From NCBI GenBank assembly GCA_963666115.2, contig CAXXET010000006.1, forward strand, positions 224,001 to 288,000: a DNA stretch of 64,000 nt, given 5' to 3'. Below, piece after piece: positions 1 through 64,000 of the stretch. The notes under the pieces were generated by a model. That model did no database searches, was not told where the DNA came from, and saw only the letters and a program-made list of their open reading frames with translations. The position numbers and the translations under genes are program-made. Position 1 is the stretch's first letter; each line of letters starts with the position of its first letter. The stretch comes from Dehalococcoidia bacterium. Lineage in GTDB: Bacteria; Chloroflexota; Dehalococcoidia; UBA6926.

Positions 1-1084
1 TTTCCGAGAGGCGGCCTGCTGGGCCGGGGAGCTTGTAGTCGCCCAAGACGGGATGCGTCACGTCCTGGAAATAGTCGCGGAAGAGGAGGTGGGGGTTCTG
101 GGCGAGATCGGCCGGGGAACTGACGGGGGCGGCGGGGATGCGGCGGGCCTGTGCCTCTTCCACGGCCTCCGCGACGGTCTTGGTGAGGAAGAACTCGACC
201 GCAATCTCGTTGATGAAGTCCTTGTTCTCCTGGCGGACGGTGAGTTCGCGGAACATCTCGTCCTGGATGATTTCATTGCCCGTCCACTGGGCGAACGTCA
301 TGAACTGGTTGGGTTGGATGGGGGAGAAGCCGATCCAGCCGTCGGAGCACTCAAAGACGCCGGTTCCGCCGCCGCCGCCCGTGCCAGGGCGCTCCGCGAC
401 GGCGCTGTTGTAGCCGAACTGGGCGACGATGAACAGGATGTTGGCGGTGGCCTCCATCATGGAGACATCCACACGCTGGCCGCGGCCTGAGTGCTCACGC
501 GCGAAGAGGGCGTTCATAATGCCGATGGCCGCGTGCGTGCCGGCGACGGAATAGCCGAGGAAGGATGGCGACATGACGGGCGCGCGCTCGGGATCGCCCT
601 GCAAGAGCATGAGGCCGCCCATGGCCTCTGCGTGGAGGTCGGTGCCCTTGTAGGAGGCGTAGGGGCCGGTTTGGCCATAGGGAGTGACGGAACAGAGGAT
701 CAGTCCGGGGTTTCCGGCGCGCAGGCTTTCGAAATCGAGGCCGACTTCGTCCATGTAGCCGGGGGAGTTGGTTTCGAGGATTACGTCAACGGATTGGGCG
801 AGTCGGCGGATTGTGTCTCGACCTTCTTCCGCGGCGATGTCCACGACAGCGCTGCGCTTGTTGGTGTGGAACGAATGGAAGACGAGGCTGCGCTCCGGGC
901 CGGGCTCTCCGGCGGCGTAGGGGGGCATACGGCGGCTGGCGTCGCCGTCCGGGCCCTCGATGAGGATGACGTCCGCACCGAAATCGGCGAGGAGTTTGGA
1001 GGCGTACATGGACGGCAGGCCGCCGAGGTCAAGGACGCGGATGCCGTTGAGGGCGGCGGGACGGTTCGCATTATCGGATGTCAT
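1..1084 (-). CDS. CoA-transferase family III (CaiB/BaiF), runs off the window start
   Basis: Not in the ORF track. Manual translation from ATG 1084 gives MTSDNANRPAALNGIRVLDLGGLPSMYASKLLADFGADVILIE, the family III N-terminal motif; paralogous to the adjacent gene. Confidence 0.88.
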   Translation of the reverse strand, partial: MTSDNANRPAALNGIRVLDLGGLPSMYASKLLADFGADVILIEGPDGDASRRMPPYAAGEPGPERSLVFHSFHTNKRSAVVDIAAEEGRDTIRRLAQSVDVILETNSPGYMDEVGLDFESLRAGNPGLILCSVTPYGQTGPYASYKGTDLHAEAMGGLMLLQGDPERAPVMSPSFLGYSVAGTHAAIGIMNALFAREHSGRGQRVDVSMMEATANILFIVAQFGYNSAVAERPGTGGGGGTGVFECSDGWIGFSPIQPNQFMTFAQWTGNEIIQDEMFRELTVRQENKDFINEIAVEFFLTKTVAEAVEEAQARRIPAAPVSSPADLAQNPHLLFRDYFQDVTHPVLGDYKLPGPAGRLSE

Positions 1085-1135
1085 GTTTGTTCCTTCCTGG
1101 CTTTATCTTTCCGTAGGGTGCTTGCTGGCCTTACC

Positions 1136-3541
1136 CTACGTCAAAGCTCCCGTGTCATGGAGTTTTTGGATCTCCTGGTTGGAGAGGTTTAGGATTTTTT
1201 GGAGGACGTGGTTGTTGTGCTGGCCCAGGGCGGCGGAGGGCATTCTTGAGCCGCCCGGGGTTTCTGAGAGGCGGACGGTGACGCCGGGTTGCTCGAGGGT
1301 GCCCCAGTCCGGGTGGTTTAGGGTGTGGATGTAGCCTCGCTGCCGCAGGTGGGGGTCCCAGAAGAGTCCTTCGCCGTCTAGGACGGCGGTGGCGGCGATG
1401 CCGGCGCGCTGGAGCAGGTGCATGACCTGGCGCGGCGTCTGCGTTCGCGTCCACTCGGACAGGCCGGCGTTCAGCGCGTCCTCGTTGGCCTTGCGCCCTT
1501 CCTGCGTCGCATAGTCCGGGACAAGCGCCCATGCGGGGCTGCCGAGGGCCTCAACGAGCGACTGCCATTGGACGTCGGTCTCGCAGGAGATCGCGCACCA
1601 GGCATCGTGTCCCAGGGCGGGGTAGATGCCGTGCGGGGCGTGGAGGGGGTGGCGGTTGCCGACAGGCTCGCCGGGGCGACCGTTGAGCTTGTAGTCCATG
1701 AAGGGCATGGCCATGGTGTTGCCGACGGCCTCCACCTGCGCCATTTCGACGTGCTGGCCGCGTCCGGTCTCCGCCTTGTGGTAGATGGCGGCAAGGGCGG
1801 CGAGCGCAGTGAGGCTGGCAATGAGAAAGTCGGGGTAGTCGAACTTGCACCGGGCGTTCGGCTCGGACTCCGGGTGTCCCCAGGTGTAGCTGAGGCCGGA
1901 GACGGAGACGAGGCTGAATCCGAATGCGACGTGATCACGCAGCGGGCCGATGCTGCCCCAGCCGGGCATGCTGATCTGGATGATGTCCGGGTTGATTTTT
2001 TTCAACTCTTCATAGCCGAGGCCGAAGCGGTCAATGACGCCCAGGGCAAAGTTGTCTATGACGAGGTCGGATACGGCGGCGATTCGCTTGGCGACATCCC
2101 GCGCCTCATCGTGATGCAGGTCGAGCGTGATGCTGTGCTTGTTGCGGTTGAGGTCGGCTACGAATGGCATCGTCCCCTGGCGGTTGTTGGTGTCGAAGAG
2201 GGAGGATTCGACCTTGATGACCTCCGCGCCGTAGTCCGCGAGTTGGCGGGTGCAGTATGGGCCGGCCCAGATGCGTGTGAAGTCCAGGACGCGGACGCCT
2301 TCAAGGGGGAGGACGGGGGATGGATTCCGGCTTTCGCCGGAATGACGGGAAGTGGGTTGGGCGGAATAAGAGGAGGGAGGTTGTTCGGCGGTGATTTGGC
2401 CGGCGTGTTCGTTGAGGAGGGGGGCGCGTTTGGGCTGGGCGATGGGGGTTTCCGACATGCGGAAGGGGGGGCCGGGGAGGGGATATTCGCCGATTTCGGG
2501 GTGTTCGACGGTTGTGAAGTAGTCGCGCTCAGCGAACTGGACGTTGTCGGCAAAGTCGCCGGGGCGATTGACGGGGGCGGCGGCGAGGCGGCGTGACTGC
2601 GCCTCTTCAACGAACTCGGCGACCGTGAACTGCTCGATGAACGGGCGCACGAGGGAATCGATGAACTGCATATTTTCGCCCTGCCGGTTGATGAGGGGGT
2701 ACCAGAACTCGTCCTGCAGGGCAGGCTCGCCCATCCAATCGAAGAAGACCCTGGCCTGGGGGGCGAGGAGCACGGCGAGGCTCACCCATCCGTCCTTGCA
2801 CCTGTAGATGTTGTAGGGGGCGAGATTGCCGCTTGCTCCGATGCGTTCGCCGATCTCAGACGTGGCCGAGTAGCGGATGATCTGGTAGAAGATGTTGGCG
2901 AGCACCTCCTGCATGGAGACCTCAACGTGCTGGCCTTTGTTCGTCTTGCGGCGCGCCATGAGGGCATAGAAGACCCCGTGCGCGGCGTGGGTGTTGGCCA
3001 GGATATACGCCTGGTCGAGCGGGGCGGCGGCAGGGGGCTGTTCGTCGTCGCCCTGGATGGTGGTCAGCCCGCTCATCGCGATGGCGTGGAGGTCCGAACC
3101 CGCGTAGCCGCTGTAGGGGCCGGACTCGCCGAACGGTGTGACGGAGACGGTGATCAGGCGGGGATTTTCTGCTCTCAGAACGTCATCGGACAGCCCGAGA
3201 CCATGGAGGTAGCCGGGATCGAAACTGTCCAGCAGGACATCGCCGGACTGCGCCATGTCCAGCAGCTGCTGGCGGCCGGTGTCCGTTTCGATGTCGATGA
3301 CGACGCTGGACTTGTTGGAGTTGTAGGCGAGCCAGCGGAGGCCGCGGTCTGGGCCGGGCCGGTCACCGGCGAACGGGGGCAGGAACCGGACGGGGTCGCC
3401 GCCCGGCGGCTCGATCTTGATGACCTCCGCGCCCAGGTCTGCCAGCAAGCGGCCGGCGTACTGCCCGGCCAGGCCGGACAGGTCAAGGACGCGGATTCCC
3501 GCAAGGACGGACGGGGGCGTTTGGCTGTCTGTCGTCGTCAT
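1136..3541 (-). CDS. Fused two-domain CoA-transferase family III (BbsE/BbsF-like pseudo-heterodimer)
   Basis: Two repeats of L.G.RVLD....AG.Y....LAD.GAEVIK.E; NxNKxS motifs; candidate catalytic Asp only in the C-terminal half (DYPD). Confidence 0.92.
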   Translation of the reverse strand: MTTTDSQTPPSVLAGIRVLDLSGLAGQYAGRLLADLGAEVIKIEPPGGDPVRFLPPFAGDRPGPDRGLRWLAYNSNKSSVVIDIETDTGRQQLLDMAQSGDVLLDSFDPGYLHGLGLSDDVLRAENPRLITVSVTPFGESGPYSGYAGSDLHAIAMSGLTTIQGDDEQPPAAAPLDQAYILANTHAAHGVFYALMARRKTNKGQHVEVSMQEVLANIFYQIIRYSATSEIGERIGASGNLAPYNIYRCKDGWVSLAVLLAPQARVFFDWMGEPALQDEFWYPLINRQGENMQFIDSLVRPFIEQFTVAEFVEEAQSRRLAAAPVNRPGDFADNVQFAERDYFTTVEHPEIGEYPLPGPPFRMSETPIAQPKRAPLLNEHAGQITAEQPPSSYSAQPTSRHSGESRNPSPVLPLEGVRVLDFTRIWAGPYCTRQLADYGAEVIKVESSLFDTNNRQGTMPFVADLNRNKHSITLDLHHDEARDVAKRIAAVSDLVIDNFALGVIDRFGLGYEELKKINPDIIQISMPGWGSIGPLRDHVAFGFSLVSVSGLSYTWGHPESEPNARCKFDYPDFLIASLTALAALAAIYHKAETGRGQHVEMAQVEAVGNTMAMPFMDYKLNGRPGEPVGNRHPLHAPHGIYPALGHDAWCAISCETDVQWQSLVEALGSPAWALVPDYATQEGRKANEDALNAGLSEWTRTQTPRQVMHLLQRAGIAATAVLDGEGLFWDPHLRQRGYIHTLNHPDWGTLEQPGVTVRLSETPGGSRMPSAALGQHNNHVLQKILNLSNQEIQKLHDTGALT
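2322..2346. repeat. Palindromic repeat GGATTCCGGCTTTCGCCGGAATGAC inside the CoA-transferase interdomain linker
   Basis: Hairpin ATTCCGGC-TTTC-GCCGGAAT; same family as the intergenic copy at 12291-12315. Confidence 0.8.
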
Positions 3542-3601
3542 TGTCTCCCCTGTTTGGCTACGCTACGGACATTCGCAAGCGTAGCAGGATGGGACGCGCC
3601 G

Positions 3602-5137
3602 TCAAGCATATTCGGTGATCGGCTGGGCGAGTATCCAGAGGCTGACCATCGTGTAGCCGACCATGAGGATGAGCATGGCGCGTTGGCTTCTCAGGGCGAC
3701 ATCGTGCGCGCCAAAGTGGCGCAGGGCCGTGGCGTGGGCAAGGAAAACGGCGATGACGTGGCCGATGACGATGGCGGCGATTGCCAGTATCCAGACGAAT
3801 TGCGCGTTGACGATGCCGATGTTGACCTGGTAGCCAGCAGTGCCGAACAGATTCCAGCCGAACCCGAACGGATCGGAGGCGTGGGGGATGACGACCTGCC
3901 CCTGGATGAGCAGGTATGAGACGAAGTGGGCAAGGTGGTAGGCGAAGGCGATGGGGACAAGGGATAGGGCAAAGGCGCGGGCGGAGGCCATCGCGCCACG
4001 TGTTTCCGGCGTCTCGCCTGAGCGGGCCATGATCGCGCAGAAGAGGAGATAGGCGGCGACAAATATGGCTGCGAATGCTATGAGGCCGGCGGTGTTGACG
4101 AGGGTGACGGCGGTGGATGTCCAGCCGGGAGAGTTGACGAAGACCCGGTGGACCAACTGCGCCCAGGGCGGCGTGTCCTGTAGGCCGTCAAACGTGACGG
4201 TGGACAGGAGAACGACGACGAGAATCATGTAGGAGGTTGACGTTGCGGCGGTATTGAGCAGGCCGGCGCCCGGGGGGCGAAGGCCAAGCTCCCGGCGCTC
4301 GGGCGGGGCGGCGCGAAAGGCTTCGACGTCGTCGATGGATTCCGTCTCGCCCGATTCGGACACGACGCGCAGTTCCGTTGGGGCGAACCGGGCCAGGACG
4401 CCAAAGACGAGGGAGAAGACATCCGCGTTGCGCATCCACGCGTCGGCTCCAAAGATGGCCATGCCCCACCAGGTGATCATGCAGTAGCCGACGATGGCAA
4501 TGGCGAGCGACAGCGGCTCGGCGGAGCCCTCGTAGGCGATCTCAAACCACGCGAAGAGCGCAAAGACGATGACGGCGGGCCATGACGCCCACGCGGGCGG
4601 GTAAGCGGAATCGTCCTGGCCGAAACTGAGGCCGCCGGGGATAGCGCGGCGGGCGAGCGCATCCATCCATTCATAGATCGCGCGGACGGGGTTGATGAGG
4701 CCCCAGACGTTGCCGATGAGGGCGGACGCGAACGCGATGCCGACCCACCAGTACACCCAGACGAGAACGGGGGCGATGTTGGCGGTTGAGCGGTTGACGC
4801 CCAAAGCGCCGGCGAGCAGCACGAGCAGGAGCAGGAGGACGCTGAGGACGCGCAGCGTTTGAATGACGGGCGGGCTGGCCAACACCCGGACAGGCCACAG
4901 CTTGAGGAGGTTGACGCGGGTGTAGTCGGTTGCGCTCGGCGTCCGGCGCACAAAGACGGCGACGATGACGAATGACAGGGCGACGGCCAGCCCCGCGCCC
5001 GTCATATAGAGCGAGAGGGGCAGGGGGAGGTCATATTTCTCGCCGAAGCCGTGGGCGAACGCGACACCGGGGATTAGCCAGGCGAGAACGGCCAGCGCGG
5101 CTGCGAGCGGGACGATAGTTACAGCGAGCCTCTTCAT
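3602..5137 (-). CDS. Conserved multi-pass membrane protein (family often auto-annotated as fenitrothion hydrolase-like)
   Basis: Signal peptide ending AFA-HGFGEKYDLPLP; about 10-11 hydrophobic segments; AYHLAH and GH..AV..AH motifs. Confidence 0.7.
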   Translation of the reverse strand: MKRLAVTIVPLAAALAVLAWLIPGVAFAHGFGEKYDLPLPLSLYMTGAGLAVALSFVIVAVFVRRTPSATDYTRVNLLKLWPVRVLASPPVIQTLRVLSVLLLLLVLLAGALGVNRSTANIAPVLVWVYWWVGIAFASALIGNVWGLINPVRAIYEWMDALARRAIPGGLSFGQDDSAYPPAWASWPAVIVFALFAWFEIAYEGSAEPLSLAIAIVGYCMITWWGMAIFGADAWMRNADVFSLVFGVLARFAPTELRVVSESGETESIDDVEAFRAAPPERRELGLRPPGAGLLNTAATSTSYMILVVVLLSTVTFDGLQDTPPWAQLVHRVFVNSPGWTSTAVTLVNTAGLIAFAAIFVAAYLLFCAIMARSGETPETRGAMASARAFALSLVPIAFAYHLAHFVSYLLIQGQVVIPHASDPFGFGWNLFGTAGYQVNIGIVNAQFVWILAIAAIVIGHVIAVFLAHATALRHFGAHDVALRSQRAMLILMVGYTMVSLWILAQPITEYA

Positions 5138-5152
5138 TGCGGCCCGCTTATT

Positions 5153-5497
5153 TTACGGCCTGACTTCGAGAGTGGCGATTACGCGTTCATGGACGTCTGC
5201 AGCGTGGATGGCGATATCGTACCGGCCCGTCGCGTCTGCCTCGAAACTCATCGTGCCGGTCTCGCCGGGGGCCAACTGCGTCTCGATGTTGTAGCCGTGG
5301 AGGTGGACGAGGAGGGGCAGGTCGCTGGTCCAGTCGATGGTGACGGTGTCGTTTTGGTTGACGGTGATGGTTGATTCTTCGGTGGCGAGTTCGCCGCCCT
5401 CAATGGACATGGCGAAGGAGAGGTCCTGGGGCTCGCGGTCTTCGCAGGCTGCGGCGAGCAGGGCAGTGATAGCGAGAATGAGCAGGAGTGTCCTCAA
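5153..5497 (-). CDS. Small cupredoxin-like lipoprotein
   Basis: Lipobox LAAAC; beta-rich ITVNQNDTVTIDWTSD...VHLHGY...F.A..TGRY.I..H pattern. Confidence 0.7.
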   Translation of the reverse strand: MRTLLLILAITALLAAACEDREPQDLSFAMSIEGGELATEESTITVNQNDTVTIDWTSDLPLLVHLHGYNIETQLAPGETGTMSFEADATGRYDIAIHAADVHERVIATLEVRP

Positions 5498-5543
5498 CGT
5501 GCATGTACCTCCGTATCAGGTAACGCGGAGGGGGGCCGGGTCG

Positions 5544-6368
5544 TTAGAGGTCTTTTAGGATGTCCTGGGAGAGGGGGCGGGTGTGTTCGCTTGTGGGGAA
5601 TGTTCCGTCGCGGACTTCCCGGGCGTATTCGCCGACGGCGGCGCGGATGGTGTCGCCCAGTTGGGCGTATTGCTTGACGTGCCGCCCGACGTGGTCTGAG
5701 ACGATGCCGAGCATATCGCTCACGACCTGCACCTGGCCGTCACAGTGAGGGCCGGAGCCGATGCCGATGGTGGGGATGCTGAGCTGCTCGGTGATCATCT
5801 GCGAGAGCTGTTCCGGCACGAGTTCAAGCACAAGGGCGAACGCGCCGGCCTCTTCCACGGCCCTGGCGTCACGGATCATCTTGCGGGCATCGTCCGCCGT
5901 CTTGCGGCCCTGGAAGCGGCGTCCAATCTGGAACTCGGATTGCGGCGTAAAGCCGATATGTCCCATGACGGGGATGCCGCGTTCGACGATGAAGCGAATC
6001 GTCTCGGCCATCGTCTCGCCGCCCTCGAGCTTGACGGCCTGCGCGCCCGCCTCCTGGAGGAAGCGCGCCGCGTTCCTGAGCGCCTCCTCCTGGTTGGCCT
6101 GAAATGACATGAAGGGCATATCGCCGATGATCAGCGCGTTCCTTGCGCCGCGAACGACGGCCCTGGTGTGGTGGAGCATCTCCTCCATCGTTACGGAGAC
6201 GGTGGAGTCGTAGCCGAGCATCACGTTGCCGAGGCTGTCGCCGACGAGGATGGCCGGGACGCCCGCCTCATCGACGGCGCAGGCGGTGTAGTAGTCGTAG
6301 GCGGTCAGGACGGGAAAGCGTTGGCCTTCGTCTTTGAAGCCTCGGAGTTTCTGGATTGTGGTGCGCAC
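5544..6368 (-). CDS. panB: 3-methyl-2-oxobutanoate hydroxymethyltransferase
   Basis: LTAYD, ILVGDSLG, GDMPFMS, AVKLEGG, GHIGFTPQ, TIGIGSGP.CDGQV motifs. Confidence 0.97.
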   Translation of the reverse strand: MRTTIQKLRGFKDEGQRFPVLTAYDYYTACAVDEAGVPAILVGDSLGNVMLGYDSTVSVTMEEMLHHTRAVVRGARNALIIGDMPFMSFQANQEEALRNAARFLQEAGAQAVKLEGGETMAETIRFIVERGIPVMGHIGFTPQSEFQIGRRFQGRKTADDARKMIRDARAVEEAGAFALVLELVPEQLSQMITEQLSIPTIGIGSGPHCDGQVQVVSDMLGIVSDHVGRHVKQYAQLGDTIRAAVGEYAREVRDGTFPTSEHTRPLSQDILKDL

Positions 6369-6403
6369 GGCACTGGTCCTCGGCGCTGTTGGCGGGTCGA
6401 ACT

Positions 6404-6787
6404 CTAGTAGTAGCTGCGCGCTTCGATGCGGTTTGTGCGCTGGACGATGCGGTTGCGGGCGTCAACGCGCACGATGCGGGGGCTGACGCGGCAGGCGTCC
6501 TCTTCCGACATGTGCTGGAAATGGAGGACGATGATGAGGTCGCGCTCGCGGACGAGGAGTCCGGCTGCGCCGTTGACGCAGACCTGGCCGGAGCCGCGTG
6601 CACCCTCGATGGCGTAGGTTTCCAGGCGCGCGCCGTTGGTGATGTCCAGCACCTGCACGAGTTCATAGGGCAGGATGCCGGCGGCCTCCAGCAGATCGGG
6701 GTCGATTGTTATCGAGCCCTCGTAATCGACGTTTGCCTCTGTGACGGTGGCACGGTGAATCTTGCCGGCCAGCATTGTGCGCATCAT
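6404..6787 (-). CDS. panD: Aspartate 1-decarboxylase
   Basis: KIHRATVT, YEG-SITID autocleavage site, RLETYAI, NGAA. Confidence 0.97.
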   Translation of the reverse strand: MMRTMLAGKIHRATVTEANVDYEGSITIDPDLLEAAGILPYELVQVLDITNGARLETYAIEGARGSGQVCVNGAAGLLVRERDLIIVLHFQHMSEEDACRVSPRIVRVDARNRIVQRTNRIEARSYY

Positions 6788-7689
6788 CGGTTCGTCTGTC
6801 CTATCGTGTCTGATGGCTCGCCCACCAGGGCGAGAATTTCCGCTCCCCTCGTCCCATCGAGCCGCTGCGCGTCCACGGCAAACTTTGCCGTGGCCTGCGC
6901 GAGCGCCGCGTATAAGGGTACTACGCCCGGCAAGGTTGACTGCAACTGCTCAAGGTGCGCCTGCACGGTCCCGAGGTCTCCCCTGACTATCGGGCCTGTC
7001 AGCGCAGCGGCGGCTCCTTCGCGTTCGATATTCCCCACCGTTCCACGAATGAGCGGCAGCAGCGCCCGCAAGGCTTGCGACTGATTGTACCCGAATTGCG
7101 CCCAAAGGCCAGCAGCCTCCGCGATGATTGCGACCAAATAGTTGGAGGCGAGCACGCCGGAGATGTGGTAGAGGGCGCGGGATTTGTCGTTGATGTCGAT
7201 GGCGTGGCCGTGGAGGGCATGGGCCATGTCACGCAGTTGATGGTGCAGGGCGGGGCTCTGGCTTTCGATGGCGAACGTCACGTTTTCAAGCGATGCGGGA
7301 TTTCTGGCGTTGGGAGGGAATGTTTGGAGGGGATGGAAACCGCCGATCATTGCTCCGAAGCCGCCCGCGCACTCCAGCACGCTGACGGGCGTACCGCCGG
7401 AGCAGTGGACGGCGGCCATGCCGCTGCGCCAGGGGACGCTTTCCGCGACGGCACCGATCACATCATCCGGAACTGTGAGGAACACGATGTCTGCGACGTC
7501 AACGAGGAGCCCGGCGTGGCGGGTGTGCATGGCCCCGCCGATCTGCGCGGCAAGGCTCCTGGCGCGCTCCGCGTCCCGGCTCGTGATGGCGGTGACGTGA
7601 TAGCCCGCGTCCGAGAGGCCGACTGCCAGCGCCGTGCCAACGGCGCCCGCGCCGAGAATGCCGACCCTGTCGCCGCGGAGCGTGGTCAT
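6784..7689 (-). CDS. Rossmann-like + DUF2520 oxidoreductase (PanG-type ketopantoate reductase candidate)
   Basis: GAGAVG, LTVPDD, HCSG, FHPLQTF, YH...ASNY, LTGPIVRGD motifs; ATGA overlap with panD. Confidence 0.85.
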   Translation of the reverse strand: MTTLRGDRVGILGAGAVGTALAVGLSDAGYHVTAITSRDAERARSLAAQIGGAMHTRHAGLLVDVADIVFLTVPDDVIGAVAESVPWRSGMAAVHCSGGTPVSVLECAGGFGAMIGGFHPLQTFPPNARNPASLENVTFAIESQSPALHHQLRDMAHALHGHAIDINDKSRALYHISGVLASNYLVAIIAEAAGLWAQFGYNQSQALRALLPLIRGTVGNIEREGAAAALTGPIVRGDLGTVQAHLEQLQSTLPGVVPLYAALAQATAKFAVDAQRLDGTRGAEILALVGEPSDTIGQTNR

Positions 7690-8723
7690 TGCCTCAGGTT
7701 TCCGTTCATGCCGGATATGTGCTCAGCTGCGGACGGGATGCCGGCCAGGCCGGTGGCAGATCGAACGGCGTCGATGATGGCGCGTTCCACCACTTCCGCC
7801 GCCGCCGCGCCGATGGGAGTGAGGCCGAATGCGTCGACGGCGGGCGTGTCCGGCGGGGCGGTGGAAACAAAGAAGAGAGTGTCGCCGTCGCCCATGCCGT
7901 ATGACGGAACGATGGCGCGGGCGATGCCGCTGTGGGCCATCATGGCCAGCCGGTTTGCCTGCGCGACGGTGAGGGGGGCGTCCGTGGCGACGACGCCGAT
8001 GGTGGTGTTCGCCGCCTGGTCGCCGAATCGTCCGTCCTCGCCTCGCCGATAGCCGCTGCGCAGGATTTCACGGGCGCTGTGGAACGGGGGGCCGTCCGCC
8101 CGTTCGTTGCGCGGCCCGGCAAGGAGCGCGCCGTTTTCGGGATCGACGATGTCGCCAAAGGCGTTGACGACCATAACCGCGCCGATCCTGTGGCCGCTCG
8201 CAATGGACATGGCAGCGTTGCCGACGCCGCCCTTGAGAGAGCGTTTCGGGCCAAGGGCCTTGGCGATGGTCGCGCCGGTTCCCGCGCCGACGCTGCCGGA
8301 CGCGGCGGGCTCGTCCGAGGTCTCGCGGATGCCGTCAAGTCCGAAATCGCGGGTGACACGTCGACTCGTGGGTCCGAGATGAAGGTCATAGATCACCGCG
8401 CCGGGGACGATGGGCACGACGCCGCCGGGGGTCTGGAATCCGATGCCCTCGACCTCAAGCTGGCGCATGATGCCCTCTGCGACGTTCATGCCAAAGGCGC
8501 TGCCGCCGGTGAGAAAGATGGAGTGGACGCGCTCAACGAGGGTGCCGGGGCGGAGGAGATCGGTCTCACGGGTGCCGGGGGCCGCGCCGCGAACCTCGAC
8601 GCCGCCAATCGCGCCGTAGCCGGGAAAACGGAGGACGGTCGTCCCCGTCACAGACTCCCTGTCAGTGACGTGGGCGAGACGGACGCCGGGGACGGACGTG
8701 ATGGTCAGGTTGCCGTTCGTCAT
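7686..8723 (-). CDS. P1/S58 (DmpA/ThnT-like) Ntn hydrolase
   Basis: RGAAPGTRETDLL, LTGGSAFG, VPIVP.A..YDL, GSVGAGTGA, N-TTIGVVATD (Thr nucleophile type), DGDTLF. Confidence 0.9.
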   Translation of the reverse strand: MTNGNLTITSVPGVRLAHVTDRESVTGTTVLRFPGYGAIGGVEVRGAAPGTRETDLLRPGTLVERVHSIFLTGGSAFGMNVAEGIMRQLEVEGIGFQTPGGVVPIVPGAVIYDLHLGPTSRRVTRDFGLDGIRETSDEPAASGSVGAGTGATIAKALGPKRSLKGGVGNAAMSIASGHRIGAVMVVNAFGDIVDPENGALLAGPRNERADGPPFHSAREILRSGYRRGEDGRFGDQAANTTIGVVATDAPLTVAQANRLAMMAHSGIARAIVPSYGMGDGDTLFFVSTAPPDTPAVDAFGLTPIGAAAAEVVERAIIDAVRSATGLAGIPSAAEHISGMNGNLRQ

Positions 8724-8806
8724 TGCTGCCCCTTCGGATTGTTAAGGGAATGATACAGCGATGCGGCGTGTTGCGGGGCTAATTCGGGGGCAGTTATGCT
8801 GAAAGC

Positions 8807-9574
8807 GTGATGCGTTCCCGTCTTGCCGCCCCGCGACTGTTCGCGCTAGCCATCTCCGCGCTGGCGGTTGGCCTTGCCATGGCGGGCATCGCATGCGCAG
8901 TGGAGGAGGACACGCCGACGCCGGCGCCGAGGCCAACATCCACGCCTATCCCGACATTCACCCCGATTGCAGGCGCAACCGATTCGTTCACAAACCCGGA
9001 TTGTCCAACACCGACAGCCGCCACGCCCATCGAGAGAGAGGAGCCCCTTGACGTGACTGAGAAACTGAACCGCTGGTCCGCGCCGCCGGAGATGCAGATC
9101 GACCCGTCGAAGTGCTATTCGGCGACCTTTGAGACGGAGGTCGGGAACTTCGTCATCGAACTGACGGCAGACAAGACGCCGATCACCGTCAACAATTTCG
9201 TGTTCCTGGCGCGCGAGGGGTATTACGACAATACGACGTTCCATCGCGTGATCCCGGATTTCATGGCGCAGGCGGGCGACCCGTCCGGGACGGGAACGGG
9301 CGGGCCGGGCTACACCATCCAGGACGAGTTCGATCCGACGCTGCGGCATGACGGGGCGGGCATCCTGTCCATGGCCAATGTCGGACGGCCAAACTCCGGT
9401 GGCGGGCAGTTCTTCATCACGTTCGCGCCGACAACATGGCTGGATGACAAGCATACGGTGTTTGGGCGCGTGACGGAGGGAATGGACGTGGTGCGGTCGA
9501 TACGGATCAGAGACCCGCAATCGGATCCGAATCCGGGCACGGCGCTCCACAGCGTGACGATTACGGAATCGTAA
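8807..9574 (+). CDS. Cyclophilin-type peptidyl-prolyl isomerase, lipoprotein
   Basis: Lipobox GIAC, Pro/Thr linker, [28 protein letters not shown]...WLD.KHTVFG. Confidence 0.95.
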
Positions 9575-9623
9575 GGCGGCGCCTCGCCGCTATCGGGGGC
9601 CGGCGATCGTTCGGCCGCCGTGA

Positions 9624-9764
9624 TCAGGAATCCCGTTCGTTCAATTTGTCGACGTACTCGGCCAGCTTGTCGATCACGGGAACAAGCCTGAGGAGCACGA
9701 TGAGGGCTCCGACGGCAACCAACAGCGTAGCGGCGGCTGCAATAATTGATGCTGCATCGCCCAT
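9624..9764 (-). CDS. Small single-pass membrane protein, 46 aa
   Basis: Below the ORF-track cutoff. MGDAASIIAAAATLLVAVGALIVLLRLVPVIDKLAEYVDKLNERDS*, with RBS GAGGAGGG just upstream of the ATG. Confidence 0.7.
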   Translation of the reverse strand: MGDAASIIAAAATLLVAVGALIVLLRLVPVIDKLAEYVDKLNERDS

Positions 9765-9991
9765 GACATTCCCTCCTCGCCTGCCGACGCTCTACATAAT
9801 CTGCGCCGACTCTGATCGCCCGTAGTAAAGGCACGGGGCGGAGGAATTGTCAAGCGATTTCGCGCGCGCGGGCACGCGAACCAGTTGCGCCTGCTTATGT
9901 GGACGCGTCATAATGTCGCCATTCCGAGGCGCGCGAGACGGCGTGCCAGGACGGACGATGACTCTGCGGAGTCGCGGGAGGGGTGAGGACG

Positions 9992-11206
9992 ATGGATTTT
10001 CGACTCAATGCCGACGACCAGGCGCTGCAGGACGAGGCGCGCGCATTCACGCGAACGGAGTGGAGCGAGAAGGTGGCCGACCCGCGCGGGTGGGACGACA
10101 TGGGCCTTCTCTCCCCGTATCACGCGGATGACGAGGCTTTGCAGGCGCAGCGGGATTTCTCAAAGAAGCTGGTGGACAAGGGCTGGTGGACGATGCACTG
10201 GCCGGAGGAGTACGGGGGCCGCGCCGCCGCCATCACCACGCAGCTTGCGTACCGCGAGGGCATGGCGTACGAGGGCGCGCCGGCGTCGTTCGGCGGCGGA
10301 CTTGTCGCGCCCGTGCTGATGATTCACGGGACGCAGTGGCAGAAGGATGAGTTCCTGCCCAAGATGGCCAATGCGGACATCGACTTCGCGCAGGGGTTTT
10401 CCGAGCCGAACGCAGGGTCCGACCTCGCGAGCCTGCAAACGCGAGCTGTCCGCGACGGCGACGATTACATCGTCAACGGCCAGAAGATCTGGACGTCCGG
10501 CGCGCACTATGGCGAGTGGTACCACGTGCTGGTTCGCACGGACCCGGATGCGCCCAAGCACCGCGGCATCAGCTATGTGTTGATGCAACTGCGGAGTGAT
10601 GAGGGCGACGTTGTGCCGGGGGTCACCCTGCGACCGCTGTTCGATATGACTGGCACGCGGCGGTGGAGCGAGGTGTTCTTTGACAACGTTCGCGTGCCGG
10701 TGCGGAACCTCATCGGCGAGGAGAACCGGGGCTGGTACGCGGCAATGACGACGCTCTCGTTCGAGCGCTCCGGCATCGAGACCGCGGCCAAGTACCTTGG
10801 CGAGTTGGACCGGTTCCTCGAGGTCGTGCGCGGGACGCGCTTCAACGGCGAGGCGGTGCTGAACGACCCGCTCATCCGCCACAAGGTGGCCGATCTGAAG
10901 ATCGAGTTGGAGACGCGCCGGATGCTGTCGTACCGCGTCGCGTTCATGCAGTCGCGCGGCGAGCTGCCTGTGAAGGAAGGCTCGATGGGCAAGGCGTGGG
11001 GCGACAACCTCGGCAAGAAGTGGCCGCAGTTGATGGCGAGCATCTTGCAGGAGTACGGTCGGCTCGGTCTTGGCGAGTCGCGCGCCCCGATGGGCGGCTA
11101 TCCGGGCTTCCGCTACGGCGCGATGCACGGGAGCGGGCTTGGCGGCGGCACGACGGAGATCCAGCGGAACCTGATCGCGCAGCGGGGTTTGGGGCTGCCG
11201 CGGTAG
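9992..11206 (+). CDS. Acyl-CoA dehydrogenase family protein
   Basis: QGFSEPNAGSDLASL.TRA, NGQKIWTS, EVFFDNVRVP, GGGTTEIQRN. Confidence 0.95.
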   Translation: MDFRLNADDQALQDEARAFTRTEWSEKVADPRGWDDMGLLSPYHADDEALQAQRDFSKKLVDKGWWTMHWPEEYGGRAAAITTQLAYREGMAYEGAPASFGGGLVAPVLMIHGTQWQKDEFLPKMANADIDFAQGFSEPNAGSDLASLQTRAVRDGDDYIVNGQKIWTSGAHYGEWYHVLVRTDPDAPKHRGISYVLMQLRSDEGDVVPGVTLRPLFDMTGTRRWSEVFFDNVRVPVRNLIGEENRGWYAAMTTLSFERSGIETAAKYLGELDRFLEVVRGTRFNGEAVLNDPLIRHKVADLKIELETRRMLSYRVAFMQSRGELPVKEGSMGKAWGDNLGKKWPQLMASILQEYGRLGLGESRAPMGGYPGFRYGAMHGSGLGGGTTEIQRNLIAQRGLGLPR

Positions 11207-11229
11207 GGGGTCGTCAGTTAGGGATTCGT

Positions 11230-11257
11230 GTAGGGGCGGTTCGCGAACCGCCCCTAC
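11230..11257. repeat. REP-like perfect palindrome GTAGGGGCGGTTCGCGAACCGCCCCTAC
   Basis: 28-bp perfect inverted repeat with GTAG terminus; related copy at 36982-37009 and half copy near 60302-60313. Confidence 0.8.
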
Positions 11258-11285
11258 TCATAGATGGCGACGACAAGGTGATGAA

Positions 11286-12260
11286 TTGAGCCGACGCTGG
11301 ACTCTGGCCATAGCGCCCCTGGCACTTGCAATCTTGCTGGGCTTGGCGGCGTGCAACGGCAATGAGGATACGCCTGAGCAACCGCAGGCAGATTCAACTG
11401 CTATTGCTACTGGGGATGCGAGCGGGTCGGCAAGCCCGACTCCACTGTCGATTTCGGGGCAGATACCTCCTTCGGCGACTCCGACTCCCGTCTTGTCGCC
11501 GACAGCGATTCCCGATGCAGAGCAACAGGCTATCACTGAGGAATATCTGGAGCGGTGCCGAGTTTACGTGAGGAATAATGAACTGGCGGTCACATACGCC
11601 GAATTCACAGAACTTGATCCTCACAACATGACTGACCTGGAGCGAGTCATCTGGGCCGAGCAGATTGGCCAGCGGGAGCATTGCCGCGACTATTGGAGTG
11701 AACCACTGTCAGCCGCGAATGCCGGCAAGAGGAATGATTCTTATCGGAACGGCTGTTACGAATCGCTCTGGCGCCACCACAACAATTTTATTGAAGGGCA
11801 CAGTCGGGGAAGTGACTCCATTCGCTTTGATCAGGCTGCGCGGATTGCCAACTGGCTCGATATTCCGGGCGATACCCTCGTGACGATGGATCCCAGTCCG
11901 CTTGATCTTGCTATAGCTGCACGGGAGCAGGGGAATCGGTACGAAGAAGGGGACTACGAGACCGCCCTGGACGATGAGTGGTTTGGCCTAGTACCGGGGC
12001 GTGTGCCGGGGCATTTCAGCGTTACGGGGCCGTGGCCGAGGAATCCATTTGAAGTTGGGCCAATGGTCGGAGACTCGTCGGACACGGGCAACTGTGCGCG
12101 GTATTACCCGCAGCTATTCACGGGTCGCTGGATACCGCTGGATACGGCGATCAGGCGCCAAGAGATACAAGAGTATCTCGCTACGAGGACACCCACTCCT
12201 GTTCCGGATGATTTTGGCGAATGGGTCAATCAACGTGACAGACAGGTTTATGTGGGGTAG
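11286..12260 (+). CDS. Hypothetical lipoprotein
   Basis: Lipobox LAAC, Pro/Thr/Ser linker, Cys-containing globular part; looks lower in GC than its neighbours. Confidence 0.7.
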   Translation: MSRRWTLAIAPLALAILLGLAACNGNEDTPEQPQADSTAIATGDASGSASPTPLSISGQIPPSATPTPVLSPTAIPDAEQQAITEEYLERCRVYVRNNELAVTYAEFTELDPHNMTDLERVIWAEQIGQREHCRDYWSEPLSAANAGKRNDSYRNGCYESLWRHHNNFIEGHSRGSDSIRFDQAARIANWLDIPGDTLVTMDPSPLDLAIAAREQGNRYEEGDYETALDDEWFGLVPGRVPGHFSVTGPWPRNPFEVGPMVGDSSDTGNCARYYPQLFTGRWIPLDTAIRRQEIQEYLATRTPTPVPDDFGEWVNQRDRQVYVG

Positions 12261-12290
12261 GCGAACCGTCTGGCGTGCGTAGGCGCGCCT

Positions 12291-12336
12291 AGATTCCCGC
12301 TTTCGCGGGAATGACGGAGGTGGGGGCGGGAATGAC
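12291..12336. repeat. ATTCCC-N8-GGGAAT(GAC) palindromic repeat plus half copy
   Basis: AGATTCCCGCTTTCGCGGGAATGAC then GCGGGAATGAC, between convergent genes. Confidence 0.8.
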
Positions 12337-12385
12337 GAGTGGAGTGGCGCCGTTGACTCTGTTCCGGCGGCTAGCTGCGTTCTCG

Positions 12386-13264
12386 CTATGGTTTCCAGGT
12401 GATGATGGCGGGGCGGCGGGGGGCGGTGTTTGAGATTGTGTAGCCGGTTGGGGTTTCCTGGAGGAGTTCGTCGAGGGCGGCCTGGAGGCGGGAGTCTTCG
12501 GGGGTGTTTTGTTCTACGTCCAGGCGGCGGCGGAGCTGATTGGTGATTTCTTCGCGGTTGCGGCCCATGACGGGGGTTTCGGGCGGGAGCATGGTGACGT
12601 CGGGGTAGATGTCCATTGCCCAGAGGAGTTCGAGCAGTTCGGGCACGCCGGGCATGGGGGTCGGCACGGCGCCGTAGACGCGCTCATAGAACGGGACTTC
12701 AAGGGCGCTGGGGGCTTCCATCATCTCGATGACGGCCACGCGGCCCGCTGCGCGCTCCTGCATCTTGGCAATGAACGCTGCCCCCTCCGGCACGTGGTGC
12801 AGCACGAGCGAACAGAGCACGAGATCAGCGGCTTCAACGTCTGCGTCTTCCCATCGTTCGGTCATGACGGTGATGTTGGAGAGTCCGGCCTCGGCGGCGC
12901 GTTCCTGCAACATTCCGACTGCCTCCGCTGACGGTTCGATGACCGTTACGTGTTTGGCGCGCGTGGCTAACGGCAGGGCGAACCGGCCTGCGCCGCCGCC
13001 AACGTCAAGGACGGTTGAGTCCGAATCGATGAGGGCGAACAGGGCATTGACTGCGGGGTCGTCTGTGCGGTGGGGATCACGCGGACGGTTGGTATAGGAG
13101 AATCCACCATGGCCTCCGTGGACGTGGTGGCCGCCGTGCGCATCTTCGCGGCCATCGTGGCCGTGTTCATGGCCCGGGCTGTGGCCGGAGCGGATGGCGG
13201 CGGCCTCGCGGTCGTGGGCGATGATTCGCTCTCGCCACGCGTCGGCTGCGGTCTGAGAGTCCAT
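12386..13264 (-). CDS. Class I SAM-dependent methyltransferase with His-rich N-terminal segment
   Basis: VLDVGGGAGRF, IEPS, ADLVLCSLVLHHV; HSPGHEHGHDGREDAHGGHHVHGGHGG. Confidence 0.88.
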   Translation of the reverse strand: MDSQTAADAWRERIIAHDREAAAIRSGHSPGHEHGHDGREDAHGGHHVHGGHGGFSYTNRPRDPHRTDDPAVNALFALIDSDSTVLDVGGGAGRFALPLATRAKHVTVIEPSAEAVGMLQERAAEAGLSNITVMTERWEDADVEAADLVLCSLVLHHVPEGAAFIAKMQERAAGRVAVIEMMEAPSALEVPFYERVYGAVPTPMPGVPELLELLWAMDIYPDVTMLPPETPVMGRNREEITNQLRRRLDVEQNTPEDSRLQAALDELLQETPTGYTISNTAPRRPAIITWKP

Positions 13265-13479
13265 GTGAGTTTCCCCTCGAATGTTGCTGGTCAAATGATT
13301 GTATAGGCGTGACCGGTTCGCGCGCTGTTGTTAAACGAAAGGGCAGAACGTTTAATTCGGCTCGGCGGCGTTAAACTTTCTTTCATCGGCTCGGCCGCAA
13401 TTAAAGATTCGGCACCAAAACTTGAATTATCCGTGTGGATGGGCACAATGGAGGTGGTTGCACGGAAGGAGGGCGGGAC

Positions 13480-14661
13480 GTGAAGCGCGGACGGATCGGC
13501 ACGTATGAGACGACGTGGGTGGGCGGGGAGACCGTCCGCGCGTTCGTGCCGCATCCGCTGCCGCCCAATCCGCCGCTCCGCATGGACGGCACGCTTCAGC
13601 AGGCGCTGGAGCTGGCGACCGTCGCGATCGGCCGGCTGGATTCCATCTCGAGCCTGCTGCCTGATCCAGACGTCTTTCTCTACGCATACGTGCGCAGGGA
13701 GGCCGTGCTGTCCGGGCAGATCGAGGGGACGCGCTCCACGCTTTCGGACCTGCTGGAGTTTGAGATGGAGCGCGCGCCAGGGGTGCCGGTGGACGACGTG
13801 ACGGAGGTGTCCAACTACGTGGCGGCGATGGCGCACGGGCTGGCGCGCATGGCGGAGGGGTTTCCGCTGTCCAACCGGTTGATCCGGGAGATGCACGAAC
13901 GGCTTCTGGCGAGCGGCCGCGGCAGCCGCGAGCGGCCGGGGGAGTTCCGCGCGTCCCAGAACTGGATTGGCGGCACGCGCCCCGGGAACGCGCTGTTCGT
14001 GCCGCCGCCGAGCCACGCCGTGCAGGACTGCATGGGGGCGCTGGAGAGATTTTTGCACGCGCGGGACGACGGCCTGCCTGTGCTGGTCAGGGCCGGCATC
14101 GCGCATCTCCAGTTCGAGACCATCCATCCGTTCCTTGACGGCAACGGGCGCATTGGGCGGCTGCTGATCCCGCTGCTGCTGTCTGAGCGCGGCTTGTTGA
14201 GCAGGCCGCTGCTGTACATTAGCCTGCACCTGCGGCAGCACAGGGACGAGTACTTTGCGCTGCTGGACCGCGTGCGGATGGACGGCGATTGGGAGGCGTG
14301 GCTCGGTTTTTACCTGGAGGCCGTGCGGTCCACGGCGGAAAACGCGGTGCAGACCGCGCAGGAGCTGACCGGCCTCTTCACGGGGCACCGGCAGATGATC
14401 GTCGAACGGGCCGGACGGCGGGCCGGGTCAGTCCTGCGTGTCTATGACGCCCTGCGGGCGCGCCCCATCCAGAGCGCCCAAACTGCAAGGGAGGCCGTGG
14501 CGCTGTCGTTTCCGACGGTTTCCGCAGCGCTTAGGATGCTGGTGGAGTGGGGCATCGCGCGGGAGATTACAGGCGGCGCGAGCAACCGCGTCTACGTGTA
14601 TGACCAGTACGTCGCCATGCTGAGCGAGGGGGCGGAGCCGGACCAGGCGGGGCGCAATTAA
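13480..14661 (+). CDS. Fic family protein (N-terminal Fic/DOC region, probable C-terminal HTH)
   Basis: Canonical HPFLDGNGRIGR; EAVLSGQIEG (S/T-xxx-E-G-like); GTG start after RBS AAGGAGG. Confidence 0.93.
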   Translation: MKRGRIGTYETTWVGGETVRAFVPHPLPPNPPLRMDGTLQQALELATVAIGRLDSISSLLPDPDVFLYAYVRREAVLSGQIEGTRSTLSDLLEFEMERAPGVPVDDVTEVSNYVAAMAHGLARMAEGFPLSNRLIREMHERLLASGRGSRERPGEFRASQNWIGGTRPGNALFVPPPSHAVQDCMGALERFLHARDDGLPVLVRAGIAHLQFETIHPFLDGNGRIGRLLIPLLLSERGLLSRPLLYISLHLRQHRDEYFALLDRVRMDGDWEAWLGFYLEAVRSTAENAVQTAQELTGLFTGHRQMIVERAGRRAGSVLRVYDALRARPIQSAQTAREAVALSFPTVSAALRMLVEWGIAREITGGASNRVYVYDQYVAMLSEGAEPDQAGRN

Positions 14662-14782
14662 ACTTTCATGCCTAAAACTTTAATTGTTGTCTCGCCCGTT
14701 AAACTTTCTTTCACGGTCGCGCGCCTGTGAATCGGCTACACTGAGGCGTCGGATGGCGGCGGAGCAGGGGAGGATAGGCGTC

Positions 14783-15967
14783 ATGGACTTCCAGCAGTCG
14801 GTTGAGGACCTTGCGTTTCGTGATGAGATTCGGGATTTCGTCGCGGCGAACTGGGATGACACCCGCTACCACATGAACGACGTGTCCAACGCATCGTGGC
14901 ACCTTGACGATACGGAGGCGCTGGACGCCGCCCATCAATTCGCCAAGAAGCTGGTGGACAAGGGCTGGTACACGATGCATTGGCCTTCGGAGCACGGCGG
15001 GCAGGACGCGGGGTTCACGCGGATGCTGACGTACCGCGAGGAGATGGCGTACCGGGGCGCGCCGGCGAGCGGGGCATTTGGCGGGGACGCGGTGATTTTG
15101 CACGGGACGCCGTGGCAGAAGGATGAGTGGCTGCCGAAGATTGCGACGGCGGATATGCCGATCGCGCTCGGGCTCTCGGAACCCGGCAACGGCTCCGATT
15201 TGGCGGGTGTGACGACGCGCGCCGTCCGTGACGGCGACGATTACGTGATCAACGGCCAGAAGATGTGGACGTCCACGGCGCACCATTCGACGTGGATACG
15301 GATGCTGGTGCGCACGGACACGGACGCGCCCAAGCATCGAGGTCTCTCGATATTCTTTGTCCCCCTGGATTCACCCGGCATCACCATCCGCCCCATCCAC
15401 GACATGGCGGGTCGACGCCGGTGGAGCGAGGAGTTCTTCGAAGACGTGCGGGTGCCGTCGCGCTATATGCTCGGCGAGGAGAATCGCGGCTGGTACGTGA
15501 TGGCGGCGTCGTTGACGGCTGAACGGGTGGAGGTTGGCTCGCCCGCATCGCTGCTGCGCGAATGGGAGCGATTCGTGGACTTTGCGCGGACGTACCGCGT
15601 CGACGGGGGCACGCCGCTCGATGATCCGATCAACCGCGCGCTGCTGGCAGACCTGCGCGTCAAGCTCGGCATGTTCCGGGCCATCTGCTGGAAAGGCGCG
15701 TGGGACAGCCGGCAAGGGGAGGACGTGTCACGGATCGCTTCGATCTCGCGCGTGCTTTCGGGCGAGCTGGTGCAGGAGTTGTGGCGCGGGTTCACGCGGG
15801 TCATCGGCGACGCGGCGCAGGTGATGCCGTACGGCGCGGAGTGGGCGCCGATGGACGGGTTCATCGGGGTGAACGCGCTGATGAGCACGGGGCGGACGTT
15901 CGGGCACGGCACGAAGGAGATCCAGCGGAATATCGTGGCGACGCGGGGGTTGGGGTTGCCGCGGTAG
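14783..15967 (+). CDS. Acyl-CoA dehydrogenase family protein (paralog of 9992-11206)
   Basis: LGLSEPGNGSDLAG, NGQKMWTS, EEFFEDVRVP, GTKEIQRNI. Confidence 0.95.
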   Translation: MDFQQSVEDLAFRDEIRDFVAANWDDTRYHMNDVSNASWHLDDTEALDAAHQFAKKLVDKGWYTMHWPSEHGGQDAGFTRMLTYREEMAYRGAPASGAFGGDAVILHGTPWQKDEWLPKIATADMPIALGLSEPGNGSDLAGVTTRAVRDGDDYVINGQKMWTSTAHHSTWIRMLVRTDTDAPKHRGLSIFFVPLDSPGITIRPIHDMAGRRRWSEEFFEDVRVPSRYMLGEENRGWYVMAASLTAERVEVGSPASLLREWERFVDFARTYRVDGGTPLDDPINRALLADLRVKLGMFRAICWKGAWDSRQGEDVSRIASISRVLSGELVQELWRGFTRVIGDAAQVMPYGAEWAPMDGFIGVNALMSTGRTFGHGTKEIQRNIVATRGLGLPR

Positions 15968-15977
15968 GGAGTTCTTT

Positions 15978-16004
15978 AGATTCTTCGCTGCGCTCAGAAT
16001 GACA
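15978..16004. repeat. Short palindromic repeat AGATTCTTCGCTGCGCTCAGAATGACA
   Basis: Near-identical to 51508-51533; degenerate copies at 26383-26450 and 60320-60338. Confidence 0.8.
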
Positions 16005-16043
16005 CGGGCGCGGCTGCGCGCAACCGCATTGGGCGGATGGGTT

Positions 16044-16117
16044 TGGCTGGGGAACGTGGATTCGAACCACGACTAACAGATTCAGAGTCTGTCGTCCTAC
16101 CGTTAGACGATTCCCCA
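16044..16117 (-). tRNA. tRNA-Gln(CTG)
   Basis: TGGGGAATCGTCTAACGGTAGGACGACAGACTCTGAATCTGTTAGTCGTGGTTCGAATCCACGTTCCCCAGCCA; anticodon CTG, GTTCGA T-loop, encoded CCA. Confidence 0.97.
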
Positions 16118-16173
16118 GCGTCTGAACTCGTCTTTCCATAGTACTCCGAAACGCAAGCAGGGTGGGCACGCCT

Positions 16174-16246
16174 GGTTCCCGTGTCAGGCACGGGAAAAGG
16201 AATTGGACGGTGGCGCCGCCTGGGGTTCCGTGTCAGGCACGGGAAA
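16174..16246. repeat. Two direct copies of the hairpin TTCC(C)GTGTCAGGCACGGGAA
   Basis: Copies at 16174-16197 and 16224-16246, between tRNA-Gln and copA. Confidence 0.75.
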
Positions 16247-16276
16247 CGATTCGGGGGATGGGCGTACACTGTTTGT

Positions 16277-18772
16277 ATGGTGGTTACTGAATCTGATGGT
16301 CGGCTTTCGGGGCTGGAGACGGTCTCGATCAGCGTTTCGGGGATGACGTGCGCGGCGTGCGTGATGCACGTGGAGCATGCGCTGACGGACGTGCCCGGTG
16401 TTGAGGAGGCGCGCGTCAACCTGGCAACGGAGCGCGCCGTCATCGAGGTCCCCGACGGGGTCTCGCTTGACGTGCTTGCCTCGGCGGTCAAGGAGGCGGG
16501 CTACGGCGCCCGGACGGAGACGCAGCGGCTGTTCATCGAGCCGGACACGGACGGCGATGATCCCCGCGAGAAGGCCGTGTCCGCCCTCATGGGCCTTCGC
16601 GGCGTGCGGTGGGCGACGCCCGACGAGGAGGACGCAACCGCCCTGACGGTCGAGCACTACAGCGCGGCGGTCGATACAACCGATATTCGCAGCGCGGTTG
16701 TCGGCACCGGTCTGCGCGTCGCGGGCATCGAGGAGAAAGAGGACGCGCGCGTCGTTGCCAAGGAAGAGGAAGAGCGCGCGCTGCGGCTGCGGTTCCTCAT
16801 CGCGCTGTCCAGCGGCGTGGTCGTCATGCTGCTCGGCATGTCCGGCGTCCTGGAACGGAACATCGCGCACTACGTCATGTTCGCCATTGCGACGCCGATC
16901 CAGTTCTGGGCGGGGTCGCTCTTCTACGCGAGCGCGTGGTCGGCGCTCAAGCAGCGCACGTCCAACATGAACACGCTCATCTCGCTTGGGACGACGGCGG
17001 CGTATTTGTACAGCGTGGCGGCGACGTTCGCGCCGGGGTTCTTTGAATCGGCGGGCGGCGAGGCGGCGGTCTATTACGATACGGCGATCATCATCATCGC
17101 GCTCATCCTCATGGGGCGGTGGATGGAGGCACGGGCGCGGGGCAGGGCCTCGGACGCCATCGCCTCACTCCTCGGCTTGCAGCCGAAATCGGCGCGCGTC
17201 ATCCGTGACGGGGCGGAGATCATGCTGCCGGTGGAGAGCGTGCTGCCAAACGACATCATCGCGGTGCGGCCGGGGGAAAGACTGCCCGTCGACGGCATCT
17301 TGACCGAGGGCGCGTCCACCATCGACGAGTCCATGTTGACGGGAGAGAGCATCCCCGTCGACAAGGGCGAGGGCGATGAGGTGTACGGGGCGACGGTGAA
17401 CGGGACGGGCGCGTTCCGCCTGCGGGCGACGCGGGTTGGCAAGGATACCGCGCTCGCGCAGATTGTCCGCCTCGTGGAGGAGGCGCAGGGGTCGAAGGCG
17501 CCGGTGCAGCGGCTGGCGGACCTCATCTCCTCGTATTTCGTGCCGACCGTCGTGGCCATTTCGATCATCACGTTCATCGTCTGGAGCTTGGCGGGGCCTG
17601 AACCGGCGCTGACGCTGGCGACGCTGAACATGGTGGCGGTGCTGATCATCGCCTGCCCGTGCGCGTTGGGGCTTGCCACACCGACCGCGATCATGGTCGG
17701 CACGGGCAAGGGGGCGGAGAACGGCGTTCTCATCCGCAACGCGCAGGCGCTTGAGCTTGCCAGCAAGATTCGCACCGTCGCGCTGGACAAGACGGGGACG
17801 ATCACGCAGGGGCGTCCGTCCGTTACCGACGTGTTGACGGCGAACGACGCGGCTGAGGGTGACGTTCTTTCGATTGCTGCGACAGTGGAGGCCAGCTCGG
17901 AGCATCCGCTGGCGGAGGCGGTGTTGGCGCGGGCGGGCAGGGCGGCGGGGCAGGACATGACGGTTACGGACTTTGAGGCGCTGCCGGGGGCGGGCGTCAC
18001 GGCGAGCGTGGACGGTCGTCGCGTCGTCATCGGTAGTGCGCGGCTGCTTGTTGATCGGGGCGCGGTTATTTCGGACTCGCTGCGAACGGGGGCGGACGCG
18101 CTGGCAGAGCAGGGCAAGACGCTCATGTTCGTCGCGGTGGATGATGCCGCAATGGGGGTGCTGGCCATCCAGGACCCCGTGAAGCCGTCGGCGAGGCGCG
18201 CCGTTGAGCGGCTCCATGCGATGGGCGTCCGCACCGTTATGCTGACGGGCGATAACCAGGCGACGGCGCAGGCCATCGCCGAGCAGGTCGGCATTACGGA
18301 GGTGCGGGCCGAGGTTCTGCCGGCGCAGAAGGCGGAGGTCGTTGCGGCGCTGCAGGCCGAGGGCGGGCACGTCGCGATGGTTGGCGACGGCATCAACGAT
18401 GCGCCCGCGTTGGCGCAGGCGGACGTCGGCATCGCGATCGGCACGGGGGCGGACGTCGCGATGGAGGCTGCGGACGTGACGCTGGTGAGCGGCGACCCGA
18501 ACGGGGTGGCGACGGCTATCCAGTTGTCGCGACGCACGGTGCGGACGATCTGGCAGAACCTGTTCTGGGCGTTCTTCTATAACGCGACGCTGATTCCGAT
18601 CGCGGCGGGCGCGCTGTACCTGGTGTTCAGCGGCGGCGTGCCGGCGGGGTTGCAGTTCGCGCTTGGCGAGCAGGGCTTCCTGAACCCGATGATGGCGGCG
18701 GCGGCGATGGCGATGTCGAGCGTGAGCGTGGTGCTGAATTCGCTACGGCTGAAGGGGTTTCGGGCGGGGTAA
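16277..18772 (+). CDS. copA: Cu(I)-translocating P1B-type ATPase
   Basis: GMTCAAC HMA domain, [47 protein letters not shown]. Start set at ATG 16277 because the upstream GTG lies inside a repeat. Confidence 0.95.
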
Positions 18773-18848
18773 GGGGCCGCTCGCACAACTGCGATGCCAA
18801 TTCACGGTTGTACGGCTGGCCGCGATGCGTTCGCGTGCAGGGGGCGCC

Positions 18849-20747
18849 CTACTTCATACGGATACGAGCGTAGCCGAGCAAATCCACTCTGCGTCCAAAG
18901 AAAGGCTCCCTGCCTCCGTCCTGGAATCCCCAAACGCTAACGACATAGCCGGATGGGCTTTTCAGGTTCTCAGGGAACTGGAATATCACGCTGAAAGTTC
19001 TCCCCTCGATCAGATATTCGGCGGCAACGGTGTCACCTGAGTCATCAACGTCCCAGCTTGAACCATCATCGAGCGCGGGCAGGATACTGCCAACGTAACT
19101 GCCTGTCTCTGCCGTATGGAGCGTGTAGTTTGTGTAGCCACCTTGTTGTGCATACTCAAGCGTTTCCTTAGAGAGCACTGCGTCATCTAGCAGAGTCCCG
19201 CGGAACGTGACCGAATCGCCATCGTAGGTTGGGTGCTCATCCCACTGAATGAGGCGATGGCTTAGCCTCCCGATGCCCTCGTCAAAGGGACGGTTCTCCG
19301 GGGCGTTTAGTTTGCCAGACCAGTGTTTCTCCACAATGTCGGCTGATTGCGGAAAGGCTTGCCGGACCTCGTGAATGCCTGCGTCCCTGTCTTCCTCGCC
19401 TGCCACGAGGGACAGTCGATACAGCTCGCGCAGTCCCCTGTGGAATTCGTTGCTGCCTAGATCCTCCAACAGATCCAGAAAGAGCGCTTGTCCCAGAAAG
19501 TAGTTGCACAGAAATTGGGGGGTCTGTTGGGTGGGTTGCTGCTGCGTCAGCATCTGCAAGTCGTGCGCTTCGCATTGCCTCCGAGAGGGTGTCGATAACA
19601 GTCCCGGACTCATCCCAGATTCGATACCGTGCATGAACTCGAAAGTATCGGCCACGCCTTCGTCAAGCCAGTCAGCGCTTCCCCTCCAGAAATAGTGTGA
19701 GATCTCGTGAAGAATGAGTTGTGATAGACGATACTTGTCGAAATCTCTCGCCCCCTCCTCGATCCGTGGAAGACCGCTTATGGCAAAGCCGAAATTGGTG
19801 CCTGCGAACTCATCGAGAACGGCAGCGTCATTGATGATGAGGATCACGTGACTGACCGGCAACGGCCTAGCCATTATTCGCTCGGCGTACTCCACAGCGT
19901 CCCTGATCATGTGGCGCGTCCAGTGCTGGGGCGGTCCTTCGGCGCGGACAATGCTGATTTTTAGGTCGGGTGACAATTCCGTCGGACTCTCAAAAGTCTT
20001 GATGTAAACATATCCCGGTATCAGCAGCCTACGCAGTGTCACTGCATCGTCCACCGTGCTCACTGCCGCGACTAAGGTGGTCTGGTCGTCGACGATTCCT
20101 CCACTAAGCGTAGGGTGTTCCAATAGTGAAGACAGCAGGCGGTCGTCTGAGAGTCTTGCCAAACGATAAATGCCCTGGAGAGCAAGCACGTCGTCGGATT
20201 CCAGGGATTCCAAGAACGGCATTCCGATTATGGCGCCGGCTTCAGCGCCATGGTAATAGGCTATCCAACTCATCCATTCAAGCGCATCAGCCTCAGCAGC
20301 GGTGATGTCATCCTGAATCCAGGCGAGGCCCAAGGCTGTGCTTAGGCCGGCGATTTCCCTTTTCCCAATGTAAGTCAGATGTGCAATGGCATGGCGCTCA
20401 AATTCTGAAAGATCATCTTGCGCCCACGGCAGCCCATCCATATTCGTGTACAGTGCAGGATGTTCATGCCGCAGCCACTGGGTGTCCGGTGTGACATATC
20501 GCCCCAACGGGCTGGGCGTTGGTGTAATCGTCGGCGTTGCCGTCGGCGTTGCCGTCGGTGTTGCCGTCGGTGTTGCCGTTGGGGTGGGCGTCGATGTAGG
20601 GCTTGGTTCAGGCGTTGCGGTAGGCGTGGACGTCGCTGTGTGCGTCGCGACAGGCTCCACTACAGGTTCGGCGCTCTCACAGCCGTAGCCGCTAAGCCCT
20701 GCGGCAAGGATGCAGAGGCCAACGAACAATATAGAGGCTTTGAGCAC
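18849..20747 (-). CDS. Lipoprotein with gluzincin-type (M1/MA-like) zinc-metallopeptidase motif
   Basis: Lipobox-like GYGC, PTAT tandem linker, HEISH...WLDEG.A. Confidence 0.75.
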   Translation of the reverse strand: MLKASILFVGLCILAAGLSGYGCESAEPVVEPVATHTATSTPTATPEPSPTSTPTPTATPTATPTATPTATPTITPTPSPLGRYVTPDTQWLRHEHPALYTNMDGLPWAQDDLSEFERHAIAHLTYIGKREIAGLSTALGLAWIQDDITAAEADALEWMSWIAYYHGAEAGAIIGMPFLESLESDDVLALQGIYRLARLSDDRLLSSLLEHPTLSGGIVDDQTTLVAAVSTVDDAVTLRRLLIPGYVYIKTFESPTELSPDLKISIVRAEGPPQHWTRHMIRDAVEYAERIMARPLPVSHVILIINDAAVLDEFAGTNFGFAISGLPRIEEGARDFDKYRLSQLILHEISHYFWRGSADWLDEGVADTFEFMHGIESGMSPGLLSTPSRRQCEAHDLQMLTQQQPTQQTPQFLCNYFLGQALFLDLLEDLGSNEFHRGLRELYRLSLVAGEEDRDAGIHEVRQAFPQSADIVEKHWSGKLNAPENRPFDEGIGRLSHRLIQWDEHPTYDGDSVTFRGTLLDDAVLSKETLEYAQQGGYTNYTLHTAETGSYVGSILPALDDGSSWDVDDSGDTVAAEYLIEGRTFSVIFQFPENLKSPSGYVVSVWGFQDGGREPFFGRRVDLLGYARIRMK

Positions 20748-20944
20748 TAGTTCCCTCCCCGCAGCATGAAAGCACCGTGGCGCATCACTCCGCCCATATT
20801 ATCCCCATTACTATCTACCTTGATCATGCGCTCACCACGCCCGTCGTCATCATCGTGTATGTCAATAACGAGACGGGCACGCTTACTGCCACAGGGTAGA
20901 GGGACTCTGGGTTTCCTCTTTCGCGGGAAAAACGAGGCGGGGCG

Positions 20945-20970
20945 CCCTTCGACAGGCTCAGGGTGAACGG
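20945..20970. repeat. CCCTTCGACA(G/A)GCTCAGGGTGAACGG repeat
   Basis: Matches 51385-51434; a degenerate ATTCCC-type repeat lies just upstream at about 20909-20933. Confidence 0.75.
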
Positions 20971-20984
20971 GGGCGCGGCTAACT

Positions 20985-21029
20985 GTGGCACTGAATTCGC
21001 TGCGATTGAAAGAGTTTAGGGGGAGGTGA
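20985..21029 (+). repeat. Degenerate duplicate of the last 45 bp of copA
   Basis: 34/45 ungapped identity to 18728-18772; translates VALNSLRLKEFRGR* versus [14 protein letters not shown]. Confidence 0.75.
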
Positions 21030-22776
21030 GAGGCGAATCTGGCAGCTTGCCGCCGTTGATGTGGAAGTCGATGGAAAACAGTTCCAAGTTGGAGGCTCCC
21101 AGATGACGCGCCATTCGCCGGTACTTCCTGGCCCGCTGACCGTAACCGAGTTTACCGGCGGAGATGGCAGAGAGCATTGCTAGAATCCGGCTCTCAGGCT
21201 CGTAGGCCAGTCCTTTCTCGAAAGCCTCAAGCGCTTCAGAGTCCTTACCTAAGGCGTCGTAGCAGAAGCCAACCGCTGTCCAGTATTCCGAGTCCTGCTG
21301 AACTTTTTCCGGCTGAAGTCGCGTAGATTCAATGGCAATTAGGTGATCAAGGGCCTCCTGATGCTGGCCGTCCTCGATAAGGACGAAACCAATGGTGGTC
21401 CACGGCGCGAGCCATTCCGGCGCCAACTCTGCGGCCAGCCGCAGTTCATCCAGGCCCCTCCGCATCAATGCTGCATCGCCTGTCCTTGCGCCGATGCCTC
21501 CCAGGTGCGATCCAAGTGTGAAGTGATAGGCCGGGTCTGTTGGGTCGAGCTGGACCGCTCTTTCAAGCAGCGCCAGCGCCTCAGACAGCTTTCCTTCCAT
21601 CACTGCGAGTTCCGTTGCGCGCTCGTGCAAGTCGTACGCTTTGGGATTCGAGACGCCCCACGCATCCATGTGCCACTTACGCACGGAATCCGTCATGGAT
21701 GACACTTCCGATTGACGAATGTGGTGGGTGATCTTCTGGACTCGTGTTTCCCAACTGACGGAGTCTGCTGCCGCCAGATCAAGTTTCCATTCTGGGTCTT
21801 CTTCCTGCTTGGCAATATATTGAACGAGCAGCTTCCCAAGTGGGATACCTGTGCCACTGAGGACGAGATCCATGAGAGCCTTTGTGCTATCTGGCTCTCG
21901 CGAAATCTTGCCGAGCCCGTGGAACGACAATTCGGAGTAGCGTCGCAAGTGAGCGACGATCTCATTGGTCTGTTCTGTTCCAATGATGCTCTGGACAAGC
22001 TCAACCATGTCGCTTAGCCAATAGAATTGGCGTAGACGACCGAGCATGAACCTTTCATATTCGCGGCCTATCACTTTCGCCATGGCCGAGGCGATGGTCT
22101 TTAGGTTAGCGTCACTTGGGCGGGCACCGTCGTAGAGCCATCCCGCCACAGTGTTCTTATCCACACCGGTTGCTTCCACAAACCCCTCTACGGTGAGCAA
22201 CTCGTAAGAAAGAGAATCCTGGTTGGCCTTCTGATCCCTCTTGACGTCTCGCCTCATCCAGTTCAAAAGGGCGCCTCGCTTGGAACGATCAAGGTATTCC
22301 ATGCTTTCCAGGTCGCCTAGTGGTATGTCGAGGACACGCATTCCGGCCCCGATGCGAACTGCTATATCGATGGCCGCGAGCCGTATGTATGCTGCCCAGA
22401 CGACGGGCAGATTAGCGCGGTCTACGATTCCAGCGCGGCGGCGCATCTTGGCGACAAACTCGTCCCATCCCCGAACATTGAATTTGAGGGCAAATATCAC
22501 CCTCTCAATGGCGGCATCGCCAGCCTCTTGGGCAGCCGGGATCAGGCCCGTTTCAATCAGAACCCGAGCAAGAGCGCGAAAGATTTCTTCCAGACTGGAG
22601 TCCTTGAGTCCTGCTCCACCTCCTGCGCCCCTAAAGTAACGCTGGGCGTTCTTTGTGCTAAGCGCAGGCTCCTTGATGCCAAGTCGTCGGACAATCGCGC
22701 CGATGACTTGCCCGCTAGTCGGCGGAACCGGCGCAACATCCTCGTACTTGGTCCTTCTGGGCTCGTCACCAGTCAT
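21016..22776 (-). CDS. XRE-type HTH + TPR-repeat protein, viperin partner
   Basis: LTVEGFVEATGVDKNTVAGWLYDGARPSDANLKTIA (HTH); C-terminal TPRs (EALALLERAVQLDPTDPAYHFTLG, EALEAFEKGLAYEP); ATG overlaps the viperin 3' end by 11 bp. Confidence 0.8.
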   Translation of the reverse strand: MTGDEPRRTKYEDVAPVPPTSGQVIGAIVRRLGIKEPALSTKNAQRYFRGAGGGAGLKDSSLEEIFRALARVLIETGLIPAAQEAGDAAIERVIFALKFNVRGWDEFVAKMRRRAGIVDRANLPVVWAAYIRLAAIDIAVRIGAGMRVLDIPLGDLESMEYLDRSKRGALLNWMRRDVKRDQKANQDSLSYELLTVEGFVEATGVDKNTVAGWLYDGARPSDANLKTIASAMAKVIGREYERFMLGRLRQFYWLSDMVELVQSIIGTEQTNEIVAHLRRYSELSFHGLGKISREPDSTKALMDLVLSGTGIPLGKLLVQYIAKQEEDPEWKLDLAAADSVSWETRVQKITHHIRQSEVSSMTDSVRKWHMDAWGVSNPKAYDLHERATELAVMEGKLSEALALLERAVQLDPTDPAYHFTLGSHLGGIGARTGDAALMRRGLDELRLAAELAPEWLAPWTTIGFVLIEDGQHQEALDHLIAIESTRLQPEKVQQDSEYWTAVGFCYDALGKDSEALEAFEKGLAYEPESRILAMLSAISAGKLGYGQRARKYRRMARHLGASNLELFSIDFHINGGKLPDSPLTSP

Positions 22777-23638
22777 ACTGGCCTCCGCGTTTTATGAACC
22801 TCTCCACATCCACCTGAACCTGTGACAGCGCCGCCTCCACGCCCACCTCCAAGATGGATTGCTCGCTGTAGAGCAGTGTTCCGGCTGTGTTGTCGAAGAA
22901 GCGGCCGGCGGGGTCTACCATGACGTAGCTGCCGGTCATCATGGCGTTGGATTCGGGGACGACTTTGATGCCCTCGGACTCCAGGTGGCGGTGGCGGGCG
23001 ACGTAGGTATCGAAGTCCTCGGCGGTGACGGTGAGGTTGCCGAGGGTGTCGTCGTTTTGGCCGTCTATGGGGAGGACCTGGAAGATCTTCCAGCGCTCCG
23101 GCCTCGCCCAGCGGATGAACTCCGTCATGTCCTCGTCCTTGTTCGCGTGCGTGACGACCGTGTTTATCTTGAGGCGGAAGCCGCGTTCCCGCGCCAATTC
23201 GACAAGGCCATGATATTCGCTCTCGTTGAGCGGCCCCTGCCTGAGCGTTCGGCCTGTCCTGGCGTTGACTGCCGTGTCGAGCGAATCGATGCTGAGGGTC
23301 ACCCAATCGAGCGTTCCGGTCAATTCGTCAAGGTAGTCGGCACGGAGCCTCGTGCCGTTGGTGACGATTGACGTGGTCATGCCGTGCTCCTTGCCCTGCC
23401 GGATCAAGTCTGGCAGCCAGGGGCAGAGGGTCGGCTCGCCGCCCGCGAAGGTGATTTTCTCGAATCCGGCCTGCGCCAGGCGCTCTACAACGGCGAGCGT
23501 GTCTTCGCGGGGCAGGTGGCCCTTGGGGAGTCGATCTGCCTTCACGTCCTCAAACTTGGCGAAGCAGAAGTTGCAGCCCATGTTGCATGGCTTCCAGAGG
23601 TGGTAGTTCACGGACGGTATTGGTGGTCGGTCTGTCAT
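22766..23638 (-). CDS. pVip: Prokaryotic viperin (RSAD2-family antiviral radical SAM enzyme)
   Basis: SVNYHLWKPCNMGCNFCF (CxxxCxxC), KITFAGGEP, SIDS, KINTVV, RWKIFQVL..GQND, ESN..M.GSY.MVDP.GRF, C-terminal F..RGG.Y.W; RBS AGGGAGG. Confidence 0.95.
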   Translation of the reverse strand: MTDRPPIPSVNYHLWKPCNMGCNFCFAKFEDVKADRLPKGHLPREDTLAVVERLAQAGFEKITFAGGEPTLCPWLPDLIRQGKEHGMTTSIVTNGTRLRADYLDELTGTLDWVTLSIDSLDTAVNARTGRTLRQGPLNESEYHGLVELARERGFRLKINTVVTHANKDEDMTEFIRWARPERWKIFQVLPIDGQNDDTLGNLTVTAEDFDTYVARHRHLESEGIKVVPESNAMMTGSYVMVDPAGRFFDNTAGTLLYSEQSILEVGVEAALSQVQVDVERFIKRGGQYDW

Positions 23639-23811
23639 GTATGCCTCCCTTGTAGTATTGCTCATGCATCCATGATTCATCGCGAGCAGCAGGGAGTCAG
23701 CACCAGTTTGGTGGACAAAAAGCCTCAGCCGACTCGGTTCGTGCGTTAAGATGGTTGAGGTTGCGGAAGAGGGAGGGCCTTGGGGCGCGCGGCGAGCGAG
23801 GGGGCTGAGCG

Positions 23812-24018
23812 ATGGTTAGCAAGTTTTTGGGGTTTATGAAGAAGGAGGAGCCGGAGGAGGACCCGGTGTGCCATATGATGGTCAGCCCGAGCAGGCCGCC
23901 GGGCGGATCGTATGAGTACGAGGGGACGACGTACTATTTCTGCGGGCCGGGGTGCCGCGTCGCGTTCTCCAAGGAGCCGGAGGCGTACCTGAGCGGCGAG
24001 AAGCGCATGGACATGTGA
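23812..24018 (+). CDS. YHS/TRASH domain protein
   Basis: DPVCHMMV...[24 protein letters not shown]. Confidence 0.92.
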
Positions 24019-24028
24019 CGATTTGACC

Positions 24029-25498
24029 ATGCAATCGGATACTCGCCGCCTGGCCAGAGCCTGGCTTTGGTTTGCAGGGATACTGGCTATCGCGCTGGTT
24101 GGCGCGGCGTGCGATGACTTCACGCCGGGGCCGGCAGAATCGCCGATTCCGCCGGCTCCCACTCCAGTCGTCGAGTTGGCGCCGACTGAGACGCCAACGC
24201 CAACAGCCACCCCGCTGCCGACGCCGACGCCAACCGCCGTCCCGCCAACGCCTGTGACGGTTCCGGTCGAACAGTCATGCGCGCTGGAGCCGCCGGAGCC
24301 CGATCATCCGACTCTTTCGGCACGTGATGAGGCCTGGCGTTTCCTGTTTGATTTGACGCGGGAGTTCAGTCCTCGTGAGAGCGCGACGGACGAGGAATAC
24401 GCGGCGGGAGAGGAGCTGAACTGCCTGCTCACGGAGATGGGTTATGTCACTGAGTTCCAGCGCTTCGGGCGGCTGGCGAACGTCGTATCCTCGGTCATTG
24501 TCGTTTCGGATGCGCCGCCCGGCCTAGAGGCGATCCAATCACTGCCAATCCAGGGTTCCTTTGAGGGAGAGATGATCGGCGAGCTGGTTTTTGTCGGGTT
24601 CGCGCTGCCGGAGGACGTTGGAGACCAGCGGCTCGATGGCAAGGTCGCGCTGATCGAACGCGGGGAGATCTCATTCCAGGAGAAGGCGGCGCGGGTTGAG
24701 GCTGCGGGCGCGGTTGGCGCGGTCATCTTCAATCGAGAAGACGAGCTGTTCCAGGGCGTGATGGTCAACAGAGACGTCCCGACTATTCCGGCTGTTGGGA
24801 TCAGCCGCGGGGATGGCCTCGCGCTGCGGGAGGCCATTGAAAGCGGCGGCCTGGAGGTGAATGTGGGCGTCAGGAACATCTATGAGCCCTCGCGCAACCT
24901 GATTGCCGAACTACCCGGCGGGCCGGGGAGGCAAGGAGTTGTCATCCTCGGCGCCCACTATGACACCGTGCATTTCACGGAGGGGGCGAATGACAACGGC
25001 TCCGGCCTGACGGCGCTCATGGCAATCGCCAACCGGATCATCGGCACCGAGTATCCGTTCACGGTGCGGCTGGTCCTGTTCGGATCAGAAGAGGTTGGGC
25101 TGCTCGGCAGCAAGCACTATGTGGAGCAACTGACGGAGGAGGAACGGGACGAGATCATCGCCATGATCAACTTCGACTCGGCCGGCACAGGGGTCACACT
25201 GGAATCGTGGGGGCATTTGGAATTGACGGGGGCGGCCGCGGCGTATGCGGCGAACGGGGATATTGCGTTCTCGCCGACGCTGACGAGGGGGCTATCGAGC
25301 AGTGATCACCGGCCCTTCCACGAGGCAGGAATTCCGGCCATCATCATCACAGCCGATGATATTTCACGCATCAACTCATCGCGCGACACCCTGGATTTCG
25401 TGGACGCGCAACTGATTGCGTGGGCGGCGGACATCGGCATCGGTCTCCTGGATCACCTTGCCGAGACGGCTTTGAGCACGGACCAAAGGCAGCGGTGA
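24029..25498 (+). CDS. M28 family aminopeptidase with PA domain, lipoprotein
   Basis: Lipobox GAAC; GKVALIERG (PA); GAHYD, GANDNGSG, GSEEVGLLGS, NFD, SSDH.PF. Confidence 0.92.
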   Translation: MQSDTRRLARAWLWFAGILAIALVGAACDDFTPGPAESPIPPAPTPVVELAPTETPTPTATPLPTPTPTAVPPTPVTVPVEQSCALEPPEPDHPTLSARDEAWRFLFDLTREFSPRESATDEEYAAGEELNCLLTEMGYVTEFQRFGRLANVVSSVIVVSDAPPGLEAIQSLPIQGSFEGEMIGELVFVGFALPEDVGDQRLDGKVALIERGEISFQEKAARVEAAGAVGAVIFNREDELFQGVMVNRDVPTIPAVGISRGDGLALREAIESGGLEVNVGVRNIYEPSRNLIAELPGGPGRQGVVILGAHYDTVHFTEGANDNGSGLTALMAIANRIIGTEYPFTVRLVLFGSEEVGLLGSKHYVEQLTEEERDEIIAMINFDSAGTGVTLESWGHLELTGAAAAYAANGDIAFSPTLTRGLSSSDHRPFHEAGIPAIIITADDISRINSSRDTLDFVDAQLIAWAADIGIGLLDHLAETALSTDQRQR

Positions 25499-25593
25499 AC
25501 TGCCACGCGATGCCGCTTGCACATTGAGGGTTTGGCGTCTAGGGTAGTGGCGTATACAGCGCGATACGGAAATAGCTCAGAAAGGGGAGAGCT

Positions 25594-26340
25594 ATGACGA
25601 GCGAGGACCGGGCTGCACGAAGAACCAGGGCGGCAGGGCTGGCCTTTATGATCGGCATTTTGATGTCGATGATTGCGTCATTCCTGTATCCGGGCGGATT
25701 TGTGATCGAGTACACGGACCCGGGGGACTACGCGGCATCGGTCGCGGTGCTGTCGGACTACGCAAACCTGGGGCACGTGATAACGACGGTGTCCATCATC
25801 GGGATGCTGCTGATGATCGGGGCCGTGATTCGCCTCTACAATCTGCCTGAAGTCGATCAGCCGATGGCCCGTCCCTTGCTCCGGTTCGGCATCATCCTGA
25901 CGGTGATCCAGTGGGTCATCGTCTTGCTCGGATACGGAGAGCGTCATCTCCTCCTGCACCTGCTTCAGCGCAGTGAATCAGGCACTCTCAGCGCGGACGT
26001 GCTGGCGCTATTTGAGCCGCTGATCATCGGCGCGTACGCGGACATGGTTGGCGGATTCCTGATGTTCCTGTTCATCCTCCCGTTCGCCTCATCCCTGATG
26101 GGCCTGGGGCTGGCGCAACGGTTCCAGGAGATGGACATCTACAAGATCGCCAGCTATGCGCTGGTGCTGGTCGGGGTCGTGGGATTCGTGATCATCATGG
26201 CGGCGATGCACATGCCGGAAATGGACATGCAGACGCTGCTGATCATCAACAACCTGAACCTGACGGTGGGCGCGGCGGCGCTGTTCAACATCGGCCTGGG
26301 CATGTACCGGGGGCGGAGCGAGCTTTCGCCGGAGGAATAG
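25594..26340 (+). CDS. Hypothetical membrane protein (about 6 TM)
   Basis: RBS AAGGGGAG; six hydrophobic segments. Confidence 0.75.
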   Translation: MTSEDRAARRTRAAGLAFMIGILMSMIASFLYPGGFVIEYTDPGDYAASVAVLSDYANLGHVITTVSIIGMLLMIGAVIRLYNLPEVDQPMARPLLRFGIILTVIQWVIVLLGYGERHLLLHLLQRSESGTLSADVLALFEPLIIGAYADMVGGFLMFLFILPFASSLMGLGLAQRFQEMDIYKIASYALVLVGVVGFVIIMAAMHMPEMDMQTLLIINNLNLTVGAAALFNIGLGMYRGRSELSPEE

Positions 26341-26553
26341 GCAACTCTCCGAGGAGAATCGGGGTTGACCTGCGCCGCCCACTGTCATTTTGAAGGGTGC
26401 GCGGCGGAGGGAAGAAGCCCACGGGAGATTCTCTGGCGCGCGCAGAATGAGAGTTAGTCGCACTCAATTTCTTTAGCAGACGGAGAATTAGCCGTATACT
26501 GGGAGTAGTGTCCGGGCAGAAAATGAGATGATGTCTCAATACTTGGCTAGTGG

Positions 26554-27144
26554 GTGAGCAGCATGATCGGCAGATTCAATCCGATCCTCGTCGTCGTCCC
26601 CGTGCTGATCATCGTCTTTGGCGTGCTGGTGTTCGTGATTGCCCGACCCAGCGAGGCGCATGAGCCAACAGTCGGTCTGACGGCGGTGGCGGAACTGGAG
26701 TCTCCGGAGGGTGATGTTGTCGGAACAGTTCGATTCCAGCAGGCATCGACCGGCGTTCTGATCATGGCGGACGTGACGGGACTGGCCCCTGGAGGCCATG
26801 CCTTCATCATTCACGAGGTTGGGTCATGCGCGCCCGACTTTAGCGCGGCAGGTGATCACTTCAACCCTAGCGATGCGGAGCACGGCTTGATCCACCCCGT
26901 CTGGGCCGGCGGAGGAGGGACCGGAGGGCACGGTGGCGACCTGCCAAATATCTACGCCGCTTCTGACGGTTCTGCCCGCGCAGACTTCTTTACCGTTGGC
27001 GTCACGCTAGACAGCGACCTGCGACATTCGGTGTTCGACAGCGACGGCTCGGCTATCATCGTGCACGAGAAGCCTGACGCCTACGGCGAGGAGGAATCCG
27101 ACACCGGCGCACGCGTCGCTTGCGGAGTGATTCGGCTCAAGTAG
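26554..27144 (+). CDS. sodC: Cu/Zn superoxide dismutase family protein, membrane-anchored, first Cu ligand substituted
   Basis: GHAFIIHE.G.C, AAGDHFNP, HGGDLPN, AIIVHEKPD, GARVACG. Confidence 0.88.
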   Translation: MSSMIGRFNPILVVVPVLIIVFGVLVFVIARPSEAHEPTVGLTAVAELESPEGDVVGTVRFQQASTGVLIMADVTGLAPGGHAFIIHEVGSCAPDFSAAGDHFNPSDAEHGLIHPVWAGGGGTGGHGGDLPNIYAASDGSARADFFTVGVTLDSDLRHSVFDSDGSAIIVHEKPDAYGEEESDTGARVACGVIRLK

Positions 27145-27154
27145 GGCGATTCGG

Positions 27155-27508
27155 TTAGAGGGTCAGGTCCAAGTGGACGAGGGTCTTGTTGCGGGGGTCT
27201 ACCGTTAGTGCGAAGGCTTCCAGGGTGAACGCGCCAAGCAACGGCGCGGCATCGTCCGGGCCGAAGGCGACAGGCGTGGTTCTTTGGCGTCCGTCGTAGC
27301 GAATCACCGCCTCTGCGACGTCCAGTTCCACGCGCCTGCCGTCTGCCAGCACAAACCATTCCGTCCATTGGGGCGTGACGCCCAAGTCATGGAGCAGATT
27401 CGTTGGCACGAGGGTATAGAACGCGCCGGTGTCGACGAGCGCGTCCAGCGTTAGTGAACGCTCGGCCTCTCGATCCAGCACTTCGATGTCTACGCTGAAC
27501 GTGCTCAA
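27155..27508 (-). CDS. Retropepsin-like (clan AA) aspartyl protease
   Basis: ALVDTGA, LADG, PLLG..TLE motifs. Confidence 0.85.
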   Translation of the reverse strand: MSTFSVDIEVLDREAERSLTLDALVDTGAFYTLVPTNLLHDLGVTPQWTEWFVLADGRRVELDVAEAVIRYDGRQRTTPVAFGPDDAAPLLGAFTLEAFALTVDPRNKTLVHLDLTL

Positions 27509-27548
27509 CGTCGCAATGTCCTCCTAGCCTGCCCGTCAGTATACGTCT

Positions 27549-29003
27549 CTACCTTGTTGCTGCCTCTTCGATGTCTTCGTCGTCGTAGTCGGGTTCGGGC
27601 ATGATGACGAATTCGGGGTAGGATTCCATGTGGAGTTCGCCGGCATCCTGTCCCAGTTGCTCCACCTGGCGGCTTACGCGAGCGCCCAGGATCATGTCCA
27701 GCGCCTTCCAGACGAGCCAGGAGAGGCCGAAGACGGTGACACCGATGACGACGACGCCCAGCAGTTGGACGTGGAATTGTGCCCCGACGGTGAAGGCGGC
27801 GGCAAGCGTTCCCCAGATGCCCGCGAAGAGGTGGGCGGGGACTGCGCCGACGACGTCATCGATCTTGAGGCGTTCAAGCAGCCGCAGCCCGGCTACGCAG
27901 ATGAGCCCGCCGACCGCGCCGATGGGGATGGCCCAATAGTGATCGACGAAGTTGGGGGCGGCGGTGATGGAGACCAGCCCCGCTATCGCGCCGTTGAGAA
28001 CGGCGAATAGGTCTGTGCGTCCGAGTATGTAGCGCGATACAAAGATGGCCACTACGACGCCGGAGGCCGCGGAGAGGTTGGTGTTGACCAGCACGATGCT
28101 CATCCAGACAGCATCGACGGCGCTGCCAAGGGCGAGCTGCGATCCGCCGTTGAACCCGAACCAGCCGAACCAGAGGATGAAGACGCCCAACGTTACGGAG
28201 ATGATGTTGGACGGGGGTGTGGGCCGCGCCGTACCGTCACGGCGGAATTTGCCCAGGCGCGGGCCGACGACGAGGAGGCCGGCCAGCGCGGCCCAGCCAC
28301 CGGTGCCGTGGACGATGGTGGAACCGGCAAAGTCGGTGAAGCCGAGGTCGCTCAGCCAGCCGCCGCCCCACGTCCACGCGCCGATGAGGGGGTAGATGAA
28401 GGCGGTGAGGACGAGAGTGAAGAGGAAGAAGGACCACATCTTGACTCTCTCGGCGAGCGCGCCGGAGACGATGGAGGCGGTGGTGGCCACGAAGACCACC
28501 TGGAAGAACCAGTCGGACATCGCGGCATAGGCGGAGTCCTGGAGGACGCTCGCGGCGGACGCGCCGGCCTCGGCTTCGAGCAGGGCAATCTCCGCAGCGG
28601 GGGAACTGTAGGTGAGGGTGAACGTGCCGATGATCTCGCCAAAATTGAGGCCGAGCATGGTCAGGTCACGTCCGACGTCCACGTACATGAGGTTGTAGCC
28701 GATGGTGTAGTAGGCAAGGCCCGCAATCGAGTAGAGGCCGATGTTCTTCATGCAGATCATGGCGGCGTTCTTGGTGCGGACGGACCCGGCCTCCAGCATG
28801 GTGAAACCGGCGCACATCCACATGACGAGGGCGCCCCAGAGGAGGAAGGAGATGGTGTTGAAGACGAAGGCGGTTTCCTCTTCGACGCCTGCGGCGTGGG
28901 CGACGCCGGGGCGGAGAAGCAACAGGACAAGGGTTGCAATGCCGCTTGCGGCAAGAATGACGGGGATACGCTGATTGACCATCAACCACTGCATCGCTCT
29001 CAT
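27549..29003 (-). CDS. amtB: Ammonium transporter
   Basis: GF..LEAG.VRTKN, FFQ..F.AT..SIVSGA.AER, DFAGS.IVH, WFGWFGFNGGS, DD..GA.PAH (both pore His present). Confidence 0.96.
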   Translation of the reverse strand: MRAMQWLMVNQRIPVILAASGIATLVLLLLRPGVAHAAGVEEETAFVFNTISFLLWGALVMWMCAGFTMLEAGSVRTKNAAMICMKNIGLYSIAGLAYYTIGYNLMYVDVGRDLTMLGLNFGEIIGTFTLTYSSPAAEIALLEAEAGASAASVLQDSAYAAMSDWFFQVVFVATTASIVSGALAERVKMWSFFLFTLVLTAFIYPLIGAWTWGGGWLSDLGFTDFAGSTIVHGTGGWAALAGLLVVGPRLGKFRRDGTARPTPPSNIISVTLGVFILWFGWFGFNGGSQLALGSAVDAVWMSIVLVNTNLSAASGVVVAIFVSRYILGRTDLFAVLNGAIAGLVSITAAPNFVDHYWAIPIGAVGGLICVAGLRLLERLKIDDVVGAVPAHLFAGIWGTLAAAFTVGAQFHVQLLGVVVIGVTVFGLSWLVWKALDMILGARVSRQVEQLGQDAGELHMESYPEFVIMPEPDYDDEDIEEAATR

Positions 29004-29234
29004 CGTGTGCCCCTCCCAGTGCGCCAGAAGAACCATCGCCAACGTTCATTTAGACTGTAGCAGTATAGCGGGGGGCGGCGCATGGGAATTGAGACTAGCG
29101 GATTCCCCCCACGTATCAATTCGGGGCAAGCACTTGCGGGAACGGCGGTTTCTGTTGACACTAATGGGTGCACATGGGACGATATTCGGCTTGCGGCAGT
29201 GGGATCGCGGGCACCAATTTCGGAGGACGAGCGC

Positions 29235-30398
29235 ATGAGCAAACGGAATCAGGGACGGTGGCGGGATACGCCGGAGGGGGCGCCACTCCACCAAGTCGCC
29301 ATCGTGGGCGCGGGGGCGGCCGGGCTCGGCTGCGCGGTGGCGCTCCAGGAGTTTGGCGTCGATGACATCATCATCCTCGATCGCCACGAGGTCGGCGCGT
29401 CGTTCCGGCGGTGGCCGCAAGAGATGCGCTTCATCACGCCGTCGTTCACGTCGAACGCGTTTGGGCTGCTGGACCTCAATGCGATTGTCCCTGGCACGTC
29501 GCCCGCCTTTACGCTCGACCGCGAACACCCCAGCGGAAAGGCTTACGCGCAGTATCTCGACAACGTCGCCAATCACTTCGAGCTACAGGTGAAACCCGGC
29601 GTCGACGTCTCCTCCGTCACGGTGGAGGACAACGGGACGTTCACGCTGACCACGAGCGACCGGCCGGTGCGGGCGCGGCATCTGATCTGGGCAGCGGGCG
29701 AGTTCCAATATCCGAACCGCAATTCGTTCGCGGGCGCCGAGTCCTGCTGCCACTCTTCCGACGTGAACACATGGCAGGACCTGGAGGGCGACAGTTTCAC
29801 GGTGATTGGCGGGTACGAGAGCGCGGCGGACGCGGCCGTGTCGCTGGTGCAACTGGAGAAGGACGTGACCGTCCTGGCGCGGACGGCGACGTGGAGGAGA
29901 GAAGACCCGGATCCGAGCATCTCCCTCTCCCCGTTCTCCCGCGAACGCCTTGAATGGGCCGACTCCACGGGCTCCGTGCAACTCGTCGAGGACGTCGACA
30001 TCACGTCGGTGCGCGAGGACGGCGACAGGTGGATCGCGCAGGCCTCGGACGGGCGCGAATGGCCGAGCGAGACACGCCCGATCCTTGCCACCGGCTTCAA
30101 GAAATCGCTCGGCTACCTCGACGGTCTGATCGAGTACAACGAGGGCGGCGCTCCCGTGGTCACGGAGGAGGCGGACGAATCCACGCTTGTGCCCGGCCTG
30201 TTCCTCTCCGGCCCGATAGTCGAGCACCGGGGCGTGAACTTCTGCTTCATCTACAAGTTCCGGCAGCGCTTCGCGATCATCGCTGACGCGATTGCGCAGC
30301 GGCTCGGATTGGACACGACGGAAGCCGTTGAGGACCGCCGAGCGGCGGGGATGTACCTGGATGACCTCTCCTGCTGTGTTGAATCTTGTTCGTGCTGA
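29235..30398 (+). CDS. NAD(P)/FAD-dependent oxidoreductase with Cys-rich C-terminus
   Basis: IVGAGAAG, FITPSF, WAAGEFQYP, IGGYESA.D, ATGF, FCFIYKFRQRF, C-terminal DDLSCCVESCSC; RBS GGAGG. Confidence 0.88.
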   Translation: MSKRNQGRWRDTPEGAPLHQVAIVGAGAAGLGCAVALQEFGVDDIIILDRHEVGASFRRWPQEMRFITPSFTSNAFGLLDLNAIVPGTSPAFTLDREHPSGKAYAQYLDNVANHFELQVKPGVDVSSVTVEDNGTFTLTTSDRPVRARHLIWAAGEFQYPNRNSFAGAESCCHSSDVNTWQDLEGDSFTVIGGYESAADAAVSLVQLEKDVTVLARTATWRREDPDPSISLSPFSRERLEWADSTGSVQLVEDVDITSVREDGDRWIAQASDGREWPSETRPILATGFKKSLGYLDGLIEYNEGGAPVVTEEADESTLVPGLFLSGPIVEHRGVNFCFIYKFRQRFAIIADAIAQRLGLDTTEAVEDRRAAGMYLDDLSCCVESCSC

Positions 30399-31506
30399 GC
30401 CGCGGCACGTACTGCTCGATCACGCGATCGCGGGGCCCGTAACCGCGATACTCCTGCTCATCCTGCCGGCGCTGCTGGCCGTGATTGGGGCGAACCAGAC
30501 CGCCGGCTTGCTTGATCCGCTGGTTGTGGGGATTACGACACCGCTGGCGGAGGGGGTGGCGGGCTGGCCGGGGCCGCTATCGGCTGTGCTGGCGGGCGAC
30601 TACGGATTGCTGACGATGGGGCCGCTACTGTTCGTGTGGGCGGTCCCCACGGTGCTGGTCTACTCGGCGTTGATCAGCGTGTACACGGTGAGCGGCCTTG
30701 CCGACCGCATCGGGACGGCGCTCCACCCTCTGCTGCGGCCACTCGGCCTGCACGGGCGCGACGTGACGCGTGTGCTGATGGGCTTTGGGTGCAACGTGCC
30801 GGCGATTGTGGCGACGCGCTCGTGCGCCAGCTGCACGCGGCCAACGACCGTCGGCGCGATCTCGTTCGGGTCTGCCTGCTCGTACCAGCTTGGCGCGACG
30901 CTCGCGGTCTTTGCCGCCGCTGACAGGGGCATCCTCGTGGTTCCGTACCTTGCGCTGCTCGTCGCGGCGACGCTGGTGTATGCACGCCTTATCAGCGGGT
31001 CTGCCGCGCGGTCGGAACTCAGCGCTCTCCTCATGGGACCGCGCGCGCCGGTCACGTGGCCACCCCTGGCGGCGGTCTGGGCGCAGACGCGGGATACAAT
31101 CTGGTCGTTCTTCCGCACGGCGGCGCCGATTTTCTTCGCAATTGCCATGGTCGCGTCGCTCCTCGATTGGTCGGGCGCGCTCGATGCAGCGGGCGGCTTG
31201 CTGGGGCCTGCGATGGCGGTGTTCGCACTGCCGGCTGAGGCTGCTATGCCGACCGTGCTGGCCGCTGTCCGCAAGGACGGCATACTGCTGCTGGCCGAGG
31301 CCGGGACGGTTGCGTCGTTGAGCGCGACGCAGCTGCTGGTTGCGACGTTCCTCGCGGGAACTGTGCTGCCGTGCCTTGTGACCGCGATCACGATTGGGCG
31401 CGAGCTTGGGGTACGGTTCGCGGGCAGGCTTGTCGCGCAGCAGTCCGTCTTCGCCATCGCGGTTGCCGCCGCCGTGGGCTGGGGACTGGCTGCGTTCGCC
31501 GGCTAA
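30361..31506 (+). CDS. FeoB-like membrane (gate/nucleoside-recognition) protein lacking the GTPase domain; start uncertain
   Basis: LMGFGCNVPA..ATR.C..C, SACSYQ, RKDG, LPCLVT motifs; overlaps the oxidoreductase 3' end. Confidence 0.8.
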   Translation: MTSPAVLNLVRAEPRHVLLDHAIAGPVTAILLLILPALLAVIGANQTAGLLDPLVVGITTPLAEGVAGWPGPLSAVLAGDYGLLTMGPLLFVWAVPTVLVYSALISVYTVSGLADRIGTALHPLLRPLGLHGRDVTRVLMGFGCNVPAIVATRSCASCTRPTTVGAISFGSACSYQLGATLAVFAAADRGILVVPYLALLVAATLVYARLISGSAARSELSALLMGPRAPVTWPPLAAVWAQTRDTIWSFFRTAAPIFFAIAMVASLLDWSGALDAAGGLLGPAMAVFALPAEAAMPTVLAAVRKDGILLLAEAGTVASLSATQLLVATFLAGTVLPCLVTAITIGRELGVRFAGRLVAQQSVFAIAVAAAVGWGLAAFAG

Positions 31507-31515
31507 CGAGCCGCG

Positions 31516-32346
31516 TTACGACACTGCCGCGTGGAGGGCCAGAAGGCTTTCGCCTGCCTCCAGGGGAGTGTTTGAGCCGCCAAGCGGACATTCGGCGGCG
31601 CGGCCCGGGCCGTGGTAATCACTGCCGCCGAGGGCAAGCAGGCCGTACTGATCAGCGAGCGCCTTGAGATGGGCGCGCAGGTCGTCAGGGTAGAGGCCGT
31701 AGTAGACCTCCATGCCTGCAAGCCCCGCCTCCACCCATCCCGGCAGCAGTTCTTCCACCTGCGGCGTCTCCTTCGGGTGGGCGAGGGCCGGCACGCCGCC
31801 GTACTGTCGTACCAGGCGAAAGGCCTCTTCCGGGGGCATCTTGCGGCGTCCCGCGTAGGCGGGGCCGTCATTTTTGAGGTAACGGTCGAACGCCTCCCGG
31901 ATGCTGGGGACGTGCCCCGCCTCCATGAGAGCCTGGGCGATGTGCGGGCGGCCAATCGCGCCGTCGCCCACAATCTCCATGACGCGCTCCCACGACACGG
32001 GCGCGCCCAGCTTTTCCAGGTTCTCCACCATGCGCGCGGCGCGCCCAAAGCGGTCGTCGCGGAATGAGGCGAGCGTGGCCTGCAGATCCGCGTTCTCAAC
32101 ATCGATGAAGTAGCCGAGGACGTGCGCCTCGCCCTCCGGCACGTCTGCTGAGATTTCGATTCCGGGGATGAGGGTCAGTTCGGGGTATTGTTTCGCCGCC
32201 TCAATCGCCTCTGCCTGTCCGTCCGTTGAATCGTGGTCGGTTATCGAGAAGTACTTGATGCCTGCCGCCGCGGCCTCGTGGACGAGCTCCGTGGGCGTGA
32301 GGATACCGTCCGAGACCGTGGAGTGTGTGTGAAGGTCTGAGCTCAT
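31516..32346 (-). CDS. PHP-domain phosphoesterase (TrpH/YciV family)
   Basis: DLHTHSTVSDG, ITDHD, GIEIS, GRPHIA, LAHP, GGSDYHG. Confidence 0.93.
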   Translation of the reverse strand: MSSDLHTHSTVSDGILTPTELVHEAAAAGIKYFSITDHDSTDGQAEAIEAAKQYPELTLIPGIEISADVPEGEAHVLGYFIDVENADLQATLASFRDDRFGRAARMVENLEKLGAPVSWERVMEIVGDGAIGRPHIAQALMEAGHVPSIREAFDRYLKNDGPAYAGRRKMPPEEAFRLVRQYGGVPALAHPKETPQVEELLPGWVEAGLAGMEVYYGLYPDDLRAHLKALADQYGLLALGGSDYHGPGRAAECPLGGSNTPLEAGESLLALHAAVS

Positions 32347-33116
32347 TACTCGTCCGCGCGATCCACGCGCTCTATGGAGACGGCAAGGCCGGTCGAATCG
32401 TCGGTTTCGATGAGGACGGAGTTGAAGCGGCCGGGGCCGGCGCCGACGTCAAGGCGCACAGGGACGCCGGTCAGGAATCGCTCCAGCACGGGTGACGGAT
32501 CACTCCCGATGATGGAGTTGATGGCCCCGCACATGCCAAGGTCACTGACGAATGCCGTTCCCCTGGGCAGGACACGGGCGTCCGCAGTGGGGACATGGGT
32601 ATGCGTGCCGACGACGGCGCTCACCCGGCCGTCAACGTGCCAGGCGAGCGCGCCCTTTTCGGACGTGGCCTCAGCGTGGAAGTCAACGACGATGGCGCGC
32701 GGCTGCTCGGTAAGGTTCGCAAGCAAGTCGTCCATTGCCGCGAAGGGGTCATCAATCTGGACGGGCATGAAGGTGCGGCCCTGGAGGCTGACGACGAGCG
32801 CGCCCCTGGCCATGACCGCGCCGCGCCCGGGGGCGGCCTGCGGATAGTTGACGGGGCGGAGGATGGGCGTTTCGCCGTCCAGGTGGGGCATGATGTCCTT
32901 GTTGTCCCAGATGTGGTTGCCGGACGTGATGACATCCACACCGGCGTCGAGCATCTCTTTTGCCACTTTGGGCGTGATGCCGAAACCAGCGGCGGAGTTC
33001 TCGCCGTTGGCGACGACAAGATCGATGGCGTGCTCATCGCGCAGGGCGGGCAGGTATTTCCTGACGGCCTGCCTGCCGGGCCGCCCAACGAGGTCGCCGA
33101 TCATCATGATGCGCAT
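32346..33116 (-). CDS. ymdB: YmdB-family metallophosphoesterase
   Basis: IGDLVGRPGR, NGENSAAG, SGNHIWD, DFHAEATSEK, GTHTHVPTAD. Confidence 0.95.
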   Translation of the reverse strand: MRIMMIGDLVGRPGRQAVRKYLPALRDEHAIDLVVANGENSAAGFGITPKVAKEMLDAGVDVITSGNHIWDNKDIMPHLDGETPILRPVNYPQAAPGRGAVMARGALVVSLQGRTFMPVQIDDPFAAMDDLLANLTEQPRAIVVDFHAEATSEKGALAWHVDGRVSAVVGTHTHVPTADARVLPRGTAFVSDLGMCGAINSIIGSDPSPVLERFLTGVPVRLDVGAGPGRFNSVLIETDDSTGLAVSIERVDRADE

Positions 33117-33137
33117 GGTGTGAGAATGGGCCTCCGG

Positions 33138-34673
33138 CTAGCGCGCGTATTCCACGGCGCGGGTTTCGCGGATGACCATGACCTTGATCTGGCCGGGGTA
33201 CTCCATGGAGTCCTGGATCTTCTTGGTCATGTCGCGCGCCATGCGCATGGCGGCGGTATCGTCCACGTTGTCCGGCTGAACCATGACGCGCACTTCGCGG
33301 CCCGCCTGGATGGCGTAGGCCCTATCGACGCCGTCGAAGCCAAGCGCGATCTGTTCCAGGGTTTCGAGGCGCTTGATGTATTGCTGGGCGCTCTCACGAC
33401 GCGCGCCGGGGCGCGCGCCGCTGATGGCATCGGCGGCGGCGACGAGAAAGGCCTCGACGCTCTTCCACCCCTCTTCGCCGTGATGGTCGCCGACGGCGCG
33501 GACGACGCGCTGGTTGATCTTGTAGCGTTCCAACAGGTCCGCGCCGACGATGGCGTGAGGGCCCTCGACCTCATGGGAGAGGGCTTTGCCGATGTCATGG
33601 AGGAAACCGGCGCGGCGACAGATATCGACGTTGGCGCGCAGTTCAGATGCGAGCGATGCGGCAAGGTGGGCGGTTTCGATGCTGTGCTGGAGAACGTTCT
33701 GGCCGTAGCTGTAGCGGAACTTGAGGCGTCCCAACGTCTTGACGATGTCGGGATGGAGACCCTGGACGCGGGCATCGTAACAGGCCTCTTCGCCGGCTTT
33801 CTTGATGATGTCGTCCATCTCCTCCTGCGCCTTGACGACGAGTTCTTCAATGCGGGCGGGCTGGATGCGGCCGTCCTGCACGAGGCGGGAGACTGCCATC
33901 CGCGCCACCTCTCGCCGCACGGGGTCGAACGCGGAGAGCGTCACCACTTCCGGCGTGTCATCCACTATCAGGTTCACGCCGGTCGCGTTTTCAAGGGCGC
34001 GGATGTTGCGACCCTCGCGACCAATCAGGCGGCCCTTCATCTCATCGTTTGGGAGCGAGACGACGCTCGTTGTGAGTTCGGAGACGACTTCGTTGGCGTA
34101 GCGCTGCATGGACTGTGCCATGATCTTGAAGGCGCGCTCCGTGGACTCTTCGCGCACGGACTCTTCCATGTCGCGCACGCGGCGTGACGCCTCGATCTCG
34201 ATTTCGCTTTCGAGCTGGGTGAGGAGCAGTTCGCGCCCCTCGTCCATGGTGAGTTGAGAGACGCGCTCAAGCTCGCGGAGGTGCTCGGCGTGCAACTCAT
34301 CCACTTGCGCGCGGACGGTGTTGATCTTCGCCTCCTTGTCGTTCATCTCGCGGTCGCGCTTGTCGAAGTTTTCAAGGCGGCGGTCGACTTGCTCCTCCTT
34401 GCGCTGGAGGCGGCGCTCGATGCGCTGGACTTCGGAGCGCTGCTCACGGACCTCGCGCTCGGATTCGTCACGGACGCGGATGGCCTCCTGCTGGGCACGG
34501 AGGATGATCTCCTTGCTCTCGGTCTCACCCTCTTCCAGGCGGCGCTGGACCTCAAGGGATGCGCCGCGGAGGTTACCCGCCGAGATGACCCGCTGCAGCA
34601 CGAGGCCGGCGGCTGTGCCGGCCCCGCCGAGCAGGAGTATGAGAAAGACGAACAGGATAGGGTTGATGGTCAT
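33138..34673 (-). CDS. rny: Ribonuclease Y
   Basis: N-terminal TM and coiled coil; KH domain MKGRLIGREGRNIR; HD domain LHDIGK; ADAISGARPGARRE. Confidence 0.97.
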   Translation of the reverse strand: MTINPILFVFLILLLGGAGTAAGLVLQRVISAGNLRGASLEVQRRLEEGETESKEIILRAQQEAIRVRDESEREVREQRSEVQRIERRLQRKEEQVDRRLENFDKRDREMNDKEAKINTVRAQVDELHAEHLRELERVSQLTMDEGRELLLTQLESEIEIEASRRVRDMEESVREESTERAFKIMAQSMQRYANEVVSELTTSVVSLPNDEMKGRLIGREGRNIRALENATGVNLIVDDTPEVVTLSAFDPVRREVARMAVSRLVQDGRIQPARIEELVVKAQEEMDDIIKKAGEEACYDARVQGLHPDIVKTLGRLKFRYSYGQNVLQHSIETAHLAASLASELRANVDICRRAGFLHDIGKALSHEVEGPHAIVGADLLERYKINQRVVRAVGDHHGEEGWKSVEAFLVAAADAISGARPGARRESAQQYIKRLETLEQIALGFDGVDRAYAIQAGREVRVMVQPDNVDDTAAMRMARDMTKKIQDSMEYPGQIKVMVIRETRAVEYAR

Positions 34674-34740
34674 AGTGGTTCTCCCCGGGTTCATGGCGGC
34701 ATGATGTCCGCCCGTTGTGGCGTTGTGGAACGAGACAAAG

Positions 34741-34771
34741 AAAAAGGGGCGCGGTTAGCCCGCAGCCCCTT
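34741..34771 (-). terminator. Probable intrinsic terminator after recA
   Basis: GC stem AGGGGC(T)GCGG-loop-CCGCGCCCCT followed by a T-run on the minus strand. Confidence 0.6.
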
Positions 34772-34802
34772 GTTGAGTCCTGGTTTAGGTTCGGATAGAG
34801 AG

Positions 34803-35894
34803 TCAGGTGACCTCCTCCGTGTCGTCGTCGACGGGCGCGGGCACATAGCCGTTGGCCTTGCTGTTATCGGAGGCGCTGCCGCCGCGAATGTCCTGTTCGA
34901 GGGCGTTGGCGAGGTCCGCGTTGGAATGGAGGAAGGATTTGGCGTTTTCGCGGCCCTGTCCGAGGCGGACGTCTCCGTACGAGTAAAAGGCTCCCGTCTT
35001 CTTGAGGAAACCGGCTTGCGTGCCGAGATCGATGAGATCGGCCTCGCGGCTGATGCCATGTCCAAACATGATGTCAAACTCGGCGACGCGGAAAGGCGGG
35101 GCCATCTTGTTTTTGACCACGCGGGCGCGCAGGTGCAGTCCCACGCTCTCCGTCCCCTGCTTGATGGTTTCCATGCGTCTCAAATCAATCCGAATCGACG
35201 AATAGAATTTCAACGCGCGTCCGCCGGGGGTGACCTCGGGGCTGCCGAAGAGGACACCGACCTTCTCACGAACCTGGTTGATAAAGATTACCGCCGTCTT
35301 CGAACGATGGGTGGTTCCAGTCAGTTTTCTGAGGGCCTGGGACATGAGGCGGGCCTGCAATCCCACATGCATGTCTCCCATGTTCCCGTCAATCTCGGCC
35401 TTGGGCACCAGCGCGGCCACGCTGTCGATGACGATGGCATCCACTGCGGCGCTCCGCACCAACGCCTCGGTAATGTCCAGCGCCTGCTCCGCGTTGTCCG
35501 GCTGGGAGATCAGCAAGTCGTCCACGTTGATGCCGCAGGCGGCGGCGTACGTGGGGTCCATTGCATGCTCGGCGTCGATGTACGCCACCGTGCCGCCCTG
35601 TTTCTGGGCACTGGCGATGACGTGCTGGGCGAGCGTGGACTTGCCGGACGATTCCGCGCCGTAGATTTCCGTGATGCGCCCGCGCGGGATGCCGCCGATG
35701 CCAAGCGCGAGGTCAAGCGACAGGGAACCCGTGGGGATGACCTCCACGTCAAAGAGTCCGGCGGAATCGCCGAACCGCATGAGGGAGCCCTTGCCGAAGC
35801 TGCGCTCAATCAGCGTCAGCGCCTGCTCGAGCGCCTTTTCCTTCTCCGTCACCATCGTGTCCGCGCTTTCTTTGGCTTTGGTTGCCGTTGCCAT
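34803..35894 (-). CDS. recA: Recombinase A
   Basis: [46 protein letters not shown]. Confidence 0.99.
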
Positions 35895-35939
35895 GATACC
35901 ATTCCTCCCCGTTGCTTCTCAATGCGGCCGAGACCAAGC

Positions 35940-35978
35940 GAACGCATGTACAACGAACGCTTGTTCAGTATCGTACCA
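35940..35978 (-). promoter_or_regulatory. recA promoter with two LexA (SOS) boxes
   Basis: GAACGCATGTAC at 35940-35951 and GAACGCTTGTTC at 35955-35966, immediately downstream of an extended -10 TGgTACGAT at 35970-35978. Confidence 0.8.
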
Positions 35979-36054
35979 CATCTCCGGCGGAATGCTACCC
36001 TTGTTGTGAGGCAATTCGCCAACTTTAGTTCATAGGGCCAAGGAGGACTCTTTC

Positions 36055-36951
36055 ATGGCAGATTACGAGAACGTGTTGTATGAGCGGCAGGGCAAGGGCG
36101 TGGTCATCACGCTGAACCGCCCCGCGCAGATGAACGCATTCAACCAGGGGCTGCGCTCGGACGTGCACGCGGCGTTCGATGAGGCGGAACAGGATCCGGA
36201 CGTGCGCTACATCATCCTGACGGGCGCGGGGCGGGCGTTCAGCGCGGGCGCGGACCTTTCGCTCGGCGCGGGCGGCGGCAATTCCGAGACCGTGTGGCCG
36301 TACGGCCTGCAGGAGGGGCAGTCGGTCGCGTCGTTCCTCGATCAGTGGCGGACACAGGATCGGACGGGCATCCGCCGCCTGATACACATGTGGGAACTGA
36401 CGACGCCGATCATCGGCGCGATCAACGGCTGGGCGCTGGCGTGGGGGTCGTGGTACGCGCTGACGACGCACATCACGATTGCGTCGGAGAACGCGGTGTT
36501 CGGGCAGCCTGAGATTCGCCATATTTCCAACACGAACTTCATCTGGACGCTGCTGGCGGGCTACAAGCACGCGCTGCGCTATGGGTTGACGGGCGACCAC
36601 ATCGACGCGCAGGAGGCGCTGCGTATCGGCCTGGTCAACAAGGTGGTGCCGCACGAGGACCTGATGGAGGAGTGCTCGTATATCGGCGAGCGCATCGCGC
36701 TGGTCAGCCCGGAGACGGTGAAGATCAACCTGGCTGTCGCGACGCAGGGACTGAACATGATGGGGTTCCATAATGCGTGGAACCTGAACGCGGAACTGTC
36801 CGCGCTGGCGCACACGTCGCAGCGGGAGGATTTCAAGCGCCGCATGGAGGACGCGGGCAAGGAGGGCGGGCTGCGGGCGTACCTGCAAGAGCGGGACGGG
36901 CCGTTCCAGCCGGAGCCTTTTGGGCCGCGGTCTGCGGGGGCGCGGGACTAG
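36055..36951 (+). CDS. Enoyl-CoA hydratase/isomerase family protein
   Basis: ITLNRP..MNA, GAGRAFSAGAD, AINGWAL, FGQPE, DAQEALRIGLVN; RBS AAGGAGG. Confidence 0.93.
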   Translation: MADYENVLYERQGKGVVITLNRPAQMNAFNQGLRSDVHAAFDEAEQDPDVRYIILTGAGRAFSAGADLSLGAGGGNSETVWPYGLQEGQSVASFLDQWRTQDRTGIRRLIHMWELTTPIIGAINGWALAWGSWYALTTHITIASENAVFGQPEIRHISNTNFIWTLLAGYKHALRYGLTGDHIDAQEALRIGLVNKVVPHEDLMEECSYIGERIALVSPETVKINLAVATQGLNMMGFHNAWNLNAELSALAHTSQREDFKRRMEDAGKEGGLRAYLQERDGPFQPEPFGPRSAGARD

Positions 36952-36981
36952 ACGGGTAAACTTGGCGAGCAGGTTTGAAAG

Positions 36982-37009
36982 GTGGGGGCGGCTTGCGGGC
37001 CGCCCCTAC
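36982..37009. repeat. REP-like palindrome (GTAG family)
   Basis: GTGGGGGCGGCTTGCGGGCCGCCCCTAC, same length and stem as 11230-11257. Confidence 0.7.
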
Positions 37010-37012
37010 GCG

Positions 37013-37288
37013 TTACTTGCCGTCGATGAGGCCCTGTTCGGCCTCCCAGACTACATCGATAGGCGACACAATATCGCCAAGAATCTTAATTCGATCCCGG
37101 TCACGTCCGAAAGGCGGCGGGAATCGTTTCTCGTGTGGCGTGAGCCTGGCGACGGGTTTGCCGTTTTTTGTGATGATGATTTCCTCGCCGGATTCCGCGA
37201 CCTCGTCCATGAGCTTGAGGCACGTTGCCTTGAACTCGGATGCCTTGATGGTGCGGGGCGTTCCGGGAGTTGGTTCAGAAGTCGTCAT
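37013..37288 (-). CDS. Phd/YefM family antitoxin (orphan)
   Basis: TIKASEFKATCLKLMDEVAESGEEIIITKNGKPVARL; RBS AAGGGAG. Confidence 0.9.
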   Translation of the reverse strand: MTTSEPTPGTPRTIKASEFKATCLKLMDEVAESGEEIIITKNGKPVARLTPHEKRFPPPFGRDRDRIKILGDIVSPIDVVWEAEQGLIDGK

Positions 37289-37325
37289 GCCGCATTCTCC
37301 CTTGCAGCGATTTCCTGTCGTGTCG

Positions 37326-37356
37326 TGACCATAGTCATGACTATGGTCATAGTATA
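37326..37356 (-). promoter_or_regulatory. 24-bp perfect palindromic operator adjacent to a -10 box
   Basis: TGACCATAGTCATGACTATGGTCA at 37326-37349; TATACT on the minus strand at 37351-37356. Confidence 0.7.
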
Positions 37357-37496
37357 CGCGGGTCCTCCTGACCGCGTGGCGCTCTTTTCTGATTACGATG
37401 GCCGCTCCGGAGGGGTGGCGGGCTAGTATAGTGAAAAGTAAGGAGATTTTGCAAAACGTAAGGAACTTGCCGCGGCACGGAGTCAAGGAGGCTGAC

Positions 37497-37748
37497 GTGG
37501 AGGAATCAAAGATAACGTCCAAGGGGCAGACGACCATCCCGAAGAAGGTGCGGGAGGCGATGTCCATCAAGCCCGGCGACCGGCTGCGGTACGTGGTTGA
37601 TGACAATGTGCTGCTCGTCTTTCCCGTCCGCCCGATCAGCGAGCTTCACCGCTCTATGCCCTACGATGGTCCCACGGTGACCCTGGAGGAGATGGAGCAA
37701 GCTATCGAGGATGGGGCATTGGGCAGGCCAGTGCGGCCGAGGTCTTAG
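37497..37748 (+). CDS. AbrB/MazE-type antitoxin (VapB-like)
   Basis: SKITSKGQTTIPKKVREAM.IKPGDRL; GTG start after AAGGAGG. Confidence 0.9.
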   Translation: MEESKITSKGQTTIPKKVREAMSIKPGDRLRYVVDDNVLLVFPVRPISELHRSMPYDGPTVTLEEMEQAIEDGALGRPVRPRS

Positions 37749-37752
37749 GGGA

Positions 37753-38154
37753 ATGGTCGGTATCGACACCAACGTCCTGCTTCGCTATATCGTTGGGGAT
37801 GACGCTGGACAAGAGGCGGCGGCGACATTGCTGCTGGCGGGACTCACTCCGGAAAACCAGGGTTTCATTTGTCGGGAGGTGGTTCTCGAAACTGTGTGGG
37901 TGCTCGAACGCTCCTACCGGTTTTCACGCGCGCGCATAGCGACGGAACTGTCCACGTTCATCAATAGCGATCATCTCGTGCTGGAAACCGCTGAGGAGGT
38001 GGCGCGGGCAGCTATGCTTTACCGTGATGGCAACGACGATTTTTCGGACCTGTTGATCATGGAGGCGGCGCGGAGGATGGACGCGCTGCCGCTGTATACG
38101 TTTGACCGCAGGCTTGCTCGTATGGATGGGGCGGCGCTGGTGGGCGGAGGGTAG
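37753..38154 (+). CDS. vapC: PIN-domain toxin
   Basis: IDTNVLLR, VVLETVWVL, DFSD.LI, LYTFDR. Confidence 0.92.
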   Translation: MVGIDTNVLLRYIVGDDAGQEAAATLLLAGLTPENQGFICREVVLETVWVLERSYRFSRARIATELSTFINSDHLVLETAEEVARAAMLYRDGNDDFSDLLIMEAARRMDALPLYTFDRRLARMDGAALVGGG

Positions 38155-38163
38155 GGTGACGGT

Positions 38164-39033
38164 ATGGTTCGCGTTGTTAGCTGGAATATCGCCAGGCGAC
38201 ATGATCCGTGGCGGGAGCTTGTCGGAATGGATGCTGACATTGCGCTTGTGCAGGAGGGTGGTCAGCCGCCGGGGGATGTCCTGGACAGCGTCGATATAGG
38301 CCCAAAGGAATCGTACGATTCCCACCACTGGAACTCTGATTGGTGGAAGGGGCGCTGGCCGTATCTTGCTGAGCGTTGGCCCATGGTCGTCAAGCTGTCT
38401 GACAGTGTGGATGTGGAGTGGTTTAGACAGATTGCTCCAATAAGCGAGACTGCGGATGATGAGATTGCTGTCAGCGGTATTGGGACGATAACGGCCGTCA
38501 GAGTTACCCCAAAGGACGGTTCGACTGAGCCGTTTATCGCGATTTCCATGTACGCAAGGTGGCTTGGTCCGCATCCGAGCGTGGGGTCATCGTGGATATA
38601 CGCGGACGCTTCGGCGCACCGCATCATCTCTGATCTGTCTGCCTTTATCGGCTATGAGGATGCCAGCCGGCACAGAATCATCGCTGCTGGTGACCTGAAC
38701 ACGGGGTATGGCTATATCAGTAATCAGTATTGGGCAGGGAGAGACCAGACGATATTCGACAGGATGTCGGCTATTGGACTTGAACTCATCGGGCCGCAAG
38801 CGCCGAATGGGAGACAGGCCGTACCGATCCCTGAAGGCTTGCCGCCTGATACGAAGAATGTGCCCACCTACTACACCATCGCTCAGCGATACCCCGAGAA
38901 CGCGCAGATTCAACTCGACTATGCTTTCGCCTCGCGTGGGTTCCATGAGTCCATCAATGTCCGCGCACTCAATGAGGTTGATGAGTGGGGGCCGAGCGAC
39001 CACTGCCGGATACTGATTGATATTGATGGGTAG
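38164..39033 (+). CDS. Endonuclease/exonuclease/phosphatase (EEP) family protein
   Basis: VSWNI, LVQE, AGDLN, LDY.F, SDH motifs. Confidence 0.88.
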   Translation: MVRVVSWNIARRHDPWRELVGMDADIALVQEGGQPPGDVLDSVDIGPKESYDSHHWNSDWWKGRWPYLAERWPMVVKLSDSVDVEWFRQIAPISETADDEIAVSGIGTITAVRVTPKDGSTEPFIAISMYARWLGPHPSVGSSWIYADASAHRIISDLSAFIGYEDASRHRIIAAGDLNTGYGYISNQYWAGRDQTIFDRMSAIGLELIGPQAPNGRQAVPIPEGLPPDTKNVPTYYTIAQRYPENAQIQLDYAFASRGFHESINVRALNEVDEWGPSDHCRILIDIDG

Positions 39034-39066
39034 AGGCGCGAGAGACAGCGCCGACACGGAGGGACA

Positions 39067-40116
39067 ATGACGATTTCCGATAACGATAGCCTGCTGAGTT
39101 TCGTCGTGCTGCGGCACACGATGGGGCCGGAGGACGCGGCGACGGATGCCCTGTCTTTCATCCTGAAACGCTCGCCCTCCGCCATGCGGGCGTTATCTGA
39201 GTGCCTGGGCGATGACGACGGCCCACTGCCTGTTGCACGAGTGGGCACCCAAGCGTTTCTTGAGTCGTCCAGAGCCTACCCGGACATGGCACTGCATGAC
39301 TCCGAGGACAACTTGTCGGCATACGTCGAATCGAAGTTTTGGGCGCCACTGACCCACAACCAACCTGTCACCTATTGGGAAGCGCTGCCAACGGACAGGA
39401 GGTCCGTGCTGATGTTTCTGGCTCCCAAATACCGCGTCGATGAGCCGTCTCTGTGGGAGGAGTTGGTGAGTCGACTGCGCGAGAAGGGGCACAAACTGGG
39501 CCCGACGGATAGGAACGCAATGGGAATCTCGGCGAAATCGGCAATCGATCAGCGCCGCTTGATGCTCGCCAGCTGGACGGTATTGCTTGGCAAATTGGAG
39601 GGGAGTGCCAAGAAAGATGGGGATGCCCAGGCAGAATTCGAGGTCGTGCAACTGCAGGCACTGGCTGCGAATGTCGTAGGGGGCACCAGTGATCCTGAGA
39701 AAGAAGAATTCAAGCAGATACTTGCGGACGCCGTGGCCCGTCTCAGGGAATCCGGTTGGGCCGATACCAAGGGACTAACGGTAGGTCAGGGATACGGGTA
39801 CTACGGCAGGTATCTGCGTCTCGCGGGTGCCTATGCTTGGCTCGGTATTGTCGATGAGGCTGCAAAACAGATGCCTGATAAGCCGTTGTGGTTGTCTTTT
39901 GGACCGTGGGATCCCGATTACGTCGGCTTGGATTTGGTGCGCGACAGGCTAGAGGATGAGCTTGAATCAAGAACGGAGTGGCATGGTCTGCTGAATGTCT
40001 GTGTGCCGCTCTCCTTGCCGACGGACGCCGGCGCAAACGCGATGCGCCACGCTATCGTGACCGAGTTGGAGCGTATCGCCAGGCTCATTGACCCCGATGG
40101 GCCGACGTATAGGTGA
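39067..40116 (+). CDS. PD-(D/E)XK nuclease-like protein
   Basis: EDAAT..L, PD-(11)-ESKFWA.LT.NQP..Y pattern. Confidence 0.7.
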   Translation: MTISDNDSLLSFVVLRHTMGPEDAATDALSFILKRSPSAMRALSECLGDDDGPLPVARVGTQAFLESSRAYPDMALHDSEDNLSAYVESKFWAPLTHNQPVTYWEALPTDRRSVLMFLAPKYRVDEPSLWEELVSRLREKGHKLGPTDRNAMGISAKSAIDQRRLMLASWTVLLGKLEGSAKKDGDAQAEFEVVQLQALAANVVGGTSDPEKEEFKQILADAVARLRESGWADTKGLTVGQGYGYYGRYLRLAGAYAWLGIVDEAAKQMPDKPLWLSFGPWDPDYVGLDLVRDRLEDELESRTEWHGLLNVCVPLSLPTDAGANAMRHAIVTELERIARLIDPDGPTYR

Positions 40117-40142
40117 ATGCACTCAATGGCGTTGAGGGATCT

Positions 40143-40448
40143 ATGACCATTCCTAGTCCGGAGGATTTTTGGGCGGTGTTTGAGGGGGCGCCTTCGTTGG
40201 CGGGGGATGCTTCGTTGCTGGAGCACGTGGGGCGGCGGTTTCATTCCAAGTACCTAGAGACGATCATGCGGGCGCGTGACGATGCGGCGGCGGACCGCGC
40301 GTGGGAGGGGTTCTACTTTTGGATGGTTTTTCCCGAAACGAACCGCAAGCCGTTTGAGATTCCGCCAGAGGAGGCGAGCGCGCTGCTGGAGGCGCTCAAG
40401 CCGTTGGTGGCGCGGCTGCGGGAGGGGCTGCGGGCTAGCCAAGCTTGA
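40143..40448 (+). CDS. Hypothetical protein
   Basis: ORF with RBS GAGGGA and host-like codon usage; 3' end overlaps the ffh 3' end. Confidence 0.6.
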   Translation: MTIPSPEDFWAVFEGAPSLAGDASLLEHVGRRFHSKYLETIMRARDDAAADRAWEGFYFWMVFPETNRKPFEIPPEEASALLEALKPLVARLREGLRASQA

Positions 40449-41766
40449 ATGGCAGGCCCCTGATTTTCTTGCCTGACGATAGCTGCTTCATCAGCTTTCG
40501 CATCTCCATGAACTGGTTGAGCATCCGGTTCACGTCCGCGGGCTGTGTGCCGCTGCCCCGCGCGATGCGTTTGCGGCGGCTGCCGCCGATGATCTCCGGC
40601 CTCTCGCGCTCCTCCGGCGTCATGGACAGCACGATGGCCTCCACGCGCTTGATCTGCTTTTCGTCGAACGCGTCCGCCGAAACCTTGCCCTTGAGTTGAG
40701 AGAAGCCCGGCACCATATCGACCAGTTGCGCCATGCCGCCCATGTTGCGCAACTGGTTCATCTGGTCCAGGAAGTCGTTGAGGTCGAAACTGGCCGTTCG
40801 GAGCTTGCGCTCTATCTCCTGCGCCTTGGCCTCGTCGATGGTCTGCTGCGCCTTTTCGACGAGGGTGACGACGTCGCCCATGCCAAGGATGCGTCCGGCG
40901 AGTCGATCCGGGTAGAACGGCTCCAGCGCGTCCATCCGCTCGCCAACGCCGATGAACATGACGGGGAGGCCGGTGACGGCGGTGATCGAGAGTGCCGCGC
41001 CGCCGCGCGCGTCGCCATCCATCTTGGTCAGCACGAGGCCGGTCAGCGGCACTTGCCTGTGGAACTCCTCGGCGGCGTTGACGGCGTCCTGGCCGGTCAT
41101 GGCATCGACAACAAGCAGCACCTCGGCGGGGTTGAGCGCCTTACGCACGTCCGCCAGTTCCTTCATCAGCTCGTCATCGACCTGCAACCGCCCGCCGGTA
41201 TCGAAGATGTGCCAATGGGCGTTGGCATCGCGGGCTGCGGCGAGGGACGATTTGGCAACAGCGACGGCGTTCGAGTTGCCCGGCTCGGCGTGGACGGGCA
41301 CGTTGATCTGGCTGCCAAGCGCGGTGAGTTGCTCAATAGCGGCGGGGCGGCGCACGTCGCCCGCTCCGAGCGAGACGGCCTGTCCCTGCTGCACGAGGTT
41401 GGACGCCAGCTTGGCGGCGGTCGTGGTCTTGCCGGAGCCTTGCAGTCCGACGAGGAGGATGGTGGCGGGGCGGGTGTCGCCGGCATCCAGCGCGCGGTTC
41501 TCCTTGCCGAGAACGTCCGTCAGTTCCTCCTGTACGATCTTGATGATCTGCTGGACGGGCGTGATAGATTCCAACACGTCCTTGCCGACGGCGCGGTCAC
41601 GGATGCTCTGCTGGAGTTCGCGTACCACGCGTAGGTTGACGTCGGCCTCAAGCAGGGCGCGACGGACTTCCCGCAGCGCCTCTTCGACGTCCGCCTCGGT
41701 GATGCGGCCGCGGCCGGACAGCTTGTTGAATACGCCGGTGAGTCGTTCGGTGAGTGCTTCAAACAT
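40435..41766 (-). CDS. ffh: Signal recognition particle protein
   Basis: ALLEADV, GLQGSGKTTT, DTGGR, DAMTGQ, TKMDGDARGGAALS, ILGMGD, SMT..ER, RIARGSG. Confidence 0.98.
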   Translation of the reverse strand: MFEALTERLTGVFNKLSGRGRITEADVEEALREVRRALLEADVNLRVVRELQQSIRDRAVGKDVLESITPVQQIIKIVQEELTDVLGKENRALDAGDTRPATILLVGLQGSGKTTTAAKLASNLVQQGQAVSLGAGDVRRPAAIEQLTALGSQINVPVHAEPGNSNAVAVAKSSLAAARDANAHWHIFDTGGRLQVDDELMKELADVRKALNPAEVLLVVDAMTGQDAVNAAEEFHRQVPLTGLVLTKMDGDARGGAALSITAVTGLPVMFIGVGERMDALEPFYPDRLAGRILGMGDVVTLVEKAQQTIDEAKAQEIERKLRTASFDLNDFLDQMNQLRNMGGMAQLVDMVPGFSQLKGKVSADAFDEKQIKRVEAIVLSMTPEERERPEIIGGSRRKRIARGSGTQPADVNRMLNQFMEMRKLMKQLSSGKKIRGLPFKLG

Positions 41767-41829
41767 GGCTCTTTAAGTGTAGCGGGTGGGGGGAATGATT
41801 GCCGGCGTCGTGTCGCCCAATGGCTCCGT

Positions 41830-42216
41830 TCAGTTCCTGGTGGTGGCGGAAATCAAGGGGAGGAGACGCTCCAGCAATTCGGCAACGTCGCCCAAATCGT
41901 CTGCGATCTCATCCGCATCGAGAAACCTCTTTCGCTGGTAGTAGTTGCTGTGGAGCATCTCGGCGGAATGTCCCATTTGCACCAACCGGCGTCGATTTCC
42001 CGTTTGCGCGGCAGCCAGCCTGACGATGTGTCGAAATGCCTCGTGGCGGTTGTACTGCTGGCCCATTGCAGCGGCAACAGCCTTGACCATGTGCGATGCT
42101 GCCCCCCAGCCCTTCTCGGAGGCTTGATGGAGGTCTCCATCGGCAAGATAGGCTCGCGCTCTATCCAAGAACTCGATAGCCTGCTGGTGATAGTCCGTAA
42201 CGGCATCAGTTGTCAT
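41830..42216 (-). CDS. PaREP1/HEPN-like protein
   Basis: A..YL..GDL.QASEKGWGA...VKA and LHSNYY motifs; RBS GGGAGG. Confidence 0.75.
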   Translation of the reverse strand: MTTDAVTDYHQQAIEFLDRARAYLADGDLHQASEKGWGAASHMVKAVAAAMGQQYNRHEAFRHIVRLAAAQTGNRRRLVQMGHSAEMLHSNYYQRKRFLDADEIADDLGDVAELLERLLPLISATTRN

Positions 42217-42291
42217 TCGTTCCTCCCGAGCCCAGTTTACGAAGCAGAATGAATGTTGGGCAAGTTGTGGCGCACAGAGCGGGCGGAATCC

Positions 42292-42366
42292 TGGAGCGGG
42301 CGATGGGGATCGAACCCACGACATTCTGCTTGGGAAGCAGACACTCTACCACTGAGTTACGCCCGC
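42292..42366 (-). tRNA. tRNA-Gly(CCC)
   Basis: GCGGGCGTAACTCAGTGGTAGAGTGTCTGCTTCCCAAGCAGAATGTCGTGGGTTCGATCCCCATCGCCCGCTCCA. Confidence 0.97.
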
Positions 42367-42518
42367 TCGGCTAAGTGCGCCGCGCCATCCCTCATGCCAT
42401 CCCTGGGGACGCGCAGCACAGAACAATCTATGCGCCGCCCCACGCCAATTGTCAAGGCATCGGCAGTATCCGACTAGGCGCTGAGCCGCAGGGCGACGGT
42501 GTGGAGTAAAGTGGCGCC

Positions 42519-43238
42519 CTATTGCAGCGGAGCCTGCTCTACGAACCGCTTGGCCGATTCGACCATGTACTGTTTCTTGCACCCGGGGCAGTACAGATAC
42601 CATTCGAAGTAATAGTGCTGATTCGGCTTAAGCTTCTTGCGCTTGGGAACACGTCTTTCGACAGGTGTTCCACAGTTAGCACAAGGTTGACCGGGCTCCG
42701 TCATCTTGGTCAAGGAGCCACCTGATGCGCGGAGCATCTGTTGTGGAGACGAGCCTGCCTCCGCGGATTCGTAACCCTCGTCGATGCGTAGGTTCCGCAA
42801 CTTGCCAGCCTCTGTCGCCAGTCTATCAGCGCGTTCGTTCCCCGGGTTTCCAGCGTGCCCACGCACCCAACGGAAGTCCACGTTGTGCCGCTCGCGCGCG
42901 ACAAGGAGACGTTCCCACAAGTCAGGGTTCACCGCCGGCTCTTTCTTTGTGCGCATCCAGCCGTTTGCTCTCCACTTTTCTGCCCAGCCTTTGGAGATGC
43001 TATCGACGACGTACCTGGAGTCGCTGTAGAGCGTTACGTCGGATGGATTTTTGAGGGCTTCGAGGCCGCAGATTGCCGCCATGATCTCCATGCGGTTGTT
43101 CGTGGTCGCCCGGAATCCTCCCGAAAGCTCCTTGCGACGTTCACCGGAAAGCAGCACGACGCCATAGCCGCCGGGCCCCGGATTTGGGTCGGCGGAGCCG
43201 TCGGTATAGATAGTGACCTGCGGACGCTTGGCGACCAT
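42519..43238 (-). CDS. rnhA: Ribonuclease HI with C-terminal CxxC...CxxC extension
   Basis: IYTDGS..NPGPGG, TTNNRME, SDSRYV, N.DLW, WVRGHAG..GNERAD.LA; tail CANC...CPGC. Confidence 0.95.
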   Translation of the reverse strand: MVAKRPQVTIYTDGSADPNPGPGGYGVVLLSGERRKELSGGFRATTNNRMEIMAAICGLEALKNPSDVTLYSDSRYVVDSISKGWAEKWRANGWMRTKKEPAVNPDLWERLLVARERHNVDFRWVRGHAGNPGNERADRLATEAGKLRNLRIDEGYESAEAGSSPQQMLRASGGSLTKMTEPGQPCANCGTPVERRVPKRKKLKPNQHYYFEWYLYCPGCKKQYMVESAKRFVEQAPLQ

Positions 43239-43270
43239 GGATTCTATCCTAGGGGCTGCGCTGCCTATGC

Positions 43271-44098
43271 TCAACCCGAATTGGCCAGGCGGCGGGCTGT
43301 TGTTATGAAGCCGGTGTGGGCGACCATGCGGTGGGCGGGGCGGAGGGTCTGGGGGCCGGCGTCCCAGGGGCGGAGGGCGATTTCGAATTGTTCGATGAGG
43401 TCGAATACGGGGTCTGCGTCCAGGTCTTGCCAGAGGCGGTGCAGTTGGAGCGTGGTGGGGACGTAGGCGAGGAAGATGCCGCCGGGGCGCATGGCGTCCC
43501 GCGCGTGGGGAATGACGCGCCATGGTTCGGGCAGGTCCAGCACGACGCGGTCTACGGCCTGCTCCTCGATGCCATCCGCGTAGATGTCCGCGACGTGGAC
43601 GGTGAGGCGGTCCGACAACTCAGGCGGCAGGAACGTCGTGATGTTGCGCTGGGCGAGTGCGGCGAAATCGTCGCGGGTTTCATAGGAATGGACGCGGCCG
43701 GATTCGCCGACGGCTTGCAGCAGCGCGATTGTCAGCGCGCCTGAGCCGATGCCCGCCTCGACCACTGTCGCGCCGGGGCGGATGTCGGCATAGGTGAGGA
43801 TCGCGCCGATGTCCTTGGGGTAGATTGGCGTCGCGCCGCGCTTCATGGTCAGGATGTAGTCGGCGAGCGTGGGCCGCAGCGCGAGGTAGACGCCGCCCTT
43901 CTGCTCCGTGCGAAACTCGCTGCCCTCCGGATGGCCGATCATGTCGTCGTGCCGGATGATGCCGGCGTGGGAGTGGAACTCGCCGCCCTCCTTAAGGGTG
44001 ACAAGGTACTTGCGGCGCTTGCGGTCGGTGAGCAGGACGAGGTCGCCGGGGCGGAAGGCGCCTGGCATGGCGGCGGGGTTGTGGGGTTGGTTGGTCAT
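43271..44098 (-). CDS. trmI: tRNA (adenine-58-N1)-methyltransferase
   Basis: RPTL..Y...M.RGATPIYPKD, EAGIGSGALT, SYE.R.DF, LDLPEPW, RP.HRMVAHTGF. Confidence 0.95.
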   Translation of the reverse strand: MTNQPHNPAAMPGAFRPGDLVLLTDRKRRKYLVTLKEGGEFHSHAGIIRHDDMIGHPEGSEFRTEQKGGVYLALRPTLADYILTMKRGATPIYPKDIGAILTYADIRPGATVVEAGIGSGALTIALLQAVGESGRVHSYETRDDFAALAQRNITTFLPPELSDRLTVHVADIYADGIEEQAVDRVVLDLPEPWRVIPHARDAMRPGGIFLAYVPTTLQLHRLWQDLDADPVFDLIEQFEIALRPWDAGPQTLRPAHRMVAHTGFITTARRLANSG

Positions 44099-44118
44099 GG
44101 TGATATGGGCAACGAAAG

Positions 44119-44229
44119 TTATGTCGCAGAGATAGCACGGTAGGCGTCAAGGGCCTCCTGGCAGTTGCCGTCAAGGTTGACGTGGATGGAGAGGGTGGGG
44201 GGGGCTTCGTACTGTTGGTGGTTTGTCAT
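44119..44229 (-). pseudogene. Possible 5' remnant of a VOC/PhnB-family gene
   Basis: MTNHQQYEAPPTLSIHVNLDGNCQEALDAYRAISAT* resembles the PhnB N-terminal L.F.GNC.EA...Y motif, then stops. Confidence 0.4.
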
Positions 44230-44288
44230 GATGGGGGGCTTTCTTGATCCATCTTTCGCCCTACACGGCACTTCAATCTCTCACGTGC

Positions 44289-46598
44289 TTACGAACTGAC
44301 TCGCTGGCTGACAGTCGCCACATGAGCAGACAGTCCGCCGAGCCAATCGAGTTCCTCCGGCGTTATGTATCTCCTTCCCGTGTGGGAAAGCCGATTCCTC
44401 AATGTATTGAGGCGATCGAACCAACCCAGCTGCGCCCTTTTGGACCGGTCGGTGGGCGACATTGCCCATATGTTGTCGAAGTCTTGCCAATTGCTGTCAG
44501 CGATAGTCTTGTAGTCAACCAAGTTCAAGAACTCATGGGCCTCTCCGCCCTCGTCGCTTTCCTCCATCCGGGCGGAAGCCGAGCGTCGGATATTCTGTGG
44601 GATTGCGGGCCTCCACCAATCGTCAACGCTGCCCTCATATCTCTCGTCCAATATCCGAAACGTTACATCGCGGATCACGTTTTCGATTGTCCCCACCAAG
44701 TTCCGGGCGGTCTCTATGTTGCCCTCGTTGCTCTGCGCCAAGAATTCACTCAGGCCCTCCGGATCAAATTTCTGGAATTTTTCGTGAACGAGAGCCATTA
44801 CGCGCATGGCCGAATTCCGGTAGCCGCTGGATCCGTAATCCCTTTGCCGAAATTCCTTCATTACGGCATCGGCGTCGGCACCAGCAAAATAGTCGACGAT
44901 GGGTTCCAGGAGATATTTGATCAGGTCCAAGAGTTCGTGTGGCGAAGACTTCCACGGTTCGGATATGTTGCGCCTAGACAATTCATACGAGAGTGCCTCA
45001 CGTACGAAACGCAGGAGCGCAGTAATTCCGTTGTTGGTGCAGAGGAAACCACCAGGGCCTGCCAGCCTGCCCCAATGTTCCGGGCAGCCCCGAGATACTT
45101 CCAACAGGAATGCTTCCACGAACTGGCTACAGCGGTCGACCGAAGAGCTGTCGTCATTAGAATACAAGGAGCCCGGAGCGAACACACCGGCAGCTATGCG
45201 ACCAACGATCTGACTGTCTCTCACGGCATCTCTCAGGGACGGTCTGGTTATCGGTCTTGAAGTCGAGTCCGAACCCCATTCCCCTGCAACCAAATCGTAG
45301 AGTGGTGACGATCTCTTGGTTGCCAAGTTAGCGGCGACTCGCGAATTCAATTGGCGCAACTTGTCCTGTGGGCCAGCCGTTGGATCAAGGATTTCCGGCT
45401 CAAGCTCCACCAGAAGCCCCTTGGGCACCCGAACCTGCTTACTGTTGATGTCAACGAACATGTTGACTTCTTCTGCAGCAGTCAATCCCTCGAATGCCAA
45501 AACCGGAACTTTCCCCTTGCTGGCAAACTCAGTACGAGCAAAGCCGTAGAGGCGGTGCTGCCCATCGATCAAGTAGGCACTACGGTACGTATTCGGCAAA
45601 TACAGAGTCCCGAAGACTGTTGAATCCTCCGCGGCAGGACCGCTAGCCTCGAATCGCAGCGGTCGAGTCGGACGAAAATTGACGACGACATTTGTAGGGA
45701 AAATGCCCCCGTTGTGCTTCTCAATGTGTTCGGCTATAGCCTTAAGTCGATTGCGCCCGAGTAGCCGCTGATACGTGCCAACAGGATCCTCCTCACTGGA
45801 GCCCCTATGACTAACGTAGGCTAGTTTAAGTAGCTTCTCCGGTTCGATAGTGAACTGGTAAAACCGATTCTTCCCGAACCTGCCTCGGACTGCCGACACC
45901 GTCTCATTAAGTCCCGATATCGTGCTTCCCTGTAGAAGGTCGCCCAAGAGTTGGTATCGCGCAGCAGACTGTAGGATTCGAACCAATTTGTCGTAGTAGT
46001 CCAGCTGTCTGTCTCGCAGCACCGCGATCTGGAATTCCCTAGCTCGCGCCCTGTCGGGTTCACTCCAGTCGATGTTCCGGGTGGCATAGACAAATATGAC
46101 TCGCCGCCGGTCGCCAGGCACGTGCCTATGCACCGCTTGACGAATCGGCTCCTGGAGGGCTCTAGTTTCACCGAGGTCCTTCTGTAGTGATCGGGAACGC
46201 AGCGTTTCTGCCGCCTTGCATTCAACTACGATGGCTGTTTCGTCATCAACAGCAAACACGTCGATCTGCTTGGTCGGCGCCCCCGAGCCATTGGAGGCTA
46301 TGGGGATTCTGAAGCGATTATCCTTATTGATTTGCTTGAATCCCATTCGTGCCAGCAACATCCATATTTCATCTTCAAGTTGTTCGCCAACAGGCTTAGG
46401 TTTCCTCATCCGCACCGTCGACTTATTTGTCCGGACAAGCTCCCAGCCGTTCTCAAGCCTCATCTCTTCTTCTGCGGATGGGAAGGTGGACTCATAGAAG
46501 CGGCTTTTCCGCTGTCGCATCGCAGCCACTATCGTCTGTCCAGATATAAGTCCGGGCAGCGCATTTGCGTCAGCGGTCTCGGGATCGCGGAGAGTCAT
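44289..46598 (-). CDS. PD-(D/E)XK nuclease - DGQHR (DndB/ParB-like) - Swt1-type HEPN fusion protein
   Basis: QIDVFAVDDETAIVVECK; YQR...RL..I, FPTNVVV, LIDGQHRLYG, F.DIN.KQ..V; C-terminal IEN.IR...WW...LRNRLSH (RxxxxH). Confidence 0.85.
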   Translation of the reverse strand: MTLRDPETADANALPGLISGQTIVAAMRQRKSRFYESTFPSAEEEMRLENGWELVRTNKSTVRMRKPKPVGEQLEDEIWMLLARMGFKQINKDNRFRIPIASNGSGAPTKQIDVFAVDDETAIVVECKAAETLRSRSLQKDLGETRALQEPIRQAVHRHVPGDRRRVIFVYATRNIDWSEPDRARAREFQIAVLRDRQLDYYDKLVRILQSAARYQLLGDLLQGSTISGLNETVSAVRGRFGKNRFYQFTIEPEKLLKLAYVSHRGSSEEDPVGTYQRLLGRNRLKAIAEHIEKHNGGIFPTNVVVNFRPTRPLRFEASGPAAEDSTVFGTLYLPNTYRSAYLIDGQHRLYGFARTEFASKGKVPVLAFEGLTAAEEVNMFVDINSKQVRVPKGLLVELEPEILDPTAGPQDKLRQLNSRVAANLATKRSSPLYDLVAGEWGSDSTSRPITRPSLRDAVRDSQIVGRIAAGVFAPGSLYSNDDSSSVDRCSQFVEAFLLEVSRGCPEHWGRLAGPGGFLCTNNGITALLRFVREALSYELSRRNISEPWKSSPHELLDLIKYLLEPIVDYFAGADADAVMKEFRQRDYGSSGYRNSAMRVMALVHEKFQKFDPEGLSEFLAQSNEGNIETARNLVGTIENVIRDVTFRILDERYEGSVDDWWRPAIPQNIRRSASARMEESDEGGEAHEFLNLVDYKTIADSNWQDFDNIWAMSPTDRSKRAQLGWFDRLNTLRNRLSHTGRRYITPEELDWLGGLSAHVATVSQRVSS

Positions 46599-46610
46599 AG
46601 CAGGCCTGCC

Positions 46611-47219
46611 CTATCCACAGCCATTCAAGTTTATCTGAGCCATTTCATTTCCCCATTGTACCCATCCTTCGCGTCGATGTCGGGCAAAGAGCTCCAGATG
46701 GGGACCAGGGCTGCATTGCTCAATGATGTCGTACAGTTCATCGGGTTTTCGGGAGTGCTCCCGTCGCTGCGTTGCTAACAGATTCACTTGGCGTCTCCCA
46801 GGGGAAAACGTCCTTAGGTGACCCTTGACCCCAAATAGAATCAGCTCTGTGACGTTGCGAAAGTAGAAGCCAACACCCCGTCCGTCTGCCCCGCCGTCCT
46901 TGCGTACCTTGAACCAGACGAGATTTGTCTTGTACTCAAAGCCCCAGTGCTTCAGCACCTCTAGGCCCGTCTCAACGAGGGCGTTCGGAACCCACAAATA
47001 GAGATGGCTCTGGCTGTCCGCCAGGTCAGGAACAGGAATGTCCTTGATCTCGTCATTGCTCATAGAAGGATAGCGGTGTAGACGGTGGTACTCGGGTGCT
47101 ATCCGGCCAGTCCGATTCTTGAACCTCCAGGGGGGATCGGCCAAGATCGTCCCATAGGAATCCTCGGCAAGTTCCCCGATTTCGCCAACATGTTGGGCAA
47201 TAGTTGCTATCGTAGCCAT
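46611..47219 (-). CDS. MT-A70 family N6-adenine methyltransferase
   Basis: ILADPPW, HLYLWVPN, WGFEYK, R..TE..LFG..G, HSRKP, LELFAR, WGNE. Confidence 0.93.
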   Translation of the reverse strand: MATIATIAQHVGEIGELAEDSYGTILADPPWRFKNRTGRIAPEYHRLHRYPSMSNDEIKDIPVPDLADSQSHLYLWVPNALVETGLEVLKHWGFEYKTNLVWFKVRKDGGADGRGVGFYFRNVTELILFGVKGHLRTFSPGRRQVNLLATQRREHSRKPDELYDIIEQCSPGPHLELFARHRREGWVQWGNEMAQINLNGCG

Positions 47220-47384
47220 AGGCCCCGCTCCCCGTAAGGCATAACAGCTCACCTCCCCGCTCACTGTGTTAAAGGGTATCACCCTACGCCTACCCCCTAC
47301 CACTCACACCCCCGCAGCTCCCGCTGCTGCGCAGTCTTCGTCTTGTTGGCTGGTGGCGCCGCCTCGCCTGTGGCGATGACTTTT

Positions 47385-47498
47385 GCCCTCCTTAAAGGGT
47401 GACGAGGTACTTGCGGCGTTTGCGGTTGGTGAGCAGGGCTCGGTTGGCGGGGCGGAGGGCGCCGGGGTGGCGGTGGGGTTGTGGGGTTGGTTCGTCAT
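47385..47498 (-). pseudogene. Degenerate duplicate of the trmI 5' end
   Basis: 114-bp direct repeat of 43985-44098, roughly 85% identical with one insertion and one deletion; begins MTNQPHNP like TrmI. Confidence 0.88.
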
Positions 47499-47532
47499 CG
47501 TGTGCATCCGCTGATTTCGGGCAAAGAAAAAG

Positions 47533-47650
47533 CCCCGGCAACGACCTATTTTCCACAGAGGGCTGCCCCTCCAGTATCGTCGGCGCTGAAACGTTTCACT
47601 TCCGTGTTCGGGATGGGAACGGGTGGGTCCGCTTCGCCAGAGTCACCGGG
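47533..47650 (-). rRNA. rrf: 5S rRNA (stand-alone)
   Basis: Minus strand CCCGGTGAC...CCACCCGTTCCCATCCCGAACACGGAAGTGAAAC...GCGCCGACGATACT...AATAGGTCGTTGCCGGG; no 23S upstream. Confidence 0.93.
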
Positions 47651-47659
47651 ACGGAGACC

Positions 47660-47668
47660 AGTATAGCA
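47660..47668 (-). promoter_or_regulatory. Extended -10 promoter of the 5S gene
   Basis: TGcTATACT about 10 bp upstream of the 5S 5' end. Confidence 0.65.
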
Positions 47669-47752
47669 TTGTGGGCGGGCGTTTGCCGCTGTTAACGCAA
47701 GCCATGTATCATTGCCGAAAGCTTAGCGACGCGGAACAGGGGACGGCTCCGG

Positions 47753-50050
47753 ATGCCGATTTTTCGATACGGCCGGTGGGATAACACGCAGGAGCCTTTC
47801 GGCGCGGCGCCGGAAGACCTGATGGAGGCCATCTCCGACGACCTCGCGGCGCACGGGGACATCCGCCGCGCCCTCCGCCGCATGATGATGCGCGGCTACG
47901 ACATGCAGGACGGCCGGAACATCGACGGCATTCGCCAGATGACCGAACGCCTCCGCCAACAGCGGCAGGACTATCTCGACCGCTATGACCTGAACTCCGT
48001 CCTGGACGGCATCCGCGAGACGCTGCAGGAGATCCGCGACCTCGAACGAGACACCCTCGAACAGCGGATGCAGGACGCGCGCAACGCCATGCGGGACGCT
48101 TCCGATACCGACCAGGACGGCGGGAACGCTCCATCCGAATCGCAGCAAGGGCAGTCTCCGCAGCAGGACCCGGGCAACGAGCAGGCAGGTTCAGGACGGC
48201 AGGCGGCCGAGGAGGAACTCCAGCGATTCCTCGAACAGCTCGAGCGGGAGCTTGGGTCTCGCCAGGACCGAGAAAACTCCGATGGGGAGTCAGACTCCGG
48301 CGAGCAGTCCGGGCAGCAGGACGGCGGCCAGCAGGGCGATCAGCAGCAGGGCGCGGGTCAGCGCTCGCAGCGTGGGCAGGGCATGGACCGGATGACGGCG
48401 CAGGCTCTGGAGAACATGGCGCAGCGCAAGATGGACTTCATGGACTCGCTGCCCAACGATCCGGGCGGGGCCATCAAGGAACTGAGCGACTACGACTTCA
48501 TGGACGAAGAGGCGCGGGAGAAATTCCAGGAGCTGCTGGATTCGCTCCGCCAGCAGGCCGCGCAGTCCTACATGCAGAACATGATGCAGCAGATGCAGGG
48601 CATGACGCCTGAGCAGATGGACGCGAACAAGCAGATGATGCGCGACCTGAACGACATGCTGCGCGACTACGCGCAGGGCAACCAGCCGAACTTCGATGAG
48701 TTCATGGAGAAGTGGGGCAGCATGTTCGGCGACAACCCGCCCCGCGACATCGAGGAACTGCTGGAGCGGCTCATGGAGCAGATGTCACAGTTCCAATCCC
48801 TGATGGACAGCCTGCCGGAGGACATGCGTCAGCAACTGCAGGAGACGATGGAGGCGGCGCTCAACGATCCCGAACTCATCCAGGAGATGGCGGAGCTTTC
48901 ATCGCTGATGGAAACGCTGATGCCGATGCAGGAGATGCGGCAGGATTACCCGTTCGCAGGTGACGAGTCGCTATCCCTGCAAGAGGCGATGCGGCTGATG
49001 GACCAGCTCCAGCAAATCGACGACCTGGAGGCGCAGCTTCGTGCCGCCGAACGGCGCGGCGAACTTGACGACATCGACCGCGAGCAGGTGGAGAATCTCA
49101 TCGGCGAGGATGCCGCCCGCGATCTCGATTGGCTGCGCGAACTACAGGAGCAGCTCGAAAGGGCGGGCTATATCCGCAAGAACGGCGACAAGCTGGAACT
49201 GACGCCGCGCGGCATTCGCAAGATCGGCGAAAAGGCGCTCAAGGACATCTTCAACCGGCTCCGCAGCGCCGGCCTCGGCGCGCATGAGATGCAGAAGAAC
49301 GGCCTCTTTGGCGAGAAGGACGAGGAGTCCACGAAGATCTACGAATTCGGGGATCACTTTGACGTCCACATGACGCGGACGGTCAAGAACGCCGTCATGC
49401 GGGGCGGGCCTGGCACGCCGCTCAGGATCGCGCCGGACGACTTCGAGGTCTACCGCGACGAGACGTTGACGCAGGCGAGCACCGTCATCCTGCTCGACCA
49501 GAGCCGCTCCATGGCCATCAGCGGGAGCTTCGACGCCGCCAAGCGCATGGCGCTCGCCCTCCACACGCTGATCAAGATGCAGTTCCCGCGCGACAACCTG
49601 TACGTGGTCGGATTCGCTGACTACGCGTGGGAACTCAAGGGCGATGAACTGGTCAAGGCGACGTGGGGCGGGTATTCGCCCGGCACGAACATGCAGCACG
49701 CGCTGATGATCTCCCGCAACCTGCTGGCCAAGCACCGCTCCAGCACGCGGCAGGTGATCATGGTGACGGACGGCGAGCCGACGGCGCACCTGGAGGGCGG
49801 CGCGCCGTACTTCACGTATCCGCCCAGCCAGCGCACCATCGACATGACGCTGCGCGAGGTCAAGCGCTGCACGCAGGAGGGCATCACCATCAACGTGTTC
49901 ATGCTGGAGATGGCGTATTACCTGGTCAACTTCGTGCGGCAGATGACGCGCCTGAACCGCGGGCGGGCGTTCTTCACGCAGCCGGACAAGCTCGGCCAGT
50001 ACGTGCTCGTCGATTACCTCAACAACAAGCGCAGCGCGCTCGCGTCCTGA
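47753..50050 (+). CDS. VWA domain-containing protein with long helical Gln/Met-rich N-terminus
   Basis: MIDAS DQSRS, GTNMQHAL, VTDGEPT; LELTPRGIRKIGEKAL. Confidence 0.9.
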   Translation: MPIFRYGRWDNTQEPFGAAPEDLMEAISDDLAAHGDIRRALRRMMMRGYDMQDGRNIDGIRQMTERLRQQRQDYLDRYDLNSVLDGIRETLQEIRDLERDTLEQRMQDARNAMRDASDTDQDGGNAPSESQQGQSPQQDPGNEQAGSGRQAAEEELQRFLEQLERELGSRQDRENSDGESDSGEQSGQQDGGQQGDQQQGAGQRSQRGQGMDRMTAQALENMAQRKMDFMDSLPNDPGGAIKELSDYDFMDEEAREKFQELLDSLRQQAAQSYMQNMMQQMQGMTPEQMDANKQMMRDLNDMLRDYAQGNQPNFDEFMEKWGSMFGDNPPRDIEELLERLMEQMSQFQSLMDSLPEDMRQQLQETMEAALNDPELIQEMAELSSLMETLMPMQEMRQDYPFAGDESLSLQEAMRLMDQLQQIDDLEAQLRAAERRGELDDIDREQVENLIGEDAARDLDWLRELQEQLERAGYIRKNGDKLELTPRGIRKIGEKALKDIFNRLRSAGLGAHEMQKNGLFGEKDEESTKIYEFGDHFDVHMTRTVKNAVMRGGPGTPLRIAPDDFEVYRDETLTQASTVILLDQSRSMAISGSFDAAKRMALALHTLIKMQFPRDNLYVVGFADYAWELKGDELVKATWGGYSPGTNMQHALMISRNLLAKHRSSTRQVIMVTDGEPTAHLEGGAPYFTYPPSQRTIDMTLREVKRCTQEGITINVFMLEMAYYLVNFVRQMTRLNRGRAFFTQPDKLGQYVLVDYLNNKRSALAS

Positions 50051-50061
50051 CCGCCACGCGA

Positions 50062-50856
50062 ATGGGCAGCGACCTCACCCGCATCTCCGCCGCGCTGGAC
50101 GAGTCCGCCGAACTGGCGGGCACGTTCTCGCCGTCGTCCGTCTACGTCCAGCACAAGGGCTGGGACGGCCCGGTGACGGAGGCGGACCACGCGCTCGATG
50201 AGCTGCTGCACGGGGCGCTCGTGCGCCCGGGCGAGGGGTGGCTGTCCGAGGAGACGCATGACGACGGCCACCGCATCGGCATGGAGCGCGTGTGGGTGGT
50301 CGATCCGATAGACGGCACGCGCGGCTTCCTGGCCGGGCTGCCCGAATGGTGCGTGTCTGTCGCGATGTCCGTGAACGGGGAGATTGCCGCTGCGGGGATA
50401 CTCAATCCGTGGGCGAACGAGACGTACCTGGCCGAGCGCGGCGGCGGCATGATGCTGAACGGCGAAACGGCGCGGGTGAACGACCATGACGCGCTGTCGT
50501 CCGACGTGACGGTTCTCGGCTCCCGCAGCGAGATACGGTGGGGTTCGTGGAATCGCTTCCGGGGCGCGCCGTTCAAGGTCCAGGCGATCGGTTCCATCGC
50601 GTACAAGATGGCGCTGGTGGCGGCGGGCAAGGCGGACGCGGTGATCAGCCTCGACCCCAAGAATGAGTGGGATGTCGCGGCGGGCGCGCTCCTGGTTGAG
50701 GCGGCTGGCGGCGTGGTGACGGACTTGCGCGGACGTCCCATGCGGTTCAACCAGCGCGATACGCTGATTGGCGGTGTGATTGCGGCGGGGCCGGGCACCT
50801 ATGCCGCTATTTGGGACTTGATGACGCGACGCCCGCACGGGGCATCAGACGGTTAG
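50062..50856 (+). CDS. Inositol monophosphatase / CysQ family protein
   Basis: PVTEAD, WLSEE, WVVDPIDGT, EWDVAAG. Confidence 0.92.
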   Translation: MGSDLTRISAALDESAELAGTFSPSSVYVQHKGWDGPVTEADHALDELLHGALVRPGEGWLSEETHDDGHRIGMERVWVVDPIDGTRGFLAGLPEWCVSVAMSVNGEIAAAGILNPWANETYLAERGGGMMLNGETARVNDHDALSSDVTVLGSRSEIRWGSWNRFRGAPFKVQAIGSIAYKMALVAAGKADAVISLDPKNEWDVAAGALLVEAAGGVVTDLRGRPMRFNQRDTLIGGVIAAGPGTYAAIWDLMTRRPHGASDG

Positions 50857-50867
50857 TGTCAGGTGTT

Positions 50868-51095
50868 TCAACCGGGGCCGTGACCGGCGTGGCCGCCGCC
50901 CCCGGGCATTGGCATGTTGGAGAAGTCCATGCCGCCGGGCGCGGCGCTCCCAACGCCGAACGATGAAATGACCTTGTGAACGTCCGTGGAGCCGCAGCCG
51001 GGGCACTCAACCTCGCTTGGCTCCGCGTTAATGCTGCGGATCAGCTTCTCAAAATGGCCGTCGCAGGCACGGCATTCGTATTCAAAGAGGGGCAT
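50868..51095 (-). CDS. FmdB-family zinc ribbon protein
   Basis: MPLFEYECRAC...CPGCGS. Confidence 0.88.
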   Translation of the reverse strand: MPLFEYECRACDGHFEKLIRSINAEPSEVECPGCGSTDVHKVISSFGVGSAAPGGMDFSNMPMPGGGGHAGHGPG

Positions 51096-51098
51096 TGC

Positions 51099-51329
51099 TC
51101 AGGCAATGCAGCGGAACGGGTCGTCGGGCCGCACCCGCTGGGGCTTCGGCATCGTGAAGTCGGGGACGCTGCTCTGCCAGACGCCGGTGACGCCGACGGC
51201 TGATATTTTGCGCTCCACCTCTTCGCTGTCGCAGGAGGGACAGGCGACGGCGGCGGGCGCGTTGTAGCCGCGCACGAACTTGTCAAAGCCGTTGCCGCAG
51301 GTTTTGCAACCGTATTCGAAGATGGGCAT
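51099..51329 (-). CDS. FmdB-family zinc ribbon protein
   Basis: MPIFEYGCKTC...CPSCDS; RBS AGGGAGG. Confidence 0.88.
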   Translation of the reverse strand: MPIFEYGCKTCGNGFDKFVRGYNAPAAVACPSCDSEEVERKISAVGVTGVWQSSVPDFTMPKPQRVRPDDPFRCIA

Positions 51330-51384
51330 CTCTGTTGCGCCTCCCTGCTGCGGATTATAGACGGGGCGGTGTAGGGGGGGCAAG

Positions 51385-51534
51385 TTCACCCTTCGACAAG
51401 CTCAGGGTGAATGAGGGGGGCTCAGGGTGAACGGCGGGGGCTGTCATTCTGAGGGGTGTAGCCCCGAAGAATCCAGGGGCGTATTTGGTTGCACAATTGC
51501 GGCTTTGGATTCTTCGCTGCGCTCAGAATGACAG
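51385..51534. repeat. Composite palindromic repeat cluster
   Basis: TTCACCCTTCGACAAGCTCAGGGTGAA hairpin plus half copy, then a 94-bp element with inverted termini CTGTCATTCTGA...TCAGAATGACAG. Confidence 0.8.
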
Positions 51535-51649
51535 GGGATCCGGGAAATATCACCGTAATAACAGCGAAAATGGCAAAAGATCACGGATATATCGTTGACA
51601 GTCGTGGTATTGTTTGGGCATAGCCATTTAATCCTGGATTGGCGGGCGA

Positions 51650-54600
51650 ATGATTTCATCGGTTGGCGGGGTTGTGGGGTCTTGGCGAATCATCGTCCTG
51701 GGGTTGTTTGCCCTGGGGGCGGTGGTGTGGGCCGCGCAGCCCGTTGCGGCGTCGTCGCCGCCCGCCACGCCTGATTCCGTTACGGTGACCCGCGCCGACG
51801 GCACGCTCACCGCATCGTGGGTCGGCGTCTTCGGGGCGACCAGCTACCACATCACCTACAGTTCAGACGCCGGCGCAAGCTGGAGCCTCGCCGCCTTCAG
51901 CTACTCGCCTACCACCATCACCATCAGCAACATCTCCAACTCCAGCACGTACATCGTGGGTGTCCGCGCCTATAATCCCTCGGGCTGGAGCGGCTGGCGC
52001 AATTCCCCCTCCTCGCCGCCGTACTCCACTCTGCCCCCGCAGCCTCCGCCCACCTCGCCCCCCGCCAGCGTTGACGGTATCGCCACAACCCGCGCCGACG
52101 GAACGCTGACCGCAACGTGGACGTCCGTCCCAACCGCCACGCACTACCACATCACCTACTCGTCCAACGGCGGCGGAAGCTGGAGCCTTGCCGCCTACGC
52201 CCATCCCGCAGGCTCCCCCACAACCGGCATCACCTTCGGCGTCCACAACTCCAACACATATGTCGTGGGGGTGCGCGCGTGGAACGCGGCCGGCTGGAGC
52301 GGCTGGACGAACTCCGCGCCAAGCAATCCCTACTATGTGAACCCCCCGGCATTCCCGCCGCCCGCCATCTCCTCAATTACCACCTCCCGCAGCGCCGGCT
52401 CGCTCACCGCCACCTGGGACGCCGTGGGCACCGCGTCCAAGTACCACGTGAACTATTCGTCCAACGGCGGCGCGAGCTGGACCGCCGTCACCATGAACCA
52501 CCCCGCCGCGTCGCCCAAGACGAGCATCGTCATCAGCGTCGACCAGGCCAAGACCTATATCGTGGCCGCCCGCGCCGGCAACCACAGCGGATGGAGCGGC
52601 TGGACGAACTCATCGCCGGCCGAACCCGTCGGCCTCGATGCGCCCGCCACCGTCACGCTGGCGCACAACGGCACGACACTCGCGGCATCGTGGGATGCCG
52701 TGGACGATGCCTTCTGCTACGACGTCGAAATGCGGGACGGGCAGGGCGGCAGTTGGCTCCCCGTGCTTGTCGGCGCAACCGGAACCTCCGCGACCATCAC
52801 CGCGCCGAATCATCGCAGCAGCTACCAGATCCGCGTCCAGGCCCTCACTGAGGAAAACGCCGGCAGCCCCTGGACCGAGTCCTCCATGGCGCATCCGTCC
52901 ATGCAGCCCCCCGCCACTCCCTACTGGCTCAACCTCAGCCGCACCGGCCACGACACCGTGAAGGCCACGTGGAACGCCGTCTCCAACCAGACCGGCTACA
53001 CCGTCCAGTACAGCGGCGACAACTGGGCCACGCAGAGTTCCACGACTCTGGCCGCCGCCGATTCTTCCGCATTCTTCAACATGGACCTCACCAAGACATG
53101 GGTCGCCCGCGTCAAGGCCACCAACGTTTATGGCGACAGCCAGTGGAGATACTCCACCGCAATGGGACCGCCCCAGTTGACCGCCGAGGGCTTTTGGGAC
53201 TACGGCGAAATCAAGCTCACCAACTTCGGCGGCAACTGGTACTACAAGGCAAACGTCGGCCCACACGCCACCTGTCAGGGCCCCGTCTCCGGCGGCAGCC
53301 TGACCGTCAGCGGCCTCGCCAACGCCACGGAATACACATACAGCGTCCATGACAACGAAACCTGCGATGCCGTCACCGACGACGACGAAGAAACCTTCGA
53401 CACGACGCCGGTGAGCGTGAGCAACCTGGCCGAGACGACGGCTGGGACGGTCGGCATTGTCGGCAGGTACAGCAATACGGTCTACAGGCACGCCTCCGCC
53501 TTTAGCACGGGTTCCAACAGCGGCGGTTATGATCTGTCAAGCGTCACACTCGGTGTATGGCAGATTCAGGGTTCGCCTACGGCGCTCAACCTAACAATCC
53601 ACGCGGACAGCGGCGGCAACCCGGCCGGAAGCGCAACCCATACCCTGACGGGAACGTCGCCAACCGCAGGGGGCGACCACACCTACACGTGCCCCGGCAC
53701 CTGCAAGCTGGAACCCAACACGGTCTACCATCTGGTCATAGCCGCCAGCCTCCCCGCCTCAGGCAACCACTACTATGGCATCGACCGCACGACCTCCGAC
53801 AACCAGACGAACACGCCCTCTACAGCCGGCTGGTCCATCGGGAACGTGTATAAGTACAATTGGCCCGGCTTCAATTTCTGGAACACCAACACCGATTCAT
53901 ACATCCACCAGTTCACTGTGAATGCCACACCCATCGACCCCGATGCGCGCACCGTGGACAACCTCGGCGAGACGAAGGTCGGGACCAGCGCAGTCGGCAT
54001 GATTGATGGAACCGCCTACTCGCGAGCATCCGCCTTCACCACGGGTTCCGTCAGTGACGGGTACAAGCTGCAGGGTGTCACAATCAGCGTGGAGACCACC
54101 ACCGGCTCGCCCACGGGATTTACCGCGGCGATCCATCGGGCCAGCGGCAGCAGCCCGGCGTCCGCCGCGCTCTATACGCTGACCGGAACGACGCCGGCGG
54201 CGGGGGGAGGCGACTACACCTTCTCCTGCTCCGGAACCTGTTCCCTGTCGGCCAACACGACCTACTACCTGGTGATGAGTGGAACCGGCCCCAGCACGGG
54301 CCACCACTACTACGCCATCGACGAAACGACGTCGGACACCGAGACGAACACCCCGTCCTCCGCCGGTTGGTCCATTGCCAACGTCTCCAAGACCAGTTAC
54401 GGCGGCGGCGGCTGGAGTGACAATGGCCAATCGCGCATCCACCAATTCTCGGTGACGGCCAAGGAGGTCTCCATCCCCACGGCGGTCGCGGGCCCGGTTG
54501 GATTCAGCACCCTCACGCCCTTGAACCTGCTCACCGCCACCAATGTTGCGGACACAAGCCTCACGCTGAATATCTACAGTGGCTACACCAAGTTGGGTTG

Positions 54601-55777
54601 GTACTACTCGCGGATCGGCGGCGGCCCCACCGACCAGTGCGTCGCGGTTTCAGGCCACAGCGTGAATCTGACGGGGCTGACGGCAACGACGCGCTACGAA
54701 TACATCGCCTACTACGGCCCGTGGTGCCTGTCGTCCCAGATCATTGGCAGGACGTGGGTTACAACGGCGGACGCCGGTGTGGGCAACCTGACGCATAACC
54801 TGGACGGCGGCTGCGTCATCGGCAAGCCGAGCGGCTCGACCCATCGCCAGTGCGCCGCGGCGTTCACCACCGGCGCGAACCCCAACGGCGGATACTTCCT
54901 GCACTCCGCAGCCGTCCAGCTGGGCATCGACAGCGGCGGGACCGTTTCTACCAAGGTCGCACTCCACGCGGCTGACGGCAACGGGGCGCCGGAGACGCAG
55001 CCGATGGCCATGCTCGGCAGCACCGGCTCAAAGGCGCGCGGCGCCTACACCTTCACCTGCCTCAACAAGGGCACCTGCAACCTGGAGGAGAAGACCACGT
55101 ACTTCATCGTCGTCTCCGCGCCCTACTCCGCCTATAACTTCTGGCGCCACTGGGAGACCCGCAATTCCGGCCAGGAGTACCGCTGGCCCGCAGACCTCAA
55201 CTGGGCAATCACCGGCGGCGCGATGTACAAGCTCGGCAACGGCGACTGGACGGAAGACCCCTCCGGCAAGACGCCCGTGTTCCACGTGGCCGTCAGTGAG
55301 ACCGGCGGCGGCACGCTCACCGCGCAGACGATAGAGGCGACGGAGGCATCTCTTCGCATCAGCGGACACACCGGCGCCTGGTACTTCAACAGCAACAAGT
55401 CGCCGTACAACAGCACGTGCACCGCCATTAGCAGCGGCACCCGCGTCGACGTCACCGGGCTGTCGGGTGAAACGCACTACGTCTTCACGGCGTACAGCGA
55501 CAGTTCCTGCACGACACCGATCGCGTCCACGCAGTTCACCACGCTACGGGCGGCGAGCCTGACGGCCACGGTGAACAGCGACGACACGGTCTACCTGACG
55601 CTGTCCGACGGCCCGGATGACTGGTGGTTCAGGATCGGCCACGGTTGCCACGCGGTAAGCGGAAACAGGTATCCCACCACCGGCGGCATAGGCGGCTACA
55701 CGGGAACCCACACGGTGACGGCCTATTCAGACAACACCTGCACAACGCAGATAGCATCAACGACGTTCACGGTATGA
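51650..55777 (+). CDS. Large secreted fibronectin type III repeat protein
   Basis: Signal peptide; five FN3 repeats (L.A.W...YH.TYSS.GG.SW...Y.VGVRA.N..GWS.W); three AFTTG..GY.L beta domains; Cys-paired modules. Confidence 0.88.
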   Translation: MISSVGGVVGSWRIIVLGLFALGAVVWAAQPVAASSPPATPDSVTVTRADGTLTASWVGVFGATSYHITYSSDAGASWSLAAFSYSPTTITISNISNSSTYIVGVRAYNPSGWSGWRNSPSSPPYSTLPPQPPPTSPPASVDGIATTRADGTLTATWTSVPTATHYHITYSSNGGGSWSLAAYAHPAGSPTTGITFGVHNSNTYVVGVRAWNAAGWSGWTNSAPSNPYYVNPPAFPPPAISSITTSRSAGSLTATWDAVGTASKYHVNYSSNGGASWTAVTMNHPAASPKTSIVISVDQAKTYIVAARAGNHSGWSGWTNSSPAEPVGLDAPATVTLAHNGTTLAASWDAVDDAFCYDVEMRDGQGGSWLPVLVGATGTSATITAPNHRSSYQIRVQALTEENAGSPWTESSMAHPSMQPPATPYWLNLSRTGHDTVKATWNAVSNQTGYTVQYSGDNWATQSSTTLAAADSSAFFNMDLTKTWVARVKATNVYGDSQWRYSTAMGPPQLTAEGFWDYGEIKLTNFGGNWYYKANVGPHATCQGPVSGGSLTVSGLANATEYTYSVHDNETCDAVTDDDEETFDTTPVSVSNLAETTAGTVGIVGRYSNTVYRHASAFSTGSNSGGYDLSSVTLGVWQIQGSPTALNLTIHADSGGNPAGSATHTLTGTSPTAGGDHTYTCPGTCKLEPNTVYHLVIAASLPASGNHYYGIDRTTSDNQTNTPSTAGWSIGNVYKYNWPGFNFWNTNTDSYIHQFTVNATPIDPDARTVDNLGETKVGTSAVGMIDGTAYSRASAFTTGSVSDGYKLQGVTISVETTTGSPTGFTAAIHRASGSSPASAALYTLTGTTPAAGGGDYTFSCSGTCSLSANTTYYLVMSGTGPSTGHHYYAIDETTSDTETNTPSSAGWSIANVSKTSYGGGGWSDNGQSRIHQFSVTAKEVSIPTAVAGPVGFSTLTPLNLLTATNVADTSLTLNIYSGYTKLGWYYSRIGGGPTDQCVAVSGHSVNLTGLTATTRYEYIAYYGPWCLSSQIIGRTWVTTADAGVGNLTHNLDGGCVIGKPSGSTHRQCAAAFTTGANPNGGYFLHSAAVQLGIDSGGTVSTKVALHAADGNGAPETQPMAMLGSTGSKARGAYTFTCLNKGTCNLEEKTTYFIVVSAPYSAYNFWRHWETRNSGQEYRWPADLNWAITGGAMYKLGNGDWTEDPSGKTPVFHVAVSETGGGTLTAQTIEATEASLRISGHTGAWYFNSNKSPYNSTCTAISSGTRVDVTGLSGETHYVFTAYSDSSCTTPIASTQFTTLRAASLTATVNSDDTVYLTLSDGPDDWWFRIGHGCHAVSGNRYPTTGGIGGYTGTHTVTAYSDNTCTTQIASTTFTV

Positions 55778-55820
55778 CGCGCGGCTACTCCTTCCCGAAT
55801 GCACGTTCGGATGGCGCGCC

Positions 55821-58800
55821 ATGCGCCGGCTGACATTGGGCGTCATCGCCCTCCTTGCGGCGGGCATGACGTTGTCCGTCTCCCCCGTGGCGGCGCAGAC
55901 TTCCCCCGGCCAGGTGGCGAGCGTCACCGTCACCCGCTCCAACAACACCCTCACCGCATCCTGGGACGCCCCGTCAGGCGCGACCAAGTACCACGTCACC
56001 TATAGCTCCGATAACAAGAAGAGCTGGAGCCTCGCCGCCTACGACTTAACCGCCACCACCATCGACATCACCGGCATCGATACGTCGAAGGCATACATCG
56101 TCGGCGTGAGGGCGGGCAACGAACACGGCTGGGGCGGTTGGCGCAACTCCGCCCCCAACAGCCCCCCAGGCCCTCCCGCCCGTCCCGGCTACGTCACCAT
56201 CAACCGCGTCGACGGGTCGATCACCGCCTCCTGGAACTCAATCGTCGGCGCGGACAAGTACCACGTCACCTACAGCGCGGACGGCAAGAAGAGTTGGAGC
56301 CTTGCCGCCGCGTCCCACCCCTCCACCAGCATCACCATCAACGTCGATAACCAGTATCCCTACGTCGTTGGCGTCCGCGCAGGCAAGACCGAGGGCAACA
56401 ACACCCTGTGGGGCAAGTGGCGCAACTCCTGGTCGACCCCTCCCTGGGTTCCCGCCGATCCACCCCCGTCCGCCCCGGCAAGCGTCACACTCGATCGCGG
56501 CTGCGACACGTTCAGCATCAGTTGGACTGCCGTCCCCGGCGCGACCGGCTACGACGTCAACATCAGCAAGAACAACCGCAAGAGCTGGTCGCGCGGCCTC
56601 AGCAACGTCACCTACACGACGTGGAACTTCGTCAAGTGGAGCAAGAACAAGCCCTACACCATCGCCGTCCGCGCCCGCAACGGCGGCGGCGAAAGCGGCT
56701 GGACAAACTCCGCAACTGTCCAGCCCCCGCCCTGCGAAGTGGGCAATCTCCGCGCCGTCACCTCGACCACCCACGGCACGGCAGGCGGCAGCATCACCAC
56801 GAGTTGGAACGCCGCCACCCGCGCCACCGCCTACAACGTCAACTACCGCTCCGACGGCGGCCAATGGCAGCGCATCGCCACCGGCCAAACCGCCACCACC
56901 CACACCGGAACCGTTACCACGACGGGCGGCCACACTGTCGCCGTCCAGTCCACCAACGGCGGCGCAATGAGCAAGTGGCGCAACACTGGCGTCGGCTGGC
57001 TGACGGCGAGCAGCATCACCGGAACCGGCGCAACTATCACCCTCTCCGGCCACTCCGGCAGTTGGCACGTCAAGAAGACATCGCCCGCCCCCGCCGGAAC
57101 CTGCTCGTCCGCCATCAGCGGCACGACGCATGACCTCTCCAACCTGTTCGCCACCACAACCTACACCTACGCCGCCTTCAAAGACTCCGCCTGCGCCAAC
57201 GCCATCGGCAGCGCGACCTTCACCACCGGCGCATCCACCGCAGTCCCATCCGCCCCCGCCGCCCCCGCCCTCACCACCGCCAACGCCCAACTCAAGGTGG
57301 ACTGGACGGCCCCTGCCCACGGAGGGTCCGCTATCACCGACTACGACCTCCGCTACCGCGTGAATGGCACGACCAACTGGAGCGCCGCCTTCATCCAGGG
57401 CGCGACCTACAGCCCCGGACTCGTGGGGAACGGCATACAGAGCAACGGCAGCACGGGGCAGGCGCTCAACTTGGGGAACGTCAGCCTCTCCGGCCTCACG
57501 GTGACGAAGGTGACCGCAGGCGGCATATCCAACGTCTACAAGATCAGCGAGGCCGTGGGCGGGTTCCGGCTCACGCTGAATGCGCGAAACGCGAAGCACA
57601 ACACGACGCTGACGTACCGGGCGCGTTACGCCTCGACCGCGCCGGCGGCCAGCAACATGAACACCCATGGCACGCTCCTGTGGGAGCATACCGTCGGCTA
57701 TGGCTCCAGCTTCACCCGAGACGCCTGGACGCTGGCCCTGCCCGCCAACACCCATTTCTGGATTACGACAACCGCCAACGGCACGACCGACGGCGTCAGG
57801 CCGACCATCATGGCGGACGCAGTCAGAGTCCCCTCGCCGCTGAGGACGAATATCACGGGCCTGGCCAACGGCACGAGCTACGACGTGCAGGCGCGCGCCT
57901 CCAACGCCAACGGCATCGGCGCATGGTCGCCCTCGGCAACGCTCAAGGCCGGCCTGCCCGCCCGCGCGAGTGCCCCCACCATTGTGTATTCGGGCAACGG
58001 CCTGCTTGCGGTGACCTGGGCGGCGGTTTCCGGCAACGGCTCCGCCATCACCGACTACGATCTCCGCTACTCCTCCGATGGCGGCTCGACGTGGACGAAC
58101 GTCGAGATGAACGCGGCGGCCAACACGGCCCGCTCCTACACCAGGACGAGTCTCACCAACGACACCGCCTACGTGGTGCAGGCGCGCGCAAGCAACACAC
58201 ACGGCGACGGCCTCTGGTCGCCATCGTCATTGTCCGTCAAGGCGGGCGCCCCCGACGCCCCGGCCGCCCCCGCCCTCGCCTCCGGCAACGCAACGCTGAC
58301 CGCAACGTGGACGGCTCCCGCGAACAACGGCTCGGCCGTCACCCGCTACGACGTGCAATACTCCACCGACGGCTCCACGTGGTCGTCCGCCAACGTAACC
58401 ATCACCCTGTCAACCCGCACAGCCGTCATCACCGGCCTCACCAATGACACCGCCTACCAGGTGCGCGTCCGTGCCACGAACACCCGCGCCACCGGCGCGT
58501 GGTCAACCTCCGCCACCGACAAGCCTGGCCGCCCGCAGGCTCCCGCTGCCCCAACGTTGACGGCGGGCGCGCGGCAATTGACCGCAACCTGGACCGGCAC
58601 GACAAACGGCCTGGCCATCACGGACTACGATGTCCAATACCGCAAGTCGAGCGCGACGGACTGGTCGGACTGGGCGCACACCGGCACGGCGACGACGGCC
58701 ACCATCACGGGCCTTGAGGGCGTCGTTACTTACCGGGTGCGCGTGCGGGCGGAGAGCTCGGCGGGCGATGGGCCCTGGTCGCCAACGGCGTCCCTGGCCA

Positions 58801-60290
58801 CCAACGCGAGCATCCCTGATAGGCCCGCCGCGCCCACCCTCGACCTCGGCGTCGCCAATCAGATCACGGCTCGCTGGATCGCTCCCTACGACGGCGGCTC
58901 AGACCTCACGGGCTTCAAGGTGCGCTACAAGGAATCCTCGGCTTCCGGATGGACGACGCACACCTTCTCCTCAACCGGCGCCACCACTCAGACCACCATT
59001 TCCAGCCTGACCTCAGACACGAAGTACGACGTGCAGGTGCGCGCCACCAACGGCATCGGCGACAGCGTGTGGTCGGATACGACGCAAGGCACGGAGGGCG
59101 GTCTCTCACAGCCGACCGCCACCCTCTCGCCCGGCAACGGGCGGCTCCTCGTGTCCTGGACGGCCCCATCGAACCCCGGCACGGGCATCACCGACTACGA
59201 CGTGCGCTACCGCCAGGTGGGAGCAAGCGACTGGACGCGGGTCTCGGACGGGGGAACGGTTGGGCATGGCCACCAATTGAACTCCGACTCCGCCAGCAGC
59301 ACAGACCCGATTGACTTCGGCAACCTGGGCGCAGGGATCACCCGGGAGGCGCTGGGGAGCAACAACGGCCTCTACAAGGTTCCCAACGCCATCGACGAAA
59401 TGCGAATCTACATGCAGGCCAACAACGGCGCCGCTTTCACCCTGCGGACATCGTCTTCCAAGCCGACGGACCTCAGCGTGGGAACCGTTCTGGCATCGTC
59501 GTCGACAACGACGCCAAATAACCAGTTCACGGAGTGGGTCGGCCCCATCGCGGCCAACGGCTACTTCTGGGCGGCGCCCGCCACCGGCTCTTCGACGTAC
59601 CACTTCCGCTATCGCCGGATCTACCACATCGACCTGGCGACCACCGACACGAACTACACCATCGGCAACCTGACTAACGGCACGGAGTACGAGGTGCAGG
59701 TGCGCGCCGAGAACTCCGGCGGTGAAAGCGAGTGGTCGAGCCCGGTCAAGGGAACGCCGACGGTTCCCGCGCTGACCGCATCCAACATCCAGCCGAAGGA
59801 GGCGACGCTCAACATCACCGTCCACACCGCACAGTGGTGGTACAAGGCGGACACGGGGCCGCATACCTCCTGCCAGGGCCCCGTCGACGCCGGCACAGCC
59901 ACCAGGCGCGTCACTCACCTCTCCCCCGGCACGACCTACGTTTACACCGCCTACACCGACAGCGGCTGCTCTGACGTGATCGTCACCGGGAACGCCTTCA
60001 CGACGGAGCTCAGCCTCGATGTCTATGACGTCACGCCGACCGACCTCACACTAACCCTCCACGGCTGGACTCAAGCCTGGTGGTTCAAGCGCACGTCCGG
60101 ACCGACTGCGGACGACACGTGCCACTCCGTATCCGCCGGCCAGAGCGGCTACTTGACGAACCTGCAGCACTCCAGCCATTACACCTACAAGGCCTACAGC
60201 GCCTCCGGCTGCGCCGCCGCCAACGAACTCGCCGAACGAGGCTTCAACACCCCAATCCCCAACCAGAACCCCAACCCCCCAGACCACTAA
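55821..60290 (+). CDS. Large secreted fibronectin type III repeat protein
   Basis: Signal peptide; about ten FN3 repeats (W..P..GS.ITDYD.RY...L.NGT.Y.VQ.RA.N..G.G.WS); Cys-paired modules; Pro-rich tail. Confidence 0.9.
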   Translation: MRRLTLGVIALLAAGMTLSVSPVAAQTSPGQVASVTVTRSNNTLTASWDAPSGATKYHVTYSSDNKKSWSLAAYDLTATTIDITGIDTSKAYIVGVRAGNEHGWGGWRNSAPNSPPGPPARPGYVTINRVDGSITASWNSIVGADKYHVTYSADGKKSWSLAAASHPSTSITINVDNQYPYVVGVRAGKTEGNNTLWGKWRNSWSTPPWVPADPPPSAPASVTLDRGCDTFSISWTAVPGATGYDVNISKNNRKSWSRGLSNVTYTTWNFVKWSKNKPYTIAVRARNGGGESGWTNSATVQPPPCEVGNLRAVTSTTHGTAGGSITTSWNAATRATAYNVNYRSDGGQWQRIATGQTATTHTGTVTTTGGHTVAVQSTNGGAMSKWRNTGVGWLTASSITGTGATITLSGHSGSWHVKKTSPAPAGTCSSAISGTTHDLSNLFATTTYTYAAFKDSACANAIGSATFTTGASTAVPSAPAAPALTTANAQLKVDWTAPAHGGSAITDYDLRYRVNGTTNWSAAFIQGATYSPGLVGNGIQSNGSTGQALNLGNVSLSGLTVTKVTAGGISNVYKISEAVGGFRLTLNARNAKHNTTLTYRARYASTAPAASNMNTHGTLLWEHTVGYGSSFTRDAWTLALPANTHFWITTTANGTTDGVRPTIMADAVRVPSPLRTNITGLANGTSYDVQARASNANGIGAWSPSATLKAGLPARASAPTIVYSGNGLLAVTWAAVSGNGSAITDYDLRYSSDGGSTWTNVEMNAAANTARSYTRTSLTNDTAYVVQARASNTHGDGLWSPSSLSVKAGAPDAPAAPALASGNATLTATWTAPANNGSAVTRYDVQYSTDGSTWSSANVTITLSTRTAVITGLTNDTAYQVRVRATNTRATGAWSTSATDKPGRPQAPAAPTLTAGARQLTATWTGTTNGLAITDYDVQYRKSSATDWSDWAHTGTATTATITGLEGVVTYRVRVRAESSAGDGPWSPTASLATNASIPDRPAAPTLDLGVANQITARWIAPYDGGSDLTGFKVRYKESSASGWTTHTFSSTGATTQTTISSLTSDTKYDVQVRATNGIGDSVWSDTTQGTEGGLSQPTATLSPGNGRLLVSWTAPSNPGTGITDYDVRYRQVGASDWTRVSDGGTVGHGHQLNSDSASSTDPIDFGNLGAGITREALGSNNGLYKVPNAIDEMRIYMQANNGAAFTLRTSSSKPTDLSVGTVLASSSTTTPNNQFTEWVGPIAANGYFWAAPATGSSTYHFRYRRIYHIDLATTDTNYTIGNLTNGTEYEVQVRAENSGGESEWSSPVKGTPTVPALTASNIQPKEATLNITVHTAQWWYKADTGPHTSCQGPVDAGTATRRVTHLSPGTTYVYTAYTDSGCSDVIVTGNAFTTELSLDVYDVTPTDLTLTLHGWTQAWWFKRTSGPTADDTCHSVSAGQSGYLTNLQHSSHYTYKAYSASGCAAANELAERGFNTPIPNQNPNPPDH

Positions 60291-60353
60291 CCCCCACGAC
60301 TAACCGCCCCTACCCCCCATGTCACCCTGAGCGCAGCGTTGCCCGACACATTC

Positions 60354-60707
60354 CTAGTCTTGCGCCAGGAGCCAGGCGATGAGGGCGTCCAGGAAGGTGT
60401 CGTCGTAGCCGGGGGCGTGGCTGCTTCCTACGCCGCGCCATAGTTCGATGGTGATTCCCTCCGAGCAGCCCGATTGTTGGCGGAACGACTGCGTTTCCGG
60501 ACCTGACACGAAGCTGTCGTAATCGAAGGCGTCGTAAGGCTGCGCGTTTTGGGGCCACGGGCAACCGGCGCGTTGGCTCTACCGCGTCACCATCTCCTCA
60601 GCCCCAGCGTAGAATGCCAGCCCCTCATCATCACCTTTCGCGTCCGACTTGCTGCCTTGGCGGTCGCCCGCGTAGCGGACCACCTCGTCCGCGCCGCCCT
60701 TGTACAA
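60354..60707 (-). pseudogene. 5'-truncated alpha/beta-hydrolase (PHB-depolymerase/LpqC-like esterase) remnant
   Basis: Frame reads GADEVVRYAG...FYAGAEEMVTR*SQRAGC...GC..GITIELWRGVGSSHAPG...IAWLLAQD*; in-frame TAG at 60579-60581 where Trp is expected. Confidence 0.6.
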
Positions 60708-60721
60708 CGAGGGCTGGCTGC

Positions 60722-61789
60722 TTATTCGCGGGGGAAGACGGGGAGGGGGTGGTTGGCGGTGATGCGGGTGGTTACGCGGGTGCCTACCTCGATGTCGTTG
60801 GCGTGTGAGTCGAGGGCGCGGCAGATTGTGCCAGAGTCGAGTTCGATGCTGTATGCGTAGAACGCGCCGCTGAATATCCGCCCGATGACGCGGCCGTTTC
60901 CGATGTCGTCGGCGCGGATGGTGAGGTCTTCCGGCCTCACCATGAGATCGAGCGGCCCGGCGCTGCTGAGAGCGGCGGGGTTGCTGACGGCCACCTCACC
61001 AAGCTCCGTCAGCACGCGCGATTCGCTCGCCGTCGTCTCGGCGGGGATGAAGTCCGCCTCGCCCAGAAAGGCGGCGACGAACCGGTTGACCGGGCTATGG
61101 AACGCGGTATGCGGCGCGCCGATCTGCTGGATGCGTCCGCCCTCCATCACCGCGATCACGTCGCCCATGGACAGGGCTGCGTCCTGGTCATGCGTGACGA
61201 AGACGACAGTGATGCCTGCCTCATGAAGGATGTCACGAACTTCCAATTGGAGACGCGCGCTGAGATTGGGGTCCAGATTGGAGAACGGCTCGTCCATTAG
61301 GAGAATCTTGGGGGCGGGCGCAAGGGCGCGGGCGAGGGCGACGCGCTGCCTTTCGCCGCCCGAAAGCTCATGCGGGCGCCGGTCGCGCATCCCGCCCAGG
61401 CCGACAAGCGCAAGCAGTTCATCGACGCGCTCCTGCCGATCTGCGGCGTCACGCGGCAGACCGTACTGCACGTTGTTGGCGACGGTCATGTGGGGGAAGA
61501 GGGCGTAGTCCTGGAAGACGAAGCCGACGCCACGTTTTTCGGGCGGCGTAAAGACGCCTTTCCCCGTGACGGCCTGCCCGTCAAGCTCGATGACGCCGGT
61601 GTCCGGCGTTTCCAGCCCGGCGATGAGCCTCAGGAGCGTCGTCTTGCCGCAGCCGCTCGGCCCGACGAGGGCGAGGATTTCTCCCCGGCGCGCGTCCAGG
61701 CTGACGTCGTTGGCCGCGACCGCGCCGCCACCGTACCGTTTCGTCAGCCCGACGCAGCGCAGCATGACGGACGCGGAATCTATCGTCAT
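60722..61789 (-). CDS. Fe3+ ABC transporter ATP-binding subunit (FbpC/AfuC-like)
   Basis: GPSGCGKTT, FQDYALFPH, LSGGERQR, LMDEPFSNLD, VTHD; C-terminal TOBE-like region. Confidence 0.93.
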   Translation of the reverse strand: MTIDSASVMLRCVGLTKRYGGGAVAANDVSLDARRGEILALVGPSGCGKTTLLRLIAGLETPDTGVIELDGQAVTGKGVFTPPEKRGVGFVFQDYALFPHMTVANNVQYGLPRDAADRQERVDELLALVGLGGMRDRRPHELSGGERQRVALARALAPAPKILLMDEPFSNLDPNLSARLQLEVRDILHEAGITVVFVTHDQDAALSMGDVIAVMEGGRIQQIGAPHTAFHSPVNRFVAAFLGEADFIPAETTASESRVLTELGEVAVSNPAALSSAGPLDLMVRPEDLTIRADDIGNGRVIGRIFSGAFYAYSIELDSGTICRALDSHANDIEVGTRVTTRITANHPLPVFPRE

Positions 61790-63420
61790 CGTGTCTGCCG
61801 ACTCCTTCCGCGACTGATCAGGATGAGCATGGGGATGGCTGAGATCAGTACCAGCAGCAGGGCGGGCAGGGCGGCCTGGGCGAAAAACGCCTCGGAGCTA
61901 GCGGCCCATACCCTGGTTGCCAGGTTGCTGAAATCCAGGGGGCTCAAGAGTAGTGTAGCGGGCAGTTCCTTCATGGCGGTGAGAAAGACGAGCGCGCCGC
62001 CCGCGAGGATGCCGGGGCGCAGCAGCGGCGCGGTTATCGTGCGGAATACCTCAAAGGGACGCCGCCCCAACGTCCTGCCCGCCTCTTCAATGCGCGGATT
62101 GACCTGGAGCAGAGATGATCGCAGCGGGCCTATCGCGACGGGCAGGAACAGCACGACATAGGCAAATACCAGTATGACGTGGGTCTGGTAGAGCGCCGGC
62201 ACAAGACGCAGGCCGAAGAAAACCAGCGCGAGCGCAATCACGAGGCCCGGCAGCGCGAATCCAAGATGGCTGATGCGGTCGACGGTTCTGCTGAACAGCC
62301 CCGGGTAGCGCACGGCAAGGACGACCACGGGCAGGGCGGCAATCACCGCTGCCAAGGCCGCCGCCGATGACACGACTGCGGAACTGACGGCAGGCCCCCA
62401 CACCGCCCCCAGCTCTTCGCCCGCGCCGATGCCGCGAATGAGCCAGAAGAGAAGCACCCCCATCGGGATGAACAGGGCCAGCAGCATCGTTACGAAGCAG
62501 AGCGCGAGGGCGGGGTATTTCCACTTGCCTAGCGGCACTGCGGGATAGTCGGTTCCGCCAAGCTCAGCCTGGTGCGTTTCCTCCATCGCCTGGTCGCCGT
62601 GAACCCTGGTCGCGGCCAGGAATATCAGGATCGCAAGTCCAACAAGAACCAGCGAGAGGGCGGCTGCGGCAGTTCGATCCACGTAGCTGGTGTATTGAAT
62701 ATAGATAGCCCACGTGAAGGTTTCGAACCGCAGGAGGGAGACTGCGCCGAAATCGCTGATGGTGTAGAGGGCGACGAGGAGGGTGCCGGAGGCGATGGCG
62801 GGTCGCAGTTGCGGCAGCGTGACGCGGAAGAATGTCTCCCACGGCCCCTTGCCCAGCGTGCGGGAGGCGTCCTCCAGCGCGCGCCCGGAGCCGCGCAGAG
62901 CCGCCCTGACGGTCAGCAGCGGGAACGGGTAGGAAACCAGGATCAACACGATCGCTGCGCCCGCAAGGCCGTACAGCGATGGTATCTCCTCGATTCCGAG
63001 AGGCTCTGCGACGAGTTGCTGGAGCATTCCCCGCGGCGCGAATACCGATATGAACAGGAACGCCACGATGTAGCTTGGTATCACGAGCGGAAGAGCGGTT
63101 ACCACGCTCCACATTCGGCGCATGGGCAGGTCGGTTCGCTCAATCAGCCAGCCAAGCGCGAGGGCGAGAACGGCGGACGCGGCGGAGACAATCGCGACGA
63201 GCACAAAGCTGCGAAAGATGATTGCCGCGACGCGCTGGCGGAGGAGGACGTCCGCCAACGACTCCGAGCCGGCCTCCAGAGTACGGATGACCAGGTAGAT
63301 GACGGGCAGCATCACCGCCGCGCCCACGAGCGAGGCAGAGGCAACGATTCCAAGCGGCGGCCGGCGCCGGCCATGCCCTGCGGCATTGGGGAAACCGACG
63401 CCGACCGCCGTTGAACTCAT
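61786..63420 (-). CDS. Fe3+ ABC transporter permease (FbpB/AfuB-like)
   Basis: Two EAA motifs (LEDASRTLG, IEEAGRTLG), SDFGAV, KELPATL. Confidence 0.93.
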   Translation of the reverse strand: MSSTAVGVGFPNAAGHGRRRPPLGIVASASLVGAAVMLPVIYLVIRTLEAGSESLADVLLRQRVAAIIFRSFVLVAIVSAASAVLALALGWLIERTDLPMRRMWSVVTALPLVIPSYIVAFLFISVFAPRGMLQQLVAEPLGIEEIPSLYGLAGAAIVLILVSYPFPLLTVRAALRGSGRALEDASRTLGKGPWETFFRVTLPQLRPAIASGTLLVALYTISDFGAVSLLRFETFTWAIYIQYTSYVDRTAAAALSLVLVGLAILIFLAATRVHGDQAMEETHQAELGGTDYPAVPLGKWKYPALALCFVTMLLALFIPMGVLLFWLIRGIGAGEELGAVWGPAVSSAVVSSAAALAAVIAALPVVVLAVRYPGLFSRTVDRISHLGFALPGLVIALALVFFGLRLVPALYQTHVILVFAYVVLFLPVAIGPLRSSLLQVNPRIEEAGRTLGRRPFEVFRTITAPLLRPGILAGGALVFLTAMKELPATLLLSPLDFSNLATRVWAASSEAFFAQAALPALLLVLISAIPMLILISRGRSRQTR

Positions 63421-64000
63421 TTACGGAAGCACTCCTGTGTCACGCAGGAGGTCGAGTGTGCCCTCAAGGTCTCCGAGGTCCGCCATGTCCACCTCGGGCG
63501 CGTTGATGTCCTCCAGGGGAGTCAGCAGGCGGTTGACGTTGACGCCCTCCACGAGCGGGTACTCGTAGGTCGATCCGGCGAAGTACTGTTGGGCGACGGG
63601 CGACAGCATGAACTCAATGAACTTGATCGCGTTCTCGCTGTTGGCCGAGTCGTCCAGCACGCCTGCTCCGGCCACGAGGACCATGGCGCCGGGGCCGCCG
63701 CCGGTCAGGTGGGCGTTGCGCGCCGCGAAACCCTCGCCATGTTCCGCCAGGAAGCGGTACAGGTAGTAGTGATTGACGAATCCAACGTCGATTTCCCCCG
63801 CGCCGGCTGCCGCAACCGTGGGCGTGTTCTTGGGGTAAATCTGCGGGTTATTCGCCAGGATCCCCTCAAGCCATGCCCGTGTCTCATCCTCGCCCCAGAT
63901 GACACGCATCGCGGTCACCATGGCCTGGAAGGAGCCGTTGGTGGGCGGCCAGCCGATGCGGCCCTCCCATTTCGGATCGGTAAACCCGCGCAGATCATTG
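63421..64000 (-). CDS. Fe3+ ABC transporter substrate-binding protein (FbpA/AfuA-like), 5' end outside the window
   Basis: WEGRIGWPPTNGSFQ, VNHYY, EYPL motifs. Confidence 0.9.
   Translation of the reverse strand, partial: NDLRGFTDPKWEGRIGWPPTNGSFQAMVTAMRVIWGEDETRAWLEGILANNPQIYPKNTPTVAAAGAGEIDVGFVNHYYLYRFLAEHGEGFAARNAHLTGGGPGAMVLVAGAGVLDDSANSENAIKFIEFMLSPVAQQYFAGSTYEYPLVEGVNVNRLLTPLEDINAPEVDMADLGDLEGTLDLLRDTGVLP

Follow-up and report, generated by a model that had tools for sequence, protein, structure and literature searches.

A two-gene cassette in the genome of a Dehalococcoidia bacterium pairs an MT-A70 methylase with a four-domain protein that joins two predicted nucleases to a DGQHR/DndB-type ParB-fold domain (Table 1). 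The cassette lies within a 64,000-nt stretch of contig CAXXET010000006.1 (positions 224,001 to 288,000), here called the window, whose numbering is used throughout. Sequence, structure or comparison establishes what domains are present, that their motifs are intact, that a modifier almost always accompanies the fusion, that this modifier is swapped and that the pair is mobile. The reading we prefer, tentatively and at slightly below an even chance, is that the pair forms a horizontally mobile, SspE-like defence against phages or plasmids, in which the fusion protein reads a DNA mark and gates a DNase and an RNase output.

Table 1. Features of the cassette, its insertion site and the fusion protein (window positions for nucleotide features, residue numbers for domains).
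Feature	Position	Strand	Remarks
MT-A70 methylase gene	46611..47219	(-)	202 aa, DPPW
Fusion effector gene	44289..46598	(-)	769 aa, four-domain
Inserted low-GC cassette	44118..47384	n/a	~3.27 kb, 55% GC; gene content is the pair only
trmI (tRNA m1A58 methyltransferase)	43271-44098		PF08704 and PF14801 matches
Working trmI 5′ end	43994..44102	(-)	One copy of the flanking duplication; direct repeat families D1, D2
Decayed second copy of trmI 5′ end	47395..47502	(-)	Frame-shifted, out of frame; ancestral position beside the 5S rRNA gene
5S rRNA gene	47533..47650	(-)	RF00001, 89 bits; upstream flank of the insertion, host gene outside the system
PD-(D/E)xK nuclease domain	~residues 66-222		E75, D113, E126, K128
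DGQHR/DndB-type ParB-fold nucleotide-binding domain	~residues 230-400		H264, Y276-Q277-R278, D345-R349, F381-N385
Helical domain	residues 392-625		No clear fold match
Swt1/AbiF-type HEPN domain	residues 625-765		R734, H739; RNRLSH at 734-739

The methylase gene lies upstream of the fusion gene, with the 12-nt gap that an earlier note on this DNA had described (46599-46610, minus strand). The atypical composition reported there is also apparent, the cassette having 55.1% GC compared with 61-66% in the flanking kilobases. Its borders are defined by congener loci, which align up to 44117 and resume at 47385. The insertion point is the 5′ end of trmI, a site that is empty in 18 of the 19 congeners examined. 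The decayed trmI copy retains 86% and 78% identity to the working copy in the direct repeats, and in alignments it is continuous with the 5S rRNA gene in congeners. Within the cassette we recognised no integrase or transposase, nor a third long open reading frame of such kind. We rejected an assembly artefact because a divergence of 14-22% separates the two copies of trmI, and because other genomes also contain the gene pair. Short contigs from two sequencing runs, one of them possibly the source sample, cover parts of the cassette, with none spanning it. A promoter scan gave best matches of only 9 of 12 positions. For the methylase we prefer the ATG start at 47219 over a GTG at 47303, since two homologues (L003 and L005) share that start.

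The fusion protein contains the DGQHR (residues 345-349), RNRLSH and nuclease motifs that the earlier note had listed, with the nuclease spacing corrected from x11 to ID-x12-ECK (D113 to E126). An AlphaFold2 model (mean pLDDT 87.7) bears out the reading of these motifs as three domains. In fold searches with this model, residues ~12-220 match restriction-endonuclease folds (1y88, Z 12.1, rmsd 2.2, 118 aligned) and also Card1 (6wxw, Z 10.0), and residues 236-390 match ParB folds (PadC 6ryk, Z 8.1, rmsd 2.7, 99 aligned). Residues 624-769 match the HEPN folds of AbiF (8vz6, Z 9.2, rmsd 3.2, 135 aligned) and Swt1 (4pqz, Z 7.5), Z scores that are moderate for a helical fold. The fusion also matches the DGQHR family TIGR03187 (148 bits, cut-off 58.85) and is the only such match in the genome, which therefore has no separate DndB or DpdB; the earlier note had reported no dnd or dpd genes in the window. 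For the helical domain, the top match (Z 6.3) is an unrelated helical protein and nothing clear emerged, so that no DNA-recognition domain can be named; its likeness to BrxU (Z 4.5, rmsd 4.6, 146 aligned) is weak and within noise. PDB sequence searches with the protein and its profile returned nothing significant, and its PADLOC, Pfam and NCBIfam matches include no REase model. PADLOC v2 has no full-length model for the fusion, giving partial matches to DpdB (residues 236-531), PDC-M34B (629-742, E 4e-8) and CARF_PDDEXK (78-201, E 0.001). Binding of NTP by the DGQHR/ParB domain is predicted from homologues, a DndB-like protein being reported in passages of PMC12704722 to bind ATP and GTP. A complex prediction for fusion and methylase scored 0.00, which we took neither for nor against contact between them.

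The methylase matches PF05063 (E 8.5e-33) and PADLOC MTase_II (E 6.6e-84), and the DPPW motif identified previously (D28-W31) leaves its catalytic motif intact. It is 64% identical over 180 aa to NrS3_07 (M.Nph3I), an enzyme that makes RG(m6A)TCY according to passages of PMC10734518, and its nearest relatives are partners of BglII/BstYI-type restriction enzymes. With chemistry and site taken from these homologues, its predicted target is RGATCY or another GATC-core site.

To place the pair among its relatives, we surveyed the best 80 of 520 and the best 80 of 546 candidate loci, among which related loci are not independent. Exactly one modifier type accompanies the fusion in 114 of the 116 distinct best-ranked loci whose flanks each reach 1 kb or more: a Dam-type methylase in 54, a B12/radical-SAM protein with a GHKL ATPase in 43, MT-A70 in 13 and another D12 methylase in 4. 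Two modifier types were never found together (0/163 distinct best-ranked loci), and the genes are closely spaced, with all 78 Dam-type and 14 of 15 MT-A70 genes within 300 nt of the fusion in these loci. The co-occurrence check that the earlier note proposed came out in its favour, as MT-A70 lies just upstream in 12/12 distinct loci whose fusions are at least 44% identical (best-ranked candidates). Its definition of the unit as MT-A70 plus fusion was sound as to linkage with a DNA methylase but too narrow, MT-A70 being a minority partner in the best-ranked loci and Dam-type and radical-SAM/GHKL partners commoner. In controls, which were not size-matched, a modifier was linked at 0/19 trmI loci and at 2/19 viral loci with short DGQHR matches. 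An MT-A70 gene at L167 is probably not a fusion partner, belonging instead to a neighbouring BglII-type pair on the opposite strand.

On TIGR00571 (cut-off 114.85), the three Dam-type partners that we tested reach 227-245 bits, and the two main methylase partner classes, though unrelated, both point to a GATC core. On a FastTree phylogeny of 149 fusions, at least six modifier swaps are needed and MT-A70 was recruited twice, both of our trees being FastTree reconstructions without a true root or bootstrap. The spread of Dam-linked fusions over the unrooted tree only suggests that Dam was the ancestral partner.

Beyond this locus, the full fusion occurs in 3 of 22 genomes of the genus, the two others located away from trmI, and in 9 of 401 genomes of the phylum. 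Among 8,000 proteins scored, 1,505 are homologues at E 1e-20 or better, and 1,067 clusters (50% identity) match at E 1e-30 or better, partial matches included. A full-length homologue (33% identity), of the radical-SAM version, is encoded on Novosphingobium plasmid pNL1, and PF18731 (HEPN_Swt1) is present on three homologues. None of 50,697 annotated phage records contains the full-length fusion; of 22 viral-contig loci, three have it in full, each of them Dam-linked. Fused forms of greater length (1,347-3,845 aa) were absent from 5,357 candidates, which is weak evidence. Several genes beside fusions are of defence type: PIN-ATPase pairs, Mrr, BglII-like pairs and an SNF2 helicase. The mobile, defence-like character of the pair finds support in this comparison.

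Conservation differs between the domains of the fusion. Y276-Q277-R278 and DGQHR are invariant in all 149 aligned fusions, and the nucleotide-binding domain is the best conserved (0.58, compared with 0.39-0.51 for the other domains). Of the 139 sequences that extend over the HEPN RxxxxH motif (R734, H739), 137 keep it. D-ExK is intact in 13/13 MT-A70-linked, 70/75 Dam-linked and 3/3 other-D12-linked fusions but in only 5/49 radical-SAM-linked copies, most of which lack the DNase lysine. With the pattern missing in these 44 copies, the HEPN domain is the more constant predicted output and seems to be more than the back-up RNase of the earlier note. Relative to the 71%-identical L003, synonymous sites are saturated (pS 0.83-0.93) and pN is low (0.07-0.24) throughout the methylase and all domains of the fusion, indicating that both genes are under purifying selection. 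A broken fusion with an intact modifier was found at seven loci and the reverse at none, in a tally that leaves out the unclear L118. Two false calls of a broken radical-SAM gene (L019 and L126) were set aside, since their frames of 556-560 aa are intact and it was the BLAST alignment alone that split them. This one-way decay is weak evidence: by hand calculation, gene length by itself would produce it with a chance of ~0.06, and a break may be an error where the assembly is metagenomic.

GATC occurs in fusion genes at observed/expected ratios of 0.87 (11 MT-A70-linked), 0.96 (32 Dam-linked) and 0.88 (34 radical-SAM-linked), so that avoidance of this palindrome is not clear. The host genome under-represents GATC (0.71), AGATCT (0.45) and GGATCC (0.51); a separate BglII-like pair on contig C6 confounds this depletion, which a recent insertion cannot have caused. 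At one locus (L116), an intact fusion has no modifier that we could find in 5 kb on each side. Both this locus and the GATC content of fusion genes weigh against our preferred reading.

Several described systems share parts of this architecture. SspABCD-SspE likewise combines a DNA-modifying module with one effector carrying a ParB-type NTPase, a YQR-like patch and a DNase domain, as described in passages of PMC9646914. According to these, the SspE Y30/Q31/R32 patch, beside a pocket with DGQQR where the fusion has DGQHR, senses phosphorothioate and accelerates the hydrolysis of GTP, through which self DNA is let go and the nickase becomes active; the phosphorothioate mark also switches SspE on. 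For the pair described here, protection of self by methylation, the role given in the earlier note, is a candidate one. The YQR of the fusion may be the equivalent of this patch, judging from motif likeness rather than an alignment. Unlike SspE as described there, the fusion has a predicted m6A rather than phosphorothioate mark, an N-terminal PD-(D/E)xK nuclease and an extra HEPN domain, a predicted RNase. Its modifier is also interchangeable, with no ssp genes among the recurring neighbours of 91 loci and just two genes in the cassette.

GmrSD and BrxU, too, join a ParB fold with QR, DGQ(H/Q)R and FxxxN motifs to a nuclease, and GmrSD cuts modified invader DNA via an HNH domain (passages of PMC4619093). 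In contrast to GmrSD, the fusion travels with its own modifier and has no DUF262 or HNH (DUF1524) family match, its nuclease having a restriction-endonuclease fold and its C-terminus a HEPN fold. DndB and DpdB belong to the same DGQHR domain family, but the fusion falls far below the cut-offs for DpdB (83 vs 300 bits) and dnd-associated DGQHR protein 1 (66 vs 450) and joins the domain to two predicted nucleases. PbeA, which the earlier note had counted among DGQHR proteins, is not one according to passages of PMC10853773, where it is described as joining an HKD nuclease to an SF2 helicase. The HEPN fold and RxxxxH motif place the C-terminus with Swt1/AbiF-like RNases, with RNase activity predicted. 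Table 1 of PMC3710099 lists a Swt1-like HEPN fusion, ‘ParB (Saro_3948), mostly active’, in this 2013 survey probably the same protein family, given the pNL1 homologue and the PF18731 matches above, although the match of locus tag to record is uncertain; it is one table entry, for which the passages available mention neither a nuclease domain nor partner genes nor a function. We found no paper describing the operon in the literature searched, where coverage of subscription journals was mostly missing, which agrees, as does the PADLOC result, with the earlier impression that the system is not an already described one.

In the mechanism we favour, the host chromosome would receive m6A from the MT-A70 enzyme at sites with a GATC core, RGATCY being the probable one. 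The DGQHR/ParB domain would bind NTP and, with the helical domain, sense the modification state of the DNA engaged. Marked self DNA would lead to turnover of the switch and release of the fusion; unmarked invader DNA, or failed marking, would lead the PD-(D/E)xK domain to cut DNA and the HEPN domain to cut RNA, resulting in dormancy or death. Defence, mark reading, the order of activation and the targets are the parts of this scheme that we infer. Neither the QR pair nor DGQHR proves mark reading, because both are family-wide motifs (passages of PMC4619093). A passage from GATC to RGATCY to a radical-SAM product would require a re-tuned reader each time, which weighs against mark reading. Possible but doubtful is a broader proposal, that the fusion reads DNA marks in general, or freed marked nucleotides, and can be re-paired with any modifier, and that the link to a cobalamin-type radical-SAM enzyme with a GHKL ATPase reveals an undescribed bacterial immune DNA modification, read by the same ParB-fold switch as m6A in the Dam and MT-A70 versions.

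The mark could instead act as an alarm. Phage degradation of m6A-bearing host DNA would deliver methylated nucleotides to the DGQHR pocket, turning on non-specific RNase and DNase for abortive infection. The m6A could then come from any adenine methylase that is abundant, and a barcode of another kind from the radical-SAM enzyme. We consider this unlikely, even though the repeated modifier swaps, a near-constant RxxxxH beside a D-ExK mostly lost from radical-SAM-linked copies, and fusion genes that do not avoid GATC all fit it, as does a nuclease domain resembling those of the ligand-activated Card1, Can2 and Cdn1, although the match to Card1 and Can2 is one of generic nuclease fold only. There is a possible precedent in PUA-Cal-HAD, an effector that senses Dam-derived m6-dAMP and has relatives that accompany adenine methylases where no restriction enzyme is present (passages of bioRxiv 10.64898/2026.01.15.699771); it differs in its PUA sensor and phosphoesterase effectors, and the text searched does not mention ParB or DndB. 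Sensing of a modified free nucleotide by a ParB fold was not found in the literature searched. The GATC core common to both methylase classes fits site-level reading, although GATC methylases are also simply common, and modifier loss would be harmless under an alarm, yet no intact fusion with a broken modifier was seen. Less probable again is a conventional type II-like restriction-modification system, in which the fusion would cut at GATC-core sites that lack methylation, or close to them, protection would be the sole task of the methylase and the ParB and HEPN domains would be accessory. The adjacent methyltransferase and its BglII/BstYI-associated relatives, the largely intact D-ExK of methylase-linked fusions, the one-way decay and the under-represented host sites would suit such a system. 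The best-conserved domain, however, is the nucleotide-binding one and hence not accessory, and the host depletion is confounded as noted above. The partner, moreover, matches no known type II REase family in PADLOC, Pfam or NCBIfam: where Nph3I-type systems have a short BglII-family enzyme, this locus has an unrelated protein with no similarity to it (hhalign probability 0.3). Nor would this model cover the radical-SAM clade.

HEPN RNases that guard restriction systems are known, PrrC being an example. We find it very improbable that the fusion is kept silent by bound methylase protein, as in a guard or toxin-antitoxin pair, until a phage methylase inhibitor or SAM loss frees it. Tight gene spacing and one-way decay agree with this, and passages of PMC3710099 count PrrC among HEPN proteins, but Dam-class, MT-A70 and radical-SAM enzymes have unrelated folds, making one binding surface for all unlikely, and the MT-A70 catalytic core is kept at 88% identity to L003. 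We give an equally slim chance to a role outside defence, as a selfish addiction cassette or a DndB-like methylase regulator whose nucleases act only upon cassette loss. Patchy distribution and insertion at different sites are compatible with such a role, as is the account of DndB repressing its modification genes in an ATP-dependent manner (passages of PMC10853773). The conservation of two nuclease active sites across bacteria and archaea and the defence-type neighbours argue against it, though addiction and defence are not mutually exclusive.

Our preferred reading, of an SspE-like defence, would bear on the role of DndB-type ParB domains in modification-linked defence, and on whether the mark serves to protect self, to license the effector or as an alarm. 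Natural swaps among three unrelated modifier chemistries provide ready-made controls for these standing questions, and the two-gene version is an easy test system because it is minimal and its methylase site predictable. What the radical-SAM partner writes may be a so far undescribed DNA modification. If the inference holds, the family would represent a candidate immune system that is widespread in bacteria and archaea and has so far been without a full-length PADLOC v2 model.

The two minus-strand genes proposed in the earlier note as an operon were found with the 12-nt spacing described there, and the atypical composition also held, with GC dropping to 55% over 44118-47384. The nuclease motif reported for the larger protein (hereafter the fusion) is present, although its spacing is ID-x12-ECK rather than x11. 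In NCBIfam-type model searches, the fusion exceeded the TIGR03187 cut-off and matched neither the DpdB nor the dnd-associated equivalogs. Structure searches with its AlphaFold2 model (pLDDT 87.7) identified a restriction-endonuclease-fold domain (1y88, Z 12.1; Card1, Z 10.0), a domain with the ParB fold (PadC, Z 8.1) and another with the HEPN fold (AbiF, Z 9.2; Swt1, Z 7.5). The helical domain at residues 392-625 is confidently predicted (pLDDT 95.2), and the fold search gave no clear match for it.

Coordinates of the gene pair, other window genes and the three-gene module (L numbers denote fetched loci)
Feature	Position	Strand	Evidence or remark
MT-A70 methylase, 202 aa	46611-47219	-	PF05063 (E 8.5e-33), PADLOC MTase_II
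Fusion, 769 aa	44289-46598	-	TIGR03187 above cut-off; AlphaFold2 model
Prokaryotic viperin	22766-23680	-	NF038283, 314 bits vs cut-off 180
586-aa TPR-like protein gene	21016-22776	-	overlaps viperin gene
Three-gene DGQHR/radical-SAM/GHKL module	L001:11897-14517
Three-gene DGQHR/radical-SAM/GHKL module	L002:10497-14720
Three-gene DGQHR/radical-SAM/GHKL module	L225:5968-10203
Three-gene DGQHR/radical-SAM/GHKL module	L226:5983-10206
Three-gene DGQHR/radical-SAM/GHKL module	L227:5932-10209

The cassette carrying both genes lies between a 5S rRNA gene and trmI, the tRNA m1A58 methyltransferase gene, with a copy of ~110 nt from the trmI 5′ end on each side. Among 19 loci fetched from 21 congeners, 18 have the upstream gene, 5S and trmI contiguous with nothing between; in the remaining one the upstream region differs. 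The cassette is an insertion, and the trmI 5′-end copy adjoining 5S is the ancestral one, now decayed. Full-length fusions occur in 3 of 22 genomes of the genus and 9 of 401 of the phylum, and the nearest named relatives are from Dehalococcoidia and other Chloroflexota. Both other fusions in the genus have MT-A70 upstream, one lying 45 kb from trmI and one on a different contig.

Elsewhere in the window, the viperin and TPR-like genes fall within a region of reduced GC at 19-23 kb. In a second such region (37013-40116, 57-58% GC) lie a gene for a Phd-type antitoxin, one for an AbrB-type antitoxin with a PIN-like gene (by eye) after it, a member of the exonuclease/endonuclease/phosphatase family and a gene of 349 aa without a family match. 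Two very long plus-strand ORFs (1,375 and 1,489 aa, 51650-60290) have signal-peptide-like starts and, by eye, repeated fibronectin-III-like segments.

Among 8,000 candidates scored, 1,505 fusion relatives were found at E 1e-20 or better. We fetched 176 loci (163 distinct) from genomes, metagenomes, viral contigs and plasmids, drawing on the best 80 of 520 and the best 80 of 546 candidates; related loci are not independent. Neighbor clustering in the first 91 loci identified three recurring partners: a Dam-type D12 methylase, a radical-SAM protein with a GHKL ATPase, and MT-A70. The MT-A70 linkage raised in the earlier note is strict near the window fusion, directly upstream in 12/12 loci at least 44% identical to it, but family-wide extends to only 15 of the 163 distinct loci, the others carrying Dam-type (78), radical-SAM/GHKL (52), another D12 methylase (4) or no partner (14). 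None of the 163 has two partner types. Where at least 1 kb was available on both sides, a partner was present in 114 of 116 loci; the exceptions are an intact fusion followed by an Mrr gene (L116) and a truncated fusion whose adjoining genes look like insertion-sequence genes (L171). A FastTree tree built from 149 fusions requires at least six partner changes: MT-A70 arises twice, the radical-SAM module turns up in three parts of the tree, and Dam-linked fusions are found throughout. The radical-SAM partner carries CxxxCxxC, and its N-terminal region resembles a cobalamin-binding domain (weak PF02310 match in locus L061; weak B12/radical-SAM match); its position suggests that it modifies DNA.

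A short DGQHR protein, a cobalamin-type radical-SAM protein and a GHKL ATPase also form a three-gene module, present on 12 plasmid records; just 5 of these carry a full-length fusion as well. In the three fusion-free regions read, the module always adjoins a DEAD/DEAH helicase; two of the regions also have a ParB-domain gene, and two a PIN-ATPase pair. The radical-SAM and ATPase proteins had no match in PADLOC, and the module is a candidate undescribed DNA modification system. Separately, two Dam-linked fusions from archaea are closely followed downstream by a BglII-family endonuclease and N6/N4 methylase (L012:9296-10957, L016:9726-11293), and a BglII-like endonuclease/methylase pair occurs elsewhere in the source genome (G000:C6:65912-67427).

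Purifying selection acts on all fusion domains. Residues H264, Y276-Q277-R278, D345-R349, N385, Q388 and N522 are invariant in all 149 aligned fusions (146 distinct), and the HEPN residues R734 and H739 are kept in 137, changed in 2 and outside the covered region in 10. An intact D-ExK motif is seen in MT-A70-linked (13/13), Dam-linked (70/75) and other-D12-linked (3/3) fusions, and in only 5 of 49 radical-SAM-linked ones, 42 of which read ECT. Because the acidic residues are kept and the change is confined essentially to one clade, this nuclease domain may have been altered without being inactivated. The opposite loss, of HEPN RxxxxH with the DNase motif kept, is seen in one MT-A70-clade homolog (P0010, L004:1050-3386). 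Another homolog, P0171, has an extra N-terminal domain of ~200 aa (residues 7-208) without a Pfam match, which shares 34% identity (E 1e-31) with the N-terminal part of an ABC-type ATPase encoded next to another fusion (L130:8622-10805); a third, P0232, has an additional C-terminal DUF4357 domain. With two false calls and one ambiguous locus set aside, a broken fusion accompanies an intact modifier at seven loci, both are broken at two, and an intact fusion with a broken modifier occurs at none, a one-way pattern with a chance of ~0.06 from gene length alone and to which assembly errors may contribute.

Of three regions read around the closest annotated plasmid relatives of the window methylase, two contain a BglII/BstYI-type restriction enzyme partner. 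Its top phage match, at 64% identity, is NrS3_07 from Nitratiruptor phage NrS-3; this enzyme, M.Nph3I, methylates the adenine of RGATCY (PMC10734518). GATC specificity is also known for two prokaryotic MT-A70 enzymes that are more distantly related (PMC7556043). The window methylase therefore probably has a GATC-core DNA target.

The constant core of the family is a ParB-type nucleotide-binding domain combined with a predicted RNase, a predicted DNase whose motif is usually intact, and a near-obligate DNA modifier. The closest characterized logic is that of SspE, in which a Y30/Q31/R32 patch beside the DGQQR pocket is reported to sense the mark, self DNA being let go on GTP hydrolysis and the nickase switched on (PMC9646914). 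By analogy, the ParB-type domain of the fusion would sense the DNA mark, nucleotide hydrolysis would free the protein from marked self DNA, and this switch would control its DNase and RNase domains. A defence system of this kind is our best model, held tentatively. Two null results count against a site-level reading: no GATC avoidance in the fusion genes and no DNA-recognition domain found in the fusion.

The main rival, modeled on PUA-Cal-HAD (bioRxiv 10.64898/2026.01.15.699771), is an alarm triggered by methylated nucleotides freed when phage degrades the chromosome. It would explain why modifiers can be exchanged and why HEPN is so constant, but no ParB-fold precedent was found in the literature searched, and we consider it unlikely. 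Plain type II restriction fits more poorly than either the SspE-like or the alarm model and seems doubtful indeed; a protein guard and non-defence roles, likewise poorer fits, are both improbable.

On the features tested, the pair falls outside Ssp, Dnd, Dpd, GmrSD and known type II families, and a search of PADLOC v2 for an already described system returned partial domain matches only. That domains of this class can be fused to HNH, PD-(D/E)xK or HEPN domains is mentioned in general terms (PMC3632139), and Table 1 of PMC3710099 has a single entry for a Swt1-like HEPN joined to ParB (Saro_3948), probably the fusion homolog on pNL1, though the locus tag is unmatched. The mostly open-access literature searched yielded no account of the operon or of its partners. 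Together, these findings identify the gene pair as a real, mobile and conserved candidate for a modification-linked defence system, new in its effector architecture and in its swapping among unrelated modifiers, and most plausibly working like SspE.
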